Positions 1 through 64,000 of a DNA stretch of 64,000 nt are shown piece after piece. Made by a program: the position numbers and the translations under genes. Where the stretch lies: the NCBI GenBank assembly GCA_035623825.1, contig DASPSR010000030.1, positions 20,504 to 84,503 on the forward strand, written 5' to 3'. The stretch comes from Nitrospirota bacterium (GTDB taxonomy: Bacteria; Nitrospirota; UBA9217). Every line of letters starts with the position of its first letter. The stretch's first letter is position 1. The notes below the pieces were generated by a model. The model worked only from the letters and a program-made list of their open reading frames with translations, searched no databases and was not told where the DNA came from.

Positions 1-1
1 G

Positions 2-298
2 AGAGAGTTCTTCGCTATCCTCGCGCGAATGACGGGGAAGAAGGCGCCGACCGTGCGGCTACCCTATGTACCGGTACTCATGGCGGCCTACATCAACGAG
101 GCGCTTTCCACATGGATAACGGGCAAGCAACCCGTGATCCCGTTGACCGGGGTCAAGATGGCGAGAACGTACATGTTTTTCGATTGTGCAAAGGCTGTCA
201 AGGAATTGCATATGCCCCAGAGTCCCGTTGAGGGAGCACTGGAGAAAGCAATACGGTGGTTCGAACGCAACAATTATATCAAGGCGAGGACGTCGTGA
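2..298 (+). CDS. hpnA: Hopanoid-associated NAD-dependent sugar epimerase, 3' part (truncated by window edge)
   Basis: Open frame from the window start. C-terminus (APTVRLPY...GVKMARTYMFFDCAKAVKEL...ALEKAIRWF) is typical of HpnA/dihydroflavonol-reductase-like proteins. Lies upstream of hpnH. Confidence 0.75.
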   Translation, partial: REFFAILARMTGKKAPTVRLPYVPVLMAAYINEALSTWITGKQPVIPLTGVKMARTYMFFDCAKAVKELHMPQSPVEGALEKAIRWFERNNYIKARTS

Positions 299-1107
299 CA
301 GAGACAAGGACAACTCCGGCTGCGAGTACGGAAGTGCGCAAAGACAGAAAGCTCGGAGACGAGTGGATTGACTGGAAAGGCGAATCTGACCCGCGGGAAC
401 GGGAAATCAACGAAAACCTTTCCACTTTCCTCTCTCTGGCATCGGGCGTTCTCATAATCTTCATTTTGCTGCTGTTTCTCGGGTGGTTCATGGTGAAACC
501 CCGGTTCCAACAATTCGACCCGCTGCTCGCGACGTGTGCCGGGTGGGTGATCGCCGGTTTCACGATATGTCTCGTAATCTCCGCGATTCTTGAGGTCGTG
601 TTGCTGCGCACATTCAAGAGATCCCTGCTCCCCTACGGATGGATCGAAAGGCTTATTGTTTCGCTGCTCCCGAAGACGATCTGGCTCGGGAAAAAGTTCG
701 GCATCAACAAGGACAGGATAGGGAATTCCTTCATCAAGATGCATAATTTCGTCACCATGAACTTTGTCGGAAAGCTCAATGCCGACCGGATCCTGGTCCT
801 ACTTCCGCGGTGCCTGAAAAGAGAGGCGCGGGCCGAATTGATGAACAGATTGCAGGGAAGCGACTATAAAGTCATGACTGCCGCCGGCGGGGAGGAGGCG
901 CGGGAGGCAATCCGGCAGTATCGTCCCACGACTATTCTTGCCATTGCCTGCGAGCGGGATCTAATGGGCGGAATCAAGGATGTCGCGGACAAGATTCCGG
1001 TGATCGCCATACCCAATAGGAGGCCTGAGGGCCCGTGCAAAAACACCGATTTTGCCATGAGCGAGCTTGATGAGGCTCTGACGGCCTTGGCGGCCGCACG
1101 GTCTTAA
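295..1107 (+). CDS. DUF116 family membrane protein
   Basis: GTG overlaps the hpnA TGA. Two TM segments, then LLPRCL, IACERDL and NRRPEGPCKNT motifs of DUF116. Confidence 0.75.
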   Translation: MTETRTTPAASTEVRKDRKLGDEWIDWKGESDPREREINENLSTFLSLASGVLIIFILLLFLGWFMVKPRFQQFDPLLATCAGWVIAGFTICLVISAILEVVLLRTFKRSLLPYGWIERLIVSLLPKTIWLGKKFGINKDRIGNSFIKMHNFVTMNFVGKLNADRILVLLPRCLKREARAELMNRLQGSDYKVMTAAGGEEAREAIRQYRPTTILAIACERDLMGGIKDVADKIPVIAIPNRRPEGPCKNTDFAMSELDEALTALAAARS

Positions 1108-1226
1108 CCGGCAGGAACTTCACCACAGGGACGGCCGCGACGTCAACAGATCGTAGGAACGGGCCGCGGGAAACAGCGTCCAAGAGCAGAGAGCTTCCGG
1201 GTCATTCTAACGTTCGAGAGGTTTTC

Positions 1227-2228
1227 ATGCGCTTTCCAGTCAGCTTGTATACATCGTTAACGAGATTTTTCGCGAGGAACGCACTAAAGGGCGTAAAGAG
1301 ATTCCCGCTCGTCCTCATGCTCGAGCCGACGCATCGATGTAATCTTGCCTGCGCCGGCTGCGACAGGATACGGCTGTACGATGGCGAGCACACCGAAGAC
1401 CTCTCCCCGGGCCAGTGCATCGATGCGGCCCTGGAGTCGGGTGCTCCGGTCGTGACGGTAACGGGAGGCGAACCGCTCTTGTATAAAGAATTGAAGTACA
1501 CTGTGCGGGAGCTGCTTCGGCTGAAACGGCATGTTTATCTCTGCTCGAACGGCATTCTTACCGGAGACTTTATCGAGGACTTTCCTCCGCACCAGAGGCT
1601 AACGCTTAATATTCATCTGGATGGGATGGAAGAGACACATGACCGCATCACGGGCAAGGCCGGAACATTCAAAAAGGCGATTGCTTCGATCAACTTGGCC
1701 AAGCAAAAGGGTTTCCGCGTGAGCACCAATACGTCGGTGTACAAGAACACTGACATCGAAGAGCTGGAGAGATTGTTCAAAACGCTCAAGGAACTTCGGG
1801 TAGATGGCATCCTGATGTCTCCCGCCTTCAATTATGAACGGGTCGAGAACGACATCTTTCTCAGCAGAGAGGAGGCGATGGAAAAATTCAAGCGGATGGA
1901 TTTTTTCAAGAGGTTCCCATTCATCAGCTCCCCCCTCTATATCGACTTTCTGAAAGGGAACAGGCACCTTCGCTGCACTCCATGGGGCAATCCGACGCGT
2001 AACCCGTTGGGTTGGAAATCCCCCTGCTATCTGATCACCGATGCCTACTATCCGTCATTTCGCGAATTGATGGAAAAGACACCCTGGGACCGGTATGAGG
2101 CCGGAACCGATAGGCGGTGCAGGGACTGCATGGTCCACAGTGGATACGAAGCGACCGTGCAGAGAATCGCCTTTTCACATCCGAAGGACTTCGTCAGGCT
2201 TGTTTTCTGGAACCTGGGAAAGACCTGA
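1227..2228 (+). CDS. hpnH: Adenosyl-hopene transferase (radical SAM)
   Basis: LMLEP..CNLACAGC radical SAM motif, plus CTPWGNPTRN..GW..PCYL and C..CMVHSGYE HpnH signatures. Confidence 0.9.
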   Translation: MRFPVSLYTSLTRFFARNALKGVKRFPLVLMLEPTHRCNLACAGCDRIRLYDGEHTEDLSPGQCIDAALESGAPVVTVTGGEPLLYKELKYTVRELLRLKRHVYLCSNGILTGDFIEDFPPHQRLTLNIHLDGMEETHDRITGKAGTFKKAIASINLAKQKGFRVSTNTSVYKNTDIEELERLFKTLKELRVDGILMSPAFNYERVENDIFLSREEAMEKFKRMDFFKRFPFISSPLYIDFLKGNRHLRCTPWGNPTRNPLGWKSPCYLITDAYYPSFRELMEKTPWDRYEAGTDRRCRDCMVHSGYEATVQRIAFSHPKDFVRLVFWNLGKT

Positions 2229-2242
2229 GGGGGCCTGCAAGA

Positions 2243-3091
2243 ATGCTTCTCCTCGACACAATCCTCCTCAGGCCATACGTGTTCATCTTCCTTGCCGTCT
2301 ACCTCGCTGGATGCTCTCTGCACTTGGGATTTAAAAGGGCCCTCCTATTCGGCGTCGTGGGATACGCGATCGCGTGGCTATCGGAATTTTCCTCGATTCA
2401 CAATGGTTTTCCTTACGGGCACTATTACTATCTCGACGGCACGAGAGGGAAAGAGATATGGGTCCTTGGCGTTCCGCTCATGGATTCGATCAGTTACGTC
2501 TTTCTTGCCTATGCGAGCTATTCGCTGGCGCTTCTCGTCTCCTCGCCGTTGCGCCACTCAAGATGGTTGGTCTACGTCCTTGAGACGGAAAAAACAAGGA
2601 ACTCTTTTCAGGCGAGAATGCTCGGTGCGCTGCTGTTCGTATACCTCGATATCATTATAGATCCACTCGCCTTGCGAGGAGATCGCTGGTTTCTCGGTCG
2701 AATCTACGGCTACCCCGAACAGGGGGTCTATTTTGGCGTTCCTCTCTCGAACTTTCTCGGGTGGTTCGTAGTTGGTTTCGCGATGATCTATGTCCTGCAA
2801 AAGATCGATTGGTACCTGCGGAAAAAAGGGGTCTCCGATCTTATAGGGTACAAATATCCCTGGCGATTTCTTATCGGTCCTGCCCTTTATCTTGGCGTGC
2901 TTGTCTTCAACTTATCGGTCACGTTCTTCATCCGGGAGCACATGCTCGGATGGGCAGGGATCTTTATCGTAATGCTGCCCGCGTTCCTCATGTACTCGAT
3001 CGTGAGGGGCAGGATCTCGCAGGAAAGCGGCGAGACGGCGGTGGCGGAGCATTACAGGGATTTTCCCCAAGCGATGTCCAGAGACCACTGA
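2243..3091 (+). CDS. CruF/DUF422-like membrane protein (carotenoid biosynthesis/hydratase family)
   Basis: Multi-TM protein with GFPYGHYYY, GVP, D.IIDP and YFGVPLSNFLGW motifs. ATG at 2243 chosen because it avoids overlap with hpnH. Confidence 0.75.
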   Translation: MLLLDTILLRPYVFIFLAVYLAGCSLHLGFKRALLFGVVGYAIAWLSEFSSIHNGFPYGHYYYLDGTRGKEIWVLGVPLMDSISYVFLAYASYSLALLVSSPLRHSRWLVYVLETEKTRNSFQARMLGALLFVYLDIIIDPLALRGDRWFLGRIYGYPEQGVYFGVPLSNFLGWFVVGFAMIYVLQKIDWYLRKKGVSDLIGYKYPWRFLIGPALYLGVLVFNLSVTFFIREHMLGWAGIFIVMLPAFLMYSIVRGRISQESGETAVAEHYRDFPQAMSRDH

Positions 3092-3359
3092 AGGTTATGT
3101 TTGAGACGTGTCTGGATCAAAGGAAATCGATCTCGCTGATTCTCCATGGGACTGAGGAATACTTAGTATTATCGCGTATTTTAGGCATGTAGCAACATCA
3201 TGCGATACGTTGCTTGCCTCGGTCGCGAGCCCGCATAAGGTATGAAAGCGGCAAACAAGAGTGCGGCTCCGCACAAACAAAGGGCTATGGGGCAAATCTA
3301 TTCTCACCTTAGATTTCCGCGTCATCGGGAAAAGATCAAATAGTAATCTTGAGGCAAGA

Positions 3360-4079
3360 ATGACCTTAAAAGGAATTTTTAATTTGCTACTGGGCTTTGC
3401 CGCCCGAAAACATGTATTCGCGTTTTTTTGTCTACTGATTTTTGCCCACGCGGCAATGGCGCAGGATTCGGCTTATACAAGCAAGAAGAGCGCTGACATG
3501 CCGGAGAACCCGGGGAAGTCGCTTGACTTGGGTACGAGCCAACTGGGCTTTTGGGCGGGATATTCTTCGACAAATCCGACTCTAATTGGCCATGCCATCA
3601 ACCGCTCTCTCTTTGAGTTCAACGTGCAATATGCGCGCGTACTGAGAACGGGCGATACGTGGGCGCTGAAATATACCGCTGAAATCGTTCCTGTAGCAAT
3701 CGTCAGGCAGCCGCCGCAGGGTTTTGCGATGAACGGGGATCCAGTTGATCTTCCCGGCGGCAGACAGAGGATTTACGGCGCCGGGATTTCTCCATTAGGA
3801 TTGCAGATGAACTTCCGACGAGGTAGCGTTTTGCAGCCTTATGTCAATGGAACGGCCGGTGTTCTGTATTTCTCAAAAAACGTACCGGTGGCAGATTCTT
3901 CAAATTTTAATTTCACATTTAGTTTTGGCGCGGGTGTGGAGATCTGGTATCGAGAGGACCAGTCGATTATCCTTGGCTATAAGTACCATCACATTTCCAA
4001 CGGTTACACTGCCTCTCAGAATCCGGGTGTCGATTCGAATCTATTCTATGCGGGATTTTTATGGAGCTGGAGCAAATAA
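3360..4079 (+). CDS. Acyloxyacyl hydrolase / lipid A 3-O-deacylase (PagL-like) outer membrane barrel
   Basis: Signal peptide (AHAAMA), amphipathic beta strands, FNF..FGAG and YHHISNG....NPG.D motifs. Confidence 0.75.
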   Translation: MTLKGIFNLLLGFAARKHVFAFFCLLIFAHAAMAQDSAYTSKKSADMPENPGKSLDLGTSQLGFWAGYSSTNPTLIGHAINRSLFEFNVQYARVLRTGDTWALKYTAEIVPVAIVRQPPQGFAMNGDPVDLPGGRQRIYGAGISPLGLQMNFRRGSVLQPYVNGTAGVLYFSKNVPVADSSNFNFTFSFGAGVEIWYREDQSIILGYKYHHISNGYTASQNPGVDSNLFYAGFLWSWSK

Positions 4080-4145
4080 GGCAGCAGTACGCGCTTTATG
4101 CGAGATTGCTCCGTTCTTCGCAAAAACAGAAAATACATTCCGTAA

Positions 4146-4174
4146 TTGACAGATTCCGTCGTTCAGACTATCAT
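4146..4174 (+). promoter_or_regulatory. sigma70-type promoter of the cytochrome gene
   Basis: TTGACA-N17-TATCAT. Confidence 0.55.
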
Positions 4175-4259
4175 TTGAGGTAAGCGGCAGCATGAGAGAA
4201 CTATCGAATAGGAGCCACATGAATAGGGGTCAAATTACATGTACTGTTAGAAAGGTGAG

Positions 4260-5087
4260 GTGCATATGGCCCGTGAAACATCGAATCAATTCGATTTTAC
4301 AATGTTTGGCTGTTATGTAGCGCTGTTCATTGTTTTGCTATCTTGCCATCCTGATGCCCTCAGGGCACAAGAACAATCAGTAACCAGACCGTCTCTTCCT
4401 CCGACCTTTCCCGCCGGAACAGATTTGCAATCAAAATGCTTGGAGTGTCACAATTACGGGGAAAATCACCACCCTGTCGGCAGTGCCCCTTCGAACCCTG
4501 TAAACTATCCATTTCCGCTTTATAACGGGAAAATCATGTGTTTGACTTGCCACACAGAGGACCATCAAACAGGAGGCCTAGGACTCTTACGAGGAGGTCC
4601 GTACAATGACAGGCGGGATATCTGTTTTAAATGTCATACTCAGAGAGAGTATGCTGGTATCGATCCTCACATCATGATGGATGACCGCGGTAAAATACGC
4701 AGCATGAACGGCCGACCGGTCTGTCTCTTTTGTCATTCCACATTACCTAACCCAACAACTGATAGAACCGGAGATGTCCGGTTCAGGGCGGATGTTGCTT
4801 TCCTCTGCTGGCGCTGTCACCCTCTTATGGCGAGCCCGATTTTTTTCAAAACGCACTTCCTCAAAAAGCCGTCAGAAGAAATGGAAAAGTACATAAAAGA
4901 AAAGGAACAACTGATACTAGTGACTATTCCCCTAGTGCCCAGAGACCGCATTACCTGTTCGACATGTCATAACCCGCATCAAAAAGGCGTCATTCTCTAT
5001 GGCCCATCCGCTAGCGGGGCTGACCAAAAGAACAGGCTCCGGCTTCCGGGTGAAAAGCTCTGCATCGCGTGTCACAATTTCAGTTAA
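4260..5087 (+). CDS. Periplasmic multiheme cytochrome c (7 CXXCH)
   Basis: CLECH, CLTCH, CFKCH, CLFCH, CWRCH, CSTCHNPH and CIACH, plus an N-terminal hydrophobic signal. Confidence 0.9.
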   Translation: MHMARETSNQFDFTMFGCYVALFIVLLSCHPDALRAQEQSVTRPSLPPTFPAGTDLQSKCLECHNYGENHHPVGSAPSNPVNYPFPLYNGKIMCLTCHTEDHQTGGLGLLRGGPYNDRRDICFKCHTQREYAGIDPHIMMDDRGKIRSMNGRPVCLFCHSTLPNPTTDRTGDVRFRADVAFLCWRCHPLMASPIFFKTHFLKKPSEEMEKYIKEKEQLILVTIPLVPRDRITCSTCHNPHQKGVILYGPSASGADQKNRLRLPGEKLCIACHNFS

Positions 5088-5333
5088 CATGATAACGGAA
5101 GACGACCCTGTATTGATATACCACATTAACAGGATTGTCGCGAGAAACGGCATCGTAAACGCCTTAAGGAAAACAAATTGTACTGTTACTGCATAGTGTG
5201 AAAATATCGACTTCATGTTGTATTGTAAAATCTCCCGGCCATCCGAGGATTTGCTTGGACAGGAGAAATCTTATTTCCCCGCGCTGGCGGCTAAACCCGA
5301 TTATTCGATAGAGACGGCAGGAAGGTATCGCCT

Positions 5334-5606
5334 GTGTGCAGGAATATCAAGACCCTCTTCAACTTTGAACCGCCTGTGACGGAAGAAGAGATCCGTGCGG
5401 CAGCACTACAATTCGTGAGAAAAGTGAGCGGTTTCAACAAGCCATCGAGAATCAACGAAAAAGCTTTCCTTGCTGCCGTCGATGGCGTAGCGACGGTTTC
5501 CAGAAGACTCCTGAGCTCGCTTGAAACGAATGCGCTGCCGAGGAACCGAGATGAAGAAGCCGCCAAGGCGAGAGCACGCGTTGCCAAGAGGTTCCCCGCA
5601 AAATAA
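5334..5606 (+). CDS. DUF2277 family protein
   Basis: MCRNIKTLFNFEPPVTEEEIRAAALQFVRKVSG N-terminus typical of the family. GTG start. Confidence 0.85.
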   Translation: MCRNIKTLFNFEPPVTEEEIRAAALQFVRKVSGFNKPSRINEKAFLAAVDGVATVSRRLLSSLETNALPRNRDEEAAKARARVAKRFPAK

Positions 5607-5876
5607 ATTGCCATCTGACCGTATATATTGAAGCGAAGCACCTCCTGGCTGCTACTCATATGCGCAATATATAATTATTACCTGATGAAGCCAAGAGAGG
5701 CGAAAGCGGCTGGTCTAAGATCGTGATCGCGACAGGGCCATGGCATCGGATCCCAGGACGTATGGAGCAGCGTCCCGATTCAATTCTCGTAAAGGATGAA
5801 CGAGCGACGGGATAACCTCTATGAAAACCTGCCGACGGCATGGAGAACCGTGTCGATTCCGGGAAAACCGATGCTA

Positions 5877-6548
5877 TCAATCGAGCTCGAACTTGTAACC
5901 GACACCGTATACTGACTGTATGAGTTTCGTTTCGGGATCGACGGCCTCAAGCTTCCTGCGCAATTTTTTTATATGGCCGTCGATCGTGCGGTCGTTGACG
6001 TAACGATCATCCGGATAAATTTTTTCCATGAGTTGCTGACGGCCGAAGATACGCCCCGGGCTGACGGCGAGGACTTGCAGCAACTTGAATTCCACAGCCG
6101 TGAGACCCAGGTCATTTCCGTGGAGCGTGGCCCGGTACCGGTATTCATCGAGAACAAGTTCCTGCGCCTGCATGGTCCTTCCATCGCTAGCACGCCGAAG
6201 GACTGCTTTGACCCGTGCAACGACTTCGCGAGGGCTGAATGGTTTGCATATGTAGTCGTCGGCCCCGAGCTCAAGCCCGAGCAAGCGGTCAATCTCCTCA
6301 ACCTTTGCCGTAACCATGATGATAGGAACTCTGGAGAAGGTCCGGACTTCCCTGCAGATATCCATCCCATCGCGTCCCGGCAGCATCAAATCGAGGAGCA
6401 CCAAATCCGGCTTGTGCTCCCTGATCCATGGCACCGCCTCGGTTCCATTCGTCAGAGCAAAGGGGTCGAACCCTGATGCCCTCAGGTACTCGGTCAGCAG
6501 GTCAGCCAACTTCGCCTCGTCTTCAACAATGAGAATCTTCCCGTTCAT
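5877..6548 (-). CDS. baeR: OmpR-family response regulator, BaeR-like
   Basis: Receiver (LLDLMLPG, EEIDRLLGLELGADDYICKPFSPRE) plus winged helix (VYGVGY). Coupled to the kinase, near spy and mdtABC. Confidence 0.85.
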   Translation of the reverse strand: MNGKILIVEDEAKLADLLTEYLRASGFDPFALTNGTEAVPWIREHKPDLVLLDLMLPGRDGMDICREVRTFSRVPIIMVTAKVEEIDRLLGLELGADDYICKPFSPREVVARVKAVLRRASDGRTMQAQELVLDEYRYRATLHGNDLGLTAVEFKLLQVLAVSPGRIFGRQQLMEKIYPDDRYVNDRTIDGHIKKLRRKLEAVDPETKLIQSVYGVGYKFELD

Positions 6549-7975
6549 GCGCTCCTCACAGCGATCGGAAGAGTGATTCTGATCAGTAAGCCCCCCAGTG
6601 GAGATGGGTGGGCGGATATCGTCCCCTCGTGGGCCTCAACGATGTTTTTGCAGATTGCAAGGCCAAGTCCCGCCCCACCTGAATTCCGGCTACGAGACTC
6701 TTCCACACGGTAGAGGCGATCGAACAATTTGCCCAGCTCTTCCTCCGGTACGCCCGGCGTAGAATCTTGAAATTCAATAGTCACTTGTCCTCCCGTCGAC
6801 GTAAGACCGATGACGAGCGCACCTCCCGTGTCAGTATATTTCTGTGAATTCTCGAGCACGTTCGTGAAAAGCTGATTCAGCCGCTCCCGGTCGGCAAACA
6901 CCATGCTTGCCTGTTGCCGAGGAAAATTTTCGGTGACTGTGATTTCCTTCCGGCCGAACTCAGTGCGGTAGGACTCTAGGGAATCCCTAAGCACCGTGGC
7001 CAGATCAAGATTTTCCTTCCGATAGGTCAAGGCGCCGATATCGGAGAGGGAGAGTTGGTAGAGGTCGTCTACAAGACGGTTTAGCCTCATTGCCTCTGCG
7101 TGAAGTGATTGAACCGCTTCTGGAGTCATCGTTCGGATTCCGTCAAGGATCGCCTCAAGTTCGCCTCGCAGCACGGCGATGGGCGTCCGCAATTCATGGG
7201 AGATGTCGGCAAGCCATTGACGACGTGCCTTTTCATTTTTCTCAAGGGTCAATGCCAGCGTGTTAAAGTCACGGGCGAGCTGCCCCAACTCATCCGAAGA
7301 GCCGACTGGAACGCGGATCGAATATTTGCCGGACGCGAGGTCCCCTGTTGCCGCGGTCATAGCCCGAATCGGACGTACGAGGCGTTCCGCCAAGGGGAAC
7401 GAAAATATAATAATAGCCAACACCATCCCGCCTGCTGCTAGAATCAGGGCGGATTTCTGCTGCCTGAGAAACTGAAGCTGATGAGGGTTAAGAAATTGTT
7501 TTGGCGGTATGAATCCTACATAACCAACTGTTTTCCCGTCGTGGATAACGGGTCTGAAGTCCACTCCCTCCGTTTCCTCGGTCGTTCCGAAGACCGGTTT
7601 CCGCTCTGAGTCCAGAACGATGAATGGCCATCGTGAACGGCGTCCGCTCCTCGGGCCCTGTGGAAGGGGCCGCATCTCCTTGCCGTCTTCACTTTTATTT
7701 GATGTGCCAGTTGCTGCGTCTTCGGATCTTGCATTCATTAGATTCGCTATCTCGACTCTCGGGTTGTTTCTTAGAAAATCCCAATTGCCATGCTCTGTAT
7801 AGGATTCTTCCAGATTGCCGGCCATTTGCTCCAATCGGCTCTGGTCCAGTGTTTTGAGGTATTGGTAAAATCCCCGGTCAATATTCCACCGCATGATTAA
7901 GAACAGGGAAAGGATTGCCATGCCCGTGGCCGCAAGAATGGAGAGAAACAGCCGATAGGTAATGCCAATTTTCAT
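6545..7975 (-). CDS. baeS: Sensor histidine kinase, BaeS-like
   Basis: Two TMs, HAMP (SSDELGQLARDFN), H-box ISHELRTP, G-box SGGAGLGLAI. Confidence 0.85.
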   Translation of the reverse strand: MKIGITYRLFLSILAATGMAILSLFLIMRWNIDRGFYQYLKTLDQSRLEQMAGNLEESYTEHGNWDFLRNNPRVEIANLMNARSEDAATGTSNKSEDGKEMRPLPQGPRSGRRSRWPFIVLDSERKPVFGTTEETEGVDFRPVIHDGKTVGYVGFIPPKQFLNPHQLQFLRQQKSALILAAGGMVLAIIIFSFPLAERLVRPIRAMTAATGDLASGKYSIRVPVGSSDELGQLARDFNTLALTLEKNEKARRQWLADISHELRTPIAVLRGELEAILDGIRTMTPEAVQSLHAEAMRLNRLVDDLYQLSLSDIGALTYRKENLDLATVLRDSLESYRTEFGRKEITVTENFPRQQASMVFADRERLNQLFTNVLENSQKYTDTGGALVIGLTSTGGQVTIEFQDSTPGVPEEELGKLFDRLYRVEESRSRNSGGAGLGLAICKNIVEAHEGTISAHPSPLGGLLIRITLPIAVRSA

Positions 7976-8060
7976 ATCAACCCCGTGCCTCGCAATAGTA
8001 GCATTTTTTGAATCGTGATATTGTAACCCATGATCAAGTGAAAATATACATTAAAGCAAA

Positions 8061-8105
8061 CTTTCTCAATTCTTTCACATTTGAGCCATATTCGGTTGCT
8101 ATTCT
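8061..8105 (+). promoter_or_regulatory. Probable OmpR-family (BaeR) binding site and extended -10 of the spy-like gene
   Basis: Direct repeat CTTTCTCA/CTTTCACA at 11-bp period (8061, 8072), then TG-N-TATTCT. Confidence 0.4.
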
Positions 8106-8155
8106 GTGATCGAGAAGACGGCGGGGTCAAATGCCGAATTTAAAAGGGGGTTCAC

Positions 8156-8719
8156 ATGAAAAGAATTTTAGCTGGTCTTATGGTGGGGTTTTTGGCCATA
8201 GTTTTTGTAACGCAGTATTCTTCTGCGCAGACTTGCGGCCAAGGGGGAGGTTTCCGGGACGCAGGCTCGCCAATGATGTCGTCTATGAGGCATGATGGCA
8301 GGGGCATGATGAGAAAGGAGCATCATCTCTGGAGATCACTCATGAGTCTCGGTCTTGATGAGAAACAGATGGAGGCAATAAAGGAGATTAAAAGCAGAGT
8401 AATGAAAGATACCATCAGGAAAAGGGCTGATCTCGAAGTGGCCAGAATAGACTTGAAGGATATTATTCATAAAGACCAGGTGGATATGAACGCGGCGGAG
8501 ACAATGTTGAAAAAAATAGCTTCGCTGCAAACGGACATTCGCCTTTCCCATATAAAAGCAATGCAGGAGATCAAGTCAAAACTGACACCGGAGCAGAGGA
8601 AAAAACTCAAGGAGATGCGTGAAATAGGTCCCAAACAGGAAAGAATGATGCACGGCGGAATGCCAATGACCTCACAGACAGAGAAAAAGGAAGGAGAATC
8701 ACAAGAGAAGGCGCAGTAG
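8156..8719 (+). CDS. Spy/CpxP family periplasmic chaperone
   Basis: Signal peptide, Met/Gly-rich ends, LDEKQ and LTPEQ (LTXXQ) motifs. Confidence 0.8.
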   Translation: MKRILAGLMVGFLAIVFVTQYSSAQTCGQGGGFRDAGSPMMSSMRHDGRGMMRKEHHLWRSLMSLGLDEKQMEAIKEIKSRVMKDTIRKRADLEVARIDLKDIIHKDQVDMNAAETMLKKIASLQTDIRLSHIKAMQEIKSKLTPEQRKKLKEMREIGPKQERMMHGGMPMTSQTEKKEGESQEKAQ

Positions 8720-8792
8720 CAACGCACACGGTGTTAGATGAGGCCGGCCATTGAGAAGGCTTTTTTGATTGAATCGTGCCCTGTGCACATCT

Positions 8793-8825
8793 GGGGTGTC
8801 GAGGTAGTGTCGGCACCTTTTTTTT
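8793..8825 (+). terminator. Rho-independent terminator after the spy-like gene
   Basis: GGGGTGTCGA-loop-TCGGCACCTT hairpin followed by a T run. Confidence 0.6.
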
Positions 8826-9047
8826 AATGAAGGTAGAAGTATTTGAGGTATCGGTGTGCGCTCATGTTCGGATATTACCAAAGCAGTAAGAAAATATTGT
8901 ATGGATGTGAAACTAAATAGCTCTAGGAAGATTACAACAAGCGAAACTGAGCGATCTCGGCAAAAGGGGAAATGGAGGAGAGGCTTAAGCGCAAAAAGGA
9001 ATAATTTTGAAATAAAATGATGTCTCTCTTTAGGAAAGGGGGCAGAG

Positions 9048-9404
9048 GTGAGCAGCGAAGCAGTGCTTGTCATCGTCGATGACAAAGCGACGAGAGATAG
9101 TCTTCAAATGTTTTTAACATTTGAAGGATTTATCATTAGTTCTTCTAAATGTGGAGCAGATGCTCTCGATGTGACAAGGAAAAAGCGCTTCGATGTACTA
9201 TTGATATGTTATCGAATACTGGAGATAAATGGTGATGAGTTGATGAGGCAGCTTAGGTCTCGGTGCCCTGACTCGTTTATAATCGGTTTCGGCATCGAAT
9301 CAAAGGGTCAAGCATTCTTGAGGGCGGGTGCAGACGCCTTTGTAAGAAAAGACAAGGTGGTTCATGAACTGGTTCCGCTCATTAGGAATAGAATACGGCG
9401 TTGA
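9048..9404 (+). CDS. Atypical single-domain response regulator (degenerate receiver)
   Basis: Receiver pattern (IVDD, DVLLICY..EING, AGADAFVRK), but the phosphoacceptor Asp position is Cys. Confidence 0.55.
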   Translation: MSSEAVLVIVDDKATRDSLQMFLTFEGFIISSSKCGADALDVTRKKRFDVLLICYRILEINGDELMRQLRSRCPDSFIIGFGIESKGQAFLRAGADAFVRKDKVVHELVPLIRNRIRR

Positions 9405-9536
9405 CAGTGGTGTCAGGTCGGTGTTATGATTCGGTCTGTATTCATTTCCCCCTCATCTCAAACGAAAATAATCAAAAATTAATTCTCCTTGCGTTTGCTG
9501 ATCCGAAGGAGGGATAATTATCGAGAGGATATAGCG

Positions 9537-10754
9537 ATGACTTATTCGAAAGAAACGATGTCAGACGGCAAACAGGAGCAGACTCGTTTCCGGGCGCTGA
9601 ATAACCGCTCGCGGATTATATGGACTATAGTTTGTCTCATAGTTGTTGGAGTGTTTATTTTTCTTGTAAAAGGTGTTAAAAAAGAGCCACGCGCTGCCCA
9701 GCAGGGGGCTGCGACAGCACCGGGTGTACCGGTCGTGGCAGCTCAGGTAAAGAAAGCCGAATTTGCTGTTTATCTATCCGGTCTCGGCGCGGTCACTCCG
9801 CTTAACACTATTACGGTAAAGACTCGAGTTGATGGTGAGTTGACGAAAGTCCTTTTTCGGGAAGGCCAGGTCGTGAACCAGGGTGAACTCTTGGTCGAAA
9901 TCGACCCGCGACCCTTCGAAGTGCAGCTCACCCAGGCCCAGGGAGCCATGGCCCGGGATGAGGCGCTGCTCGAAAATGCAAAGCTTGATCTTGTGCGGTA
10001 CCAGGATCTGGTTAAAAAAGATCTGATCCCCCTTCAACAGCTCGACACTCAGGCTTACCTGGTGCACCAGTATGAAGGAGAGGTCAAGGCCGATCAGGGC
10101 CAGATCGACAACGCCAAGCTGCAGCTGGTCTATGCCAGGATCACTGCTCCGATCAGCGGCCGCATCGGATTACGTCAAGTGGACCCAGGTAACATTGTTC
10201 ATGCGAGCGATACCAGCGGACTTGCTGTGATCACCCAGCTCCAACCGATCGCAGTGATCTTTTCCCTGCCCGAAGACAATCTCGCACAGATATTGGCTAG
10301 ACTCAAGAGTAGCGCACGCCTGACGGTCGAGGCGTACGACAGAGATCAGAAGCAGAAGCTCGCGACAGGGACTCTTTTGACGGTTGACAACCAGATCGAC
10401 CCGAACACGGGCACAGTCAAGCTTAAGGCCGAATTTCCGAACAGAAACAATGAGCTCTTCCCTAACCAGTTTGTCAATGCCCATCTTATCATCGAAGTCA
10501 AGCACGATGCCGTCATTGTTCCGGCACCTGCCATACAGCGGGGACCTCAGGGCACATTCGTTTACGTGGTGAAAGAAGACCAGACGGCAGCACTGCGTTC
10601 TGTCACCGTCGGGGTCACCCAGGAAGGCAACGCGTCCATTGCGTCTGGTCTGTCAGTTGGCGAACTTGTGGTCGTGGACGGCGCAGACAGGCTTCGCAAC
10701 GGCAGCAAGGTCGAGGTGAAGGGCCAGAACAGTGGTGCCCCGATAGCACCGTAA
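9537..10754 (+). CDS. mdtA: RND efflux periplasmic adaptor MdtA/MuxA
   Basis: N-terminal [42 protein letters not shown]. Confidence 0.9.
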
Positions 10755-10765
10755 AGGCAGAGCAA

Positions 10766-13700
10766 ATGAATATCTCCCGAATCTTCATTGAGAGACCGGT
10801 AGCAACCACGCTCTTGATGATTGCTATTCTCCTTGCTGGCGCCGTGGCGTACAAGCAGTTGCCGGTCTCCGCGCTGCCGCAGGTTGATTACCCGACCATC
10901 CAGGTCCGGACTTTCTATCCCGGGGCGAGCCCTGATGTCATGGCCTCTTCGGTGACCGCTCCGCTAGAGCGCCAGTTCGGACAGATGCCCGGTCTGAGCC
11001 AGATGACTTCGGCAAGTTCGGGAGGCAGCTCGGTCATCACGTTGCAATTCAGTCTTGATCTGAGCTTGGACGTGGCCGAGCAGGAAGTTCAGGCTTCCAT
11101 TAATGCAGCATCCAATTTCCTGCCTGCCGATCTCCCGAATCCTCCGGTTTACAGCAAGATAAACCCCGCGGACGCCCCTGTTCTTATATTGGCACTGACT
11201 TCGGATACGATGCCCTTGCCGAAAATTGAAGACCTTGCCGATACACGCTTTGCACAGAAAATATCTCAATTGGCAGGGGTCGGACTGGTCAGCATCAGCG
11301 GAGGACAGCGGCCTGCCGTGCGGATCGAAGCCAATCCGAGGTCGCTGGCAGCCTATGGGTTGTCACTCGAAGACCTGCGGACTGCTATTACCGCAGCAAA
11401 TGTAAATGAGGCAAAGGGAGGCTTTGACGGACCGAAACAATCGTACGTCATAGGCGCCAACGATCAGCTTTTTACGAGCGCTCAGTTCAATTCGCTTATC
11501 GTAGCCTATAGAAACGGCGCGCCTGTTCTCCTCTCCGACGTGGCCCGGGCAATCGATGACACAGAGAACGTTAATCAGGCCGCATGGATGAACACTACCC
11601 CTGCGGTGATAGTCAATATCCAGCGCCAGCCGGGCGCCAATGTGATAGAGGTCGTCAATCGCATAAAGAAACTGCTGCCGCAACTGCGAAACTCTTTGCC
11701 GCCCGCTATAAAGGTATCTGTACTGACCGACCGCACGACTACCATCCGTGAGTCGGTTGCCGACGTACAGTACGAACTTATCCTGGCGGTGGCGCTGGTC
11801 GTATTTGTTATTTTTCTGTTTCTTCGCAACCTGCCTGCCACTACAATTCCGAGCGTTGCAGTTCCATTGTCCCTTGTCGGGACATTCGGGGTGATGTACC
11901 TGCTGGGATTCAGCCTGAACAATCTGTCGATAATGGCCCTTACTATCTCAACAGGCTTCGTTGTCGATGATGCCATAGTCATGATCGAAAACATATCACG
12001 CTATGTTGAAGCGGGGGAAAGCCCTCTTGACGCTGCTCTTAAGGGGGCGCAACAGATCGGGTTCACCATTCTCTCCCTGACTGTCTCATTAATTGCGGTG
12101 CTCATTCCGCTGCTTTTTATGGGAGATGTCGTGGGACGCTTATTCCGGGAATTCGCTGTGACCCTCGGAGTTACGATCTTGATTTCGGCGGTTGTATCTC
12201 TGACGCTTACGCCCATGATGTGCTCGCGTATACTCAGGCATATACCGGAGGCGCGCCAGGGAAAGTTCTATCACAGATCGCAACAATTGTTCGAAAAGAT
12301 CATCGAGGCGTACGGCAGGACGCTGAAATGGGTGCTAGATCACCAGACAGCTACACTTGTTGTAGCGGTGGCTACCCTCGTTCTGACAGTGTTGCTGTAT
12401 GTTATAGCACCTAAGGGTTTTTTCCCTATTCAGGATACGGGGTCCATTCAAGGTATTTCTGAAGCGCCGCAGTCCATATCGTTCCTGGCAATGGCGGAGC
12501 GGCAGCAGGAGCTTGCAAAAGTGATTCTTAAAGACCCGGCAGTCGAAAGCCTGTCAACATTTATAGGGGTGGACGGCACTAATACGACACTAAATACCGG
12601 AAGAATTCTTATTGACTTGAAACCACTCGAAAGTCGCAAAGCGACAGCGAGCGAAATTATCCGCCGGCTCCAGCCTGAACTATCAAAAGTGGACGGGATC
12701 ACGCTTTACATGCAGCCGGTGCAGGACCTTACAGTCGATGCTCGGGTCAGTCGCACGCAGTTTCAGTATACCCTAGATGACCCCAATGCGAATGAACTGA
12801 ACCTTTGGGCACCGAGGCTCGTGGAAGTGCTCCGTAAAAGTCCCGAGCTGCGTGACGTAAGCTCCGATCAGCAGGATAGAGGGCTCAGGGTTGCGCTCTC
12901 AATGGACCGAAGTACAGCTTCACGCTTCGGCATCACTCCTCAGATCATAGATAACATCCTCTATGATGCCTTTGGGCAGCGGCAGATCTCAACGATTTTC
13001 ACTGAATTGAACCAGTATCGTGTTGTTTTGGGTGTCAAGCCGGATTTCCTGCAGGGTCCGGACGGCCTGCAATCTATTTATCTGCCCAGCACTGCAAGCA
13101 CTTCTGGAGGCCAGGTGCCGCTGGGAGCCGTCATCCAGGTGTCGGAAACAACAGGACCGCTCGTGATCAACAGGCAGGGGCAGTTCCCTGTCGTAACCAC
13201 TTCCTTCAACCTGGCGCCAGGGGTGGCGTTAAGCAAGGCTGTGGAAGCTGTCGAGGATGCCGCTCGCAAAATAGGGTTTCCCGCAAGTATAGTAGGTAGT
13301 TTCCAGGGAACGGCACAGTCTTTCAAGGCGTCTCTCTCCAATCAGCCGTTTCTTATACTGGCGGCCCTCGTTACCGTCTACATAGTCTTAGGTGTGTTGT
13401 ACGAGAGTTTTATTCACCCTATTACGATACTTTCCACCCTTCCATCCGCGGGTGTGGGAGCTGTACTGTCGCTGATGATCTTCGGTGCTGAGCTCGATGT
13501 GATTGCGATTATAGGCATCATACTTCTGATCGGCATCGTGAAGAAAAACGGCATTATGATGGTGGACTTTGCCTTGGATGCCGAACGTAAGGAAGGCAAG
13601 AAGCCGGTTGATGCCATTTACCAAGCCTGCCTGTTGCGGTTCAGGCCTATTATGATGACGACCATGTCTGCGCTTCTCGGTGCACTGCCGCTTGCGCTGG

Positions 13701-13870
13701 GGCATGGGATGGGCTCAGAGCTTCGCCGTCCTCTCGGCATATCCATAATCGGCGGGCTCATCTTCAGCCAGGTGCTTACTCTTTATACAACGCCGGTAAT
13801 CTATCTTGCATTCGATAGACTGGCAGAACGCATTCGCAATAGCCGCGGGAAGCGCCCAAATCAGGCATGA
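10766..13870 (+). CDS. mdtB: RND efflux permease MdtB/MuxB
   Basis: [47 protein letters not shown]. 1034 aa. Confidence 0.92.
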
Positions 13871-16800
13871 ATATCTCCGAAGTTTTCATCAAGAGGCCAG
13901 TAGCAACCTCGCTCCTCACATTCGGCATCGTCCTTGCCGGGGTGATCGCTGTCCGCCAGCTTCCTGTCTCTCCTTTGCCGCAGGTGGATTTCCCAACAAT
14001 ATCAGTATCGGCGAGCCTCCCCGGGGCCGACCCTGAAACGATGGCAACATCAGTCGCTGCGCCGCTCGAGCGCCAGTTGGGGCATATTGCCGGCGTAACA
14101 GAGATGACATCTGTTAGTAACAGGGGCACAGCGAGCATAACGCTGCAGTTTGATCTGGACCGTAACATCGACGGTGCGGCGCGAGATGTTCAGGCGGCGA
14201 TAAACGCAGCTAGGGGATACCTGCCACCGAATCTCCCGAGCAACCCCACATACAGGAAAGTAAATCCATCCGACGCGCCCATTCTTATCATTGCCCTTAC
14301 CTCCGATACATTGACAAGACCGCAGATATATGATGCGGCTTTTTCCATTATGGCGCAAAAACTGTCGCAGGTGAAGGGCGTCGGACAGGTGTTTGTGGGA
14401 GGAAGCTCTCTCCCGGCTGTCCGCGTCGAATTGAATCCATTGGCCCTCAGCTCTTACGGGATCAGCCTTGAGACCGTCCGCGGTGTTCTGTCCAGCACTA
14501 ACGCAAACAGGCCGAAAGGAAAGCTGGCAAAGGGTGATAAAATGTGGGAGATCCAGACCAATGACCAGCTCTTTACCGCCAAAGAATACGAACCCACGAT
14601 TATAACCTACAAGGCCGGGGCGGCCGTAAGGCTGCTTGATGTCGGACAGGTGCTGGATTCGGTTGAGGACATTCGCACGGCAGGGTATGTCAATGGCAAG
14701 CCGTCCGTCTTTCTTGTCATCTTTCGACAACCCGGCGCGAATATTATCGAAACAGTCGACAATGTTCATGGACTGCTCCCGCAATTACAGGCTGCCATCC
14801 CGGCATCGATCGACCTCTCAACCGTCGTTGATCGCACCCCGCCCATACGGGGTTCATTAAAAAATGTCGAGGAATCGCTCATCGCCTCGGGCGTTCTCGT
14901 CATCCTGGTTGTATTCTGGTTTCTCCGTAATGCCAGGGCAACATTCATTCCAGCTGTAGCTATAATAGTGTCGATTGTTGGGACATTTGCCCTGATGTAT
15001 CTGTTCGGTTACTCCCTGGATAATCTTTCCCTTATGGCGCTTACTATCGCAACCGGGTTTGTTGTCGATGATGCTATAGTTGTTCTCGAAAACATTACGC
15101 GGTACATGGAAAAAGGGGAATCACAGCTCCAGGCTGCTTTTTCGGGCACAAAAGAGATTTCTTTTACGGTTCTGTCAATGAGTCTTTCACTGGTAGCCGT
15201 GTTTATCCCGATTCTCCTCATGGGTGGCATGGTCGGCCGCCTGTTTCGTGAATTTGCCGTGACGCTCTCCGCGGCAGTCATTGTCTCGCTTGTAGTATCA
15301 TTATCGACTACTCCGATGATGTGCGCTACGCTGCTCAAGCCTGAAAAGCCTTATAAACGGGCGGCATTTTACCGTGCGAGCGAGCGGATTTTCAACTGGA
15401 TGTATTCAACTTATGAGCGGAGCCTTTCTTGGGCCCTACGGCATTCCAGGTTCATGATCGTATTAATGTTATTGACGATTTTAATGAGTATCGCATTGCT
15501 TATTGCTGTTCCAAAGGGTTTCTTCCCGGAGCAGGACAGCGGGCGTCTTTCAGGCGGTATCCAGGCTGACCAGCATATATCGTTTCAGGAAATGGAGCAG
15601 AAGCTTCTCCAGATAGTCAATATAATCAAAAAAGATCCTGATGTGGTATATGTTACGGGGTTCACCGGCGGAGGCGGAGGTTCCACGACAAATACCGCAC
15701 GCATGTTCATAACATTGAAGGCCTTCGGAGAGAGGAAGGCGACTGCTATGCAGGTTATTGCGAGGTTGCGCAAGAAGCTTTCACTGGTGGCTGGTGCGTC
15801 GACTTTTCTTGCCCCTGTGCAGGACTTGCGCATCGGGGGCAGGATAGGAAACGCATTATACCAATACACTCTTATAGGAGACAATGTAACAGAGTTGAAC
15901 AAGTGGGGACAGAGCGTGCTGCAGAAAATGCGCACCTTTCCCCAACTTACCGATGTGAACAGCGATCAGCAGGATAAGGGACTGCAGGCGATGCTTGTCA
16001 TAGACCGCGATACCGCCTCCCGGATGCAGGTAACCCCGCAACTTCTTGATAAAACCCTATACGATGCCTTTGGTCAGGAGCAGGTGTCTGTCATGTACAC
16101 CCTCCTGAATCAGTACCATGTTGTCATGGAAGTGGAACCACGTTTCTGGCAGCACCCTGAAACGCTGAGGGAAATTTATGTATCGACATCCAGCGGAGCG
16201 CAGGTGCCCCTGAGCGCATTCACCCATTTCGAGCCGATTGCCACGTCACTCGCGGTGAACCATCAGGGCCAATTCCCCGCTGTGACAATATCTTTTAATC
16301 TGGCGCCTGGCGTGGCGCTTGGTGATGCGGTTAAACTGATCGAAAATAATATTCGGCAAATGGGATTGCCGGAGAACATACGGGGCAGTTTTGCCGGGAC
16401 AGCCCAAGCGTTCCAGGCATCTCTTGCAAACGAACCGTTCCTTATCCTGGCCGCACTTGTCACGGTATATATTGTATTGGGAATTCTGTATGAAAGCTAT
16501 ATCCACCCGATTACTATCCTTTCCACGTTGCCTTCCGCCGGGGTGGGGGCGGTGCTCGCGATGCTGATCTCCGGCACTGACTTAAGCATCATAGCGCTGA
16601 TCGGCATGGTCCTGCTTATCGGTATAGTCAAAAAAAATGGTATCATGATGGTCGATTTTGCGCTTGAGCTAGAACGTAAGGAAGGCAAAAGTTCCGAGGA
16701 GGCTATATACCAGGCTTGCCTGCTGAGGTTCCGTCCCATTATGATGACAACTATGGCTGCACTCCTGGGGGCATTGCCGCTGGCAGTGAAAGGCGGAGTC

Positions 16801-17001
16801 GGGTCCGAAATGCGCCGCCCGCTTGGCATTGCCATTGTGGGCGGGCTGATATTCAGCCAAATGCTCACGCTTTACACAACGCCGGTAGTTTATCTTTACC
16901 TTGACCGGTTCAGGATCTGGTTTGAAAGTGTGCGCGGGCGCCGCAAAACCCAAAGAATTCATGTATCGGGAGCCGCGGCGACAAGAGACGGAAATCGATG
17001 A
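13867..17001 (+). CDS. mdtC: RND efflux permease MdtC/MuxC
   Basis: [39 protein letters not shown] overlap with mdtB. Confidence 0.92.
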
Positions 17002-18029
17002 GAGGAAATGTGGTCATGAGAACGGTAGTATTCCTATTTTGTTGCCTCATTCTCAGCGTGAATGCCTATGCAGCAGAACCCGGTTATCATATCATCAAAA
17101 GACTGCACCTCGGCGGAGAAGGCGGCTGGGATTACGTCACTGTGGACAACGCAGCTCGACGGTTGTACATTTCTCGAAGCTCCCATGTTCTGGTGCTCGA
17201 TATCGATACGGATAAATTGGTTGGTGATATTCCTGATACACCAGGTGTACATGGAATTGCAGTGGCTCCGGAGCTGCAACGCGGTTTTATAAGCAATGGA
17301 AAAGCAGACACGGCAGCGATTTTCGAGTTGGGAACATTGAAGGTCCTCGGGCGGGTGAAAACGGGAACCAATCCTGATGCGATCCTTTATGACCCCGCGA
17401 CGAAACGGGTATTCACGTTCAATGGCCGCAGCAATGATGCAACGGTGTTCGATCCCATGTCCGCTAAGGTCGTGGGTACGATCGTACTCGGCGGTAAACC
17501 AGAATTTGCCGTAACAGACGGCAAGGGAAGGATCTATGTGAATATAGAGGATACGAGCGAAATTGTTGAAATCGACAGTCGCGAATTGACGGTAATTAAG
17601 AGGACTTCACTTAAGCCTTGCAAAGATCCCACGGGAATGGCCATCGATGCGGGTCGTCACCGGGTCTTTTCCGGCTGCCGCAGCAAGGTTATGGCTGTTC
17701 TGGATACTGAGTCGGACAAAGTGATGGCCTTCGTTCCAATCGGCGAGGGTGTCGATGGAAACGGGTTTGATCCGGGGACAGGACTGGCGTTCAGTTCCAA
17801 CGGAGACGGCACTCTTACGGTGGTGCACGAAGCATCTCCCGGCAAGTTTGAGGTGGCCGAGACAGTCACCACGCAACGGGGATCTCGCACGATGGCCATC
17901 GATCCGAAGACCCACAACATATACTTGCCAGCTGCATCGTTTGCACAGCAGACGCCAGCAGAGGAAGGACCAAAGCAGCGGCCGGTAATGATCAGGGACA
18001 GTTTTACAATCTTGGTGGTCGGGAGATAG
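16998..18029 (+). CDS. YncE-family exported beta-propeller protein
   Basis: Signal peptide, GGWDY, PGVHGIA, NPDAILYDP and GGKPEFAV repeats. ATGA overlap with mdtC. Confidence 0.8.
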   Translation: MRGNVVMRTVVFLFCCLILSVNAYAAEPGYHIIKRLHLGGEGGWDYVTVDNAARRLYISRSSHVLVLDIDTDKLVGDIPDTPGVHGIAVAPELQRGFISNGKADTAAIFELGTLKVLGRVKTGTNPDAILYDPATKRVFTFNGRSNDATVFDPMSAKVVGTIVLGGKPEFAVTDGKGRIYVNIEDTSEIVEIDSRELTVIKRTSLKPCKDPTGMAIDAGRHRVFSGCRSKVMAVLDTESDKVMAFVPIGEGVDGNGFDPGTGLAFSSNGDGTLTVVHEASPGKFEVAETVTTQRGSRTMAIDPKTHNIYLPAASFAQQTPAEEGPKQRPVMIRDSFTILVVGR

Positions 18030-18104
18030 GCTTCGTCGACAAGGACCCGTCCATTAGACAGGGAGGCAATTACTGCCCTCGGGGGAAACTAATATGGGGC
18101 TCGA
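17767..18104 (+). repeat. Diverged direct repeat, copy 1 (3' end of the YncE-like gene plus downstream DNA)
   Basis: Aligns by eye with 19617-19857. Confidence 0.8.
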
Positions 18105-18293
18105 TTATTTGGAATGTTGATATTGCTTATTTCGGAGTTGGTTGTATTTACATGTTATGGGGGAGGTGGAGGTATTTCTCTAGTCAGCATGAGAACCGTG
18201 AACGTGACACATCTGGCCGGATCGTCAGAGGCGTGTGAACAGCGGCCCGCCATGGTTACGCTCTTTTATCATGACTGATGGTTTCCTCATTGT

Positions 18294-19451
18294 TCAGATC
18301 CTGATTCTACTCATTGGAAGTGTTATAATCACTCGCGCACCCTTTTCCATTCTTTGAAGCGAAAGCGCGCCTCCATGCGCAGTTGCAATTTTTTTCGCAA
18401 GATACAATCCCAGCCCGCCACCACGGGATCGGTTGGTTACGAAAGGATCGGTCAATTTATCGAGATCTTCAGTCGGAGAAAACCCCGCTCCATTGTCTTC
18501 GCATGTGATGCCCACATTCGACATCCCATCCTCCGGGCGGGGATTGAGATGAATTTTGATTCTGTCCGCCCCGGCTTCCCGGCTGTTTCTCAGCAAATTC
18601 TTAAAAAGCAGTTCCAGATAGAATTTGTCCCCAAAGATCATAAGCTTCGTGGGGATATCCACGATTATCCCTATCGTCGCGGCTTTTTTCAAAATATCTC
18701 CGATTGCGGTCCATTCACCGTTCCGGACATCGATCTCCTTCCCGTAAGCAAGGAGATTGTCTATCAACTGTTGGGTTCGATTGATCTCTTCACCGGTTAG
18801 TTCAATGAAGCGTTTGACGAACTGTTCGTCCGCCCGGCGGGAGGGAAATGCCTGGAGAAGGTTCGATATAGAGGCAATCGGGGTTTTCAGTTCGTGTGCA
18901 AGCGCCGCCGACATGCGCCCGAGCAATGCCAATGCTTCATGCTGATGCAAGGCGGTGGTGAATTGCTGCTTCATGACGAGGGACTTCTTCCTATTCTCGA
19001 GGAAGTAAACAGTGAAAGTGAAAAAGATGATGGTCGCTGCAATCCCTGCATAAGCCCTCACATCCAAGAAGGTGAACTCGGATTCCAGATATTCATCCCG
19101 TAAGTAAACGTCGAGCAAATAGTCCCTACCGCTCAACGTAAAAAGGAAATCTTCATCGTCGACTCCAGGCCCGCTGGCTTTCCCATGTTCAAAGGCAACC
19201 ACTTTGTCTGCCATGACCGTCTTGATATAGTTTGTGATAAAGCTCTTTTCGTGGCTGGGTCTGTTAATGGCCGCCTCGTTAAACAACACGAGGGTTTTTT
19301 TGATATCGCTTTCCACGGATGCACGGATACTTTTTTCAATTGCAATATTTTCAGTCTTGTCGACGATAAAAGCAACAACGATACCGACAATCACGGAACC
19401 AACGAGGCAGGAAACGATTGTTAATGTCTGCTTCAGCATAGAATTATTCAT
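18294..19451 (-). CDS. Orphan membrane sensor histidine kinase (NtrB/AtoS-like)
   Basis: Two TMs, H-box LAHELKTP, N-box NLLRNS, EDNGAG, PFVT, GGGLGLY. Confidence 0.88.
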   Translation of the reverse strand: MNNSMLKQTLTIVSCLVGSVIVGIVVAFIVDKTENIAIEKSIRASVESDIKKTLVLFNEAAINRPSHEKSFITNYIKTVMADKVVAFEHGKASGPGVDDEDFLFTLSGRDYLLDVYLRDEYLESEFTFLDVRAYAGIAATIIFFTFTVYFLENRKKSLVMKQQFTTALHQHEALALLGRMSAALAHELKTPIASISNLLQAFPSRRADEQFVKRFIELTGEEINRTQQLIDNLLAYGKEIDVRNGEWTAIGDILKKAATIGIIVDIPTKLMIFGDKFYLELLFKNLLRNSREAGADRIKIHLNPRPEDGMSNVGITCEDNGAGFSPTEDLDKLTDPFVTNRSRGGGLGLYLAKKIATAHGGALSLQRMEKGARVIITLPMSRIRI

Positions 19452-19616
19452 AGTGAAATCTGCACTTGAAAATTACCACCATTGCCTTACCCCTGTCAAT
19501 CGATATTATAATGGGAGTGGATGAGCAGGGATCCCGACTCGCGGACGGCAGAAAACACAAAGAAGTCTTATACCGGGAACCGGCGCAACGAGAGAAGAAA
19601 TCGAAGATAGGGAATG

Positions 19617-19857
19617 TTGATCCGGGGACGGGACTTGCGTTCAGTTCCAATTGGAGACGACACGCTGCCGTGGTGTATGAAGCATCTTGGCAAGTTTGAG
19701 GTGGTCGAGACAGTCTCCACGCAACAGGGATCTCGCACGATGGTCATCGAACCGAGCCGGGGCCCCACAACATATACGTGCCACCTGTATCGATGAGGAC
19801 CTGTCTGTTAAACCGCGGGAAATTATTCTCTCGGGAAAAACTAATACGGAGACTCGA
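19617..19857 (+). pseudogene. Degenerate copy 2 of the YncE-like 3' end (frameshifted, internal ~100 bp deletion)
   Basis: Encodes DPGTGLAFSSN and KFEVVETVSTQQGSRTM in different frames, then matches 18040-18104. Confidence 0.8.
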
Positions 19858-21910
19858 AACAGGCGCTGAACCCCTTCGATGCCTGCTCCCGATGTACCAC
19901 TTTCTGCAGTTGTTGCCCGCTTGATTCAAGCATGCTGGACGCGGAGAATTGCTCCCACTTACTGACATGCATGAGCCTGACAACCCTGTTAGCAATGCTT
20001 TTTCTTTCATCCGGTGTTATCACCACGCATGATATGCTTTTGCGGCAATATCCGGAATAGCTGCAACCGACATTATGGCACATGTCATCGACGGATATAC
20101 TCTTGGACAAATTCCTCGGCTGGTCGATATCACAGCCTTTGATCGCTGCGACATGATATGCAAGGAGCTGCAGCGGTACAATGGTGACAAAGGGGACGAG
20201 TGCGGGATGTGTCGACGGCACAACGATCATGTGGTCCACGTTGTCGCGAAAGGCAGCCGGAGAATCCGTAACCACGATGATTCTTCCGCCTCGCTCTTTC
20301 ACCTCCTCGATGTTCGATAGGATCTTCTCTTGCAGGCCGTCGATCGTTGCAAGGAATACAACGGGGACTCCGTCCTCGATGAGCGCGATAGGGCCATGTT
20401 TCATTTCTCCCGCCGGATATCCATCCGCGTGAATGTAGGCGAGTTCTTTCATCTTGAGCGCGCCTTCAAGCGCTATAGGGTAGTTGATTCCCCGACCTAC
20501 GTACAGCATGCTCTTCGCGCCCGCCAGGGTCTTTGCGATTTCCTTGATTACTCCCTCGGTTTGTAGCGCCTGACGAATGAGCCTGGGCAGATCGAGCATG
20601 AACGGCTTGAGCGTCTGAGTCTCGAGGTCGCTAAGTTTGCCTTTCTTAGTACCCAGGGCAATACCCAGAAGGCTCAAAGCGGCAAGCTGAGCGGTAAAGG
20701 ACTTGGTGGATACAACCCCGATCTCCAATCCCGCTCGCGTGTAGAGGACCGAATCCGCTTCGCGGGCAGTTGTGCTCCCGACGACATTGCAGATCGTTAG
20801 GGTCCTTGCTCCTTTTTTCTTCGCTTCACGTTGTGCTGCGAGGGTATCTGCTGTTTCTCCAGACTGCGTAATGGTGATGAGGACAGTTCCTTTCGGGATG
20901 ATCGGGCACATGTCCCGGAATTCCGAGGCGATGTCCACAGCCACAGGGATTCGCACAAACTTCTCGATCATGTAACGGCCGGCTAGGCCTGCATGGTAAG
21001 ACGTACCGCAGGCTACAATATGGAGCCGCCTGAGATCCTTGATGGTACCTGAAAAGCCGGTCTCCTCAATGAGCCTGTTCGTGTCATCGGTCCACTCCCG
21101 CAGAGTATCCATGACCCCCTGGGGTTGCTCGTATATCTCTTTGAGCATGAAGTGGTCGTATCCGTGCTTTTCTGCCATTGAAGGCGTCCAGTCTACCGTC
21201 GTTATCTTCCGTTCCGGTTGCAGGGTCTCCAGAGACACGACATGCTTCAAATCGACCCCGCTACGCCTGAGCGCGGCTAAGTACTGATCTTCGAGATAAA
21301 TGAAACTCTTCGTGTAGGGGAGGAGTGCGGCAACATCAGATGCAATGAAATATGCATCCGTGCTTATTCCAATGACTAGCGGGCTGCCGTTGCGGATCGC
21401 AAACAGCGTATCAGGCGTGCCATCGTATATGATCCCTAGGGCGTAGACCCCGCGAAGGCGCTCGATTGCTCGTTGGATCGCCTCATCGATCTGAAGACCT
21501 TGGTCGAGGTAGCGAGCGATGAGCTGAGGTACTACCTCTGTGTCCGTCTGGGATGTGAAAACACAACCTGCCGCCGTTAGTTCGGTCCTCAACCCGTGGT
21601 AATTTTCAATGATGCCGTTATGTACCACGGATACTCCATTCACGGTATGCGGATGAGCATTGGCTCCCGATGGCACCCCATGTGTGGCCCATCGGGTATG
21701 ACCGATACCGAGCGTGATGTCTGGTAACGGAATCGGCATTATCTTCTGGAGGTCCCTCAACTTGCCTTGATTCTTATAAATCTCGATACTCGATCCGTTT
21801 TTAAATGCAATTCCCGATGAATCGCAACCACGGTACTCCAAACGTGTAAGACCATCAAAGAGAAGCTGCAAAGAATCCTTTTTCCCAACATATCCTATAA
21901 TTCCGCACAT
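19841..21910 (-). CDS. glmS: Glutamine--fructose-6-phosphate aminotransferase; C-terminus extended by a probable 1-nt frameshift
   Basis: MCGIIG, GHTRWATHG, HNGIIEN, QSGETADT, EMKHGP, PRNLSKS. The canonical end falls at about 20085. Confidence 0.9.
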   Translation of the reverse strand: MCGIIGYVGKKDSLQLLFDGLTRLEYRGCDSSGIAFKNGSSIEIYKNQGKLRDLQKIMPIPLPDITLGIGHTRWATHGVPSGANAHPHTVNGVSVVHNGIIENYHGLRTELTAAGCVFTSQTDTEVVPQLIARYLDQGLQIDEAIQRAIERLRGVYALGIIYDGTPDTLFAIRNGSPLVIGISTDAYFIASDVAALLPYTKSFIYLEDQYLAALRRSGVDLKHVVSLETLQPERKITTVDWTPSMAEKHGYDHFMLKEIYEQPQGVMDTLREWTDDTNRLIEETGFSGTIKDLRRLHIVACGTSYHAGLAGRYMIEKFVRIPVAVDIASEFRDMCPIIPKGTVLITITQSGETADTLAAQREAKKKGARTLTICNVVGSTTAREADSVLYTRAGLEIGVVSTKSFTAQLAALSLLGIALGTKKGKLSDLETQTLKPFMLDLPRLIRQALQTEGVIKEIAKTLAGAKSMLYVGRGINYPIALEGALKMKELAYIHADGYPAGEMKHGPIALIEDGVPVVFLATIDGLQEKILSNIEEVKERGGRIIVVTDSPAAFRDNVDHMIVVPSTHPALVPFVTIVPLQLLAYHVAAIKGCDIDQPRNLSKSISVDDMCHNVGCSYSGYCRKSISCVVITPDERKSIANRVVRLMHVSKWEQFSASSMLESSGQQLQKVVHREQASKGFSACFESPY

Positions 21911-21985
21911 GATTTCTCCCTCAAACAGACGACATTATATCTATAATGGCATTCGTATTCTAGTCATGATCACTGTTAAATCTCA

Positions 21986-22002
21986 AGCAAGAAAAATGCC
22001 GG
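21986..22002 (-). promoter_or_regulatory. sigma54 (-24/-12) promoter upstream of glmS
   Basis: Minus strand reads CCGGCATTTTTCTTGCT (GG-N10-GC), 75 nt upstream of the ATG, with AT-rich DNA upstream. Confidence 0.65.
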
Positions 22003-22415
22003 ATACTGTCAATTTGGCCCGGGAGTGATGAAATTTCTTAAGTTCTCCCCTTTTATTTTATATTTTAATGAGTTATAACTCTGCATCACTGGTATTTTAG
22101 AATCTTAGAAAAGGGAATGACCTTAAATTTCTTATTTGGGGTGAATTGGCACTGAATCAATCATTAAGTATTACAATTAGAGTATACAAAGTATCCAAAG
22201 AAAATCAGAATTTTAATTAATTCTCAAATAGGGCATAGTGATGTATCCATAAGATACAATATTATTGTTTTTATTTATATAATGTGTGTCAAATATATAC
22301 ATAAATTAATAAGAAATGCAAGTGAGCCACCAAGTTTTTTCGCCAAAGATTGATATTTCAATTTACACATGCTATAGTTCCGCTCATTTAATAACATTTT
22401 GGTATAAAGGGGCGC

Positions 22416-22943
22416 ATGAGAAAAGATTGCAGCATAGTCATTCTATTGTTCTCAACAATAACGCTTTTCATCTTCGGGTGTGTATCGGAGCCGGGCGTAG
22501 AAAAGGGAAAATTCCTGGAATTGAACCGGGCTGTTGAGGACCTGAAAGCCGCTATCATGTCGGGTAATGCCTGTGATATGCCCGATACATTGCAGCAAAG
22601 ACTCGCCGATGGGATAGCTGCTATAAACGGCAAGGCGGCCTCAAAGGGTGAGCGTGACCTTGTTGCTGCCTACTCGCACCTTTTAACTACGTACAAGGAT
22701 GGCTTGTTGCTTTGCCAATCTCGGAATCTGTTGTCCGACTTTCAATTTGTGCCGCGAGGACGCATCTATGTTTCCCAAGAACTCGATCCGCTGGTAGAGA
22801 AATACGGCTTGTCAACCAAAAGACACCTGTACAGCCCCACTGGGCAGTATTGGAGGAGTATTGACGGGGACTCGATAAAGGTGATATGGGAAAGCGCGCA
22901 GGTCCAGATAAAGAATATAGAGAACATGATGAACTACAATTAA
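22416..22943 (+). CDS. Hypothetical lipoprotein
   Basis: Signal peptide with lipobox IFGC; GGGG upstream as possible RBS. No family recognised. Confidence 0.65.
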   Translation: MRKDCSIVILLFSTITLFIFGCVSEPGVEKGKFLELNRAVEDLKAAIMSGNACDMPDTLQQRLADGIAAINGKAASKGERDLVAAYSHLLTTYKDGLLLCQSRNLLSDFQFVPRGRIYVSQELDPLVEKYGLSTKRHLYSPTGQYWRSIDGDSIKVIWESAQVQIKNIENMMNYN

Positions 22944-23036
22944 ATGTATCGAATCAATACGCGGAGAATATGAGGAATGACACTGGTGCGGACGGTGCTT
23001 TTTACGGAGCCGACTCCGCCATGTCCTCATGTGCCG

Positions 23037-24815
23037 TCAACATATCTCCGGATCCTCTCCCTTGCCGCCCGGCATCAGGTCGCATTCATTGAAGACGCGG
23101 AGGATGCACACCCGGCACCGTTCCGGATCGAGCCGCGGAACGAGTTTGCGGATGGCTGCAGTTTTCGAACCCAGGATGTTCTCCTCTCCGATTCGCTTGA
23201 TATATCCGCCGCGATGCAGCGTCTCTATCACCGCTCCCTTGAGCGAGCACAAATAGAGCTTCCTGCCTTCCAAGTGAAGCCTGTGCGCCTCGTTCGCGAG
23301 TGTCTCCGCTCCAGCAACGTCGATGAAGTTGATTCCTCCGCCCACGATAAGGATATGTGCCTGCTCCGGGCTTGTCTGAGTCGCCGCGTTCAATTCCTCA
23401 GCGAAATGGTTGACGGCGCCGAAGAATAGGGACCCGTCCACTCGCAGGATTTTGAGCTGTGGACACTCGGGCAGGTCCTTTCTCTCGACATTAATGAACC
23501 GCTGATGATACCCTTCGTGCTCAGGAACAAGCGTGACGAACCTCGGATGGGAGGTGCGATTGAGGTACAGGAGCAGGGACAACATGACACCCACGTAGAT
23601 AGCGAACTCCAGTTCCACGAGCAATGTCGCCAGGAATGTGACCGCCATTACTGCCGCTTCCTGGTTACTGGTCATGATGATGGTGCGGATGTGATGGAAA
23701 TCGATCAGGTTCCAGGCCACCAGCAGGAGGATGCCTGCCATGGCCGGCATGGGAAGGTACGCCGTGAGCGGCGCAATCAGGAGCAGAACCAGGGCGAGCG
23801 CCACAGCGGCGATCACGGCGGCCATCGGCGTCTGCGCCCCCGCGTCGTAGTTTACACCCGTGCGGGTAAAGGACCCTGACGATGCATAGCTCGAGAAGAA
23901 GCTGCCGACCATGTTCGCCAGCCCTTGGCCGATGAATTCCTGGTTGCTGTCAATGCGTTGGTGGGACCGAGTGGCCACGGCGCGGGCGATGGAGACAGCC
24001 TCAGCAAGGCCGAGCATGGCCACAGCCAACGCACTAGGAGCAAGGGTCCGAATGTTCTGCGTTGAAAGGTCGGGCACCGAGAGCGGCGGCAGGTGCGCGG
24101 GCAGCGAGCCCACAAGCCGCACGCCGCGGGCCTCACCATGCAGCGCTATGCACGCAAGGCTGCCAATCACCATGGCGATCATCATTCCTGGCAACTTCGG
24201 CACATAGATTTTGAGCAAGAGTGCTGCGGCAAGGGTGACAAGGCCGATGGCGACCACGAAGGGGTTGATGTCGGAAACATGGTGTAGCAGGTCCGTCCAG
24301 ACATGAATGAACGCATGCCGTTTCGATCCTGGCACACCAAGCAGGTTGTTCATCTGACTCGTACCGATCAGGATCGCCGCGCCAGCGGTGAAGGCGACTA
24401 CGACCGAGTGTGAAACGAAGTTGATCAGGGCGCCAAGTCGAGCGATCCCGAGTGCCAGCTGGAACAGCCCCGCCAGGAACGTGATGGTCAGAATCATCTC
24501 AAGATAGGTGACGGTCCCGGCCTGGGCAAGGGGGCTTACGGTCGAAAAGAGCACTATCGAGATGGCTGTGGTCGGTCCAGAGACGAGATGGTACGAGGAC
24601 CCGAAGAGCGCGGCGAAGATCGCCGGCACGATGGCCGTGTAAAGGCCGTACTCCGGAGGCAAGCCCGCAATGATGGCAAAGGCAACACCCTGCGGCAGGA
24701 CTATGACCGCGCCGGTCAGGCCCGCGAAGAGGTCCCCGCGAAGCGACCGACGGTTGACTTTCGGCCACCAGGCACGGAATGGCAACGCCGCGTTTAGAAG
24801 ATCGGATTTGTCCAT
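23037..24815 (-). CDS. SulP family anion transporter with STAS domain
   Basis: GDLFAGLTGAVIVLPQG, PEYGLY, SGPT, SNQEFIGQG, RVDGSLFFG, INFIDVAG. Cys-containing tail CRVC......C. Confidence 0.92.
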   Translation of the reverse strand: MDKSDLLNAALPFRAWWPKVNRRSLRGDLFAGLTGAVIVLPQGVAFAIIAGLPPEYGLYTAIVPAIFAALFGSSYHLVSGPTTAISIVLFSTVSPLAQAGTVTYLEMILTITFLAGLFQLALGIARLGALINFVSHSVVVAFTAGAAILIGTSQMNNLLGVPGSKRHAFIHVWTDLLHHVSDINPFVVAIGLVTLAAALLLKIYVPKLPGMMIAMVIGSLACIALHGEARGVRLVGSLPAHLPPLSVPDLSTQNIRTLAPSALAVAMLGLAEAVSIARAVATRSHQRIDSNQEFIGQGLANMVGSFFSSYASSGSFTRTGVNYDAGAQTPMAAVIAAVALALVLLLIAPLTAYLPMPAMAGILLLVAWNLIDFHHIRTIIMTSNQEAAVMAVTFLATLLVELEFAIYVGVMLSLLLYLNRTSHPRFVTLVPEHEGYHQRFINVERKDLPECPQLKILRVDGSLFFGAVNHFAEELNAATQTSPEQAHILIVGGGINFIDVAGAETLANEAHRLHLEGRKLYLCSLKGAVIETLHRGGYIKRIGEENILGSKTAAIRKLVPRLDPERCRVCILRVFNECDLMPGGKGEDPEIC

Positions 24816-24972
24816 AGCAGTCGGTCGGATCAGTAAAGCAGGCCTCGCGGAATATGTTCATATTGTACCATACAGGTGTGAAAAGTGCAGTTATGAGTGC
24901 GCAGATCAGCTCACATGCGGGGAATCGCTTTTTTGCAATCACAGCACTTCATACCGAATTGTTCTCCTCCCG

Positions 24973-25266
24973 GAGCGAACGAGGGAAATCGGCCTACGCC
25001 TCGCGGTAGGAGCGAAAGCACGGATAGAGGCCCAGTTCCTGAGCGAGGCCGTCATCTTGAGCCTGTTCGGCAGCATTCTGGGGATCTTCGTAGGCGTGGC
25101 CAGCTCGTTCATCGTGGGGCACGCATTTGGATGGCCTATGTCCATTCCTCTTGAAGCGCTCACCGTCGCTCCGCTGTCCGCTGTCGGTCTCGGGGTTTTC
25201 TTCGGTTTCTATCCGGCGTGGAGGGCCGCACGGCTGGATCCTATTGTCGCCCTCCGTCATGAGTGA
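24973..25266 (+). pseudogene. Remnant (C-terminal ~97 aa) of a MacB/FtsX-type ABC permease
   Basis: ERTREIGLRLAVGA...QFLSEA...FFGFYPAWRAARLDPIVALRHE, with no start codon or N-terminal part. Confidence 0.8.
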
Positions 25267-25424
25267 CAGGAATGATCAGAACTTTTTATAGCTCGTTCCA
25301 TCCCGTAATTTGTCAATATTCCATTTTGACAAAAAATCCGAATTAATCCAGAATTGTTTTGCCTATGCCAAGTCAGCATATATTCTGTTGACAGAAATGA
25401 CGGCATAGTCCTCCTGATTGACGT

Positions 25425-25832
25425 TTATTTGCTTATGTCCTCTTGATCTGCCGGCATCACCTTTTCAATGACCGTCCCGAAGACGGTCAGCGTCACCTTC
25501 GGCCGCTTGGGGTCATTACTCGTGACCTCGATTGTTTCGGTGATTACACCGGTTTGATTCAGCGTTGCAACCTTGGCGCTGATGGCACCCTCTTCTCCCT
25601 GCTTGAGATGGCTTGAACTAGCCATCACGGCCGCGCACCCTCAGGAGGTGGTAAGGCTGTTGACTACCAGTTCGTCGGTGCCCTTGTTTTTGAATATAAA
25701 AGAATATTCCACCTCTTCGCCTCGCATGACTTGGCCAAAATCATGCTTTTCGGTCACGAATTCGATGGATGGCTGGCTCCAAGCGAGAGTTGGCTGACAT
25801 AGTACAAGAATGAGAAAGAAAATCTTATTCAT
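25425..25832 (-). CDS. Exported DUF1573 (Ig-like) protein with in-frame TGA; candidate selenoprotein (135 aa, Sec64)
   Basis: Two same-frame ORFs joined at TGA 25641-25643: HDFG..F.FKNKG..LVV...TS*GC...SNDP. The family motif is SCGC. Confidence 0.75.
25607..25626 (-). promoter_or_regulatory. Candidate bacterial SECIS hairpin
   Basis: GATGGCT-AGTTCA-AGCCATC begins 14 nt 3' of the in-frame TGA, with G at loop position 2. Confidence 0.6.
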
Positions 25833-25919
25833 GATTAGAGTATAACATAGCGCCTATTGACATAACGTTGCACAGTAATCTGATAAAATATAGATGATTA
25901 CCAGAAAGGAGACTGTGTC

Positions 25920-26354
25920 ATGATGAGAAGAGCGATAATACCGTTGGTTGCCGCATTTTTAATCATCTCTGGAAACGGTTATGCAGCCGCTGCAGGCAAG
26001 ACTCCCGATCAATTAGTGAAAGAGGCCAAGGCGTCTATCAAAGAGTTTACGGTCAACGATGTCAAGAGCATGATTGACGGAAAAGAGAAGATCATCCTCC
26101 TTGATGTCAGGGACAAAAACGAGTTCGAAGAAGGGAGCATCCCCCGTGCAATAAACATCTCTCGTGGAATGCTCGAATTCAAGGTGGCCCTGGTCATCCC
26201 CGATAAGAATGCCAAAATCATCGTATTTTGCGGTCTCGACCTCAGAGGGCCTCTGGCAACGAGATCCCTGAATGAAATGGGCTATATGAATGCCGCGAAC
26301 ATGATCGGCGGCCTCAGGGCATGGAAAGAGGCGGGCTATGCCATCGCGAAATAG
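25920..26354 (+). CDS. Exported single-domain rhodanese-like sulfurtransferase
   Basis: Signal peptide, LLDVR..EF..G.I, active-site loop FCGLDLR, GGL.AW. Confidence 0.85.
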   Translation: MMRRAIIPLVAAFLIISGNGYAAAAGKTPDQLVKEAKASIKEFTVNDVKSMIDGKEKIILLDVRDKNEFEEGSIPRAINISRGMLEFKVALVIPDKNAKIIVFCGLDLRGPLATRSLNEMGYMNAANMIGGLRAWKEAGYAIAK

Positions 26355-26503
26355 AATGTCCGATAGCGTATCCGGTCGTTCTTTGCTGGTTTTTCCGGGA
26401 GATAATCTCTCTAAAGCGCAGGCCGCACCCGGATACGCGGACCGAATGTTCCGTTTACGTACCACAACACAGCGGAGGGGAAAATGGCGGTTAGGAGGAA
26501 ATC

Positions 26504-27253
26504 ATGAGGACAATTGTCCGAACATCACTGCTGTTTGCAGTTCTTATTTTATCAGCAGGTGCAATTTTTGCCGTTGAGAAGGAGGACACTCAGAAATCGA
26601 CCCCAAAGGGAAGGACGTCCGTCCTGATAGAACCGGAATTTACCATTCTTCCGGCAAAAACAGCAGTGCTGATAATGGATTATGAGAACGATATCCTTGG
26701 CATGATTTCAGATGATGAACGGACGGCTTTGGTGGAAAGAGCGAGCACGGTTCTTCAAGAAGCTCGAAAGGCCAAAATTACCATTATCTATATTGTCGTA
26801 CGTTTTCGTCAAGGCTACCCTGAAGTCAATTTGCAGAATAAACTTTTCAGCAGCTTGAAAGAATCTGGACGTCTTCTCGAAGGAACGGCCGGTGCGGAGG
26901 TAGATTCGAGAATAGCTCCGCAACCGGGTGATATCGTGGTAACGAAGCGACGAGTGGGTGCTTTTGCCACGACCGATCTAGAAACGATTCTGAAGTCGAA
27001 TAACATCAGCAGGCTGGTTTTATTCGGGATCTCGACGAGCGGCGTTGTTCTCTCTACGGTTCGATGGGCTGCCGACATGGACTACTCACTGGTCGTTGTC
27101 TCGGATCTTTGCGCAGACCGGGATCCGGAAGCAGGTCGTGTCTTGATGGATAAAGTCTTTCCGTGGCAGGCTACGGTTGTGAGCAGTAAGGAATTCCTGA
27201 AGGCAATCGGGGCGAAGGACGCAAAGTATTCCGAAAAACTCGGCCGAGAATGA
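26504..27253 (+). CDS. Isochorismatase/cysteine-hydrolase family protein with signal peptide
   Basis: AVLIMDYEN, VVTKRRVGAF, GISTSGVVLSTVR.A.DMDY. AGGAGG RBS. Confidence 0.85.
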   Translation: MRTIVRTSLLFAVLILSAGAIFAVEKEDTQKSTPKGRTSVLIEPEFTILPAKTAVLIMDYENDILGMISDDERTALVERASTVLQEARKAKITIIYIVVRFRQGYPEVNLQNKLFSSLKESGRLLEGTAGAEVDSRIAPQPGDIVVTKRRVGAFATTDLETILKSNNISRLVLFGISTSGVVLSTVRWAADMDYSLVVVSDLCADRDPEAGRVLMDKVFPWQATVVSSKEFLKAIGAKDAKYSEKLGRE

Positions 27254-27370
27254 CCAATATAAACGAGTCGATGCATGTTCAACTTGAATTTTGCCTCCCG
27301 CTGAAATCGGGTCATAATTTATCGATGACAGAGTAAAATGTGAAGAGGTTGAAGATTAATTTCTCCCGTA

Positions 27371-28879
27371 TTGATAACAACTCGGGACCGTCAGCCAAAA
27401 TTGATCATGACAGTGAATGCTTTCAAATGCGCTTACCATAAAAACCGTGCTGCGATCTGGCTCATAGCCGCCTTTACAGGCGTGCGTCTCCTTGTCGCGC
27501 CAACATTCGGGCTTGGGACCGACGAGGCCCATTATGTTCTCTATGCGAAGTACCTGGATCTTAGTTACTTCGATCATCCCCCGCTCGTCGGCTGGACCCA
27601 TGCGCTTTTCTATTACACGTTCGGTACGAATGAATTTCTGGCGCGGTTGCCCGCGATACTTCTTTTTACGGTCACATCGTTCCTCTGCTATCGGTTCACG
27701 CTTTTGGAAGGAGGGGAGAGGACAGCGCTTCTTGCAACCGCTGCCTTGAATAGTTCGTTTCTGCTGAGCGGCCTCGGCCTCATGTTGCTTCCAGAATCAC
27801 TGCTCTTAGCCCTTGTTTTTGCGCTCATCTATGCTGTCAGAAAGCTCGAACGCTCTCCGGACCTGTTGAACTTCGTCCTCCTGGGGTTGATCCTAGGCCT
27901 CGCCGGCCTAACCAAATATACAGCCATTCTGTTTGTCCCCGCCATTGCTTTCTACGCGGTGATAAAGCGACGGTATGACATACTTTTCAATCCGAGGCTG
28001 CTTATATCGGCGGCCGTTGCCTTCATCTTCATCACTCCCGTGATTTATTGGAACGTCCAGAATGGTCTTATAAGCATCCGTTACCAGATAGGCCATGTGC
28101 TTGGCAGCCATTCACCCAGCTTCGGGACTTTGTTGGCTTCGCTTGCCGCGCAATTCGGCGCTTATAGCCCGCCTCTGTTCTGTCTCGCTTTTTATGGTCT
28201 CTATGCGTCGTTGAAGAGCCTCGACGATCTCCTGCTGTTGCCCGTGCTGATCGGGGGATCGGTTTTACTCTTCTCTATCTATGAGTCCTTGTTCAAATTT
28301 ACGCTACCTCACTGGTCTGCGGTTTTCTATGCAATCTTTATCCCTCTCGGGGTTGTTATGATGGACAATGGTCCCGTACGTGCGAAGCGCTCCATTCTCC
28401 TCATTTCCCTCGGGTTCAGCATCACTGTCGCCCTGCTCCTCCAGGCGGAAGTTGCGGTAAAGGCCTTTAGGTTTCCCGACTACAAGTCCCCATTCAGAAC
28501 TGTATACGGGCTCAAGGACGTGGTCAGGCGAGCGAACGACACCATGGCGAAAGATCCGTCTTCCGACAAAGCCCTTGCGGTTCTGAACTGGACCGATGTC
28601 AGCAGGACCTTATACTACAATCTCCCGTTCGGCAGCAAAGTATTTCTTGTCGATAAGCATGACGAACGGTTTTCCCGGTGGATCACCGGATCCCCCATCG
28701 GTCTAGATATCCTGTTCATCAACAATCATTTTCACGGACGTGACATCGGCAACGATATGAGGTGCCGTGAAGCACGAACCGCTGGCCGGGTTGATATCCT
28801 TTTGAATGGCGGCAAGGTTGACACAGTTGATTTCATATGGTGCAGGTCCTTCGGCGGAGTAAAACCCGGCAGGGAATAG
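27371..28879 (+). CDS. GT39/ArnT-PMT family polyprenyl-phosphate-sugar glycosyltransferase
   Basis: DEAHY, YFDHPPL, ARLP, LTKYT, P.IYWN, PHW and many TMs. The start may be ATG 27407. Confidence 0.85.
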   Translation: MITTRDRQPKLIMTVNAFKCAYHKNRAAIWLIAAFTGVRLLVAPTFGLGTDEAHYVLYAKYLDLSYFDHPPLVGWTHALFYYTFGTNEFLARLPAILLFTVTSFLCYRFTLLEGGERTALLATAALNSSFLLSGLGLMLLPESLLLALVFALIYAVRKLERSPDLLNFVLLGLILGLAGLTKYTAILFVPAIAFYAVIKRRYDILFNPRLLISAAVAFIFITPVIYWNVQNGLISIRYQIGHVLGSHSPSFGTLLASLAAQFGAYSPPLFCLAFYGLYASLKSLDDLLLLPVLIGGSVLLFSIYESLFKFTLPHWSAVFYAIFIPLGVVMMDNGPVRAKRSILLISLGFSITVALLLQAEVAVKAFRFPDYKSPFRTVYGLKDVVRRANDTMAKDPSSDKALAVLNWTDVSRTLYYNLPFGSKVFLVDKHDERFSRWITGSPIGLDILFINNHFHGRDIGNDMRCREARTAGRVDILLNGGKVDTVDFIWCRSFGGVKPGRE

Positions 28880-29359
28880 AGACTCGGAATAGGGGGTCTG
28901 TATGAACGGCGATGCATGTTTGCCAGATAAATCGCATTATGCGCGAGATTCTGACATATTTGGGGAAGCACCCGGATGCCCAGGGAACGTTGCATGGTAT
29001 TTTGCAGGACTGACTTCTTGACAATCGTGAGGGAAAACGTTTCAAAATACTTCGTCCAGACCGTATGTGTAGGCTCTAGCCATCAAGGCAGAGATTATGC
29101 AGCTTCCCTTTTCCCCGCTCTGCTGTCTGAGCAGGACATGAAAATCATTTACGATATCGAGAAAAGCTCAGAGGTTCGTTTTAATAATTACTAGTCGGCA
29201 GGCTACATGACCATTTAGCAATCCATTTATAACGATTGACTATTGTGGACTGGAAATGGTAAAAAGAAACGACGTCTGAACCTCAAACGACTGGGATTAT
29301 TGCACGCGTTATTTCTGATTACATAATGGGAAAGGCCGTCCACACTGGCCTGCTTCTTG

Positions 29360-29715
29360 ATAATGCCCGATAATTAAATGATTTTATGGAGACAGATTTA
29401 TCTGGGTCTTCTTTTCAAGAAACTAATCAGCAACAGCCGCGAAGCGCCGGCGAGCTACGCGTGAGTGCGCACATCCCCCATAAGCGAGCGCCCATCGCGG
29501 AAAGGGTGCTTGAAGATGACGAAATTGGATTCCCGTTGTCTGCCGATCTGGAAAAACTTACAGCACCCTTTGAACAAGCTGGTCATGGGGTGGTGGACTT
29601 GGTTTGTATCTTTCGGATAAAGTTGTGATGGCGCACTGTGTATTCTATCGCCGGCAGGAATGGAAGTGGAGCTCAGGTCATCATGACATTTCTTATGAAA
29701 CGGATAAGAACCTGA
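29360..29715 (+). pseudogene. Frameshifted histidine kinase remnant directly upstream of the sigma54 activator
   Basis: Pieces in shifting frames (GDRF/LGLLFKKLISNSREA/LEDDEIGF..DLEKLTAPF/GGGLGLYL..VMAH/GAQVIMTFLMKRIRT*) are colinear with the C-terminus of the kinase at 18294-19451. Confidence 0.8.
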
Positions 29716-29719
29716 TATC

Positions 29720-31066
29720 ATGAAAAAACCGACAGTAATGATCGTTGACGATGAAAAGAATTTTGCTGAGTCGCTGCAGCTGGCGATCGAGGACGCTTTT
29801 ACCGTCGTTTTAGTCTCCAGTCTGAGAATGGCGCGGGATGTAATCAAGGATAGTATGCCTGACGCCATCTTGCTCGATGTTTATCTACCTGACGGCGAGG
29901 GGATTGAGGTGCTTCGTGAGCTGAAAAAAAATCCTCGAATGCCTATCGTTATCGTCATGACTGCTTTCGCAACCATTGAAAACGCCATCTTGGCGCTTAA
30001 AGAGGGCGCTGTCGACTATGTCACAAAACCCTTGGATATTGATAAGTTGAAGCGGGAACTGGGAGTCTATCTCGAAAACAGGTCGCTTCAGAAGAAAATC
30101 AGCAATCTTGACCGCGAGATAAAGAGGATCGTCCCGCCTTTTGTCACTTCAGGGAAAGGCTCAATGAAAGCAATTGTCGAACGAGTACCGGCCGTGGCTC
30201 ATCTCCCAATACCCGTTCTTATCCAAGGGGAAACGGGGACCGGTAAGGAGAAACTGGCACAGTGGATTCATGGTCTATCCGATTTGCAAGGTGAATTGGT
30301 GACGATCAGCTGCGCCGCCGTTCCCAAGGATATTTTTGAGAGCGAACTGTTCGGATACGTAAAAGGGGCGTTCTCTGGCGCCGTCGGCAACAAGGAGGGT
30401 TTGATAGAACGGGCGGAGGAAGGCACCTTATTCCTCGATGAGATCGGTGAACTGGCGGATGAAACGCAAGCGAAATTGCTTCGTGTCCTTGAATCCGGCC
30501 GGTACTTTAAACTCGGCGATGTGCGTGAACGAAACGCACGCTTCAGGCTCATTACCGCTACGCACAAGAATTTGAGCAATCCGGCGAACAGATTCCGTCA
30601 AGACCTTTATTACCGCATAACGGGAATTGTGTTGGAACTGCCCCGTTTGCGCGATCGCAAAGAGGACATTCCTCTTCTGACGAGAGCGTTCTTGAACGAA
30701 GCCGGGTATGCATATAATAAAAGCGTCAGAGATATTTCCGATGGGGCATCGGAGATGCTCCTGAACTATGACTGGCCCGGAAATATCCGGGAACTCAAAT
30801 GGTGCATTCACCGTGCCGTAGCAACAACGACAAAAGACATCTTGAACGAGGATGATCTTGTACTTGGTCCTGGATCAATGAAGAATTCATGCGTGAATGA
30901 TAACCAGGTTCTCACTGTTGCTCTTAAGGACGCGGTAGAGGAAGTGGAAAAGAAATGCATTAAAAACGCTATGACCGCTGCGAGGAACAATAAAACTGAA
31001 GCAGCCAAGATCCTGGGCATATCGGTAAGACAGCTTCATTACAAACTCAATCAGTACTCCCTATAA
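29720..31066 (+). CDS. sigma54-dependent NtrC-family response regulator (receiver-AAA+-Fis HTH)
   Basis: GETGTGKE, ESELFG..KGAFSGA, FLDEIG, FRQDLYYR, WPGNIREL, NKTEAAKILGIS. Confidence 0.92.
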   Translation: MKKPTVMIVDDEKNFAESLQLAIEDAFTVVLVSSLRMARDVIKDSMPDAILLDVYLPDGEGIEVLRELKKNPRMPIVIVMTAFATIENAILALKEGAVDYVTKPLDIDKLKRELGVYLENRSLQKKISNLDREIKRIVPPFVTSGKGSMKAIVERVPAVAHLPIPVLIQGETGTGKEKLAQWIHGLSDLQGELVTISCAAVPKDIFESELFGYVKGAFSGAVGNKEGLIERAEEGTLFLDEIGELADETQAKLLRVLESGRYFKLGDVRERNARFRLITATHKNLSNPANRFRQDLYYRITGIVLELPRLRDRKEDIPLLTRAFLNEAGYAYNKSVRDISDGASEMLLNYDWPGNIRELKWCIHRAVATTTKDILNEDDLVLGPGSMKNSCVNDNQVLTVALKDAVEEVEKKCIKNAMTAARNNKTEAAKILGISVRQLHYKLNQYSL

Positions 31067-31260
31067 TTCACCTGGAACAAACTCGCGGCTACTGCATATT
31101 ATCTGATGAAATCCACACACATGATTTGGTCAAATAAGCACTGAAAGTTATTTGTAATGCGATCCACACGATTCGCCCCGTCCCTGCAATCCTTGTATAC
31201 AATTTGTGCGCTTTCCCCATGATGTCTAAAATTGGCCCTTGAAAAAACAGCATTTTAGAA

Positions 31261-31276
31261 TGGCACTCTATTTGCG
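31261..31276 (+). promoter_or_regulatory. sigma54 (-24/-12) promoter
   Basis: TGGCACTCTATTTGCG matches the TGGCAC-N5-TTGC consensus. Confidence 0.85.
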
Positions 31277-31352
31277 TATCTTAGTTAATCACGAGTGAAA
31301 GATTCATACAAATTCGATTTTGTAAATATCTCTAACTAATTTAAGTATAAGC

Positions 31353-31745
31353 GTGAAAATGGACTTCCCTGGTAAACCAACTTTAATGATCGTAGATGAC
31401 GAGCAGAATTTTACTGAATCACTTCAGCTTGCCATTGAAGATGAATTTACGATATCCGTAGTAGGGAGTCTTGAAAGCGCTCGGCAAATCCTGAAGAGAT
31501 TCCAGCCCGCCGCAGTCCTTCTGGATTTGCGGTTGCCGGATGGCGACGGACTCGATTTGCTTCACGATCTCAATATGCTAACCAAGCTGCCCGTTGTTGT
31601 CGTCATGACAGCCCACATGAGCGTGGAAAGTATCGAAAGGGCGATGAGCGAAGGTGTTGTTGATTACTGCACGAAGCCTCTTAATATTGAAAAATTGAAG
31701 TTAGAACTCAAAAAAAATATACAAAGAAAAGCAGAGCAAAAATAG
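31353..31745 (+). CDS. Single-domain response regulator, paralogous to the activator's receiver
   Basis: KPTLMIVDDEQNFTESLQLAIED...LLDLRLPDG...MTA...TKPL; intact D/D/T/K residues. Confidence 0.85.
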   Translation: MKMDFPGKPTLMIVDDEQNFTESLQLAIEDEFTISVVGSLESARQILKRFQPAAVLLDLRLPDGDGLDLLHDLNMLTKLPVVVVMTAHMSVESIERAMSEGVVDYCTKPLNIEKLKLELKKNIQRKAEQK

Positions 31746-31911
31746 ATTGCTTGGTGAGAATCAGAAAAAGTTCACTTTTCGTAAATACAATTGTGTGATG
31801 AAAAAAATGATATATTCCCGCATCTTTCCTGTTGAATTTTTGAAAGATGAAATGTATACTGCAAAATTGCACTCTGCAGTGAACCGCGGGCAAGAAAGGA
31901 AACGATAATTA

Positions 31912-32592
31912 ATGAAAGCACCGTATTTTGTTGCCATCGATTTTGATGGCACGGTAACCGATGTAGACATCATCGATGCTATCCTGCAAGAATTTGCAAG
32001 GCCGGAATGGAAAGAAGTGGAAATATTATGGGAGCAGGGTCTCATCGGGTCCCGAGAATGTCTTGAGCGACAGATGGCCATGGTAGACAGGACTCTCGGT
32101 CAGCTCCTTGACTATACCGACCGATTTTCTATCGACGAGACATTCGAAAATTTTGTTGGCATTCTTGAAGACCGGCAGATACCTTTTGCAATAGTCAGCG
32201 ATGGTTTTCGTGTGTTCATAGAAAGGGTACTCGAAAATGCCGGACTAATGGGGGTGCCAATCATTGCAAACGGGCTTTGGGAAGATCAGGGCAGGCTAAT
32301 TACTGCTTTCCCCTACGCTGATCGGGATTGCAATGCCGCCAACTGCAAGTGCACGGCCGTGCAAGACTTGAGCAAGGACCGCTCACTTATCCTGATAGGC
32401 GACGGACAAAGTGATTTTTGCCTCGCACATAAAGCAGGCCTTGTCTTTACAAAGAAGAAACTCACTGCTTACTGTCAGAGATGCAAAATACCGCATTACC
32501 CCTTTGATAATTTTGCTGATGTGGCGAAATTCTTTGATGTAAAGCACGCTGAAGCGGCGTCCTTATATTCTGTTGTTTCAGGAAAGGATTAA
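31912..32592 (+). CDS. HAD-IB phosphatase, MtnX-like
   Basis: DFDGT, VSDG, C....CKC and IGDGQSD motifs. Confidence 0.85.
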   Translation: MKAPYFVAIDFDGTVTDVDIIDAILQEFARPEWKEVEILWEQGLIGSRECLERQMAMVDRTLGQLLDYTDRFSIDETFENFVGILEDRQIPFAIVSDGFRVFIERVLENAGLMGVPIIANGLWEDQGRLITAFPYADRDCNAANCKCTAVQDLSKDRSLILIGDGQSDFCLAHKAGLVFTKKKLTAYCQRCKIPHYPFDNFADVAKFFDVKHAEAASLYSVVSGKD

Positions 32593-32594
32593 TA

Positions 32595-33986
32595 ATGGAA
32601 AAACTTCACGCCGAGCAGCTCACCGAGCAGGGATTGCTCGATCTTGAATCGCGCTACTGTTCATACGGCGACACGGTGCATTATTCAGAGCGCCCTGTCA
32701 TCTTCGATGAATGCGAGGGTTCCTGGCTCTACGACATGCAGGGGACTCCTTATCTGGATGTACAGATGTGGTACTCCGCTGTAAATTTCGGGTACCGGAA
32801 CAGAGATATCGAAGAGGCACACAATCATCAGATGAAGAGGCTGCCTCAGGTTGCATCCCAGTATCTCCACAAGGAGAAGATACTTCTCGCTACAGCCATT
32901 GCGAGGGAGACAGAAAAGAGGTTTGGCTTAAAAGGCAGAGTGCATTTTAATGTTGGCGGAGCGCAAGCTATCGAGGATAGTATCAAGCTCGTGCGCAATT
33001 TTAAAAAAGGCAAATCTCTTATGTTTGCGTTCATGGGCGGATATCATGGCCGGACCTTGGCCGCGACAGAGCTTACGAGCAGCTTCCGGTACCGGAAAAA
33101 ATATGGTCATTTCGGCAGCAGAGCAACCTTCATCCCTTTCCCCTATTGTTATCGGTGCTTTTACGGCAAAGAACGTAAAACCTGCGAATACGAATGTGTT
33201 CGCCAGTTCGAAAAACTTTTTGAGTCAGAATACTATGGGGTGATTGATACCAAGGAAAACGAAGTCGAATACGCAGCCTTTTTTATTGAACCGGTCCAGG
33301 CAACGGGCGGATACATCATTCCGCCGCCCGAATACTTTGCCCGGCTTGCAGAGGTGCTCTCGAAGCACGGCATCCTGCTGGTTGATGACGAGATACAGAT
33401 GGGGTTTTACCGGACGGGGAAGTTGTGGGCATTGGAGCATTTCGGGGTAAAACCGGATGTCGTTGCCTTCGCCAAATCGCTCACGAACGGTCTTAACCCA
33501 TTGTCCGGCATCTGGGCGCGTGAAGAACTCATTAACCCGAAGATGTTCCCGCCCGGATCGACTCATTCGACATTCTCAAGCAATCCTCTGGGTACTGCCG
33601 CCGGGCTTGCTACCATGGAGCTTTTGAACAAGTATGATTTTGCAAAAATGGCCGACGAAAAAGGGAAGTACCTGGTCTCGCTGCTGAAAGACCTTCAGAA
33701 AGAACATCCTGTGATCGGAAATGTTGATGGTTTGGGACTAGCCGTGAGGATCGAAATGACCAAGTCCGATGGTATTACGCCGGACAAAAAACTGACAGAT
33801 GCCATTTTTCAGGAAGGCATGAAGGGGGATATCGCCATCAACGGCAAAAAATATGGCCTTGTACTGGATGTCGGAGGTTATTACAAGAACGTATTTACCT
33901 TGGCGCCGGCTTTGACCATAACTTACGAAGAGATGGACTTGTTTATCCGTCTTTTCGAATCTCTACTTAATAGATGCGGAGAATAG
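32595..33986 (+). CDS. Class III PLP-dependent aminotransferase
   Basis: GYHGRT, FIEPVQATGG, DEIQMGFYRTG, PD...FAKSL (PLP Lys), HSTF. Confidence 0.9.
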   Translation: MEKLHAEQLTEQGLLDLESRYCSYGDTVHYSERPVIFDECEGSWLYDMQGTPYLDVQMWYSAVNFGYRNRDIEEAHNHQMKRLPQVASQYLHKEKILLATAIARETEKRFGLKGRVHFNVGGAQAIEDSIKLVRNFKKGKSLMFAFMGGYHGRTLAATELTSSFRYRKKYGHFGSRATFIPFPYCYRCFYGKERKTCEYECVRQFEKLFESEYYGVIDTKENEVEYAAFFIEPVQATGGYIIPPPEYFARLAEVLSKHGILLVDDEIQMGFYRTGKLWALEHFGVKPDVVAFAKSLTNGLNPLSGIWAREELINPKMFPPGSTHSTFSSNPLGTAAGLATMELLNKYDFAKMADEKGKYLVSLLKDLQKEHPVIGNVDGLGLAVRIEMTKSDGITPDKKLTDAIFQEGMKGDIAINGKKYGLVLDVGGYYKNVFTLAPALTITYEEMDLFIRLFESLLNRCGE

Positions 33987-34015
33987 ACCTGGTTGTAAAA
34001 GGAGGATGAAGCACT

Positions 34016-34276
34016 GTGACCACGACCTTGGAACGTATTAAAAAACTGTTTCTTGAGAACTTCGACTTTCCTGAAGAGCGGCTGCGTCCGGAAGCGACCA
34101 TTGAGAGCATCGGCCTCGATTCTCTTGATAAGATTGAGTTTTTATTCGCCCTGGAAAAAGAGTTCGACATAAAAATCCCCGATCGTGAGGTGAAGCTCGA
34201 CTCCATCCAGGACATTATCGATGTGGTTGAGCGATTGGTCATGGAGCAACATGCGGAGCAAAGGCAGAGTGTTTAG
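34016..34276 (+). CDS. Acyl carrier protein
   Basis: GLDSLD phosphopantetheine site, EKEFDIKIPD. GGAGG RBS. Confidence 0.9.
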   Translation: MTTTLERIKKLFLENFDFPEERLRPEATIESIGLDSLDKIEFLFALEKEFDIKIPDREVKLDSIQDIIDVVERLVMEQHAEQRQSV

Positions 34277-35506
34277 ATGACACGAGTGGTCATAACAGGG
34301 ATGGGCATCATATCCCCTGTGGGGAACAGCTGCGAGGAATTTTTTGACAATCTTGCTGCGGGTAGATCGGGCATCAAAAAAATGTCCTGGGATTTCGCCG
34401 ATCGATTGTCAGTGAAAATATCTGCAGAAGTGGATTTCGATGTCGAAGCCTATTTCTCAAAGAAAACCGCGCGCACCCTTGATAGGGTCAGTCAGTTCGC
34501 GATGGTCGCTGCCTCACAGGCCTGGCAGGATGCTGCTATACAGCTCCCCGAAAAGGAACAAAAACGTGCAGGTGTGTATCTGGGAACAGGCATGGGAGGA
34601 GCGCGAACGCTTGAAGAGTCCTATGTTCAGCTCCTCAAACAGAATGTGAAGCGACTTCATCCTCTCACTGTGGTCATGGTCATGAATAATGCGGCAGCGT
34701 CCTATATCTCCATGACGCATCGGCTGAAAGGTCCTTGTCTCACCTATTCGACAGCCTGCTCATCCTCGGCAGTAGCTATCGGTGAAGCTTTTCGCCAGAT
34801 CAAGCACGGGTACGCTGATGTCATGCTTGCTGGAGGGACCGAATCACTTCTCACGTTCGGTATTTTTATGAGCTGGGAATCAATCGGAACTCTGGCACTG
34901 GAAGCGGAAGATCCATCGACGTCGTGCAGGCCTTTTTCAAAGGATCGGAGCGGCTTCGTACTCGGCGAAGGGTCGGCAATTCTGGTCCTTGAATCGTTGG
35001 ATCGGGCAAAGAAACGGGGCGCTCGGATTTATGGGGAAGTAATCGGCTACGGATCAACGGCGGACGCAGATCACATTACTAAACCTTCAGTGGAAGGACA
35101 GGCTGATGCCATGAGGGCGGCCCTAGAAGAAGCCAGAATAAGCCCTGACGATATTGATTATATAAACGCGCATGGTACTGCCACAGTGGCGAATGATGCT
35201 GTCGAGACAAAGGCAATAAAGGAAGTATTCGGCCAGCGTGCCTGCCATATTCCGGTAAGTTCAACAAAATCAATGCATGGACATCTCCTGGGCGCGGCTG
35301 GCGCCGTGGAACTTGTAGCGGCAGTTCTCGCCCTGAACAAACGAATCGTTCCACCAACGGCAAACTTGATGGTGCCAGATCCCGAATGTGACCTTGATTA
35401 TGTGCCGGGAAAAGCAAGGACTGGCCTCGATCTAAAGGTCGTAATGTCCAATTCGTTCGCATTTGGCGGAACCAATGCTGTGCTTATTGTGAGAAAACAT
35501 GAGTGA
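34277..35506 (+). CDS. fabF: Beta-ketoacyl-ACP synthase (FabF-like)
   Basis: TACSS, NAHGTAT, KSMHGHLLG (Cys-His-His triad intact), SFAFGG. Confidence 0.88.
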   Translation: MTRVVITGMGIISPVGNSCEEFFDNLAAGRSGIKKMSWDFADRLSVKISAEVDFDVEAYFSKKTARTLDRVSQFAMVAASQAWQDAAIQLPEKEQKRAGVYLGTGMGGARTLEESYVQLLKQNVKRLHPLTVVMVMNNAAASYISMTHRLKGPCLTYSTACSSSAVAIGEAFRQIKHGYADVMLAGGTESLLTFGIFMSWESIGTLALEAEDPSTSCRPFSKDRSGFVLGEGSAILVLESLDRAKKRGARIYGEVIGYGSTADADHITKPSVEGQADAMRAALEEARISPDDIDYINAHGTATVANDAVETKAIKEVFGQRACHIPVSSTKSMHGHLLGAAGAVELVAAVLALNKRIVPPTANLMVPDPECDLDYVPGKARTGLDLKVVMSNSFAFGGTNAVLIVRKHE

Positions 35507-36305
35507 ACATAAAATTGACATGAGGGGGGGAGAACATGCAGTTCTTCTGATCCATGGTCTGACCGGCAGCCCCTTTGAAATGAAATATCTGGCTAGGGAA
35601 TTAAACCGCGCAGGTTTCACGGTAAAGGGCCCGTGCTTGGCTGGTCACGGTAAGACACTCGGGGACCTGAAGAGAACGCGATGGCAGGATTGGTATAGGA
35701 CAGTATGCGAGTCGTTCCAAGAACTGAAAAGAAGTCATGCAAAGGTCTCTATCGCCGGTCTTTGCATGGGAGCGTTGCTGGCCCTTAAGTTATCCGTTGA
35801 TTTTGAAGAAGAAGTAAGTTCTGTTTCTCTTATTTCAACGACATTGTTTTATGACGGCTGGGGGCTTCCTTGGTACAAATTCCTGTTGCCTCTGGCTTAC
35901 TTTGCTCCTTTCTGCCACATGTATTCCTTCAAAGAGCGCGACCCGTACGGTATCAAGAATGAGGCACTCCGGACGAGGATTGTCGAAGGCATGCGGGACG
36001 GGTCCATTGCTCACGAAAGCGTTCCTGGCGTAAGCATGCGAGAGCTCTACCGGTTTATCGATGTAACGAAGAAAAAAATCATTGCCCGGGTAACCGCACC
36101 CACGCTGATCATCCATTCGAAGGATGACGATCTTGCGAGCGCAAAGAACGCCCTTTATGTTCTTAAGCACATCAAAAGCAAGGATGTCCGCATGCTATTG
36201 CTCGATGACTGTTATCATATGGTTCCGATCGATAACCAGCGTAGCGTGGCGGCAAATGAGATCATTCATTTCTTCAAAGGTCAGTCCTGCTTGGCAAGAA
36301 CTTGA
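35499..36305 (+). CDS. Alpha/beta hydrolase (esterase fold) with Cys at the nucleophile elbow
   Basis: LIHGLTG, GHG, GLCMG, DDLA, YHM. Overlaps the ketosynthase stop. Confidence 0.85.
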   Translation: MSEHKIDMRGGEHAVLLIHGLTGSPFEMKYLARELNRAGFTVKGPCLAGHGKTLGDLKRTRWQDWYRTVCESFQELKRSHAKVSIAGLCMGALLALKLSVDFEEEVSSVSLISTTLFYDGWGLPWYKFLLPLAYFAPFCHMYSFKERDPYGIKNEALRTRIVEGMRDGSIAHESVPGVSMRELYRFIDVTKKKIIARVTAPTLIIHSKDDDLASAKNALYVLKHIKSKDVRMLLLDDCYHMVPIDNQRSVAANEIIHFFKGQSCLART

Positions 36306-36537
36306 CTAAGACCTTGATTTCCACCAGCGAGACAAGTTCATCCAAAATGCATCCTGCTGCAAACCGGTTCAGGCGTTCTTACTCAACACAATGAAAATGC
36401 AGCATCAGCTCACAAAAAAGTTTGCTGCATGCAATGTTGTCCGGGTGATCTTTACCCATCTGCTCGTCGTGTATACCAGGCCGAGCCTCGTTCCGCCAGT
36501 GTCGTCGAGAATAGTGCGGCACCTTCCATCAAATCTA

Positions 36538-36565
36538 TTGACAAAACACGTGCATTCCTTATAAT
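36538..36565 (+). promoter_or_regulatory. sigma70 promoter of the MFS gene
   Basis: TTGACA-N16-TATAAT. Confidence 0.65.
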
Positions 36566-36602
36566 CCCTTGATTGCTGCTTGGACAACAATCGGAAATCC
36601 TC

Positions 36603-38138
36603 ATGTCAAAACCTGACCAACATGAAGTTGTTCTGGCATCGCCCGGAGAGATACGGACCGTAGTCATCGGCCTGATGCTGGCCTTGACGCTCGCAGCTCT
36701 CGACCAAAACATCGTGGGCGTAGCCCTGCCCCGGATCGTGAGCGACCTGGGCGGCCTCGCACATTTGTCGTGGGTCGTCACATCGTTCATGGTGACCTCA
36801 ACTGCCACGACGCCTCTATATGGCAAGCTTTCTGACCTCTATGGACGAAAGCCACTTTTCATCACATCGATCCTTATCTTTCTCATAGGCTCCAGCCTCT
36901 GTGGCCTATCGCGCTCGATGGCCGAACTCGTGGTCTTTCGTGGAATCCAAGGGATCGGCGCGGGTGGTCTCATAACCCTGGCTATGACGACCATCGCCGA
37001 CCTCGTGGCCCCGCGCGAGCGGGGAAGGTATCAGGGCCTGTTCGGCGCAGCCTTCGCCTTTTCGAGCATCGCGGGTCCGCTCCTAGGGGGCTTCATCACG
37101 AGTGCTCTGTCGTGGCGATGGATCTTCTATGTCAACCTGCCGATCGGTCTCGTGGCACTGTTTTTTTTCATCTTTGGTTTTCACCGTCCTCATCGCCGCG
37201 TATCGCATCGTATTGATTATCTGGGCGTGGTGCTCCTAACATCCGGGACCGTGGCGCTGCTTCTGGTCCTGAGCATGGGCGGTGTGCAGTACTCCTGGTC
37301 GTCGCCGCTCATCATCGGGTTAGCGGCATTGGCAGGACTGCTCTGCTGCCTTCTGGTTGCTACGGAGCGACGCTCCGCGGAACCAGTATTCCCCTCCCAT
37401 CTATTTCAGAGCCGGGTCTTCATCATTGCTTCGGGAACCATGGCGACCACATTTATGGGCCTTTTCGGCGCCGCTGTGTTCCTCCCCCTCTTTTTTCAAC
37501 TTGTTTTGGGTTATGCGCCGGCTGAGGCGGGGCTCTTGATGGCCCCGATGACCGCCGGCGTGGTCGTGTCCTCATTTCTCGGTGGCCGACTCGTCTCTTT
37601 GACCGGAAAATATAAGATCTTTCCCGTCGTCGGTCTTGCAGCGGCAAGCCTCGCATTCCTGACGGTAATGGCTGCGTCAGCCCTGCACGCAGGAATCGTC
37701 GTCATCGAAACGTCACTCATCGTTCTGGGCATCGGGTTCGGCCTGGTCATGCCTAATCTTATGGTAGCGATTCAAAACTCGGTCAGAAGCCGGGAATTGG
37801 GCGCAGCGACAGCTGCCTCGACGTTCTTCCGTTCCCTCGGCGGCACCTTCGGTGTCGCTCTGTCCGGCGCTATCATAACGGCCCAACTCAAGGGACTGCA
37901 CCTTGCCAGTACGCCGAGTGCCAGCGCCCGATCACTTCTCGAGCAGGGGCTCAGGGAGATCTCGCAGCTTCCCGAAGTCCAGCGAAACGTCGTCATTGAA
38001 ACCTACCGCCACGCAATCACCATAACGTTCCTCGTAGGTGCTATCATCACCGGCCTCGCCTTTACGCTCGTGCTTTTTCTTCCAGAGCATCCACTCCGAT
38101 CCGGCCGGCACAGCGAGAAAACAAGGGAAGATGGTTAA
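36603..38138 (+). CDS. DHA2 (EmrB/QacA) MFS drug efflux transporter
   Basis: LAALDQNIV.VALP, YGKLSDLYGRK, RGIQGIGAGG, WRWIFYVNLP. Confidence 0.9.
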   Translation: MSKPDQHEVVLASPGEIRTVVIGLMLALTLAALDQNIVGVALPRIVSDLGGLAHLSWVVTSFMVTSTATTPLYGKLSDLYGRKPLFITSILIFLIGSSLCGLSRSMAELVVFRGIQGIGAGGLITLAMTTIADLVAPRERGRYQGLFGAAFAFSSIAGPLLGGFITSALSWRWIFYVNLPIGLVALFFFIFGFHRPHRRVSHRIDYLGVVLLTSGTVALLLVLSMGGVQYSWSSPLIIGLAALAGLLCCLLVATERRSAEPVFPSHLFQSRVFIIASGTMATTFMGLFGAAVFLPLFFQLVLGYAPAEAGLLMAPMTAGVVVSSFLGGRLVSLTGKYKIFPVVGLAAASLAFLTVMAASALHAGIVVIETSLIVLGIGFGLVMPNLMVAIQNSVRSRELGAATAASTFFRSLGGTFGVALSGAIITAQLKGLHLASTPSASARSLLEQGLREISQLPEVQRNVVIETYRHAITITFLVGAIITGLAFTLVLFLPEHPLRSGRHSEKTREDG

Positions 38139-38377
38139 TGTTGATTCTCACTCGAAGGACACCGTTATTGTCGCACTGAGAACACCGCCAGCGTCAGCTT
38201 GTTCACATATTTTCAACCCGGATTGGTTCCTTCCAGAGCCCACGTGGCTATAAATTTCGTCCCGCCTTGATAAACCACCTGCCGCGTGATATCCTTTAGC
38301 AAGTTAATGAATCAATTTGTCAACCACTATCTGGCTTCATCAGTAAAAAAACGCTGTCTCGAAGAAGGGAGGAGAGT

Positions 38378-39310
38378 ATGCCGCCTCGTTCGATTTTGGT
38401 TGCCGATGATATAGAAAACCAGACCGATGCTGGTAAAAGACGCTCGCTGGCGATATGGAGTGTCGCCACATTTTTAGCACGGCGGCTCAATACCACTATT
38501 GACCTGCTGTATGTGGAAGATATAAAAGCATACCCATACCGCGGTTTTGATCCAGCTCGTTTCCAGGGATGGCATTCACGCCATGAGATAAAAATTAAAG
38601 AGCTGGCTCGCCGCAATTCGATTTCCGTCCGCGCCGTTTTAAAAGGCGGGTCTGTTCCCGATGAAATTCTTAAGACCTTACGAGTGAAGACAGCGCCGGA
38701 GCTCATCGTTATGGGCACACAGGGCCGCAAGGGATTGAATCGCGTGTTCATAGGAAGTGTCGCCGAAGAAGTGGTCCGTCACTCGCGGCGTCCGGTGATT
38801 GTGATAGGACCCGTCGCCCAAAAAAAGAGTCAGGATACGGGCGCACTGAAAAAATTAGACATTCTTGTTGCGACCGATCTCAGCAAAAACAGCCGTCCAG
38901 CTGAGCGGTATGCGCTTTCTCTTGCAAGGCGCATCGGCGCACGAGTCGTATTGTTCCATTGTCTCGGGGACAGTTACCGGATCATCATTCATGAAAGCAG
39001 TATGGTTTCCGGCTGGGTGCCGTTCAATCTCGAGGACATATTAGAAGATATCCGAAATAATGCGGAGAGATCCATGAAGCAAAAGACGGATTTTTTCCGC
39101 AGGCACGATGTGCCGTGCGAATATAAAATAGAAGATACCCCGATAACGTCTTCCTGCGCGGTTTACCAAGAGGGCGACAAGGGCTATTCGTTCATCGTAA
39201 TGGGGACTCATGGCAGGAATGTATTGCTGGAAGCCTACTTTGGAAGCACTGCCCGCGAAACGATCTTAAACGCATCGATCCCTGTGATAATAGTGCATTC
39301 AGGAAAATAG
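38378..39310 (+). CDS. Tandem-domain universal stress protein
   Basis: Two Usp domains: IVMGTQGRKG....GSVAE and IVMGTHGR.....GSTA. Confidence 0.88.
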   Translation: MPPRSILVADDIENQTDAGKRRSLAIWSVATFLARRLNTTIDLLYVEDIKAYPYRGFDPARFQGWHSRHEIKIKELARRNSISVRAVLKGGSVPDEILKTLRVKTAPELIVMGTQGRKGLNRVFIGSVAEEVVRHSRRPVIVIGPVAQKKSQDTGALKKLDILVATDLSKNSRPAERYALSLARRIGARVVLFHCLGDSYRIIIHESSMVSGWVPFNLEDILEDIRNNAERSMKQKTDFFRRHDVPCEYKIEDTPITSSCAVYQEGDKGYSFIVMGTHGRNVLLEAYFGSTARETILNASIPVIIVHSGK

Positions 39311-39825
39311 ACATTATCGATCCTGGAGAGTCACTTTTCAGCGAACGGCCGACGGGGAGGGGAGGTCCGGTGCTGCGAACGTTTTCGCGGCTCACGCGCA
39401 GGTCCGGTACATAACCAGGTCATCCTGTCCTGCCGAGCAATGCTGAAGGAGATCCGGGGCTAGGAAATCGTCACCAGAATACCGCTACCCTTGGCTTTTT
39501 AGACCTGCCGGGGATGCCCTCGATTTTAGCCGGTGAGGACGTCAAGAGCCTAACTTCAATGCCCTTGATAAACTTTTTTTGAAATTCACCTATCTCTTGA
39601 TCATCCTTCATTAGTCCCACCGCTTAGGGAGTTATCACAATCCGTTTCTTATATTTCTTGATATATGATATTTTCATTTGAAGCAATGCACCAATAAAAT
39701 ATCAGTTAAGATGATCAGTGCAAACAAAGAGTGGCAAAGCAGTATCATCTATGATATCATTTCGACGGTCTAAAACTGTTACCATAGTGACACACCGCGG
39801 TCACAACGAGTCTCTGCAAGAAATC

Positions 39826-41064
39826 ATGCAAAACGACATCGAGGGAATTGATAAAGCTGGAAGCTCTTCCGGCAAAATGAGGCACACGGGTTTCAGGGTT
39901 CTAGCCGCAATCAGTTTTTCGCACTTTCTGAACGACATGATTCAGTCGTTAATTCTTGCGATCTATCCATTGATCAAGGGGACATTCCAACTCACCTTTG
40001 CGCAGATCGGTCTGATTACGCTGACCTATCAGATCACCGCTTCCCTGCTCCAACCCATGGTCGGGTTCTACACTGACCGCCATCCGAAGCCCTACTCCCT
40101 GGCCCTCGGCATGGCCTGCACCCTTGTTGGCCTACTCGTCCTGGCCGCGGCGCCAAACTACAGTGCTCTTCTTGTCGCCGCGGCGCTCGTCGGGACCGGT
40201 TCGTCGATCTTTCACCCGGAGTCGTCACGGGTGGCCCGCATGGCTTCAGGCGGCCAGTACGGGCTGGCCCAGTCGATCTTCCAGGTCGGGGGGAATTCAG
40301 GAAGCGCGGTTGGGCCGCTCCTTGCCGCCTGGATTATCATCCCACAGGGACAGAAGAGCGTGGCGTGGTTCTCGATCGCGGCTCTTCTTGCTATTTCGGT
40401 TTTGTGGCAGGTGGGGGGCTGGTATAAGCGCCGGCAGGCAAACATTGGTCATCGGCCAAGGTCGCACGATGGTCTACACACGACCTTGCCGCCGCGCACC
40501 GTTTTACTCTCAATGCTGGTTCTCCTGCTGTTGATCTTCTCGAAGTTCTTTTATCTATCAAGTCTCAACAGCTATTACATTTTCTATCTGATGCATCGCT
40601 TCCACCTGTCCGTGCAATCAGCACAGGTGCACCTATTCGCGTTTTTATTCGCAGTGGCGACGGGCACCGTCATGGGTGGACACATCGGTGACCGTATCGG
40701 AAGGAAGCGAGTTATTTGGTTCTCAATCTTGGGTTCAGCACCCTTCGCGCTTGTCATGCCATATGCGAATCTTGCATGGACGGGCATCCTCGCTTTCATC
40801 ATCGGTCTTATCCTTGCTTCCGCCTTCTCAGCTATCCTCGTGTTCGCTCAGGAACTTATTCCTGGAAAAGTGGGTACCGTGTCAGGCCTCTTCTTCGGCA
40901 TCGCTTTCGGTATAGCCGGGATCGGTGCCGCTGTTTTGGGCAAAATAGCCGACCAGAACGGCATCGAATTCGTTTACCATGTGTGCTCGTATCTCCCCTT
41001 GATCGGTGTATTGACCGCCTTTTTGCCAGACCTCGGTCGCAAGAGAGACTCAGCCATTTCATAG
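39826..41064 (+). CDS. fsr: Fosmidomycin resistance-type MFS transporter
   Basis: SHFLNDMIQS, FHPESSRVARMASGG, QSIFQVGGN, GDRIGRK. Start codon uncertain. Confidence 0.85.
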   Translation: MQNDIEGIDKAGSSSGKMRHTGFRVLAAISFSHFLNDMIQSLILAIYPLIKGTFQLTFAQIGLITLTYQITASLLQPMVGFYTDRHPKPYSLALGMACTLVGLLVLAAAPNYSALLVAAALVGTGSSIFHPESSRVARMASGGQYGLAQSIFQVGGNSGSAVGPLLAAWIIIPQGQKSVAWFSIAALLAISVLWQVGGWYKRRQANIGHRPRSHDGLHTTLPPRTVLLSMLVLLLLIFSKFFYLSSLNSYYIFYLMHRFHLSVQSAQVHLFAFLFAVATGTVMGGHIGDRIGRKRVIWFSILGSAPFALVMPYANLAWTGILAFIIGLILASAFSAILVFAQELIPGKVGTVSGLFFGIAFGIAGIGAAVLGKIADQNGIEFVYHVCSYLPLIGVLTAFLPDLGRKRDSAIS

Positions 41065-41122
41065 ATTGTCCTGTACTCCAGCACTTCCATCTATCAGGTA
41101 ACTGCTTAACTTCATTAATTTC

Positions 41123-41150
41123 TTGACAAATATCCGATTTAGAGTATACT
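41123..41150 (+). promoter_or_regulatory. sigma70 promoter of the small RHH-like gene
   Basis: TTGACA-N16-TATACT. Confidence 0.6.
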
Positions 41151-41248
41151 AATCTAAAGTAAACTCTAATAGATCAAATTGTAGTGGACCAACTTTATTT
41201 ATTCTAAATCAGCTTGCGGAAGGCTGATTTCTTCATTAGGTGAAAAAT

Positions 41249-41434
41249 ATGGCAAAAACAGATAAAATTTCAGTTTATTATGACAAGGAAAAAGATGGAG
41301 ATTTGAAAGGGATGATAAAGAAATTGTCGGAAAGTGAGGGGAATTTTTTCCGCCGTTCTGAAAGCGAAATCATAAGAATGATATTGTCGAAAGCGCTACC
41401 TAAAGAATTAGAAAAATTTGCGCTGAAAAAATGA
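41249..41434 (+). CDS. Small putative ribbon-helix-helix DNA-binding protein
   Basis: KISVY strand, a helix, then RSESEIIRMIL helix. AGGTG RBS and its own promoter. Confidence 0.5.
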   Translation: MAKTDKISVYYDKEKDGDLKGMIKKLSESEGNFFRRSESEIIRMILSKALPKELEKFALKK

Positions 41435-41705
41435 TGAGTTCCAAGATATTAAACCTTGTGTTTTAAGAAAGGTTTGCAGTTTGCTAATGGTTGAAGGACC
41501 TGAGATTCTCGTTCGTGCTCAGAGTCAAGCCGCAATGAAGTTTTTCGAAAGGGGGGATCACACTAAGATCTGGAACTCATTAGCAACAAGACGCAACAAT
41601 ACCGTTTCTTCCATTGCCCGGCTGCAGTTGACGATACACAGTAGGCGATCCAATAGGAGATAGAGGTATATCACGGTAATGTTCTTGCTAAGGAGACAAT
41701 CGGAT

Positions 41706-42098
41706 ATGAAAACTATACTGTTGGTTGATAATAATCTCGCTTTTTTGTATGACATGGGAGAGGTTTTGAGCATGTTTGGATACAAGGTTATTCAAAAACC
41801 TGATGCAGAATCCGCGCTATCCATCATTCAGAAAGGGGTAAGGGTTGATCTTGTAGTGACGGATTATCATATGCAAGGGATGAATGGCCATGAATTTCTT
41901 TATGCTCTCAAAAAGATTTTGCCATCTGTGCCGACAATTATGCTTACCGCACACGGATCCGTGGAGACCTATTTAAAATCTCTCAGCCTTGGCGTGTTCG
42001 AGCATCTCCATAAGCCGGTCGAAACAAAGGAATTGGGCCGTATCGTTGAGGCAGCACTCGAATGGTCAGATGCCGGTCATTCCTTGTCTGTTTCATGA
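41706..42098 (+). CDS. Single-domain response regulator
   Basis: ILLVDNN, DLVVTDYHM, MLTAHG, HKP. AAGGAG RBS. Confidence 0.85.
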   Translation: MKTILLVDNNLAFLYDMGEVLSMFGYKVIQKPDAESALSIIQKGVRVDLVVTDYHMQGMNGHEFLYALKKILPSVPTIMLTAHGSVETYLKSLSLGVFEHLHKPVETKELGRIVEAALEWSDAGHSLSVS

Positions 42099-42555
42099 TG
42101 TGGGGGATCAGCACTTTCGCCATGTGCTGACGAGACGGGCACCTCTTGCCTGTCCATGAACTTTTAAAGAAAGCTGTCGGTGTAAAATTTTTCTTCACTT
42201 TTCACGCTATTTCCCTTCTCCAAATACTACCCCGGAAGGCCCGCCAATGATACCTGTTTTAGTTCACGCCTGAGAAAAATGCCGGGTTATGGAATTTTAA
42301 GTTTCCAAGTCTCGATAATTCTGCTATCGAGTCAAATTATAAAGACTGGAAGAGAAATACTGTAGGAAAGTATTATTTATGATATAGTATCTAACTAAGG
42401 GGCTTTATCCACTTTCACTTGACACATTATATCTAAATGAATAAATTACATCAAGAAAATACAGCCCAATCTCAACCGAGCGGAATGCAGTCGTTCATTC
42501 GGCGTGATTGCCGTGCCGGGGTCGCCAGGAAGGAGATAGTGGACAGGTTATACTT

Positions 42556-42930
42556 ATGAAGACAATACTTCTGGTAGATGATGATCGAGACGTATTGAGT
42601 TACTTGGAGGACACCTTGGCCACGCTTGGCTACAATGTTATCCCAAAACCAGATGCAGCGTCTGCCCTGTCCGCCATCCGGGACGGGGCGAAAATTGATC
42701 TTGTGGTGACGGATTACCGTATGCCGGGGATGGACGGCCATGAATTTTTCACTGCGCTCAAACAGGCGCTGCCGTCCGTTCCAGTAATTATACTCACTGG
42801 ACATGGCTCTGTGGAGACCTATTTGAAGTCTCTGAGCCTCGGGCTGTCAGATTATGTCAGTAAGCCTGTTGAGCCAAAGGAACTCGATCGTATTGTGAAA
42901 GCGGCGTTACGCAGGTCAGAGACGGAATGA
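42556..42930 (+). CDS. Single-domain response regulator (paralog of 41706)
   Basis: ILLVDDD, DLVVTDYRMPGMDG, LTGHG, SKP. TTGACA-N17-TAAATT at 42419-42447. Confidence 0.88.
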   Translation: MKTILLVDDDRDVLSYLEDTLATLGYNVIPKPDAASALSAIRDGAKIDLVVTDYRMPGMDGHEFFTALKQALPSVPVIILTGHGSVETYLKSLSLGLSDYVSKPVEPKELDRIVKAALRRSETE

Positions 42931-43119
42931 TTTTCATGCAGAGATAGAATATTCCACCATTCTATTTAAGTGGATAGGAGGACATATTCATATAGGTACC
43001 ACTTCCGGGATCTAGTAACCGCCTGATTTCTTTGATCAATTGTAGGTTCCAGTCGCGCTTCGGGAAGTTCATGATAATTAATGTCGCGTTTCCTTCACGG
43101 CCCAGGTAGTGAGGGGGTA

Positions 43120-43500
43120 ATGTTGTTAATAAGAACCCTTACGATAATTACCCTACTCCTTATAATTGGCGGGTGTTCGACTACTCGCGTTGTCATGCTT
43201 TATGAATCGGCTAATTATCCACCGACCACCAATGTGGAAATTTTATCGGCAGCTCCAGACAGGCCGTGTAAAGCGATTGCTATACTGGAAACGACTGGAC
43301 CAGCTAATACGCCGCTCCCCGATCTCTTGGAAAGCATGAGGCAAAAGGCTAAAGCTATTGGCGCTGACGCAATCATTCCGACACAAGAGGCAAGTCAGCG
43401 GCAGGTGCGGAATAGTCTGTATGTCCCATGGGTGAGTGAAGGTCAGAGTACGGATGCTGTCGTACCGAAGATACGGGGTATCGCAATTAAGTATCAATGA
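43120..43500 (+). CDS. Small lipoprotein (YbjQ/DUF4156-like motif)
   Basis: Lipobox IGGC, then MRQKAKAIGADAII...GIAIKY. GAGGGGG RBS. Confidence 0.7.
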   Translation: MLLIRTLTIITLLLIIGGCSTTRVVMLYESANYPPTTNVEILSAAPDRPCKAIAILETTGPANTPLPDLLESMRQKAKAIGADAIIPTQEASQRQVRNSLYVPWVSEGQSTDAVVPKIRGIAIKYQ

Positions 43501-43552
43501 AAAGGCGACATCCGGACTGAGCGTACGACGGCGCTCGACCTGGGCAGTAATT

Positions 43553-44575
43553 ATGAGGATTAACCGAATTGATTCAATCCGTGTCGCAGCAATCCTAGCT
43601 GTCATATGTATTCATACCAAGCCGTTCTTGGGACCCGCCTACCCCTCACCACCATACAAATTGTTCGGCCTCCTCATAAACCAGGGGAGCCGTTTTGCCG
43701 TTCTTTTTTTCTTCATCATTTCGGGATATTTCTTCGCTTGCAAATTAACACAGGGAGACGGTCCATTCGAGCTTGCGAAAAAATATAGCTCTTAAATTCT
43801 GCCGGCTTTCTTATTCTGGGATTTCATCTATCTCTTGTCGCCAGCGCTTACGGACGAAGTCCTGAAATACGGGATCCTGCGTCCAATATATTGGAATGCG
43901 CGTCATTTGATCCAGAACCCGCCCGCTCTCGTGTTTGAAGGCACAAAAGTCCATCTGTGGTTCATGGTTTCACTTTTGCTCGCTTTATGGATGTTGGCAT
44001 TTATGGTTCATCTGAACGTGAGGCAAAGAAACGTATTTGCCTTTTCTGTCGCACTGTACTGTCTGGGGTTGCTTGGAGGATCCTATGCGACAACTCCAGT
44101 TGGAATCAGCCTGCATTTCAATACGCGGGATTTCATTTTCCTCAGCATGCTGTGCGTAACGGTCGGATGGGCATTGTCTCAGCACGATGTGAAATTATTC
44201 TTCAGATTCGCAGGCATGTTGATAGGCCTCGGACTTGCCTCGCATCTGGCGGAAGCCTACCTGCTCTGGAAGTATTGGCGCGTAGACCCGAGTAAAAACG
44301 ATTACCTCATCGGAACAGTATTCTTTGCTACGGGTGTGGTGCTCTTGTCCCTGAGAAAGGCAGGGCGTGACACGGAAACACTTATATCTCGATTCGGTCG
44401 CTACACGCTCGGCATATACGGTGGGCCTTATGTTTTCGTAGATATGCTCGAGCCGTTGGGACATTATATCCCGACGGGACTTTGGCAAATTGCATTTCCC
44501 GTGTTTGTCTACGCACTATCCCTGACTGCAGCGATTGCCTTGTCTCGGACACGGCTGAGACCGTTCGTCGCTTAG
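43553..44575 (+). pseudogene. Acyltransferase_3 family membrane O-acyltransferase interrupted by an in-frame TAA (43793-43795)
   Basis: RIDSIR.AAILAVICIH, RFAV..FF.ISGYF, stop, then HLWF..SL and GRYTLGIY in the same frame. Confidence 0.8.
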
Positions 44576-44593
44576 CAAAGGCGTGAAAACAAG

Positions 44594-45736
44594 CTATTTG
44601 TTTACGGGTGCCGCACCCGCAGCAGACGGTTGCGCGGTCAGTGTCGGCTCGCTTGCCGGCTTTGGTACGGACGGGACGGCGGGAGGCTGCGAAAGAACAG
44701 GCATCGTATGCGTAGTCCTCAACTGCATCGCCTTTGTCAAGTAATAATATCCTATTGACACGGAGAGCACAATGAGTACGCCAGTTGCGGCCAACAGTAT
44801 CTTCGTGAATGTCCCCATCCCAGGTGCCTGGGATATTGCCACTTTTTCGTCTTCGGGCGGAGCCTCGAAGACTTGGACGTCCACAAGGTAGTCCGAAATC
44901 CGTTTGAGCGAAGTCGGTTTGTCCATACCTTTGATTCTCTTCCCAAGCGCCCGTGCGAGCTCCTGCATGGACCCATACCGCCTGTGCGGCTTTGTTTTAA
45001 GGCACTTTTTGATGATGCGCTGGAGGCTCCGCGGGATATCGCTGTAAATGCTGCGCGGCGCCAGGAATTTTCCTTTCAATATTCTTGAGCTGCTCGAGTC
45101 GTCTTCCTCTTCCGGAAATGGTTTTACCCCTGTGAACATCTCATATAGCACGATACCGAACGAGAAGATGTCCGACCGGGCATCGAGCGGCTGGCCCATG
45201 ATCTGTTCCGGAGACATGTAGGATGGTGTGCCCATGAGGGTGCCCGGCAAGGTGAGAGATTCCATCTCCCGGAGGCGGGCAATGCCGAAGTCCATGAGCT
45301 TTACCTCGCCGTTCCGCTTAACCATAATGTTGCCTGGCTTGATGTCGCGGTGAATGAGCCCGCGCGAATGAGCGTACTCCAGGGCGCTTGCCACCTGGAG
45401 TGCAATCATGACTCCGACATCGGTCGGGAGTGCGCCAGTCTCCTCGATGATCCAAGCAAGCGTGGATCCGTCCACGTACTCCATGACAATGGCGTAGTTG
45501 GGTTGTGCCAGATAGTCGTAGACGTGGACGATATTTTCGTGCTGGAATGACGCCGCCATCCTGGCTTCACGTTCGAAGCGCTGTGCGACCCTGCTGTCGG
45601 CTTGGTATGCCTTTTTCAGCTCTTTTATGGCCACAGGACGGTTGAGCGACCTCTGCACGGCCTTGTACACCGTTGCCATCCCCCCGGAGCCAAGTTCGGC
45701 GATGATTTCGTATTCGTCTTTTATCCTTTTCGGCAT
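44594..45736 (-). CDS. Hanks-type Ser/Thr protein kinase with TM and Pro-rich tail
   Basis: LGSGGMATVY, VAIK, HRDIKPGN, DFG, YMSPEQ, SDIFSFG. Confidence 0.92.
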   Translation of the reverse strand: MPKRIKDEYEIIAELGSGGMATVYKAVQRSLNRPVAIKELKKAYQADSRVAQRFEREARMAASFQHENIVHVYDYLAQPNYAIVMEYVDGSTLAWIIEETGALPTDVGVMIALQVASALEYAHSRGLIHRDIKPGNIMVKRNGEVKLMDFGIARLREMESLTLPGTLMGTPSYMSPEQIMGQPLDARSDIFSFGIVLYEMFTGVKPFPEEEDDSSSSRILKGKFLAPRSIYSDIPRSLQRIIKKCLKTKPHRRYGSMQELARALGKRIKGMDKPTSLKRISDYLVDVQVFEAPPEDEKVAISQAPGMGTFTKILLAATGVLIVLSVSIGYYYLTKAMQLRTTHTMPVLSQPPAVPSVPKPASEPTLTAQPSAAGAAPVNK

Positions 45737-45777
45737 GGCGCTGACAGACTCCCTTTCACACAGAATACCTGTCCCTA

Positions 45778-46539
45778 TCAGACGTATCCTATTCTTACCA
45801 CGACGGCTGTTATATTGTCCACCCCTCCGTTATCATTTGCCAGGCGTATAAGGCTCTCTGCTGCAGCCGGAGGCGTTTCGCTAGCTAGGATTCGTGCGAT
45901 GTCGTCATCTCTGACCATCTCCGTCAAGCCGTCGGTGCAGAGGAGGAGCGTGTCGTTCTGCTTGACCTCGAACGTGCGAAGATCTGCGTGGACGTCTGGG
46001 TGAATGCCGACGGATCGCGTGATCACATGCCGGTAGGGGCTCATCCATGCCTGTTCCTGCGTGATCAATCCGGCGCGCACTTGCTCCGCCACGAACGAGT
46101 GATCTTCCGTCAGCTGCTTGAGTGTTCCGTCACGGAACAGATAGGCGCGGCTGTCTCCCACATGGGCCAGAACGGCAGTCCGGGACCGCAGGAGAACAAC
46201 GGTAACGGTCGTCCCCATGCCGGCGAGCACCGGATTCTGCTCTGCTGCCCGGAGTACTGCTGCATTTGCCAGGATTACTGCATCCCTGAGCGCCGAGACG
46301 CATTGATTTGTATCTTGGGAATTATGGGATGAGGGCCCGCCTCCGCCGCGTGCAAACTCATTGTGCAGCGCTTCAGACAGTGCTTCCAGGGTCATTCGGC
46401 TTGCCACTTCTCCGCCTTCGTGGCCGCCTATACCATCAGCAACAGCGTACAGTCCGAGTCCGTCGTCCGCCAAGAAGGCATCTTCATTGTTTGGCCGCTT
46501 TTTGCCCGGGTCTGTTTTCCCTGAGGAGATCTGTTTCAT
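45778..46539 (-). CDS. PP2C-type (Stp1/PrpC) Ser/Thr phosphatase
   Basis: R..NED, VADGIGGH, MGTT, HVGDSRAY, CTDGL, GGVDNIT. Confidence 0.92.
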   Translation of the reverse strand: MKQISSGKTDPGKKRPNNEDAFLADDGLGLYAVADGIGGHEGGEVASRMTLEALSEALHNEFARGGGGPSSHNSQDTNQCVSALRDAVILANAAVLRAAEQNPVLAGMGTTVTVVLLRSRTAVLAHVGDSRAYLFRDGTLKQLTEDHSFVAEQVRAGLITQEQAWMSPYRHVITRSVGIHPDVHADLRTFEVKQNDTLLLCTDGLTEMVRDDDIARILASETPPAAAESLIRLANDNGGVDNITAVVVRIGYV

Positions 46540-46664
46540 AAGGATCTGCAGCAAACTGTCTTCCAGTTCTCACGTTAGGGATTTCCCGACTTTGATTGTA
46601 TGATAGATGAAGCACGGCATGGCGTCAAGCTTTAAAAAACAACATACGCAGTACAAGGAGTTTC

Positions 46665-46693
46665 TTGCTATTTTTGCATCAACATTTTATAAT
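46665..46693 (+). promoter_or_regulatory. sigma70 promoter of the acyl-CoA synthetase gene
   Basis: TTGCTA-N17-TATAAT. Confidence 0.55.
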
Positions 46694-46930
46694 GCAAAAT
46701 GATCTGCTATGCGGTCAGCCGTCGTAGAGACAAGAATCCTCCGACCATCTTGCCTTCTCCATCCGCTGAGAGATACCTCGATCAGGGGAAAATGCAGTAT
46801 CCGATTCATTTGAAAAATTCCTGATCATCGTTACCGACGCGCTTTTATGCGATCAGGATGAACAGTGATATGATGGGCTGCGTCTATCGCATTCTTGGCA
46901 GTGCTGGCACTTCCCTATCCAGGAGACGAT

Positions 46931-48607
46931 ATGGATTTTAGCTTCGATGCAAAAGACCACGAATCGGCGCGTAAGTCATTTAAAATCCAGGTGCCCGAGT
47001 ACTTCAACTTCGGCTTCGACGTGATTGATCGTCACGCCGAGGTCGAGACAAAGCGCGCCCTTGTCTGGACCGACCCTGACGGGCAAGAGGTCAAAGAATA
47101 TACATTCAGGGACATCTCGGCCCTTTCGAATCGTGCAGCGAATGTCCTAAAGGGGGTCGGCGTGAAGAAGGGCGATCGCGTGTTCATCATGCTAGGCAGG
47201 ACCCCGGAATGGTACTTCATCCTCGTGGCATGCCACAAGCTCGGAGCCGTGATCATGCCCGCGCCGGTTATCCTTCTGGCAGCGGACATCGAGTACAGGC
47301 TTATGAAGGGCCAAGCGAACGTGGTGATCACCAACAACGCGAACCACAGGAAGGTCGATGAAGCAATCCAGAGAATAGACGCACCGTTCCTGAGGCAAAA
47401 AGTTCTCGTTGACGGCGAGGCACCGGGCTGGCACACATTCGAGCTGTTGATGGATGGCGCATCTCCGATGCTCAAGCGGTCTGATGTAGAGCGGACCTCG
47501 ACTCATGACTCGTTCCTCATCTATTTCACATCGGGCACGACTAGATATCCAAAGATGGTGCACCACATCGGCTCTTATCCGCTTGGTCATCTGCGGACTG
47601 CGGCGTTGTGGCACAATCTCACCGGCAAGGATCTCATCTGGGTTGTCTCGGACACGGGCTGGGCAAAGTCGGCCTGGGGCCTGTACGGCCAGTGGACGAT
47701 TGGCGCTGGGCTTTTCGTACACCATGCCAAGGGACGCTTCAACGGAAAGCTTACGCTCGAGCTTCTAACAAAGAAGGGAGTCACCGTATTTTGCGCACCA
47801 CCCACGGTCTACCGCATGCTGATCCTCGAAGATCTCACAAAGTATGACTATTCAGGCCTCAAGCACTTCACGTCAGCCGGTGAGCCGCTCAATCCCGAGG
47901 TGATCAAGGCATGGAAAGATGCTACGGGCAAGACGATCCATGAAGGCTACGGACAAACCGAGACGACGGTGCTCGTTGCGAACTATCCGTTCATGACCGT
48001 AAAACCGGGGTCCATGGGAAAGCCGGTACCAGACCTGACCATCGAAATACTCGATGAGGACTTCAAGCCCGTGCATCCGGGAGAAGTGGGCTTTATTTGC
48101 GTCAAGATCAATTCAGTCAAGCCGGTAGGCATCTTTGAAAGCTATCTTGATGATCCGGAAGAAAATAGCAAGGTTTTCCAGCACGGGTGGTATAATACGG
48201 GAGACAAAGCAATCAAGGATGATGAGGGCTACTTTACTTTCGTTGGCAGGGGAGACGATATCATCAAGGCTTCAGGCTATCGCATCGGCCCCTTTGAGGT
48301 AGAGAGCGTGATCCAGGAACACCCCGCTGTTGCAGAGAACGCGGTCGTGGCGAGCCCGGACTCAGTCCGGGGCGAGATTGTGAAGGCCTTCATCGTACTC
48401 GCGCCGGAGTATAAACCCTCGGATAAGCTTGCTCAGGAAATCCAGGAATTCGTGAAAGCCCGCACTGCTCCGTATAAATATCCACGCGAAATCGAATTCA
48501 TAAGCGAGCTGCCGAAGACCGTAAGCGGCAAGATAAAGCGCGCGGTGCTTAGAAGCCGCGAGATAGAGCGAAAGCGGGGAAAGACCGGGGGCGGATTAGG
48601 AGGGTAG
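46931..48607 (+). CDS. AMP-forming acyl-CoA synthetase (short/medium chain)
   Basis: YFTSGTT..PK, SAGEPLNPE, GYGQTE, GRGDDIIKASGYRIGPFE, LPKTVSGKI. AGGAG RBS. Confidence 0.92.
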   Translation: MDFSFDAKDHESARKSFKIQVPEYFNFGFDVIDRHAEVETKRALVWTDPDGQEVKEYTFRDISALSNRAANVLKGVGVKKGDRVFIMLGRTPEWYFILVACHKLGAVIMPAPVILLAADIEYRLMKGQANVVITNNANHRKVDEAIQRIDAPFLRQKVLVDGEAPGWHTFELLMDGASPMLKRSDVERTSTHDSFLIYFTSGTTRYPKMVHHIGSYPLGHLRTAALWHNLTGKDLIWVVSDTGWAKSAWGLYGQWTIGAGLFVHHAKGRFNGKLTLELLTKKGVTVFCAPPTVYRMLILEDLTKYDYSGLKHFTSAGEPLNPEVIKAWKDATGKTIHEGYGQTETTVLVANYPFMTVKPGSMGKPVPDLTIEILDEDFKPVHPGEVGFICVKINSVKPVGIFESYLDDPEENSKVFQHGWYNTGDKAIKDDEGYFTFVGRGDDIIKASGYRIGPFEVESVIQEHPAVAENAVVASPDSVRGEIVKAFIVLAPEYKPSDKLAQEIQEFVKARTAPYKYPREIEFISELPKTVSGKIKRAVLRSREIERKRGKTGGGLGG

Positions 48608-48822
48608 AAGATTTAATGCACGATGCCTACCACCGAAGCAGGGAGGGAAAAGGAGGCTTTGCGCTCATTACGTGATGGAGTTACATGAATTGCCAAAACA
48701 GATGAACACTGATTTACTATGATGAGGCTTAGACAAGTTTAGAATTGGTCAAATTTAGTATTGGTCAAAAAATGCAATTCGGATCATGAAGATCCAGCGA
48801 ACATCGGCGAAAGTATTTATTT

Positions 48823-49464
48823 ATGAAATATAAGATCGATCTGCATGTCCATTCAAAATTTAGCGGCGATAATGATGCAGACCCAGAGGAAGCGGTCATC
48901 CGGGCAATCGCACTAGGGCTTCACGGCATCGCTTTCACCGAACATTATTACTACGGCGCATCGGAGCCTGCCGAAATTCTGAAGGAAAAATACAATCACA
49001 GCATCAGGATATTCCGCGGTGTCGAGTTCTCAGCGGCCGAGGGTCACTGTTTGATTTTCGGCGTCAATACCGACAAGCTTTCGGTCAAACACGCTCCGGT
49101 CATCGATGTAATCAAGATTGTCGGCAAGCACGGCGGCGTAGTGATTCCATCGCATCCATTCAGGCCAGGAACGAGCTTCGGCGATCTCGTTCGGAACATG
49201 CCCGGCGTCTCGGCCCTCGAAGGGTGTAACGGATGCAACATGCATGCGTTCAATGTGAGAGCAATCGAGGCCGCGCGGGCGTTGAACCTTCCCTATACGG
49301 GCGGATCTGATGCCCATGCCTCTCAGGATGTGGGCTCCTGCTTCACGGAGTTCTCTGAAGACGTGACTTACGAGAATTTTATCGGTTTGCTGAAGGAGGG
49401 GAAATACCAGGGCGTGGATACAAGAAAAATATCAAGGGTGCCCTCACCGATGTTGCAGTGGTGA
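48823..49464 (+). CDS. PHP-domain metal-dependent phosphoesterase
   Basis: DLHVHS, FTEH, GVE, GH, HP, GGSDAH. Confidence 0.88.
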   Translation: MKYKIDLHVHSKFSGDNDADPEEAVIRAIALGLHGIAFTEHYYYGASEPAEILKEKYNHSIRIFRGVEFSAAEGHCLIFGVNTDKLSVKHAPVIDVIKIVGKHGGVVIPSHPFRPGTSFGDLVRNMPGVSALEGCNGCNMHAFNVRAIEAARALNLPYTGGSDAHASQDVGSCFTEFSEDVTYENFIGLLKEGKYQGVDTRKISRVPSPMLQW

Positions 49465-49750
49465 ATGCGCTGAATTATGCCGCAAAATGTCTTTTTGCAA
49501 CGATCGACGCTTAAAAATCAAGATACCACAGATCCGTCTGTCACCATCGCCAATCTGAACATGTTGAATTCACTCGAATCGCGTGATTGCCTCCAACCAC
49601 ATAGATGAGCGGATGATTCCCGGCCTCTACCGCACCGAGCAAAACAGCATCTATGATCAGCGGTACACGGCGACGGCAATCTATTGACTGAAAGACCTCC
49701 CCGGACATCCGTACCCGAGAGCTTTCTGGACAAACCGCTTGATCGTCCCT

Positions 49751-50962
49751 CTATCCGTCATCGCGGCGGGGACCCTCCCCGGAAGCGGCACAGTATTGAT
49801 TCACCCTCCGTGGCGTCGACCTAATCCAGCTCGAAAGGAGGAATGACGGCGTGCGCATCATGAGCCATTTCCAGAACTGTTCATATCCAAGCTTCCCGGC
49901 AGGTATATCAAGAAACTTCTCGAGCGCTGCAGGATTATCGAAAAATACACGGATGAAAAGTCTCTGATACCGGTCAAACAGCTTTCCCATGGAGAGTGCA
50001 ACGCGCAGGTTCTTCCCGATGAGCAGTTCGCATTCACGCCGATACCATGAAAAGGACGCTGATTCGTCTCCCGCAGAAGTGACGATATCGGCTAGGGCCC
50101 TTGCCGCCAACTTCCCCGACAGGATTGCGTAAGATATCCCTTCTCCGTGGAACGGGTCTGCAAAGCCCGCGGCATCACCGACGAGCAGTATCCTCCCCGA
50201 CTGTATCGTTCTTTTTATTCCGCCCCGGGGGATGAGATGACCACGAATATCACTGAGCGGGATGCCGAGGCCGCGGGAGAATGCGGACAAAGCGTCCTGA
50301 TGACGGAATGATGTCGAAGACAAAGCCATGATCCCCACTGAACGGTATCCGCGATGAGGAAAGACCCAGCCGTATCCCATGGGGGCTATTCCAAAATGCA
50401 TTTCCAGATGGCCGCGGAGGTTCTCGCTGCTGTTCCCATTATTTCCGGGGGCGCAGCTCACGAGGGCCACGGAGACCTCTTCCCTTGTGAAAGGCGGCCT
50501 TACGGCCCGCGCTACAACGCTGTGGACGCCGTCGGCTCCGATGACATATCGCGCATGATACGCGGACGAGTCAGTTCTCACTTCCACAGAGTCCAGATGC
50601 GAGGTCACCGTAGCACATGATTCATTCGGAAAGAATTGCGCACCTGCTTCGATCGCTTTTTCCAAAAGAAAGGAGTCGAATTTGTCGCGGCTGACGAGCA
50701 CTGCGATCCGGTGCTGTTTCGTCACCTCAACGGAACGGCCGTGATAGTGGATTCGTGCCCCGTAACATTCCTGCTCTGCAATCGCCGATGGCAGCGTGAA
50801 GTCAAGGTAGGACAGCGCCTGCTCAGAAACGGCACCGCCACAGGGCTTTGAGCGGGGAAATGTGTCACGGTCGATGAGCGCTGTTGTCAAACCAGCGGCA
50901 GCGCATGCCCGTGCGCAACTCGAGCCCGCTGGCCCGGCCCCGACGATGAGCACATCAAACAT
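49751..50962 (-). CDS. Geranylgeranyl reductase family FAD oxidoreductase
   Basis: GAGPAG, FPR.KPCGG, GADG, GYGWVFP, GDAAG..DPF.GEGI. Confidence 0.88.
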   Translation of the reverse strand: MFDVLIVGAGPAGSSCARACAAAGLTTALIDRDTFPRSKPCGGAVSEQALSYLDFTLPSAIAEQECYGARIHYHGRSVEVTKQHRIAVLVSRDKFDSFLLEKAIEAGAQFFPNESCATVTSHLDSVEVRTDSSAYHARYVIGADGVHSVVARAVRPPFTREEVSVALVSCAPGNNGNSSENLRGHLEMHFGIAPMGYGWVFPHRGYRSVGIMALSSTSFRHQDALSAFSRGLGIPLSDIRGHLIPRGGIKRTIQSGRILLVGDAAGFADPFHGEGISYAILSGKLAARALADIVTSAGDESASFSWYRRECELLIGKNLRVALSMGKLFDRYQRLFIRVFFDNPAALEKFLDIPAGKLGYEQFWKWLMMRTPSFLLSSWIRSTPRRVNQYCAASGEGPRRDDG

Positions 50963-51226
50963 GGAACTGCCTCCTATCAGAATATGCCGACGCTGACCTG
51001 TTCGGGCGTGATCTTACAGCCACATTATGGGATATTTCGCATCCCTACTACGGGAGTTTAGCACCCCCGAAAAAGAGAGTCAAGAACGCAAAGGGGCGAT
51101 TGAGAAGAATCTGAACAACGATGATAACGTCCTGTCCGCGGCAAATGAACAGGTCACTGAAAGTATGATGAGAATGAAAAACTCAAGTCGGGTTTCTGAG
51201 AAAGAATGGGCAGAGCTCGATCCAGT

Positions 51227-52213
51227 TTACCCGATGTGATAAAACTTCATGACCTTCACAACTGCCCATGCAAGCCCGACACAGAAGGGGAGCGTAAATA
51301 CCCAGGCCATGACGATTTTTCCTGCAATGCCCCAGCGAACGGCCGAGAGCCTCTTTGTTGCGCCCACGCCGAGGATGGCCGTGGACACGACGTGGGTGGT
51401 GCTCACCGGCAGGCCGAAGTGGCTTGCCGCGACGATGATAGCTGTTGAGGAGGTTTCAGCTGCAAACCCATGGATGGGCTCGAGCTTGAGCATCTTGACG
51501 CCAAGGGTCTTGATGATTTTCCAGCCGCCGAACAGCGTTCCAGATCCCATGGCTAGGGCACAGATGAGGATGACCCACTTCGGCACTTCAAGGGTATGGA
51601 TGACGCCGCCGCTCACAAGTGCCATGGTGATGATTCCCATGGCTTTCTGGGCGTCATTGGAGCCGTGGCCGAAGGCCATGAACGACGATGAGAGAATCTG
51701 GAGCCGTGCGAAGTATTTGCTGACGATGCCGGGAGCCAGGTGCCCGAAAAGAGAGAGGACCAGCTTCATGAACACATAGCCAATGATGATGCCGAATATG
51801 GGCGAGATAAGAAGAGACATGAGAATTTTCAGGATCCCCGACATGTTCAGTATCCCTATGCCGCCGTGCGCCACGGACGCTCCTGCGATGCCGCCTACGA
51901 GCGCGTGGGATGAGCTGACGGGCAAACCCATTAGGATGGTGATGAGGTTCCAGAGAATGGCAGAAAGCAGCGCGGCAATAAGGACCAGGTCTGTCACCGC
52001 TTTGGGGTCAACAATCCCGGTGCCAATGGTTTTTGCGACGGCTGTTGTGAGAAAAGCGCCGGCAATATTCATAGTTGCGGCAAGGACGACGGCCATCATG
52101 GGTGATAGGACCTTTGTCGAGACTACAGTGGCGATGGCGTTGGCGCAGTCATGCCAGCCGTTGGCAACATCGAATAGTACCGCAAGAATGATGATAATCA
52201 GGATATTAGGCAT
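51227..52213 (-). CDS. pit: PiT family inorganic phosphate transporter
   Basis: NGWHDCANAIAT, PVSSSH, HGSNDAQK, PVSTTH. Confidence 0.92.
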   Translation of the reverse strand: MPNILIIIILAVLFDVANGWHDCANAIATVVSTKVLSPMMAVVLAATMNIAGAFLTTAVAKTIGTGIVDPKAVTDLVLIAALLSAILWNLITILMGLPVSSSHALVGGIAGASVAHGGIGILNMSGILKILMSLLISPIFGIIIGYVFMKLVLSLFGHLAPGIVSKYFARLQILSSSFMAFGHGSNDAQKAMGIITMALVSGGVIHTLEVPKWVILICALAMGSGTLFGGWKIIKTLGVKMLKLEPIHGFAAETSSTAIIVAASHFGLPVSTTHVVSTAILGVGATKRLSAVRWGIAGKIVMAWVFTLPFCVGLAWAVVKVMKFYHIG

Positions 52214-52823
52214 GCTTCAGGACGATTCCTTCTAGGATGTTGGCGATGTCTTCCGCACGGTCTGAGGCGTCTTCGAAGAGCTGATAGATGTCCTTCCATT
52301 TGATGATGTGCACGGGGTCGGTCTCGTCGTTCACGAGCTTGCCGAGCGCGTCGCGGTATTTCCGGTCGATTCTGTTCTCGAGCCGATTGATCTCAATGCA
52401 GTGTTCTTGGACGTGCGAGTATTCTTTGGACCGGAGATCACGAAGCGCTTTCTTCAGGATATCGGTCGTCATCTGGAGGTCTTCTGCGATGGAGATGACC
52501 TCCGGCGTTGGCTTGTCGATCTTGTACACCACCATCCTGTCCACCGCGGCCCAGATCATATCAAGGACGTCGTCGATCCTCGATGCGAGGGCATGGATGT
52601 CTTCGCGATCGATGGGGGTGAGGAAGGTTTTATTAAGGTCCTTCATGATATCGTGGGTGAGCATGTCGCCTTCCTGCTCGAATTCGTAGATGGCCCTTGC
52701 TTTTTTCTCGAAACTCTCGAAGTTATTAAAGGTATCGACGAGCACGTTTGCTGCCCGTGAGAGGTTCTCGAGGGCGCGGTCGAACATTTCGAAAAAATCT
52801 ATTTTCTTGGGGAAGAGCACCAT
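52206..52823 (-). CDS. DUF47 / PhoU-like Pit accessory protein
   Basis: EQEGD, TFLTPIDREDI, INRLEN..D, IKWKDIY. Overlaps pit. Confidence 0.9.
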   Translation of the reverse strand: MVLFPKKIDFFEMFDRALENLSRAANVLVDTFNNFESFEKKARAIYEFEQEGDMLTHDIMKDLNKTFLTPIDREDIHALASRIDDVLDMIWAAVDRMVVYKIDKPTPEVISIAEDLQMTTDILKKALRDLRSKEYSHVQEHCIEINRLENRIDRKYRDALGKLVNDETDPVHIIKWKDIYQLFEDASDRAEDIANILEGIVLKHA

Positions 52824-53113
52824 GGCGATCTAAGGACTGATCCACTCCTCTGTTCAGGCTTTTTTGGGGGTCTGCTCCATGATTCCGGACCTTCTGAATT
52901 CGGGCACAAGGATATCACAATCGGTCTTCTCCCGCAACACGAAAAAGTTTGCAAGACCGATTCCCGATCTACTTCATGAGATCTGTTGATTCTTGAGATA
53001 TGGGGCTATTGAAGCCCTGCAGGATAGGCTTAAGAGAGGTGAAAAAGAGGGCTTCTTCGCTTGAAGTCCAGAGAGAAAGAACCATGCGAAAACACAGGGA
53101 GGAGGTAAACGCG

Positions 53114-53356
53114 TTAGCTCTTGGCTGCCTTCAGGAGCTTTTCGAGCTTCTCCGCACCCACGCACTCTTTTGCGTAAGCGCACCACTCGATGCAGGACGT
53201 GCCGATGGGGCGGGCGTTTAGATGGCCGCATTTCTTGCACTGGGTCTCGGGCTCATCGCTCCAGATCTCGATTTTCTCGCCACACTTCTGGCACCTGATA
53301 TCCTCAGGTTTGGGCTGGCGTATCTCTATGCTTCCGGGACATCCTTCTTTGAACAT
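53114..53356 (-). CDS. Small Cys-rich metal-binding protein
   Basis: CPG, CQKC, CKKC and CIEWC.....C (8 Cys). AGGT RBS-like element. Confidence 0.75.
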   Translation of the reverse strand: MFKEGCPGSIEIRQPKPEDIRCQKCGEKIEIWSDEPETQCKKCGHLNARPIGTSCIEWCAYAKECVGAEKLEKLLKAAKS

Positions 53357-53507
53357 GGCCTTATACTACCTTTTTAAGTATAACATATCTATGATGCAAA
53401 TCATATCGTCGAATACTGGCCAAAGCCTCCAGCTACGTTTTTCCTCTTATCCGCCCTTTCTCGGTTCCTCCCTAAAAGGGGTCATGTTATACAAGTCAAG
53501 AACTTAA

Positions 53508-56507
53508 TCATAGTTGCACCTCGAATTCCATGTCCTTTTCACCCAGCAGGAACCGCTTCCTGATCACGCCTACCTTCACGATATCACCCTTATGCCTGAA
53601 GAACAAAGCCAGTTTTATGTCTGGCACATCATGTACGGCAGCGCCGTCGAGGGTCACCAGCACATCACCCTTCTTGAGCCCTGCATTTTTCGCAGGGCTG
53701 TCCTTGGCAAAGTCCATAAAGATGACTTTCCCATCCTCCTCCCTGAACGTCGCCATCAGCTTTGGAGAGGTGACACCGTCGAGGGGCTGCGGAAAAACGA
53801 GGTAATGGGCGATGTCCTTGTCGAGTTCACCGTCATTCAGGATGATCGCATATGGGAATCCGTTCCTCCGGAACGCCCGCTTGGGGATTCCTGAGCCGTA
53901 AGAGACGTGCCCGCCGCCCGCGATTACGATCATGCGCCGGTCCGGGTTCTTCCGCAGGTATTCATCGATGGACATGGCCATGGTCTCATCCCAAAGCACT
54001 TGGGACTGGTAGAAGAAAGCAAAGTCCCTCTCTCCTGAACTTTTGTGCTGCTCGAAGACTTCTTTGATCCTATCGCGGTACTCGTCGTCGGAAAAGTCCA
54101 TCTGCAACGGGATCTCTTTTCTTTCGTCTTCCGAAAGGGAGTCGATGCCTCCTTTCGAGACCTTTTCGATGATTTCGCTCCTGAGGTTCAGGGCGACCAC
54201 TGGGATCTTCTCGCCGCGTGCGAAATCGAGTATCGGTTTGTACAGATTGTAATCAAAACCCCAGCGTTTGAAGTACTCCGTGGCCTTCAGGAATTCCCGT
54301 TCATCGATGGCGCCCTTGATGTAGTTGTCGAGTGTCTTTTGAAATGGCCGCTGGAACATCTCCATGCCTACCGCAAGTTTCGGGTCCTTCTTGTACAGGT
54401 CTTTAATGACTTCGAGCTCAACAGTATGATGGCTGAATCGGTCATGGAATTCGCCTACGTACACGATTTTCTTGCCCGCAGCATCCTCGATCACGTTAGA
54501 GAGAGTTCTGATCGTCGAGAGGTCTATGGCCGTCGCCGGCTGCCTCAGTTCGATCTCTATCCCCCTTTGTGACTCCTCGATTTTCTTCGACACGTTCCTG
54601 CCTTCGTCGTAGGCAAGCACGCTGTAGTTGCCGTCATGGGCAAGCTTGGGTAAGGCGGCCTCCGCTTCCTCGGCGGAGCGCACATTGACGATTCCTACCA
54701 CTTTTTGTTCATTCCAGGGGTTCTTCCTGGCAGCTATGCTGAATCCTGCTGTCCCGCTCTCGGCCTTGCCGAAGAGCCTGCTCACGAGCGGGTTATCGTC
54801 GCCAAGGATTACAAGGGATGAAACTTTGATCTCCGAGTCCTTAAGACCGGCGGCCTTTTTCCCCTGTGCGCCCCTTTCTTGCAGGGCGGTGATGATGGTT
54901 TTATATGCCTCTTGGTTCGAGACGGGCAACACGATTATAGGTTCATCGCTTAGGAGCTTGGCAATGATTGGCGGTGTTTCCGGCTCTGTGAGCTTTCGTG
55001 CGACATCATAATCTCCGTCGACTAACATATCGAGCGGTTCAAAGTCAGTGGATATTTTGAAGGTCCTCTTTTCCGCGTCGAGCGAGAGCTTCTCCTTTTT
55101 CGTGTTGCCTTGGATGGAGGTGACCACGATCGGCAGATCCAGCACGTAGTTCTTGCCATTCTGCAGAATGTCGAAGCTAATCTCAAAAGCATCTCCTGAG
55201 CGTTTTACGGACGCGTTCGCCAGGCTGATATCCGGGAGCCCTCTCCCGTCTACCCACTGCGTGAAAAAGGGAGTCAGGTCTTTTCCTGACTGCTTGACGA
55301 AAGCCGACTTGATATCGTCCCATGATGCCCGTTGATACTGGTTCCGGCTGATGAATCCCCTGAGGGCGCTGAAGAACTGCTCGTCCCCCACCAAGTCCTT
55401 GAGCATATGGAAAACCATGGCGCCCTTACTGTACCCGACAACCTGGGATACGCGGCCTGTCACTTTCGTGAATTCACGGAGGGATATCTCATTTTCGGGG
55501 TTCACATAGGTATCATAATTCACGAGCTGCTTCTTGCGGCATTCCCATGCTCTGCCGTTCTGCTTCTCATGGAGGCAGTCCGCAAGATAGGCGATTAGCC
55601 CTTCGGCCCAGTTGCCCTTGTCAAGATCGATGAACACGGAGTTGCCGAGCCATTGGCGCAGAATCTCATGGCCGAACGACGTCCCTGACAGTAAGGAGGG
55701 TTGAATCGAGTCTTGTCCGAGAAGCGTGAATGTCGGCCTTGAATACCCCGAAGACAAGAAATTCTCTGCAATAGAAAATCTTTTATAGGGGTACTTCGTG
55801 AGGAGCTTCTCGTACGCTTCTATATATTTTTTCGCTTGCAAGAGATAGTTCCCGGCCAGTTCCCGGTCTTCGGGAAAGAAGTAAGCATACAGATCGATGT
55901 CGCTCATCCGGTCATGTACCACTTCAAACCGATTTGACGCGACGAGGTCGACGCCCTCGATCGGGTGATCGAAATGGAACAGAAATTCCCTGCTGTCGCC
56001 CTTTTCGTGTTTCTCAGTCGAATCGGCTTCGGACAACGCATCATATTCTTGCGGAAGGGTCACGGCAAGTCGGTAACGGCAAAGCGTCTTCGGCTGCGGG
56101 TACCAGATGCCGCTGAGGGATATCCCCTTGGCATTGATCACGCTCTGCTCCGCACTGTCATTTCTCTCCCTGCTCATCCCGTTGCCTTTGAACACGCCTT
56201 CATATCTGATTGCGAGGGAGCCGCTCTCCGCTGGTTTTATCCTCAGTATGTCATCATGGGCTTCTAGATCGATCTTCCGGTTATTGAGGGTTACCTCTAA
56301 GACAACGAGTGACCCATGAGTAAACACGATTTCGCGGTCGCCCTGTACGTACATGGTCGCAAGACCGGTGATTCGAGATGCGGGGATGTCGAACGTTACT
56401 GACAGGTCGTATTCCGGGACAGCAGGAGCGGGCGGTTCATCAGGCATCGCTTTACCGGGGAATGATAGAATAAGCAGAAAACACAGGGAAAATAGGCGCA
56501 TGGTCAT
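53508..56507 (-). CDS. Exported M1-aminopeptidase-like + ChaN/Tiki-like + PDZ fusion protein
   Basis: Signal peptide. M1-like HEIL.QW.GN, W.EG, Y.KGAMVFHML. ChaN-like VGEFH, MEMF, WDETMA, GGGH. PDZ SPA..AGL..GD. Confidence 0.8.
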   Translation of the reverse strand: MTMRLFSLCFLLILSFPGKAMPDEPPAPAVPEYDLSVTFDIPASRITGLATMYVQGDREIVFTHGSLVVLEVTLNNRKIDLEAHDDILRIKPAESGSLAIRYEGVFKGNGMSRERNDSAEQSVINAKGISLSGIWYPQPKTLCRYRLAVTLPQEYDALSEADSTEKHEKGDSREFLFHFDHPIEGVDLVASNRFEVVHDRMSDIDLYAYFFPEDRELAGNYLLQAKKYIEAYEKLLTKYPYKRFSIAENFLSSGYSRPTFTLLGQDSIQPSLLSGTSFGHEILRQWLGNSVFIDLDKGNWAEGLIAYLADCLHEKQNGRAWECRKKQLVNYDTYVNPENEISLREFTKVTGRVSQVVGYSKGAMVFHMLKDLVGDEQFFSALRGFISRNQYQRASWDDIKSAFVKQSGKDLTPFFTQWVDGRGLPDISLANASVKRSGDAFEISFDILQNGKNYVLDLPIVVTSIQGNTKKEKLSLDAEKRTFKISTDFEPLDMLVDGDYDVARKLTEPETPPIIAKLLSDEPIIVLPVSNQEAYKTIITALQERGAQGKKAAGLKDSEIKVSSLVILGDDNPLVSRLFGKAESGTAGFSIAARKNPWNEQKVVGIVNVRSAEEAEAALPKLAHDGNYSVLAYDEGRNVSKKIEESQRGIEIELRQPATAIDLSTIRTLSNVIEDAAGKKIVYVGEFHDRFSHHTVELEVIKDLYKKDPKLAVGMEMFQRPFQKTLDNYIKGAIDEREFLKATEYFKRWGFDYNLYKPILDFARGEKIPVVALNLRSEIIEKVSKGGIDSLSEDERKEIPLQMDFSDDEYRDRIKEVFEQHKSSGERDFAFFYQSQVLWDETMAMSIDEYLRKNPDRRMIVIAGGGHVSYGSGIPKRAFRRNGFPYAIILNDGELDKDIAHYLVFPQPLDGVTSPKLMATFREEDGKVIFMDFAKDSPAKNAGLKKGDVLVTLDGAAVHDVPDIKLALFFRHKGDIVKVGVIRKRFLLGEKDMEFEVQL

Positions 56508-56638
56508 CTCTTTGCACAACGGTATAATGTTATCATAGCAAAAAAAACGAATCATATCCATACGTTATTATTGTTTTCTTAGAAAACGCTCTCTTTTTCT
56601 GATCGACCTTGGAATTGGCATTTTCCTGACAAAATGTC

Positions 56639-56667
56639 TTGAATTTGCTTTAATAGATAACTATAAT
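56639..56667 (+). promoter_or_regulatory. sigma70 promoter of the dksA-like gene
   Basis: TTGAAT-N17-TATAAT. Confidence 0.55.
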
Positions 56668-56712
56668 GTGTTCCTTAGTTTCACATGCGGTCAGTCAGGA
56701 GGTATTGAGAAT

Positions 56713-57333
56713 ATGGCGGTAAAAAAAGGCGTAAAGAAGAAAGCAGCCAAGGCCAATGCAAAAAGGCTGACGAAAAAGGCCGTACGGAAATCCGGCACCA
56801 CAGCGAAACATAAGGCGAAAAAAAAAGCCGTGAAAAAGACGAAACAGAAGAAGGCCTCAAAGAAAGCCAAACAGAAGATCGTTTCATCGATGCCATCTTT
56901 AAACGGCAAGGTAACCCAGCCGGCACGGATACCCGCAGCCATGCGGAAACGCCATGAGCTCCTGAAAAAACTGCTGCTCAAAAAACGTAACGAAGTGGTA
57001 GAAGGCCTTGAAGTGAGGATGGGGCGCAGGCTGGTTCCCGAGACGGGTCAGAAGATAGACTCGGCCATGGACAGTGCCGACCTGTCCTCTCAGGACATGG
57101 ACCAGGGCATCGATTACTCGCTCCTGGAAATGAAGTACGAACAGTACAAGGACATCGCCGATGCATTCCGCAAGCTCCAGAACAGCACGTATGGCCTGTG
57201 CGAAGAGTGCGGGGAGGAGATTGACATCAAGCGGCTGCAGGTCAACCCCCTGGCACGGTACTGCATCAGTTGCAAGACGAAAAAAGAAGAAATTGAGCGG
57301 ATCCAGAAAGAAGAGACGAGGTTCAAAGAATGA
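56713..57333 (+). CDS. dksA: DksA/TraR C4 zinc-finger protein with Lys/Ala-rich N-terminus
   Basis: DSADLS coiled-coil tip, YGLCEECG..I...RL...P....CISC. AGGAGG RBS. Confidence 0.8.
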   Translation: MAVKKGVKKKAAKANAKRLTKKAVRKSGTTAKHKAKKKAVKKTKQKKASKKAKQKIVSSMPSLNGKVTQPARIPAAMRKRHELLKKLLLKKRNEVVEGLEVRMGRRLVPETGQKIDSAMDSADLSSQDMDQGIDYSLLEMKYEQYKDIADAFRKLQNSTYGLCEECGEEIDIKRLQVNPLARYCISCKTKKEEIERIQKEETRFKE

Positions 57334-57479
57334 GAGCCAAATTTCAATGCCCAAAGCATGAATAAATCCCAATCCGCCAACAGCGCAGTCTGATGGTTTT
57401 GTATATTTGAACTTGTGTCTTTGATGGTATTTGAGATTCGCTTTTGAGGGTCTGTTATTCCTCACCTTTTTACTTTTTC

Positions 57480-57508
57480 TTGACAAAGAGGCCGCAATAC
57501 AGTATCTT
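57480..57508 (+). promoter_or_regulatory. sigma70 promoter of the tRNA
   Basis: TTGACA-N17-TATCTT. Confidence 0.6.
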
Positions 57509-57528
57509 TAACCTCTAAATTTTTTCGG

Positions 57529-57604
57529 GGCGGTGTAGCTCAGCTGGTAGAGCAGGGGAATCATAATCCCTGTGTCCGGGGTTCGAGTCCCTGCACCGCC
57601 ACCA
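57529..57604 (+). tRNA. tRNA with CAT anticodon, most likely elongator tRNA-Met
   Basis: GGCGGTG/CACCGCC acceptor stem, D arm TAGCTCAG.TGGTAGAGC, anticodon loop ATCATAA, GGTTCGAGTCC, encoded CCA. 76 nt. Confidence 0.95.
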
Positions 57605-57810
57605 TTTTTCCCCCGCATGTTTGTGCTCTCTCCGCGCTCCGGCATGGTAAAAACAATGGCAACCCCGGGAAGATAAAATTCCAAATTTACAAGACTCCAA
57701 ATAGTTTTCATTGCCGAATTACTAACAGACTGAAACTGGCGGTATTGAGCTTATCGGTGGTTCGGTGCAGGCATTGAGTGCGTTGAGCGTGGTTTGCCAG
57801 TCGATATCAT

Positions 57811-59187
57811 ATGCTTCTTACAAAGGTCAAAGAGATTATAAGGAAGTATGCCATGCTGAGTCCCGGCGATCGCGTGGTCGTGGCCGTCTCGGGCGGCCCT
57901 GATTCGGTCTGTCTGCTGAACGTCCTGCAGGCTTTGTCGAAGGATCTCAGCCTAGCTCTTCACGTTGCTCACCTCGACCACCTCTTCCGAGGTAATGAGT
58001 CGGCTGCTGAGGCCCTGTTCGTGGCACGCCTCGCGGAGAAGATGGGCATTCCTGCGACGATCGAACAGTTTGATGTGCCAGCCTTCTGCCGAGAGCGCGG
58101 GCTATCCTCGCAGGCCGGGGCACGTGAAGTTCGATACAGGTTTTTGCACCGCGTTGCAGAATCGGTCGGAGCTTCCCGCATCGCAACGGGCCACACGGCC
58201 ACTGATCAGGCCGAGACCATCCTTATGAGGCTTCTGCGGGGCGCCGGCATCGCGGGCCTCTCGGCAATCCCGCCCGTGCGGGAAAACATCATCCGTCCCT
58301 TGATCAACGTCACAAGGGAAGAAGTATTGGAATATCTCCGATTGAGCGGGCTTGAGTACGTGTCCGACCCGTCGAACATGAGGCCGGTCTACACGAGGAA
58401 CCGGATTCGGATGGAAGTTCTGCCCGTTCTCAAACGGCTTAATCCCCGGATCGTTGAAACGCTCGCATCAGAGGCAGCCCTGCTAAGAGATGAAGGTGAA
58501 GCTGCAGAGGCATGTCTAAGAACGATCGAAGCCGAGGTGCTCGTGCAGGGCGAGGATGGTGTTGCACTGAGGAGGGAGAGCTTTAATGCTCTGCCTCAGG
58601 CATTCAAGCGCAGGGTGCTCATAAAGGCCGCCGGTCTGGCAGGATCCCAATCGTCAGGGTTGTCTTCGGTCCAGATCAATGACGCAATTGCTTTCATGGC
58701 GGCGTCCCAGACCGGCAGGACCATGCGAATGCCGTACGGCCTCGTCATGGAACGCGAATATGAGAGATTCATCCTGCGCTCGCAGGCGGCTACAGAGGGG
58801 TTCTCCTATACGCTTCCGGTTCCCGGCAGCATTGCGATCCCAGAGCTCGGCATGGATGCTGAAGCAGAGGTTTTAGACCGCCTTCCGGACGAGAAGTACG
58901 TCAAAAATTACCGCTGGCAGGCACTGTTCGATTATGATAAGATAGGGTTGTTAACGATAAGAAACAGGCGCCCGGGCGACTGGTTCTGTCCCGCAGGTAT
59001 GGGAGGGAGGAGCAAGAAGCTGCAGGACTTCTTCGTTGACGTGAAGGTGCCCAGACGCCGGAGGGATACAGTCCCAATCATCCTCTCGGACAATGACGTT
59101 GTCTGGGTCGTTGGGCTCCGTACTGACGACAGGTTTCTGCCAGGGAGTGTAACGAAAAGGGTGCTCGTGGTTCAAGTGCGGCGTTAA
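57811..59187 (+). CDS. tilS: tRNA(Ile)-lysidine synthetase
   Basis: VAVSGGPDS, AREVRY, TGH..DQAET, IRPL, RNRIR, KKLQDFF.D.KVP. Confidence 0.95.
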   Translation: MLLTKVKEIIRKYAMLSPGDRVVVAVSGGPDSVCLLNVLQALSKDLSLALHVAHLDHLFRGNESAAEALFVARLAEKMGIPATIEQFDVPAFCRERGLSSQAGAREVRYRFLHRVAESVGASRIATGHTATDQAETILMRLLRGAGIAGLSAIPPVRENIIRPLINVTREEVLEYLRLSGLEYVSDPSNMRPVYTRNRIRMEVLPVLKRLNPRIVETLASEAALLRDEGEAAEACLRTIEAEVLVQGEDGVALRRESFNALPQAFKRRVLIKAAGLAGSQSSGLSSVQINDAIAFMAASQTGRTMRMPYGLVMEREYERFILRSQAATEGFSYTLPVPGSIAIPELGMDAEAEVLDRLPDEKYVKNYRWQALFDYDKIGLLTIRNRRPGDWFCPAGMGGRSKKLQDFFVDVKVPRRRRDTVPIILSDNDVVWVVGLRTDDRFLPGSVTKRVLVVQVRR

Positions 59188-59302
59188 TGGACGGGGTTCA
59201 GGGGCACAGGGCGCGGTTTTTGGGATAATGAGGTATGTCCCCTTACCATCGCGAAGATATTTCTCAAGTTGCGTCCTAATTAATTTTCGTGGAGGAAATG
59301 CA

Positions 59303-59833
59303 ATGGTAGGCATTGATTTCGGGAAGCCGCTCTTTACTCGTGAGGAGATCCAGCGGAAGATCCAGGAACTAGGCGCCAGAATATCTTCGGATTATGCGGA
59401 AAAGGATCTGCTCGTCGTCGGTGTCCTCAAGGGGGCGATCTTTTTCATGTCTGATCTCCTTCGATCGTTAAAAATCTCTGTTCGCATGGATTTCATACAC
59501 TGTACGAGTTCCAAAGGCAGCCATCCCGTCCAAATCATTTCTGATATGAAAGAAGACATAAAAGGTAAGGACGTCCTGCTTGTGGAGGACATTATGGATT
59601 CGGGAGTGACGATCGATTACCTGAAGAAGATGCTTATTGCACGCGGCCCGGACTCGCTCAAGGTCTGCGTACTGCTGGACAAAGCGGAACGGCGGAAAGT
59701 CCAGATAGAGGCGGATTATGCGGGATTCCGAATACCGAACAAGTACGTCGTGGGCTACGGTTTAGACTACAAGGACCGCTACCGGAACCTGCCATACATC
59801 GCCGTTCTGCCAATGGAAGAGCGTCAGGGATAA
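59303..59833 (+). CDS. hpt: Hypoxanthine phosphoribosyltransferase
   Basis: GVLKGA, VLLVEDIMDSG, VVGYGLDY...YRNLP. Confidence 0.93.
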   Translation: MVGIDFGKPLFTREEIQRKIQELGARISSDYAEKDLLVVGVLKGAIFFMSDLLRSLKISVRMDFIHCTSSKGSHPVQIISDMKEDIKGKDVLLVEDIMDSGVTIDYLKKMLIARGPDSLKVCVLLDKAERRKVQIEADYAGFRIPNKYVVGYGLDYKDRYRNLPYIAVLPMEERQG

Positions 59834-59960
59834 GCGGGTCCCGACGCAAGTTGGATAGAACATAAGCAGGATAAAACTATTGTCTCCCTGATGATAGTGT
59901 GTTATTATTTAAGAATATTTAGCAGGCAAAGGCCTGACGGTATTCGGGAGGTTTCAATAA

Positions 59961-61760
59961 GTGAGTGCATTCTATAAAAATTTGGCGCTGATACTCTTGT
60001 TCGTCGTGGTGTCGGTGCTTATCTTCAATCTTTTCAATCCGGTCAATCCTACGGCGGTGCAGATCCCCTTCAGTGACGTAATGGACAAGATAGAGAAGGG
60101 AGAGGTGAACGACGTTACGATCAAGGGCACGGAGATGTCCGGCAATTATAAGACGGGAAAGTCCTTCAAGACCAACCTGCCGGACTATCCAGACCTTGTC
60201 AAAGACCTCCGGGCCAAGGGAGTCAAGATCAACGCGGAGCCCGTGAAGGAGTCAGCATGGTACAACTTCCTCGTCGTCTGGGCACCGCTCATTCTCATGG
60301 CGCTCTGGTTCATGTTCATCATGCGAAACATGCAGATGGGCGGGAACAAGGCCCTCTCCTTCGGGAAAAGCAAGGCTAAACTCCTCAATGAGAGCTCCAA
60401 GAAGGTGACTTTCAGCGAAGTGGCCGGTATGGACGAGGCCAAGGTCGAGGTCCAGGAGATCATTGAGATTCTCAAAGACCCGCAGAAATTTCAGAAGCTC
60501 GGCGGCAAGATTCCAAAAGGAGTGCTGCTTGTCGGCCCTCCAGGCACGGGAAAGACGCTGCTTGCGCGTGCCATCGCGGGCGAGGCGGGTGTGCCGTTTC
60601 TTTCAATCAGCGGATCCGACTTCGTTGAAATGTTCGTGGGAGTCGGCGCGTCGCGTGTCCGCGACCTCTTTGAGCAGGGCAAGAAGAACGCTCCCTGCAT
60701 CATCTTTATCGACGAGATCGACGCTGTCGGCAGACATCGCGGCGCGGGCCTCGGCGGCGGTCATGATGAGCGCGAGCAGACCCTGAATCAGCTGCTGGTC
60801 GAAATGGATGGTTTCGAGAGCAACGAAGGCGTGATCCTTGTGGCGGCGACGAACCGTCCCGATGTACTCGACCCTGCGCTCCTCCGTCCGGGCAGGTTCG
60901 ATCGGCAGGTGGTGATCCCGCGTCCCGATCTGAACGGCAGGGTCGGCGTGCTAAAGGTCCATACCCAGAAGATCAAGCTAGCGCCGAATGTTGACCTCGA
61001 GGCTATTGCACGTGGCACGCCGGGACTTTCGGGAGCTGAATTGGCGAACCTCGTTAACGAGGCGGCCCTTCTCGCAGGCAGGATGGGGAAAACGCAGGTC
61101 GAGAACGACGACTTCGATCGCGCCAAGGACAAGATACTCATGGGCCTAGAGCGGAAGACAATGATTATAAGCGATGCGGAGAAGAGGAACACGGCATATC
61201 ATGAGGCGGGCCACACGATGGTTGCGAAACTCATCCCTGGCACCGATCCCGTGCATAAGGTATCGATCATCCCGCGCGGCATGGCTCTCGGCGTCACGCT
61301 CCAACTGCCGACGGCTGACCGTTATTCTTACGACCGAGAGCACCTTTTGAACAATATCGCAATCCTTCTGGGCGGCCGAGCAGCCGAGGAGATAGCGTTA
61401 AACCACATGACCACTGGAGCAGGCAATGACCTCGAGCGTGCCACGATGCTGGCCAGGAAAATGGTGACTGAATGGGGCATGAGTGACAAACTGGGGCCCC
61501 TAACTTATGGCAAAAAGGAAGAGCAGATATTCCTTGGCCGCGAGATAGCGCAGCATCGCGACTACAGCGAGCATACAGCGGTGGAGATCGACCAGGAAGT
61601 GAAACGCATCGTCACCGAGAACTACGACCGGGCCAAAAGACTGATCATAGACCGTCGGGAAACGCTCGACCGGCTGACCAACGCCCTCCTAGAGAAGGAA
61701 ACGCTCGACGGCCCTGAGATCGACGCAATCGTCAACGACGGCCGGCCTGCGGCGGCGTAG
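59961..61760 (+). CDS. ftsH: ATP-dependent zinc metalloprotease FtsH
   Basis: Two TMs, [17 protein letters not shown] region, HEAGH. Confidence 0.97.
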
Positions 61761-61769
61761 GAGGACGGC

Positions 61770-62909
61770 ATGGAGCCCGTCCTCCGGATCTCCGGCCGCG
61801 GGGCAATTACTCTGACCCTGAAAGGCCTGACCTCCGGGCAGGCGACCGCCCTGCGCAAGTTCATCCGATCATCAAACAGCGGGACGAGCATCATCTGCGA
61901 TCCGTTGTCTGTCGTAGACCGCAGCGAATCATCGCCAGGTCTAGCCCTAACAGGAACTCCCGACCAACTGAAGCGCTTTCTCCGCGCGTTTGGCGCTCAC
62001 GACGACGCATCCGGAAATCTTTCCCAAAAGATGGACTCTCTGCTTGACAACTACCTGCGCTCAGATTATAAGATTACCTGCAGAGGGAGGATCCTTGAGC
62101 TTGGCAGCCGCACGCATGTCATGGGGATCCTGAACGTGACGCCCGATTCTTTTTCCGACGGGGGGCTTTATGCCAATGAGGAACGGGCATTTGCGCATGC
62201 GCGGGAGATGGCCACAGCAGGTGCGGACATCATCGATATCGGCGGAGAGTCCACGCGGCCCGGTGCGGAGCCCATATCCGAAGAGGAAGAGCTTCGCAGG
62301 ATTGTCCCCATCATCGGACGCATGGCGACCGAACTCATGGTACCTGTCTCGGTCGATACCTACAAATCGTCGGTCGCCAGACGCGCCCTGGAGGCCGGTG
62401 CATCGATCGTGAACGATATCAGCGGCCTCCGCTTCTCACCTGACATGGCGAGGATTGCAGCGGACTACGGTGCGGCTGTGGTCATCATGCACATAAAGGG
62501 CACACCTCGCGATATGCAGCAGAATCCTGTCTATGACGACGTGGTCGTCGAGGTCATGTCCTTTCTCGCAGAAGGGATTGAAATCGCCCTCAAGGCGGGT
62601 GTGGAACGGGAGAAAATCCTCATCGATCCGGGCATCGGATTTGGCAAGACGCTCGAGCACAACCTCACGCTCTTGGACCGTCTTGACGAGTTCCGAAGTC
62701 TGGGCAGGCCAATCGTGCTCGGGACATCAAGGAAGAAATTCATCGGGACGATCATCGGTATCCCAGTGCCGGATCAGCGAGATGACGGGACGGCTGCTAC
62801 CATCGCGTTCGGGATTGAGCGCGGCGCCAGCGTAGTCAGAGTCCATGACGTGGCGCGCATGGTGCGGGTGGCTCGCATGACGGATGCGGTTTTGAGGAAA
62901 GGCTCATGA
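61770..62909 (+). CDS. folP: Dihydropteroate synthase with N-terminal extension
   Basis: MGILNVTPDSFSDGG, GGESTRPG, DPGIGFGK, SRK, RVHDV. Confidence 0.95.
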   Translation: MEPVLRISGRGAITLTLKGLTSGQATALRKFIRSSNSGTSIICDPLSVVDRSESSPGLALTGTPDQLKRFLRAFGAHDDASGNLSQKMDSLLDNYLRSDYKITCRGRILELGSRTHVMGILNVTPDSFSDGGLYANEERAFAHAREMATAGADIIDIGGESTRPGAEPISEEEELRRIVPIIGRMATELMVPVSVDTYKSSVARRALEAGASIVNDISGLRFSPDMARIAADYGAAVVIMHIKGTPRDMQQNPVYDDVVVEVMSFLAEGIEIALKAGVEREKILIDPGIGFGKTLEHNLTLLDRLDEFRSLGRPIVLGTSRKKFIGTIIGIPVPDQRDDGTAATIAFGIERGASVVRVHDVARMVRVARMTDAVLRKGS

Positions 62910-62998
62910 TTCGAAATAACAATCTCAAATAACATCGAAATACTCAATTCGGCGCTATAGACGGATAAATTTGTCTTTTGGTGCGTGGATCTACGCTT

Positions 62999-63793
62999 AT
63001 GCTTATCAACTTCACCGCAATAAGGGAGGCCCTTGCTCACTACCGGTGGTTTCATGATACCATCGACATTGCGCTTGTCTACTACATCATCTACCGCCTC
63101 CTTCTGATCATCAGGGGTACCCGCGCGTTCCAGATGCTGGTAGGTATCGGCCTCATTATACTCGTGCTCATCGCCTCGCAGGCGCTCGAATTCCATACCC
63201 TTGACTGGCTAATCCACGGCGTCTGGTCTCAGATCGTTCTTGCCGTCGTGGTCCTGTTCCAGCCCGAAATACGGCGGGCACTGGCGCAGGTCGGTGAGCG
63301 CCATCTGTTCAGACCCCTTTCGCCTGTTGAGGAGTCCAAATTCATAGAGGAAACGGTAAAGGCCGCGGTTTCTATGGCCAACAAGAGGATTGGCTCTCTC
63401 ATTGTGCTTGAGCGCGATACGGACCTCTCGACCATCGTCGAGATGGGAACCGAACTCGACGCCAAGGTAACGAAGGAAATCCTTGTGAGTATCTTTCTCC
63501 CATATTCGCCGATACACGACGGGGCAGCGATCATCAGGAGCGGAAGAATCATAGCAGCAGGTTGCTTTCTGCCGCTGACATTGTCGTCGAACATTTCTAA
63601 GGCGCTTGGCACCCGCCACCGGGCCGCGGTAGGCTTGACCGAGGAAAGTGATGCCGTCGTGGTAGTGGTTTCTGAAGAGACGGGGGAAATCTCCGTTGTC
63701 ACGGGCGGTTCAATCGTGCACAACGCGGATGCATCGGCTCTTCGAAAGACTCTCTCAGACATCTTCGTCATGAAGAAGGACAGAAAGGTCTAA
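62999..63793 (+). CDS. cdaA: Diadenylate cyclase CdaA/DacA
   Basis: Three TMs, FQPEIRRAL, HDGA, GTRHRA, VSEETG. Confidence 0.93.
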   Translation: MLINFTAIREALAHYRWFHDTIDIALVYYIIYRLLLIIRGTRAFQMLVGIGLIILVLIASQALEFHTLDWLIHGVWSQIVLAVVVLFQPEIRRALAQVGERHLFRPLSPVEESKFIEETVKAAVSMANKRIGSLIVLERDTDLSTIVEMGTELDAKVTKEILVSIFLPYSPIHDGAAIIRSGRIIAAGCFLPLTLSSNISKALGTRHRAAVGLTEESDAVVVVVSEETGEISVVTGGSIVHNADASALRKTLSDIFVMKKDRKV

Positions 63794-64000
63794 ATGGATT
63801 ATCGCAAGCTGCTGTTGGACAACTGGGGCATCAAGATGGTATCGCTCGGCCTTTCACTCACGCTCTGGTTCTACGTCACCTCAAAAGGAAAGACGGAAAT
63901 GACACTTACCGTCCCCCTTGAAATGCGGAACATCCCCCAGGGGATGACAGTGGTAGGGGATGTGGCGGGAAGTCTGGAAGTGCGTGTGCAGGGACAGGAG
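63794..64000 (+). CDS. cdaR: CdaR/YbbR family protein, 5' part (truncated by window edge)
   Basis: MDYRKLLLDNWGIKMVSLGLSLTLWFYV...VPLE.RNIP...V.V.G, immediately after cdaA. Confidence 0.8.
   Translation, partial: MDYRKLLLDNWGIKMVSLGLSLTLWFYVTSKGKTEMTLTVPLEMRNIPQGMTVVGDVAGSLEVRVQGQE

Follow-up and report, generated by a model that had tools for sequence, protein, structure and literature searches.

Within the window, i.e. the whole stretch of 64,000 nucleotides that was analysed, a minus-strand reading frame starts with an ATG at 25832..25830, runs for 63 codons into the sequence ACC ACC TCC TGA GGG TGC, and stays open in the same frame past the TGA until a TAA at 25427..25425. The TGA at 25643..25641 is the sole interruption of the frame 25832..25425, and the read-through product has 135 aa, with T-S-U-G-C at residues 62-66. 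The 63-aa ORF (25641..25832) and the 67-aa ORF (25425..25628, GTG start) that the earlier note had assigned to one frame are indeed the two halves of this frame. The features of the locus are as follows.

25839..25847, minus strand: TGTTATACT, an extended -10-like box ending 6 nt upstream of the ATG, in a layout shared with rhodanese-paired orthologues
25425..25832, minus strand: read-through coding sequence of the predicted DUF1573 selenoprotein, 135 codons plus TAA with selenocysteine (Sec) as codon 64, matched by PF07610 and NF041425
25776..25832, minus strand: probable Sec-type signal peptide, residues 1-19 (MNK, hydrophobic core, A-W-S), recognised by eye and with a putative cleavage site
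25470..25766, minus strand: DUF1573 / HYDIN-VesB-like Ig domain, residues 23-121, crossing the TGA (Pfam, AF2 and fold matches)
25641..25643, minus strand: UGA codon 64, predicted to be read as Sec, the first residue of U/C-G-C, from a column comparison of 25 TGA and 7 Cys forms
25635..25637, minus strand: TGC codon of Cys66, a column invariant in 32 of 32 homologues
25607..25626, minus strand: bSECIS-type hairpin with a 7-bp stem and the 6-nt loop AGUUCA, from folding, conservation and covariation
25920..26354, plus strand: single-domain rhodanese of 144 aa with a signal-peptide-like N-terminus and the active site C-G-L-D-L-R-G (PF00581, E 8.3e-18; alignment)

The rhodanese and selenoprotein genes are divergent, and their starts lie 87 bp apart (25833-25919). 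The layout TGnTATA(A/C)T, 6 nt, ATG is present in all four rhodanese-paired orthologues inspected (the present gene, L024, L025 and L061), and no Shine-Dalgarno sequence was found upstream of the selenoprotein ATG; judging from these two observations, the selenoprotein mRNA may be leaderless. The -10-like box at 25839..25847 was not listed by a consensus promoter scan.

The Pfam model PF07610 (DUF1573) matches residues 23-121 of the read-through product over profile positions 1-98 of 98, with an E value of 2.5e-21 and 76 bits against a gathering cut-off of 26.1. Because this is a single match, the DUF1573 domain continues across the stop, which bears out the domain similarity that had been proposed for both sides of the TGA.

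The earlier note had left open whether such a family was unreported; the family is in fact covered by the NCBIfam model NF041425, "OS_HP2 family (seleno)protein", and DUF1573 proteins with a U-G-C site have been in print as selenoproteins since 2007 under the name OS_HP2. The portions of PMC9312934 and PMC13188914 consulted list a selenoprotein of the DUF1573 type with a UGC motif, which was traced to the OS_HP2 of Zhang and Gladyshev (2007, PMC1976440), OS_HP2 and the DUF1573 row being equated through the matching order of table rows in the accessible text together with the NCBIfam name. Table 2 of PMC1976440 gives two selenoproteins and 0 Cys homologues for OS_HP2. Deltaproteobacterial symbionts were the source of the original sequences. 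NF041425 aligns with residues 27-121 of our product over 95 of its 98 model positions, at 79.4 bits against a cut-off of 100 bits. It likewise matches 32 of the 32 homologues described below, with a best E value of 2.3e-24, and all of them score below 100 bits. By the NCBI rule, the gene studied here is, on its sequence score, a sub-threshold relative of OS_HP2. It shares with OS_HP2 the DUF1573 domain, the U-G-C Sec motif and a SECIS-like hairpin just downstream, but it differs in that the present clade consists of Nitrospirota MAGs (closest named records) instead of deltaproteobacterial symbionts, in its sub-threshold scores, and in the plentiful Cys forms found here against none in the 2007 paper. 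For a specialist the selenoprotein itself holds little surprise, because U-G-C selenoproteins of the DUF1573 family were already published; what is new is the Nitrospirota clade as members of OS_HP2 beneath the curated threshold.

To learn whether the TGA recurs in relatives, a six-frame search was made of 41 genomes (our own and 40 relatives). It found homologues in 32 genomes, and 32 distinct best loci were extracted, of which 25 carry an in-frame TGA inside the match and 7 are stop-free. In all 25 TGA forms, from 23 genomes, the TGA occupies a single alignment column, which is filled by Cys in each of the 7 stop-free forms; this is the TGA/Cys alternation for which the earlier note had recommended a search. 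In the protein alignment of 32 rows, U/C64, G65 and C66 are invariant. The SCGC said to occupy this site in DUF1573 proteins is true of Cys homologues (L026, L027, L030 and L041), and the other Cys forms have PCGC (L029 and L031) or TCGC (L052). Two loci, L032 and L038, have a second TGA, which is a true stop because it lies where other homologues end. Our own genome contains three TGA copies, namely the gene at 25425..25832, C19:377-688 (L020) and C13:283277-283591 (L021).

In a wider sample of the phylum, 110 of 251 genomes had a match at E <= 1e-8, and by hand count 91 of the 127 matched places contain at least one in-frame TGA, the remaining 36 containing none. The TGA column was confirmed in 42 fetched loci, namely the 25 aligned forms, L061 and L063, and 15 of 18 further loci, the site not being parsed in L068, L072 and L083. 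Since most of the Sec forms come from one taxonomic family, the homologue counts are not independent. Related loci were additionally sought: a search with the single protein gave 180 pattern matches with none confirmed, and a search with a 3-row alignment gave three loci, all in Nitrospirota MAGs.

These data bear directly on the reading that a simple nonsense mutation or an error of sequencing produced the TGA, in a pseudogene or between two unrelated small ORFs. Gene callers do treat the TGA in this manner: as the earlier note had expected, they split the gene, and 27 short proteins of 59-71 aa are recorded, with a query coverage of 36-50%; among them are two entries named "hypothetical protein", of 63 aa and 66 aa, each on a 3215-bp contig. 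A nonsense change confined to this strain is nevertheless at odds with a TGA that occupies the same column in every one of the 25 aligned TGA forms and in 15 further loci, and with its frequency in the phylum sample, where the position was checked in the fetched loci. One Pfam domain crosses the stop, and the half downstream of it is free of decay. The comparative sequence data thus refute the nonsense or error reading, to which we assign next to no probability.

The practical value of these observations is in annotation. In public protein sets, the present gene and its relatives appear either as two hypothetical proteins of half length or as a product with Trp in place of Sec, and NF041425 at its current cut-off would not rescue the members of the Nitrospirota clade. 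With homologues in 110 of 251 genomes and an in-frame TGA at 91 of 127 places, the clade could be used to widen the OS_HP2 model.

Downstream of the TGA, a hairpin is formed by the 5' arm GATGGCT (25626..25620), the loop AGTTCA (25619..25614) and the 3' arm AGCCATC (25613..25607), all on the minus strand. It is the perfect 7-bp hairpin, with its loop 21 nt after the TGA, that had been noticed earlier, and the gap between TGA and stem is 14 nt. In a 30-nt window of the present gene its minimum free energy (MFE) is -11.1 kcal/mol. The fold of the single sequence is unremarkable (MFE -14 kcal/mol against a shuffle mean of -13.7, z = -0.11, with 79 of 200 shuffles as stable or more so), as would be expected if the TGA were a mere nonsense change, so the case for a hairpin that does not arise by chance must be comparative.

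Folding of the homologous 30-nt window gave a hairpin with the loop AGUUCN, 7-8 bp and the same register in 24 of the 25 Sec forms, at -8.6 to -13.2 kcal/mol, L039 being the Sec form with a different fold, and gave no such hairpin in any of the 7 Cys forms. The hairpin is also retained by 15 more Sec forms that belong to other taxonomic families, weakly in two of them (-4.8 and -7.8 kcal/mol). In a gap-free DNA alignment, 89% of the cells of the 8-pair helix are paired, a share that drops to 24-51.5% if the 3' partner is shifted by 1-3 columns; both sides have changed in 5 of the 8 pairs (28 cells), G32 and C35 of the loop are invariant, and none of 500 shuffles reached the observed covariation score. 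The hairpin is therefore conserved and covarying in Sec forms and missing from Cys forms, which answers the check for a covarying hairpin that the earlier note had suggested. Part of this conservation comes from codon constraints, since the hairpin lies within the coding sequence; a conserved Ser-Ser is encoded by the loop. Changes in the stem go along with substitutions in the protein on both arms (M-A...S-H against V-I...N-R and L-V...N-R are examples), indicating that RNA pairing is maintained at the cost of protein change.

According to the parts of a 2026 review that describe the bacterial SECIS model, the loop has 3-9 nt, the stem 4-16 bp, a G occupies loop position 1 or 2, the distance from UGA to loop is 16-37 nt, and the MFE is -7.5 kcal/mol or lower. 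The present element agrees with every one of these constraints, with a 6-nt loop, a 7-bp stem, a G at loop position 2 followed by U, 21 nt and -11.1 kcal/mol. Like the bSECISearch consensus, it is a hairpin directly 3' of the UGA, within the coding sequence, with G then U opening a small apical loop; it differs in being short, with a single stem of 7-8 bp and a consensus that has no lower helix, and it is a candidate SelB site. The textbook bacterial SECIS, that of E. coli fdhF, is likewise a hairpin just 3' of the UGA inside the coding sequence. An Rfam scan of 25300..25900 at E values up to 10 returned chance-level matches and no SECIS family, and a missing Rfam match is usual for bacterial SECIS elements.

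A further reading is that an altered genetic code, or near-cognate suppression, makes the UGA a codon for Trp, Gly or Cys and not for Sec. One public gene call fits it, in which a homologue of 52% identity has W at the site and which is the only full-length call, reading the TGA as Trp. This homologue is P0002, a JGI metagenome protein of 128 aa on a 1100-bp contig with W at the Sec position, where the gene caller evidently read TGA as Trp. A changed code is difficult to reconcile with the genome at large: TGA ends 709 of 1561 stop-to-stop frames of at least 300 codons and is the commonest terminator, so that it is an ordinary stop elsewhere in the genome. Furthermore, the in-frame TGAs of selD and fdhA stand at classic Sec sites, stop-free homologues have Cys at the aligned position without exception, never Trp or Gly, and the SECIS-type hairpin occurs together with the TGA but not in the Cys forms. 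Translation as a standard residue is consequently, in our estimate, very improbable, if slightly less so than a nonsense change.

As for the decoding of Sec by the organism, its assembly comprises 67 contigs with a total of 3.24 Mb, at a completeness of 89.65%. It contains a selD above cut-off (C48:65582-66493) with one in-frame TGA, which places U in G-A-G-U-A-C-K, the classic position of the active site. Two fdhA genes (formate dehydrogenase alpha) score above cut-off, with one TGA each.

These two fdhA genes lie at C22:12211-14214 and C60:4828-6831, and a gene for another molybdopterin oxidoreductase, also with one in-frame TGA, lies at C39:37575-38018.

The earlier note had advised looking for sel genes in the genome. 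Of these, selD was found, itself with Sec, while selA, selB and selC were not found in this assembly of 89.65% completeness. In detail, selA was sought in the assembly with TIGR00474 and PF03841 and not found; for selB, TIGR00475 gave GTPase-domain matches below cut-off and the PF09107 wing domain no match; and for tRNA-Sec, ARAGORN listed none and the best RF01852 match had 41.6 bits against a threshold of 47 bits. A 633-aa GTPase on C42 was considered as a hidden SelB and rejected, as its GTPase domain alone matches (62 bits) and a SelB wing domain was not detected genome-wide. ARAGORN listed no tRNA-Ile or tRNA-Phe in the assembly either, so its tRNA set is incomplete, and with 67 contigs and 89.65% completeness the absence of selA, selB and tRNA-Sec is not established.

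Among the 41 genomes, 27 have a selA that scores above cut-off and 28 have the SelB wing domain, and selA and selB lie 2-3 kb apart on one contig in most of the genomes that list both. All five relatives tested have tRNA-Sec, which in four of them is on the contig of selA and selB, 2.4-10 kb beyond selB; in those four the selA-selB-selC span is 7.7-13.5 kb, so that one assembly gap could take out all three genes. Reviews state, in the portions available, that selC overlaps or sits within selB in some Nitrospirae. Sec forms occur in 23 genomes: a selA scoring above cut-off is present in 18, a fragmented selA in one (G001), and no selA match was obtained in the remaining four, whose completeness is 63-96%. 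Among the 8 genomes with Cys forms, 6 lack both selA and selB. The selA-selB-selC region of a genome of the same genus was compared with our genome by blastn and tblastn; synteny is poor, and the one flanking counterpart is a TRL-like protein about 6 kb from our selD. No sel remnants were found in our region around the TRL-like protein and selD.

In G001 (same genus, 77% complete, about 10 contigs), selA is in four pieces with TAA and TGA between them at G001:C10:284212-285600, which reflects either a decaying gene or consensus errors of the assembly.

The gap in the sel set raises the alternative that the selenoprotein gene is real in the lineage, but that this strain has lost selA, selB and selC, the TGA terminates, and the TGA genes are freshly non-functional. 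Five different queries failed to find selA, selB or tRNA-Sec in the assembly, and three other genomes (G003, G009 and G020) have Sec forms without detectable selA and selB. A recent loss would, however, have to accommodate at least six genes (three DUF1573, selD and two fdhA) with intact frames on both sides of the TGA, a downstream hairpin that is intact in the three DUF1573 genes (the ones that were folded), and a selD that itself requires Sec at its active site. It is also weakened by the completeness of the genomes without sel genes, 63-96%, and by the sel cluster of the four relatives, which a single gap would remove. We consider loss in the strain very unlikely, although it is the least improbable of the three alternatives, and the six or more intact TGA genes strongly imply, as far as gene content can tell, that the strain decodes Sec.

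Taken together, the gene very probably encodes a small exported selenoprotein that is a sub-threshold relative of the OS_HP2 / DUF1573 family. In the proposed mechanism, translation would begin at 25832, and the hairpin starting 14 nt downstream would recruit SelB and Sec-tRNA(Sec) at UGA-64, where Sec would be inserted instead of termination to give a 135-aa precursor. A Sec-type signal peptide would direct the precursor to the periplasm and leave a mature protein of about 116 aa, which would fold as a PapD/HYDIN-like Ig β-sandwich with U-G-C on a tight turn between two strands. The selenol/thiol pair would then cycle between a reduced form and an Se-S bond, Cys66 probably being the resolving partner of Sec64, and the protein would serve as a periplasmic relay of electrons or sulfane sulfur.

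With regard to export and fold, residues 1-19 are a probable Sec-type signal peptide, and a signal-like N-terminal pattern is common to the homologues in the alignment. The AF2 model, computed with the 32-row alignment, is an eight-strand β-sandwich with a mean pLDDT of 88.1 and a pTM of 0.75; its first strand begins at residue 23, low confidence is limited to residues 1-20 and the C-terminal tail, and the tight turn between strand 55-62 and strand 66-70 carries U64-G65-C66. In the fold comparison, PapD-like/ASH Ig domains of HYDIN match best, followed in second place by PDB 2qsv (Foldseek E 5.6e-7, TM 0.67 on the query), which is the only solved structure matched by the sequence profile (E 4.9e-6). 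Both the signal-peptide-like N-terminus, seen by eye, and the Ig-like β-sandwich of the model and fold matches agree with the secreted Ig-like product of 135 aa that had been anticipated. 2qsv, an uncharacterised DUF1573 protein of Porphyromonas gingivalis W83, has the same Ig-like β-sandwich, but it has two domains and 220 residues and is without Sec. The fold and profile matches included no solved relative with a known function. In the main texts available, no function for DUF1573 was found, and papers on subjects other than selenoproteins list DUF1573 in tables only.

The chemistry of the motif may be approached through the bacilliredoxins BrxA and BrxB, which use a CGC active site. They have in common with U-G-C a chalcogen pair of the same two-residue spacing, an analogy of chemistry only, and they differ in having a thioredoxin-like fold where an Ig-like sandwich is predicted here. 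By this analogy, a CXC-type chalcogen pair would be a redox motif.

Weak local matches near the motif to PF06491 (E 0.0041, 17.7 bits against 25) and TIGR04191 (19.2 bits against 100) are both below cut-off. Membership in the Bacilliredoxin / YphP family, which these models represent, was rejected on the scores and on a fold that is not thioredoxin-like.

Fusions and neighbours offer leads to the function of DUF1573. A C-terminal cytochrome c domain (PF13442) is present in 5 of the 7 Cys forms (L026, L027, L029, L030 and L041) and in all four long Sec forms tested (L074, L078, L079 and L080), the latter with two CxxCH motifs each, so that the fusion occurs in both Sec and Cys forms. No mention of a DUF1573-cytochrome c fusion was found in the portions of the literature consulted. 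A DsbA-like thioredoxin gene adjoins three Cys forms (L026, L027 and L031). The cytochrome c fusions and the invariant U/C-G-C turn point to a periplasmic redox role; given that the protein is a selenoprotein, we judge a periplasmic selenol/thiol redox centre to be about as probable as its opposite.

The third lead is the pairing with the rhodanese. The divergent pair is found in 9 of 9 loci of the subgroup, all in the same taxonomic family (own genome, G003, G017, G162, G152, G209, G199, G204 and G166). Neither L063 nor any of the 12 fetched loci of other families has it. Since it is confined to one family of genomes, the pairing is possibly plain lineage synteny. Elsewhere the gene neighbours are housekeeping genes. 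That the selenoprotein works with the neighbouring periplasmic rhodanese is the weakest of our proposals, and we regard it as rather doubtful. In its broadest form, the hypothesis would make DUF1573 a module for redox reactions in the periplasm, in which the U/C-G-C turn passes electrons or sulfane sulfur to and from c-type haem and rhodanese partners; in this lineage, the stand-alone Sec form would be co-expressed with a Sud/PspE-like periplasmic rhodanese from the shared 87-bp divergent promoter region, possibly on a leaderless mRNA, and the two proteins would act as a relay for sulfur or selenium in an anaerobic Nitrospirota bacterium that cycles sulfur. We put this forward as a speculative proposal that is unlikely to hold as a whole. 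If true, the redox-relay reading would be the first function assigned to DUF1573.

The two other DUF1573 paralogues of our genome, L020 and L021, have one TGA each at U-G-C and the same hairpin, and belong to a second subgroup. The conserved gene context of this subgroup, full at L021 and partial at L020, consists of a TtcA-like PP-loop protein, an MshEN (c-di-GMP-binding) protein, DUF1573(U) and a BhcA-like aminotransferase. A sulfur-relay idea for this context was discarded because the class V aminotransferase resembles BhcA (346.8 bits) rather than a cysteine desulfurase, and the context offers no lead to function.

Two further genes were noted in the window around the locus. At 26504-27253 on the plus strand, an isochorismatase-family hydrolase with a hydrophobic, signal-peptide-like N-terminus adjoins the genes of the exported rhodanese and the selenoprotein. 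At 24670-25266, also on the plus strand, the last approximately 95 residues of a 198-aa ORF match the C-terminal domain of FtsX permeases (PF02687, E 4.9e-14), and the 5' part of the ORF overlaps the start of a convergent SulP sulfate permease gene (23037..24815, minus strand); judged by this partial match, the ORF looks like a remnant of an ABC permease gene.

Follow-up and report, generated by a model that had tools for sequence, protein, structure and literature searches.

A sigma-54-type operon from a Nitrospirota bacterium as an apparent variant of an uncharacterised HAD phosphatase-aminotransferase pathway, possibly directed to an envelope lipid

Introduction

In SerC/SerB, a transaminase works on a phosphorylated keto compound and a HAD-IB phosphatase acts next; a similar pair is encoded in the operon described here, which lies in a stretch of 64,000 nucleotides from a Nitrospirota bacterium (hereafter the window; contig DASPSR010000030.1, positions 20,504 to 84,503). 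However, SerC belongs to a different aminotransferase class from class III, and the HAD phosphatase of the window scores 31 against 144 for the SerB equivalog. The XrtA/PEP-CTERM cassette, as defined in NCBIfam/TIGRFAM, comprises two alpha/beta hydrolases, an acyl carrier protein (ACP), an acyl-CoA ligase and a PLP decarboxylase, often with sigma-54-type PEP-CTERM regulators. It is comparable as an uncharacterised set uniting alpha/beta hydrolases with carrier, adenylating and PLP-dependent proteins, but the hydrolase of the window scores 32.7 against 202.75 for TIGR03101, its PLP enzyme has an aminotransferase fold, and a look for an exosortase gene in the window gave none.

Two further systems were compared with the window and with related loci. 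These loci are the 80 that score highest among the 590 or more genome loci encoding the class-III aminotransferase (AT), a sample that may not represent the whole set and in which many loci come from close relatives (17 from Pseudomonas), so that counts are not independent; partners were counted when a homologue lay within 8 kb of the AT gene. Iturin/mycosubtilin-type lipopeptide synthetases possess an AL-ACP-KS-AMT loading module whose AMT domain aminates 3-oxoacyl-ACP. This module and the operon both combine an ACP, a decarboxylating ketosynthase (KS) and a class-III aminotransferase, with no reductive domains in either, but in the window the proteins are discrete, there is no NRPS and an invariant HAD is present, and in most loci (57/80) the HAD-AT pair is found without KS or ACP. 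The Arn system (L-Ara4N on lipid A) is echoed by an ArnT-like GT-C neighbour in the window and by ArnE/F-like permeases and DegT-type aminotransferases in related loci. Nonetheless, the window lacks ArnA, ArnB, ArnC and ArnD, its AT is of class III and not DegT, and its GT39 protein, which falls far below the ArnT equivalog (34 versus 567), has no counterpart in any of the 80 loci.

The closest likeness in reaction logic is found in Campylobacter jejuni capsule synthesis. According to PMC11800397, transaminase Cj1437 makes an amino-alcohol phosphate, (S)-serinol phosphate, from a phosphorylated ketone, the ATP-dependent amide ligase Cj1438 forms the amide, and HAD phosphatase Cj1435 dephosphorylates after ligation. 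The AT of the window, together with its hydrolase (or, in other loci, a PaaK-like ligase) and the HAD, might follow the same logic, although in C. jejuni the acyl partner is the carboxylate of a polysaccharide glucuronate, versus an ACP thioester here, and neither KS nor ACP takes part. No name for the pathway of the window was found in curated families, solved structures or the searchable literature. In line with its proposed lack of a match to arn-type and other known pathways, the searches gave no curated equivalog or characterised pathway that matches it.

Results and Discussion

The operon is intact. An activator gene, a -24/-12 promoter, a receiver gene and five enzyme genes were all found (Table 1), in agreement with the initial annotation, whose starting point, 27371, is however that of the GT39/PMT_2 gene and not of the activator gene. 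After the receiver, the reading of open reading frames gave HAD-IB phosphatase, AT, ACP, FabF-type KS and alpha/beta hydrolase genes, with the same coordinates and gaps (2, 29, 0 and -8 nt) as described before; HAD and AT are probably translationally coupled. The catalytic motifs also proved intact: DFDGT in the HAD, the AT lysine (within FAKSLTNG), DSL in the ACP, TACSSS, HGTAT and HGHLLG forming the Cys-His-His set of the KS, and GLCMG (Cys nucleophile), DDD and CYH in the hydrolase. Pfam and NCBIfam profiles detected no ketoreductase (KR), dehydratase (DH) or chain-length factor among the open reading frames between 18.3 and 41 kb of the window, upholding the absence previously noted.

Table 1. 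Positions of the operon, its control elements and its neighbours in the window
Feature	Position	Strand	Evidence
glmS	19841-21910	-	7.8 kb before activator
Sigma-54-like site CGGCATTTTTCTTGCT 5′ of glmS	22001-21986	-	~75 nt before ATG; two mismatches; GG and GC in register
GT39/PMT_2 glycosyltransferase, neighbour	27371..28879	+	PMT_2 86 bits; ArnT equivalog 34 vs 567
Sigma-54 enhancer-binding response regulator (activator)	29720..31066	+	REC, AAA+ (Sigma54_activat 182.7 bits), HTH_8 (Pfam)
Two copies of ATGNNATCCACAC, direct repeat D1	31106..31169	+	13 nt, 85% identity
Sigma-54 (-24/-12) promoter TGGCACTCTATTTGCG	31261..31276	+	1 mismatch to TGGCAC-N5-TTGCW
Stand-alone receiver, first gene of operon	31353..31745	+	Response_reg 73.3 bits
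MtnX-like HAD-IB phosphatase	31912..32592	+	TIGR01489 87.7 bits (cutoff 81.55); DFDGT nucleophile motif
Class-III (PLP) aminotransferase-fold enzyme, AT	32595..33986	+	Aminotran_3 256.8 bits; 2 nt after HAD
Dedicated acyl carrier protein	34016..34276	+	PP-binding 43 bits; DSL; 29 nt after AT
FabF-type elongating ketosynthase	34277..35506	+	TIGR03150 (fabF equivalog) 514.5 bits (cutoff 493.75); gap 0 after ACP
Alpha/beta hydrolase, monoacylglycerol-lipase-like	35499..36305	+	Hydrolase_4 61.8 bits; overlaps KS by 8 nt
Sigma-70 consensus promoter of MFS gene	36538-36565	+	TTGACA-16-TATAAT
DHA2-family MFS efflux pump, neighbour	36573..38138	+	TIGR00711 276 bits vs 230

The activator, in which the Walker A motif GETGTGKE and the GAFSGA motif can be read, reaches no NCBIfam equivalog cutoff (best AtoC, 344 bits against 714); homologues of at least 150 bits occur within 8 kb of the AT gene in 22/80 loci. 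Promoter TGGCACTCTATTTGCG sits 77 nt 5′ of the receiver gene. Over the whole window, the number of sigma-54 motifs is not above chance (2 matches versus 1.95 expected), and the weight given to TGGCACTCTATTTGCG comes from its position and from its recurrence in relatives. Indeed, sigma-54-like sites precede the HAD gene in 24/74 loci, versus about 2.6 expected by our own arithmetic (0.079 sites per kb per strand, over 450 nt in each of 74 loci), as well as the REC-first operon of four acidobacterial loci; such promoters and activators recur across phyla. The two ATGNNATCCACAC copies, 51 nt apart and 90-155 nt 5′ of the -24 element, are candidate binding sites for the activator. The stand-alone receiver is a paralogue of the activator's own receiver: it aligns over 123 aa with activator residues 3-125, at 53% identity. 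Acidobacteria also have REC-first operons.

Across phyla, HAD and AT form the constant core. A HAD homologue is present in 79/80 loci, lying within 250 nt of the AT gene in 72 of them, while HAD, AT, ACP, KS and hydrolase are found all together in six loci, so the five-gene cassette does not hold as a conserved unit. The window would then represent one gene arrangement of a widespread and uncharacterised pathway that has this pair at its centre. Hundreds of bacterial species carry the pair, with lipid-handling partners that vary, and its product is undescribed. The HAD has MtnX (2fea, 67 bits) as its closest structure, resembles the phosphoserine-phosphatase fold and passes Put_Phosphatase PF06888 (37.9 bits, cutoff 27), a family of phosphoethanolamine-type phosphatases. 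The AT belongs to an uncharacterised, highly conserved class-III subfamily: the best 120 matches, from many phyla, are 64-94% identical to it, and no NCBIfam equivalog cutoff is reached (best 291.7 against 552). Strong conservation of the AT beside such varied partners fits a fixed small substrate, and not a variable acyl chain.

Racemases and lyases share this aminotransferase fold, and the top PDB matches of the AT (best 185 bits) are archaeal Ala/Ser racemases, together with broad-specificity racemases. One can thus imagine that a phosphoserine-type phosphatase and a racemase or transaminase together supply a (D-)amino acid, which the ACP carries and which ends up on an envelope polymer or lipid. 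The resemblance of the HAD to phosphoserine phosphatase, the FemAB-like GNATs of 24/80 loci and a Bartonella plasmid locus, where cycA, GNAT and MBOAT genes lie beside an AT with no annotated HAD nearby, would suit such a decoration. However, the Arg of the NV-x-R-x-x-P motif in 9wqz (the best PDB match) and two related structures, which we take to bind the alpha-carboxylate, is Thr in 81/81 family members; moreover, the window has no adenylating enzyme able to load the ACP, and the KS is left without a role. We regard an amino-acid decoration as very unlikely.

The ACP falls under the AcpP equivalog cutoffs (50.4 versus 70.45) and is found near AT in 20/80 loci. A cluster-linked KS occurs in 23/80, and those of loci L002, L003 and L004 score 507-518 bits to the KS of the window. 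Since this KS passes the housekeeping fabF cutoff, a spare ACP-FabF pair might have come by chance to lie next to HAD, AT and hydrolase genes that have nothing to do with it, but the tight or overlapping spacing, the score of the ACP, and the six loci with all five families, among them L002 with an identical gene order, make such a coincidence extremely improbable. A beta-amino fatty acid is another conceivable outcome: KS and ACP would make 3-oxoacyl-ACP, the AT would aminate it, the hydrolase would release or transfer the 3-aminoacyl group and the HAD would prepare the acceptor. This is consistent with adjacent ACP, elongating KS and class-III AT genes with no KR or DH, with an acidobacterial operon that unites PaaK-like ligase, ACP, KS and AT, and with a FAAL-ACP-hydrolase fusion adjoining AT in L025. 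Nonetheless, we find it unlikely, and the amination of a beta-ketoacyl-ACP put forward earlier is weakened, because HAD-AT loci mostly lack KS (57/80) or ACP (60/80), the invariant HAD is left without a role, the nearest characterised relatives of the AT are GABA/acetylornithine-type enzymes and racemases, and very high AT conservation speaks against an acyl-chain substrate.

The hydrolase, closest in structure to Bacillus monoacylglycerol lipases (about 102 bits), is proposed to be an acyl-enzyme transferase or thioesterase. Its homologues, present in 46/80 loci, have ties to acyl carriers: they adjoin ACP-KS in L002, L020, L038 and L045, and the one in L025 is the hydrolase part of the FAAL-ACP-hydrolase fusion. 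The nucleophile is Cys in nine of 47 aligned sequences (8/46 homologues and that of the window), Ser in 36 and unreadable in two; Cys is therefore not a defining feature, as had been thought, and is lineage-specific. None of the 80 loci has both the hydrolase and a PaaK-like adenylating ligase (the latter present in 26), and the partner type tracks the AT tree (6 and 5 changes versus 26 and 22 when shuffled), which fits two alternative routes to one amide bond.

Altogether, we tentatively favour, with a confidence somewhat short of even, a route centred on the HAD-AT pair and leading to an N-acyl amino-alcohol that serves as an envelope lipid or its precursor. The NtrC-type activator would turn on expression, and the receiver copy may weaken the signal by drawing off phosphate. 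The AT would take a small phosphorylated carbonyl compound (triose-phosphate-like) from central metabolism and turn it into an amino-alcohol phosphate, while the dedicated ACP and KS would provide a special acyl thioester, possibly 3-oxoacyl. The lipase-like hydrolase would take the acyl group onto its Cys and pass it to the amine to form an amide, and the HAD would strip the phosphate before or after acylation. Most likely, the product would be an amide-linked envelope lipid. Counting against this explanation are the KS of the window, which has no partner KR, DH or ER, the racemase matches of the AT, and the Bartonella locus, whose AT has no annotated HAD nearby.

The HAD-AT pair is accompanied by genes for acyl handling, lipid modification, glycolipids and lipid export. 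FemAB-like GNATs, arginase-fold enzymes, ArnE/F-like permeases (weak NCBIfam matches, 39.6 versus 92), UgtP-like glycosyltransferases, desaturase, CFA-synthase, MlaA/C and DevC/HlyD exporters are found in relatives. A Xanthomonas sacchari locus groups KS, ACP, GNAT, arginase-family, DegT, two EamA, hydrolase and HlyD/ABC genes, a Rhizobium operon contains desaturase and CFA-synthase-family genes, L027 has UgtP-like glycosyltransferases, a deacetylase and an ABC-2 exporter, and L036 has MlaC/MlaA. These neighbourhoods suggest an acylated amine or envelope lipid, consistent with the inducible amino-lipid or envelope direction of the initial annotation. As FemAB-like, arginase-fold, ArnE/F-like, PaaK-like and UgtP-like partners are all missing from the window, its product may not be the one that the larger clusters make.

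Operons for nitrogen-source catabolism are typically under sigma-54/NtrC-type control, and the HAD and hydrolase match PHOSPHO1-like and monoacylglycerol lipase families. Hydrolase, phosphatase and transaminase might then degrade a phospho-amine head group such as phosphoethanolamine. Such nitrogen scavenging is highly improbable given the biosynthetic partners (ACP and elongating KS, glycosyltransferases, desaturase, CFA-synthase, exporters) and the lack of a conserved uptake system.

The DHA2 efflux pump directly 3′ of the operon raises another fate for the same chemistry, an exported signal or surfactant such as an N-(3-oxoacyl) amine. A KS without reductive enzymes would yield a 3-oxoacyl group, and ArnE/F-like permeases (31/80 loci) and ABC/HlyD exporters (several loci) are in line with export. 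We consider this quite unlikely, as the MFS gene is preceded by a sigma-70 consensus promoter of its own, none of the 80 loci has a homologue of 60 bits or more within 8 kb of AT, and the desaturase, CFA-synthase, MlaA/C and UgtP-like partners suit membrane lipids better. GT39, glmS and the MFS pump are not conserved partners. From the initial interpretation, the operon, the absence of a known match and the context of an acylated amine or envelope lipid are retained, and the five-gene unit, the Cys hallmark and the GT39/glmS partnership are not. Indeed, GT39 homologues were found within 8 kb of AT in 0/80 loci and a GlmS homologue in 1/80, while the positions of both genes and the sigma-54-like site CGGCATTTTTCTTGCT 5′ of glmS are as originally described.

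Enzymes of the operon

The ORF listing and the family scans bore out the operon described in the initial annotation, in which a stand-alone receiver gene is followed by the genes for a HAD phosphatase, an aminotransferase (AT), an ACP, a ketosynthase (KS) and a hydrolase, the last five spaced by 2, 29, 0 and -8 nt. As read from the sequence, all five proteins retain intact catalytic motifs: DFDGT in the HAD, the PLP lysine in the AT, DSL in the ACP, Cys-His-His in the KS, and GLCMG with an Asp and a His in the hydrolase. No ketoreductase, dehydratase or chain-length factor family was found near the operon in the family scans.

Positions of the operon, of its surroundings and of related clusters (window positions unless a locus is named)
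Feature	Position	Remark
GT39/PMT_2 gene	27371-28879	ORF listing and family scan
GT39-activator interval	28880-29719	
Sigma-54 enhancer-binding response regulator (activator)	29720-31066	REC, AAA+ and HTH_8 domains
Receiver domain of activator	29720-30094	
Sigma-54 promoter TGGCACTCTATTTGCG	31261-31276	-24/-12, one mismatch to consensus
Stand-alone receiver	31353-31745	first gene of operon
MtnX-like HAD-IB phosphatase	31912-32592	
Class-III aminotransferase	32595-33986	
ACP	34016-34276	
FabF-type KS	34277-35506	
Alpha/beta hydrolase	35499-36305	
Sigma-70 consensus TTGACA-16 nt-TATAAT	36538-36565	
MFS pump gene	36573-38138	
Single-domain receiver-like ORFs	41679-42098; 42508-42930	
glmS	19841-21910 (-)	
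Sigma-54-like CGGCATTTTTCTTGCT	22001-21986 (-)	about 75 nt upstream of GlmS ATG
Further envelope-lipid genes	1227-5087	about 25 kb from operon
Arginase-fold/GNAT/permease clusters	L065 5353-7236; L001 11323-14696; L082	L082: Xanthomonas sacchari plasmid

Among the operon proteins, the KS alone reaches an NCBIfam equivalog cutoff (fabF, TIGR03150; 514.5 bits, cutoff 493.75), and its TACSSS, HGTAT and HGHLLG motifs supply the Cys-His-His catalytic triad. The ACP passes the Pfam PP-binding threshold (43 bits, threshold 20.8) and has the DSL motif; it stays below the cutoff of the housekeeping AcpP (TIGR00517; 50.4 bits, cutoff 70.45). The HAD falls into the MtnX-like HAD-IB subfamily (TIGR01489; 87.7 bits, cutoff 81.55), and its DFDGT fits the DxDGT nucleophile motif. 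The solved structures nearest to it are MtnX and phosphoserine phosphatase. MtnX proper, of methionine salvage, was rejected as an assignment (TIGR03333, 81.8 vs 303.2; NF007103, 98.1 vs 292). A search for HAD fusions returned one PIG-L deacetylase-HAD protein (39% identity) and two double-HAD proteins.

The AT is a clear class-III enzyme (PF00202, 256.8 bits, gathering score 30.5) and its PLP lysine, K294, is kept in 81/81 sequences. It reaches no NCBIfam equivalog cutoff for a named enzyme of this class (AcOAT family, GABA-AT, BioA, DABA-AT, PbfA, racemases), the top scores being 291.7 vs 552 for NF004426, 222.9 vs 506.65 for GABA-AT and 204.9 vs 405 for BioA. Its best solved relatives, at only about 185 bits, are archaeal Ala/Ser racemases and GABA-type enzymes. 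The NV-x-R-x-x-P motif carries an Arg in 9wqz, the top PDB match, and in two more related structures; we take this Arg to be the alpha-carboxylate binder, and in its place all 81 members of the AT family have a Thr. If that role of the Arg holds, this substitution makes an amino-acid racemase function less likely. No long fusion protein containing the AT was found at E <= 1e-60, which is weak evidence by the tool's own account, and an ESM Atlas search returned generic aminotransferase clusters only.

Residues 185-201 of the AT carry a C-x2-C-x8-C-x3-C motif that is invariant among anaerobe-type homologues; in 28 of the 81 family members, His, Gly and Tyr stand at three of these positions. The motif is possibly a metal or Fe-S site, specific to the lineage, within a PLP enzyme.

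The hydrolase has Bacillus monoacylglycerol lipases as its nearest solved structures, and scores 32.7 bits against the exosortase-A associated hydrolase 2 model (TIGR03101), below the 202.75 cutoff. Its nucleophile is a Cys in 9 and a Ser in 36 of 47 aligned sequences; the Cys can thus be read as a lineage variant that fits a plain acyl-enzyme mechanism.

The HAD-AT pair and its partners

The best 120 database matches of the AT show 64-94% identity, and their sources include Nitrospirota, Desulfobacterota, Planctomycetota, Negativicutes and Myxococcota. The closest of the homologues (78-94%) lie on metagenome contigs. AT loci number at least 590 in species-representative genomes, and the 80 compared here (L001, L002 and so on) are the top-scoring subset, with many close relatives among them. 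Partners were counted by phmmer within 8 kb of the AT, with the window proteins and representatives of the partner families as queries.

Partner families within 8 kb of the AT in the 80 best-scoring loci
Family	Loci
HAD	79/80, 72 of them within 250 nt of AT
Hydrolase	46/80
ArnE/F-like small EamA permeases	31/80
PaaK-like ligase	26/80
FemAB-like GNAT	24/80
Arginase-fold protein	23/80
KS	23/80
Sigma-54 activator	22/80
ACP	20/80
UgtP/MGDG-synthase-like GT	20/80
MipA	19/80
GlmS	1/80
GT39	0/80
MFS pump	0/80

These counts indicate that the conserved unit is the HAD-AT pair and not, as first proposed, the five-gene set, which is one of several architectures. Indeed, all five families occur together in 6/80 loci: L002, which has the same gene order as the window, three from Omnitrophota (L020, L038, L045) and two from Gammaproteobacteria (L019, L057). 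GT39 and glmS, put forward as recurrent partners, do not recur near the AT. Conversely, the arginase-fold, ArnE/F-like, FemAB-like, PaaK-like, UgtP-like, MipA, desaturase and DegT families are absent from the six frames of the window (E <= 1e-3).

In a quick maximum-likelihood search (IQ-TREE), the window AT groups with those of L002, L003, L004 and L001 (support 100). As these loci belong to one Deltaproteobacteria MAG, two MAGs of Thiotrichales and one of Bacillota, the module crosses phyla. The hydrolase and the PaaK-like ligase are mutually exclusive (both in 0/80 loci), and which of them is present follows the AT tree; we read them as two alternative routes to the same bond.

A fatty-acyl-AMP-ligase (FAAL)-ACP-hydrolase protein of Legionella steigerwaltii, encoded beside the HAD and AT, has the hydrolase as its C-terminal domain, a fusion that ties the hydrolase to carrier-bound acyl groups. 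A Rhizobium megaplasmid operon has the order HAD, AT, hypothetical (arginase-fold), permease, fatty-acid desaturase, alpha/beta hydrolase, GNAT, EamA and CFA-synthase family. The Xanthomonas sacchari locus contains HAD, AT, KS, ACP, GNAT, arginase family, DegT, two EamA genes, hydrolase and HlyD/ABC genes. Acidobacterial operons run receiver, ACP, KS, UgtP-like GT, PaaK-like ligase, HAD and AT. A Pyrinomonadaceae locus has a second GT as well, together with a polysaccharide deacetylase and an ABC-2 exporter, and a Hyphomicrobiaceae locus has MlaC and MlaA upstream. Altogether, the product that these partners suggest is an amine-bearing envelope lipid, acylated and possibly glycosylated, and not a soluble central metabolite.

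The arginase-fold partner retains the metal-ligand motifs known from arginases (GDFHH, DNHPD and DKD). In larger clusters it is accompanied by the FemAB-like GNAT and by two ArnE/F-like small permeases, an association which suggests that these clusters hydrolyse a guanidino group, a step for which the window has no equivalent.

Proposed sigma-54 control

The operon has the sequence features of sigma-54 dependence: GG at -24 and GC at -12 with the right spacing, and an adjacent activator (Sigma54_activat, 182.7 bits) with a Walker A motif and GAFSGA as its GAFTGA-type loop. Over the whole window, matches to the promoter motif are not above chance (2 observed vs 1.95 expected), so the weight of TGGCACTCTATTTGCG comes from its position and its recurrence in relatives. 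With GG and GC fixed and at most two mismatches (background 0.079 per kb per strand), a sigma-54-like site lies between positions -300 and +150 relative to the start of the HAD ORF in 24/74 loci vs about 2.6 expected by our own arithmetic, a count that overstates independence, many loci being related, though several phyla are represented. These loci include 17 from Pseudomonas, and others from Nevskia, Camelimonas and Telmatospirillum. Four acidobacterial loci have such a site just upstream of a receiver-first operon. L002 has no receiver gene and no close promoter match upstream of its HAD gene. If the operon makes an envelope lipid, regulation by sigma-54 activators suggests that the envelope is altered inducibly.

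A repeat search found ATGNNATCCACAC twice upstream of the promoter; both copies are candidate activator sites. No histidine kinase is encoded adjoining the activator. The stand-alone receiver and the receiver domain of the adjacent activator share 53% identity over 123 aa, a likeness suggestive of feedback; the stand-alone protein may serve as a phosphate sink or in feedback. This pattern did not extend to the two acidobacterial loci compared, L008 and L040, where BLASTP aligned the stand-alone receiver to no part of the neighbouring activator, which in L040 is cut by the locus end.

Proposed route

The window GT39 scores 34.2 against the ArnT equivalog cutoff of 567, and no DegT, formyltransferase, GT2 or deformylase family of the Arn pathway was found among the ORFs scanned. 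In all ORFs from 24.6 to 41 kb, Pfam detected no alpha-oxoamine synthase (Aminotran_1_2) and no OlsB/OlsA-type acyltransferase, as markers of Spt-type sphingolipid or ornithine-lipid (OlsB/OlsA/OlsF) synthesis. Of the components of the iturin-type AL-ACP-KS-AMT module, in which the AMT acts on an ACP-bound 3-oxoacyl chain, the operon has an ACP, a KS and a class-III enzyme that might correspond to the AMT, and no acyl-AMP ligase.

We favour an inferred route in which the AT would aminate a small phosphorylated carbonyl compound, the dedicated ACP would donate an acyl group with which the hydrolase, as an acyl-enzyme, would N-acylate the AT product, and the HAD would then remove the phosphate. 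This order is favoured by the universal, tightly coupled HAD-AT pair and its independence from KS and ACP, by the very high conservation of the AT and by the likeness of the HAD to amino-alcohol phosphate phosphatases. The initial annotation had instead proposed that a beta-ketoacyl-ACP is made and is then aminated and/or transferred to a dephosphorylated (amino)sugar or polyol. Amination of a 3-oxoacyl-ACP by the AT is possible for the KS-bearing variants, but it cannot apply to the majority of loci and leaves the HAD without a role. The step order of the favoured N-acylation route has a documented precedent in the capsule synthesis of C. jejuni, where it applies to serinol phosphate (PMC11800397). 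Among the open-access full texts searched, this was the only precedent to surface, and no paper on the cassette was found.

More broadly, the HAD-AT pair could mark a class of amide-linked membrane lipids or glycolipids that spans phyla and has so far gone unrecognised, with a small amino-alcohol as backbone, sphingolipid-like without a serine palmitoyltransferase, drawing acyl chains from interchangeable ACP-KS, FAAL-ACP or PaaK-like modules and serving sigma-54/two-component-inducible envelope remodelling; we regard this as a long shot. As part of that whole and equally doubtful reading, the class would span Pseudomonas, Rhizobium, Caulobacter, Acidobacteria, Omnitrophota and anaerobes like the source of the window. 

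If the favoured reading is right, hundreds of species make a lipid or acylated amine still without a name, a pathway or a function. Carriers include the tractable and well-studied Pseudomonas, Rhizobium, Agrobacterium, Caulobacter and Xanthomonas. The comparison singles out two core enzymes that are invariant, modules for acyl supply that can be swapped and a promoter type that is conserved, which make the question directly testable.

Neighbouring genes

The 840 nt between the GT39 and activator genes contain no long ORF and none that matches a family, the scan having included two short ones, and Rfam gave no match in this interval or over 17000-44000 as a whole. The MFS gene has its own perfect sigma-70 consensus, which ends 8 nt upstream of the listed TTG start; translation probably begins further downstream. 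Downstream of a second MFS gene lie two more single-domain receiver-like ORFs that are very similar. The GlmS ORF, preceded by its sigma-54-like site, encodes 689 aa, of which GlmS models cover residues 1-608 only, so that about 80 residues extend past the usual C-terminal end (...KSISVD). Finally, the further envelope-lipid genes group a radical-SAM protein with DUF3463 (which we take to be an HpnH-type domain pair), a carotenoid-synthesis-family protein, a protein with a PagL-like lipid A deacylase domain and a multihaem cytochrome.
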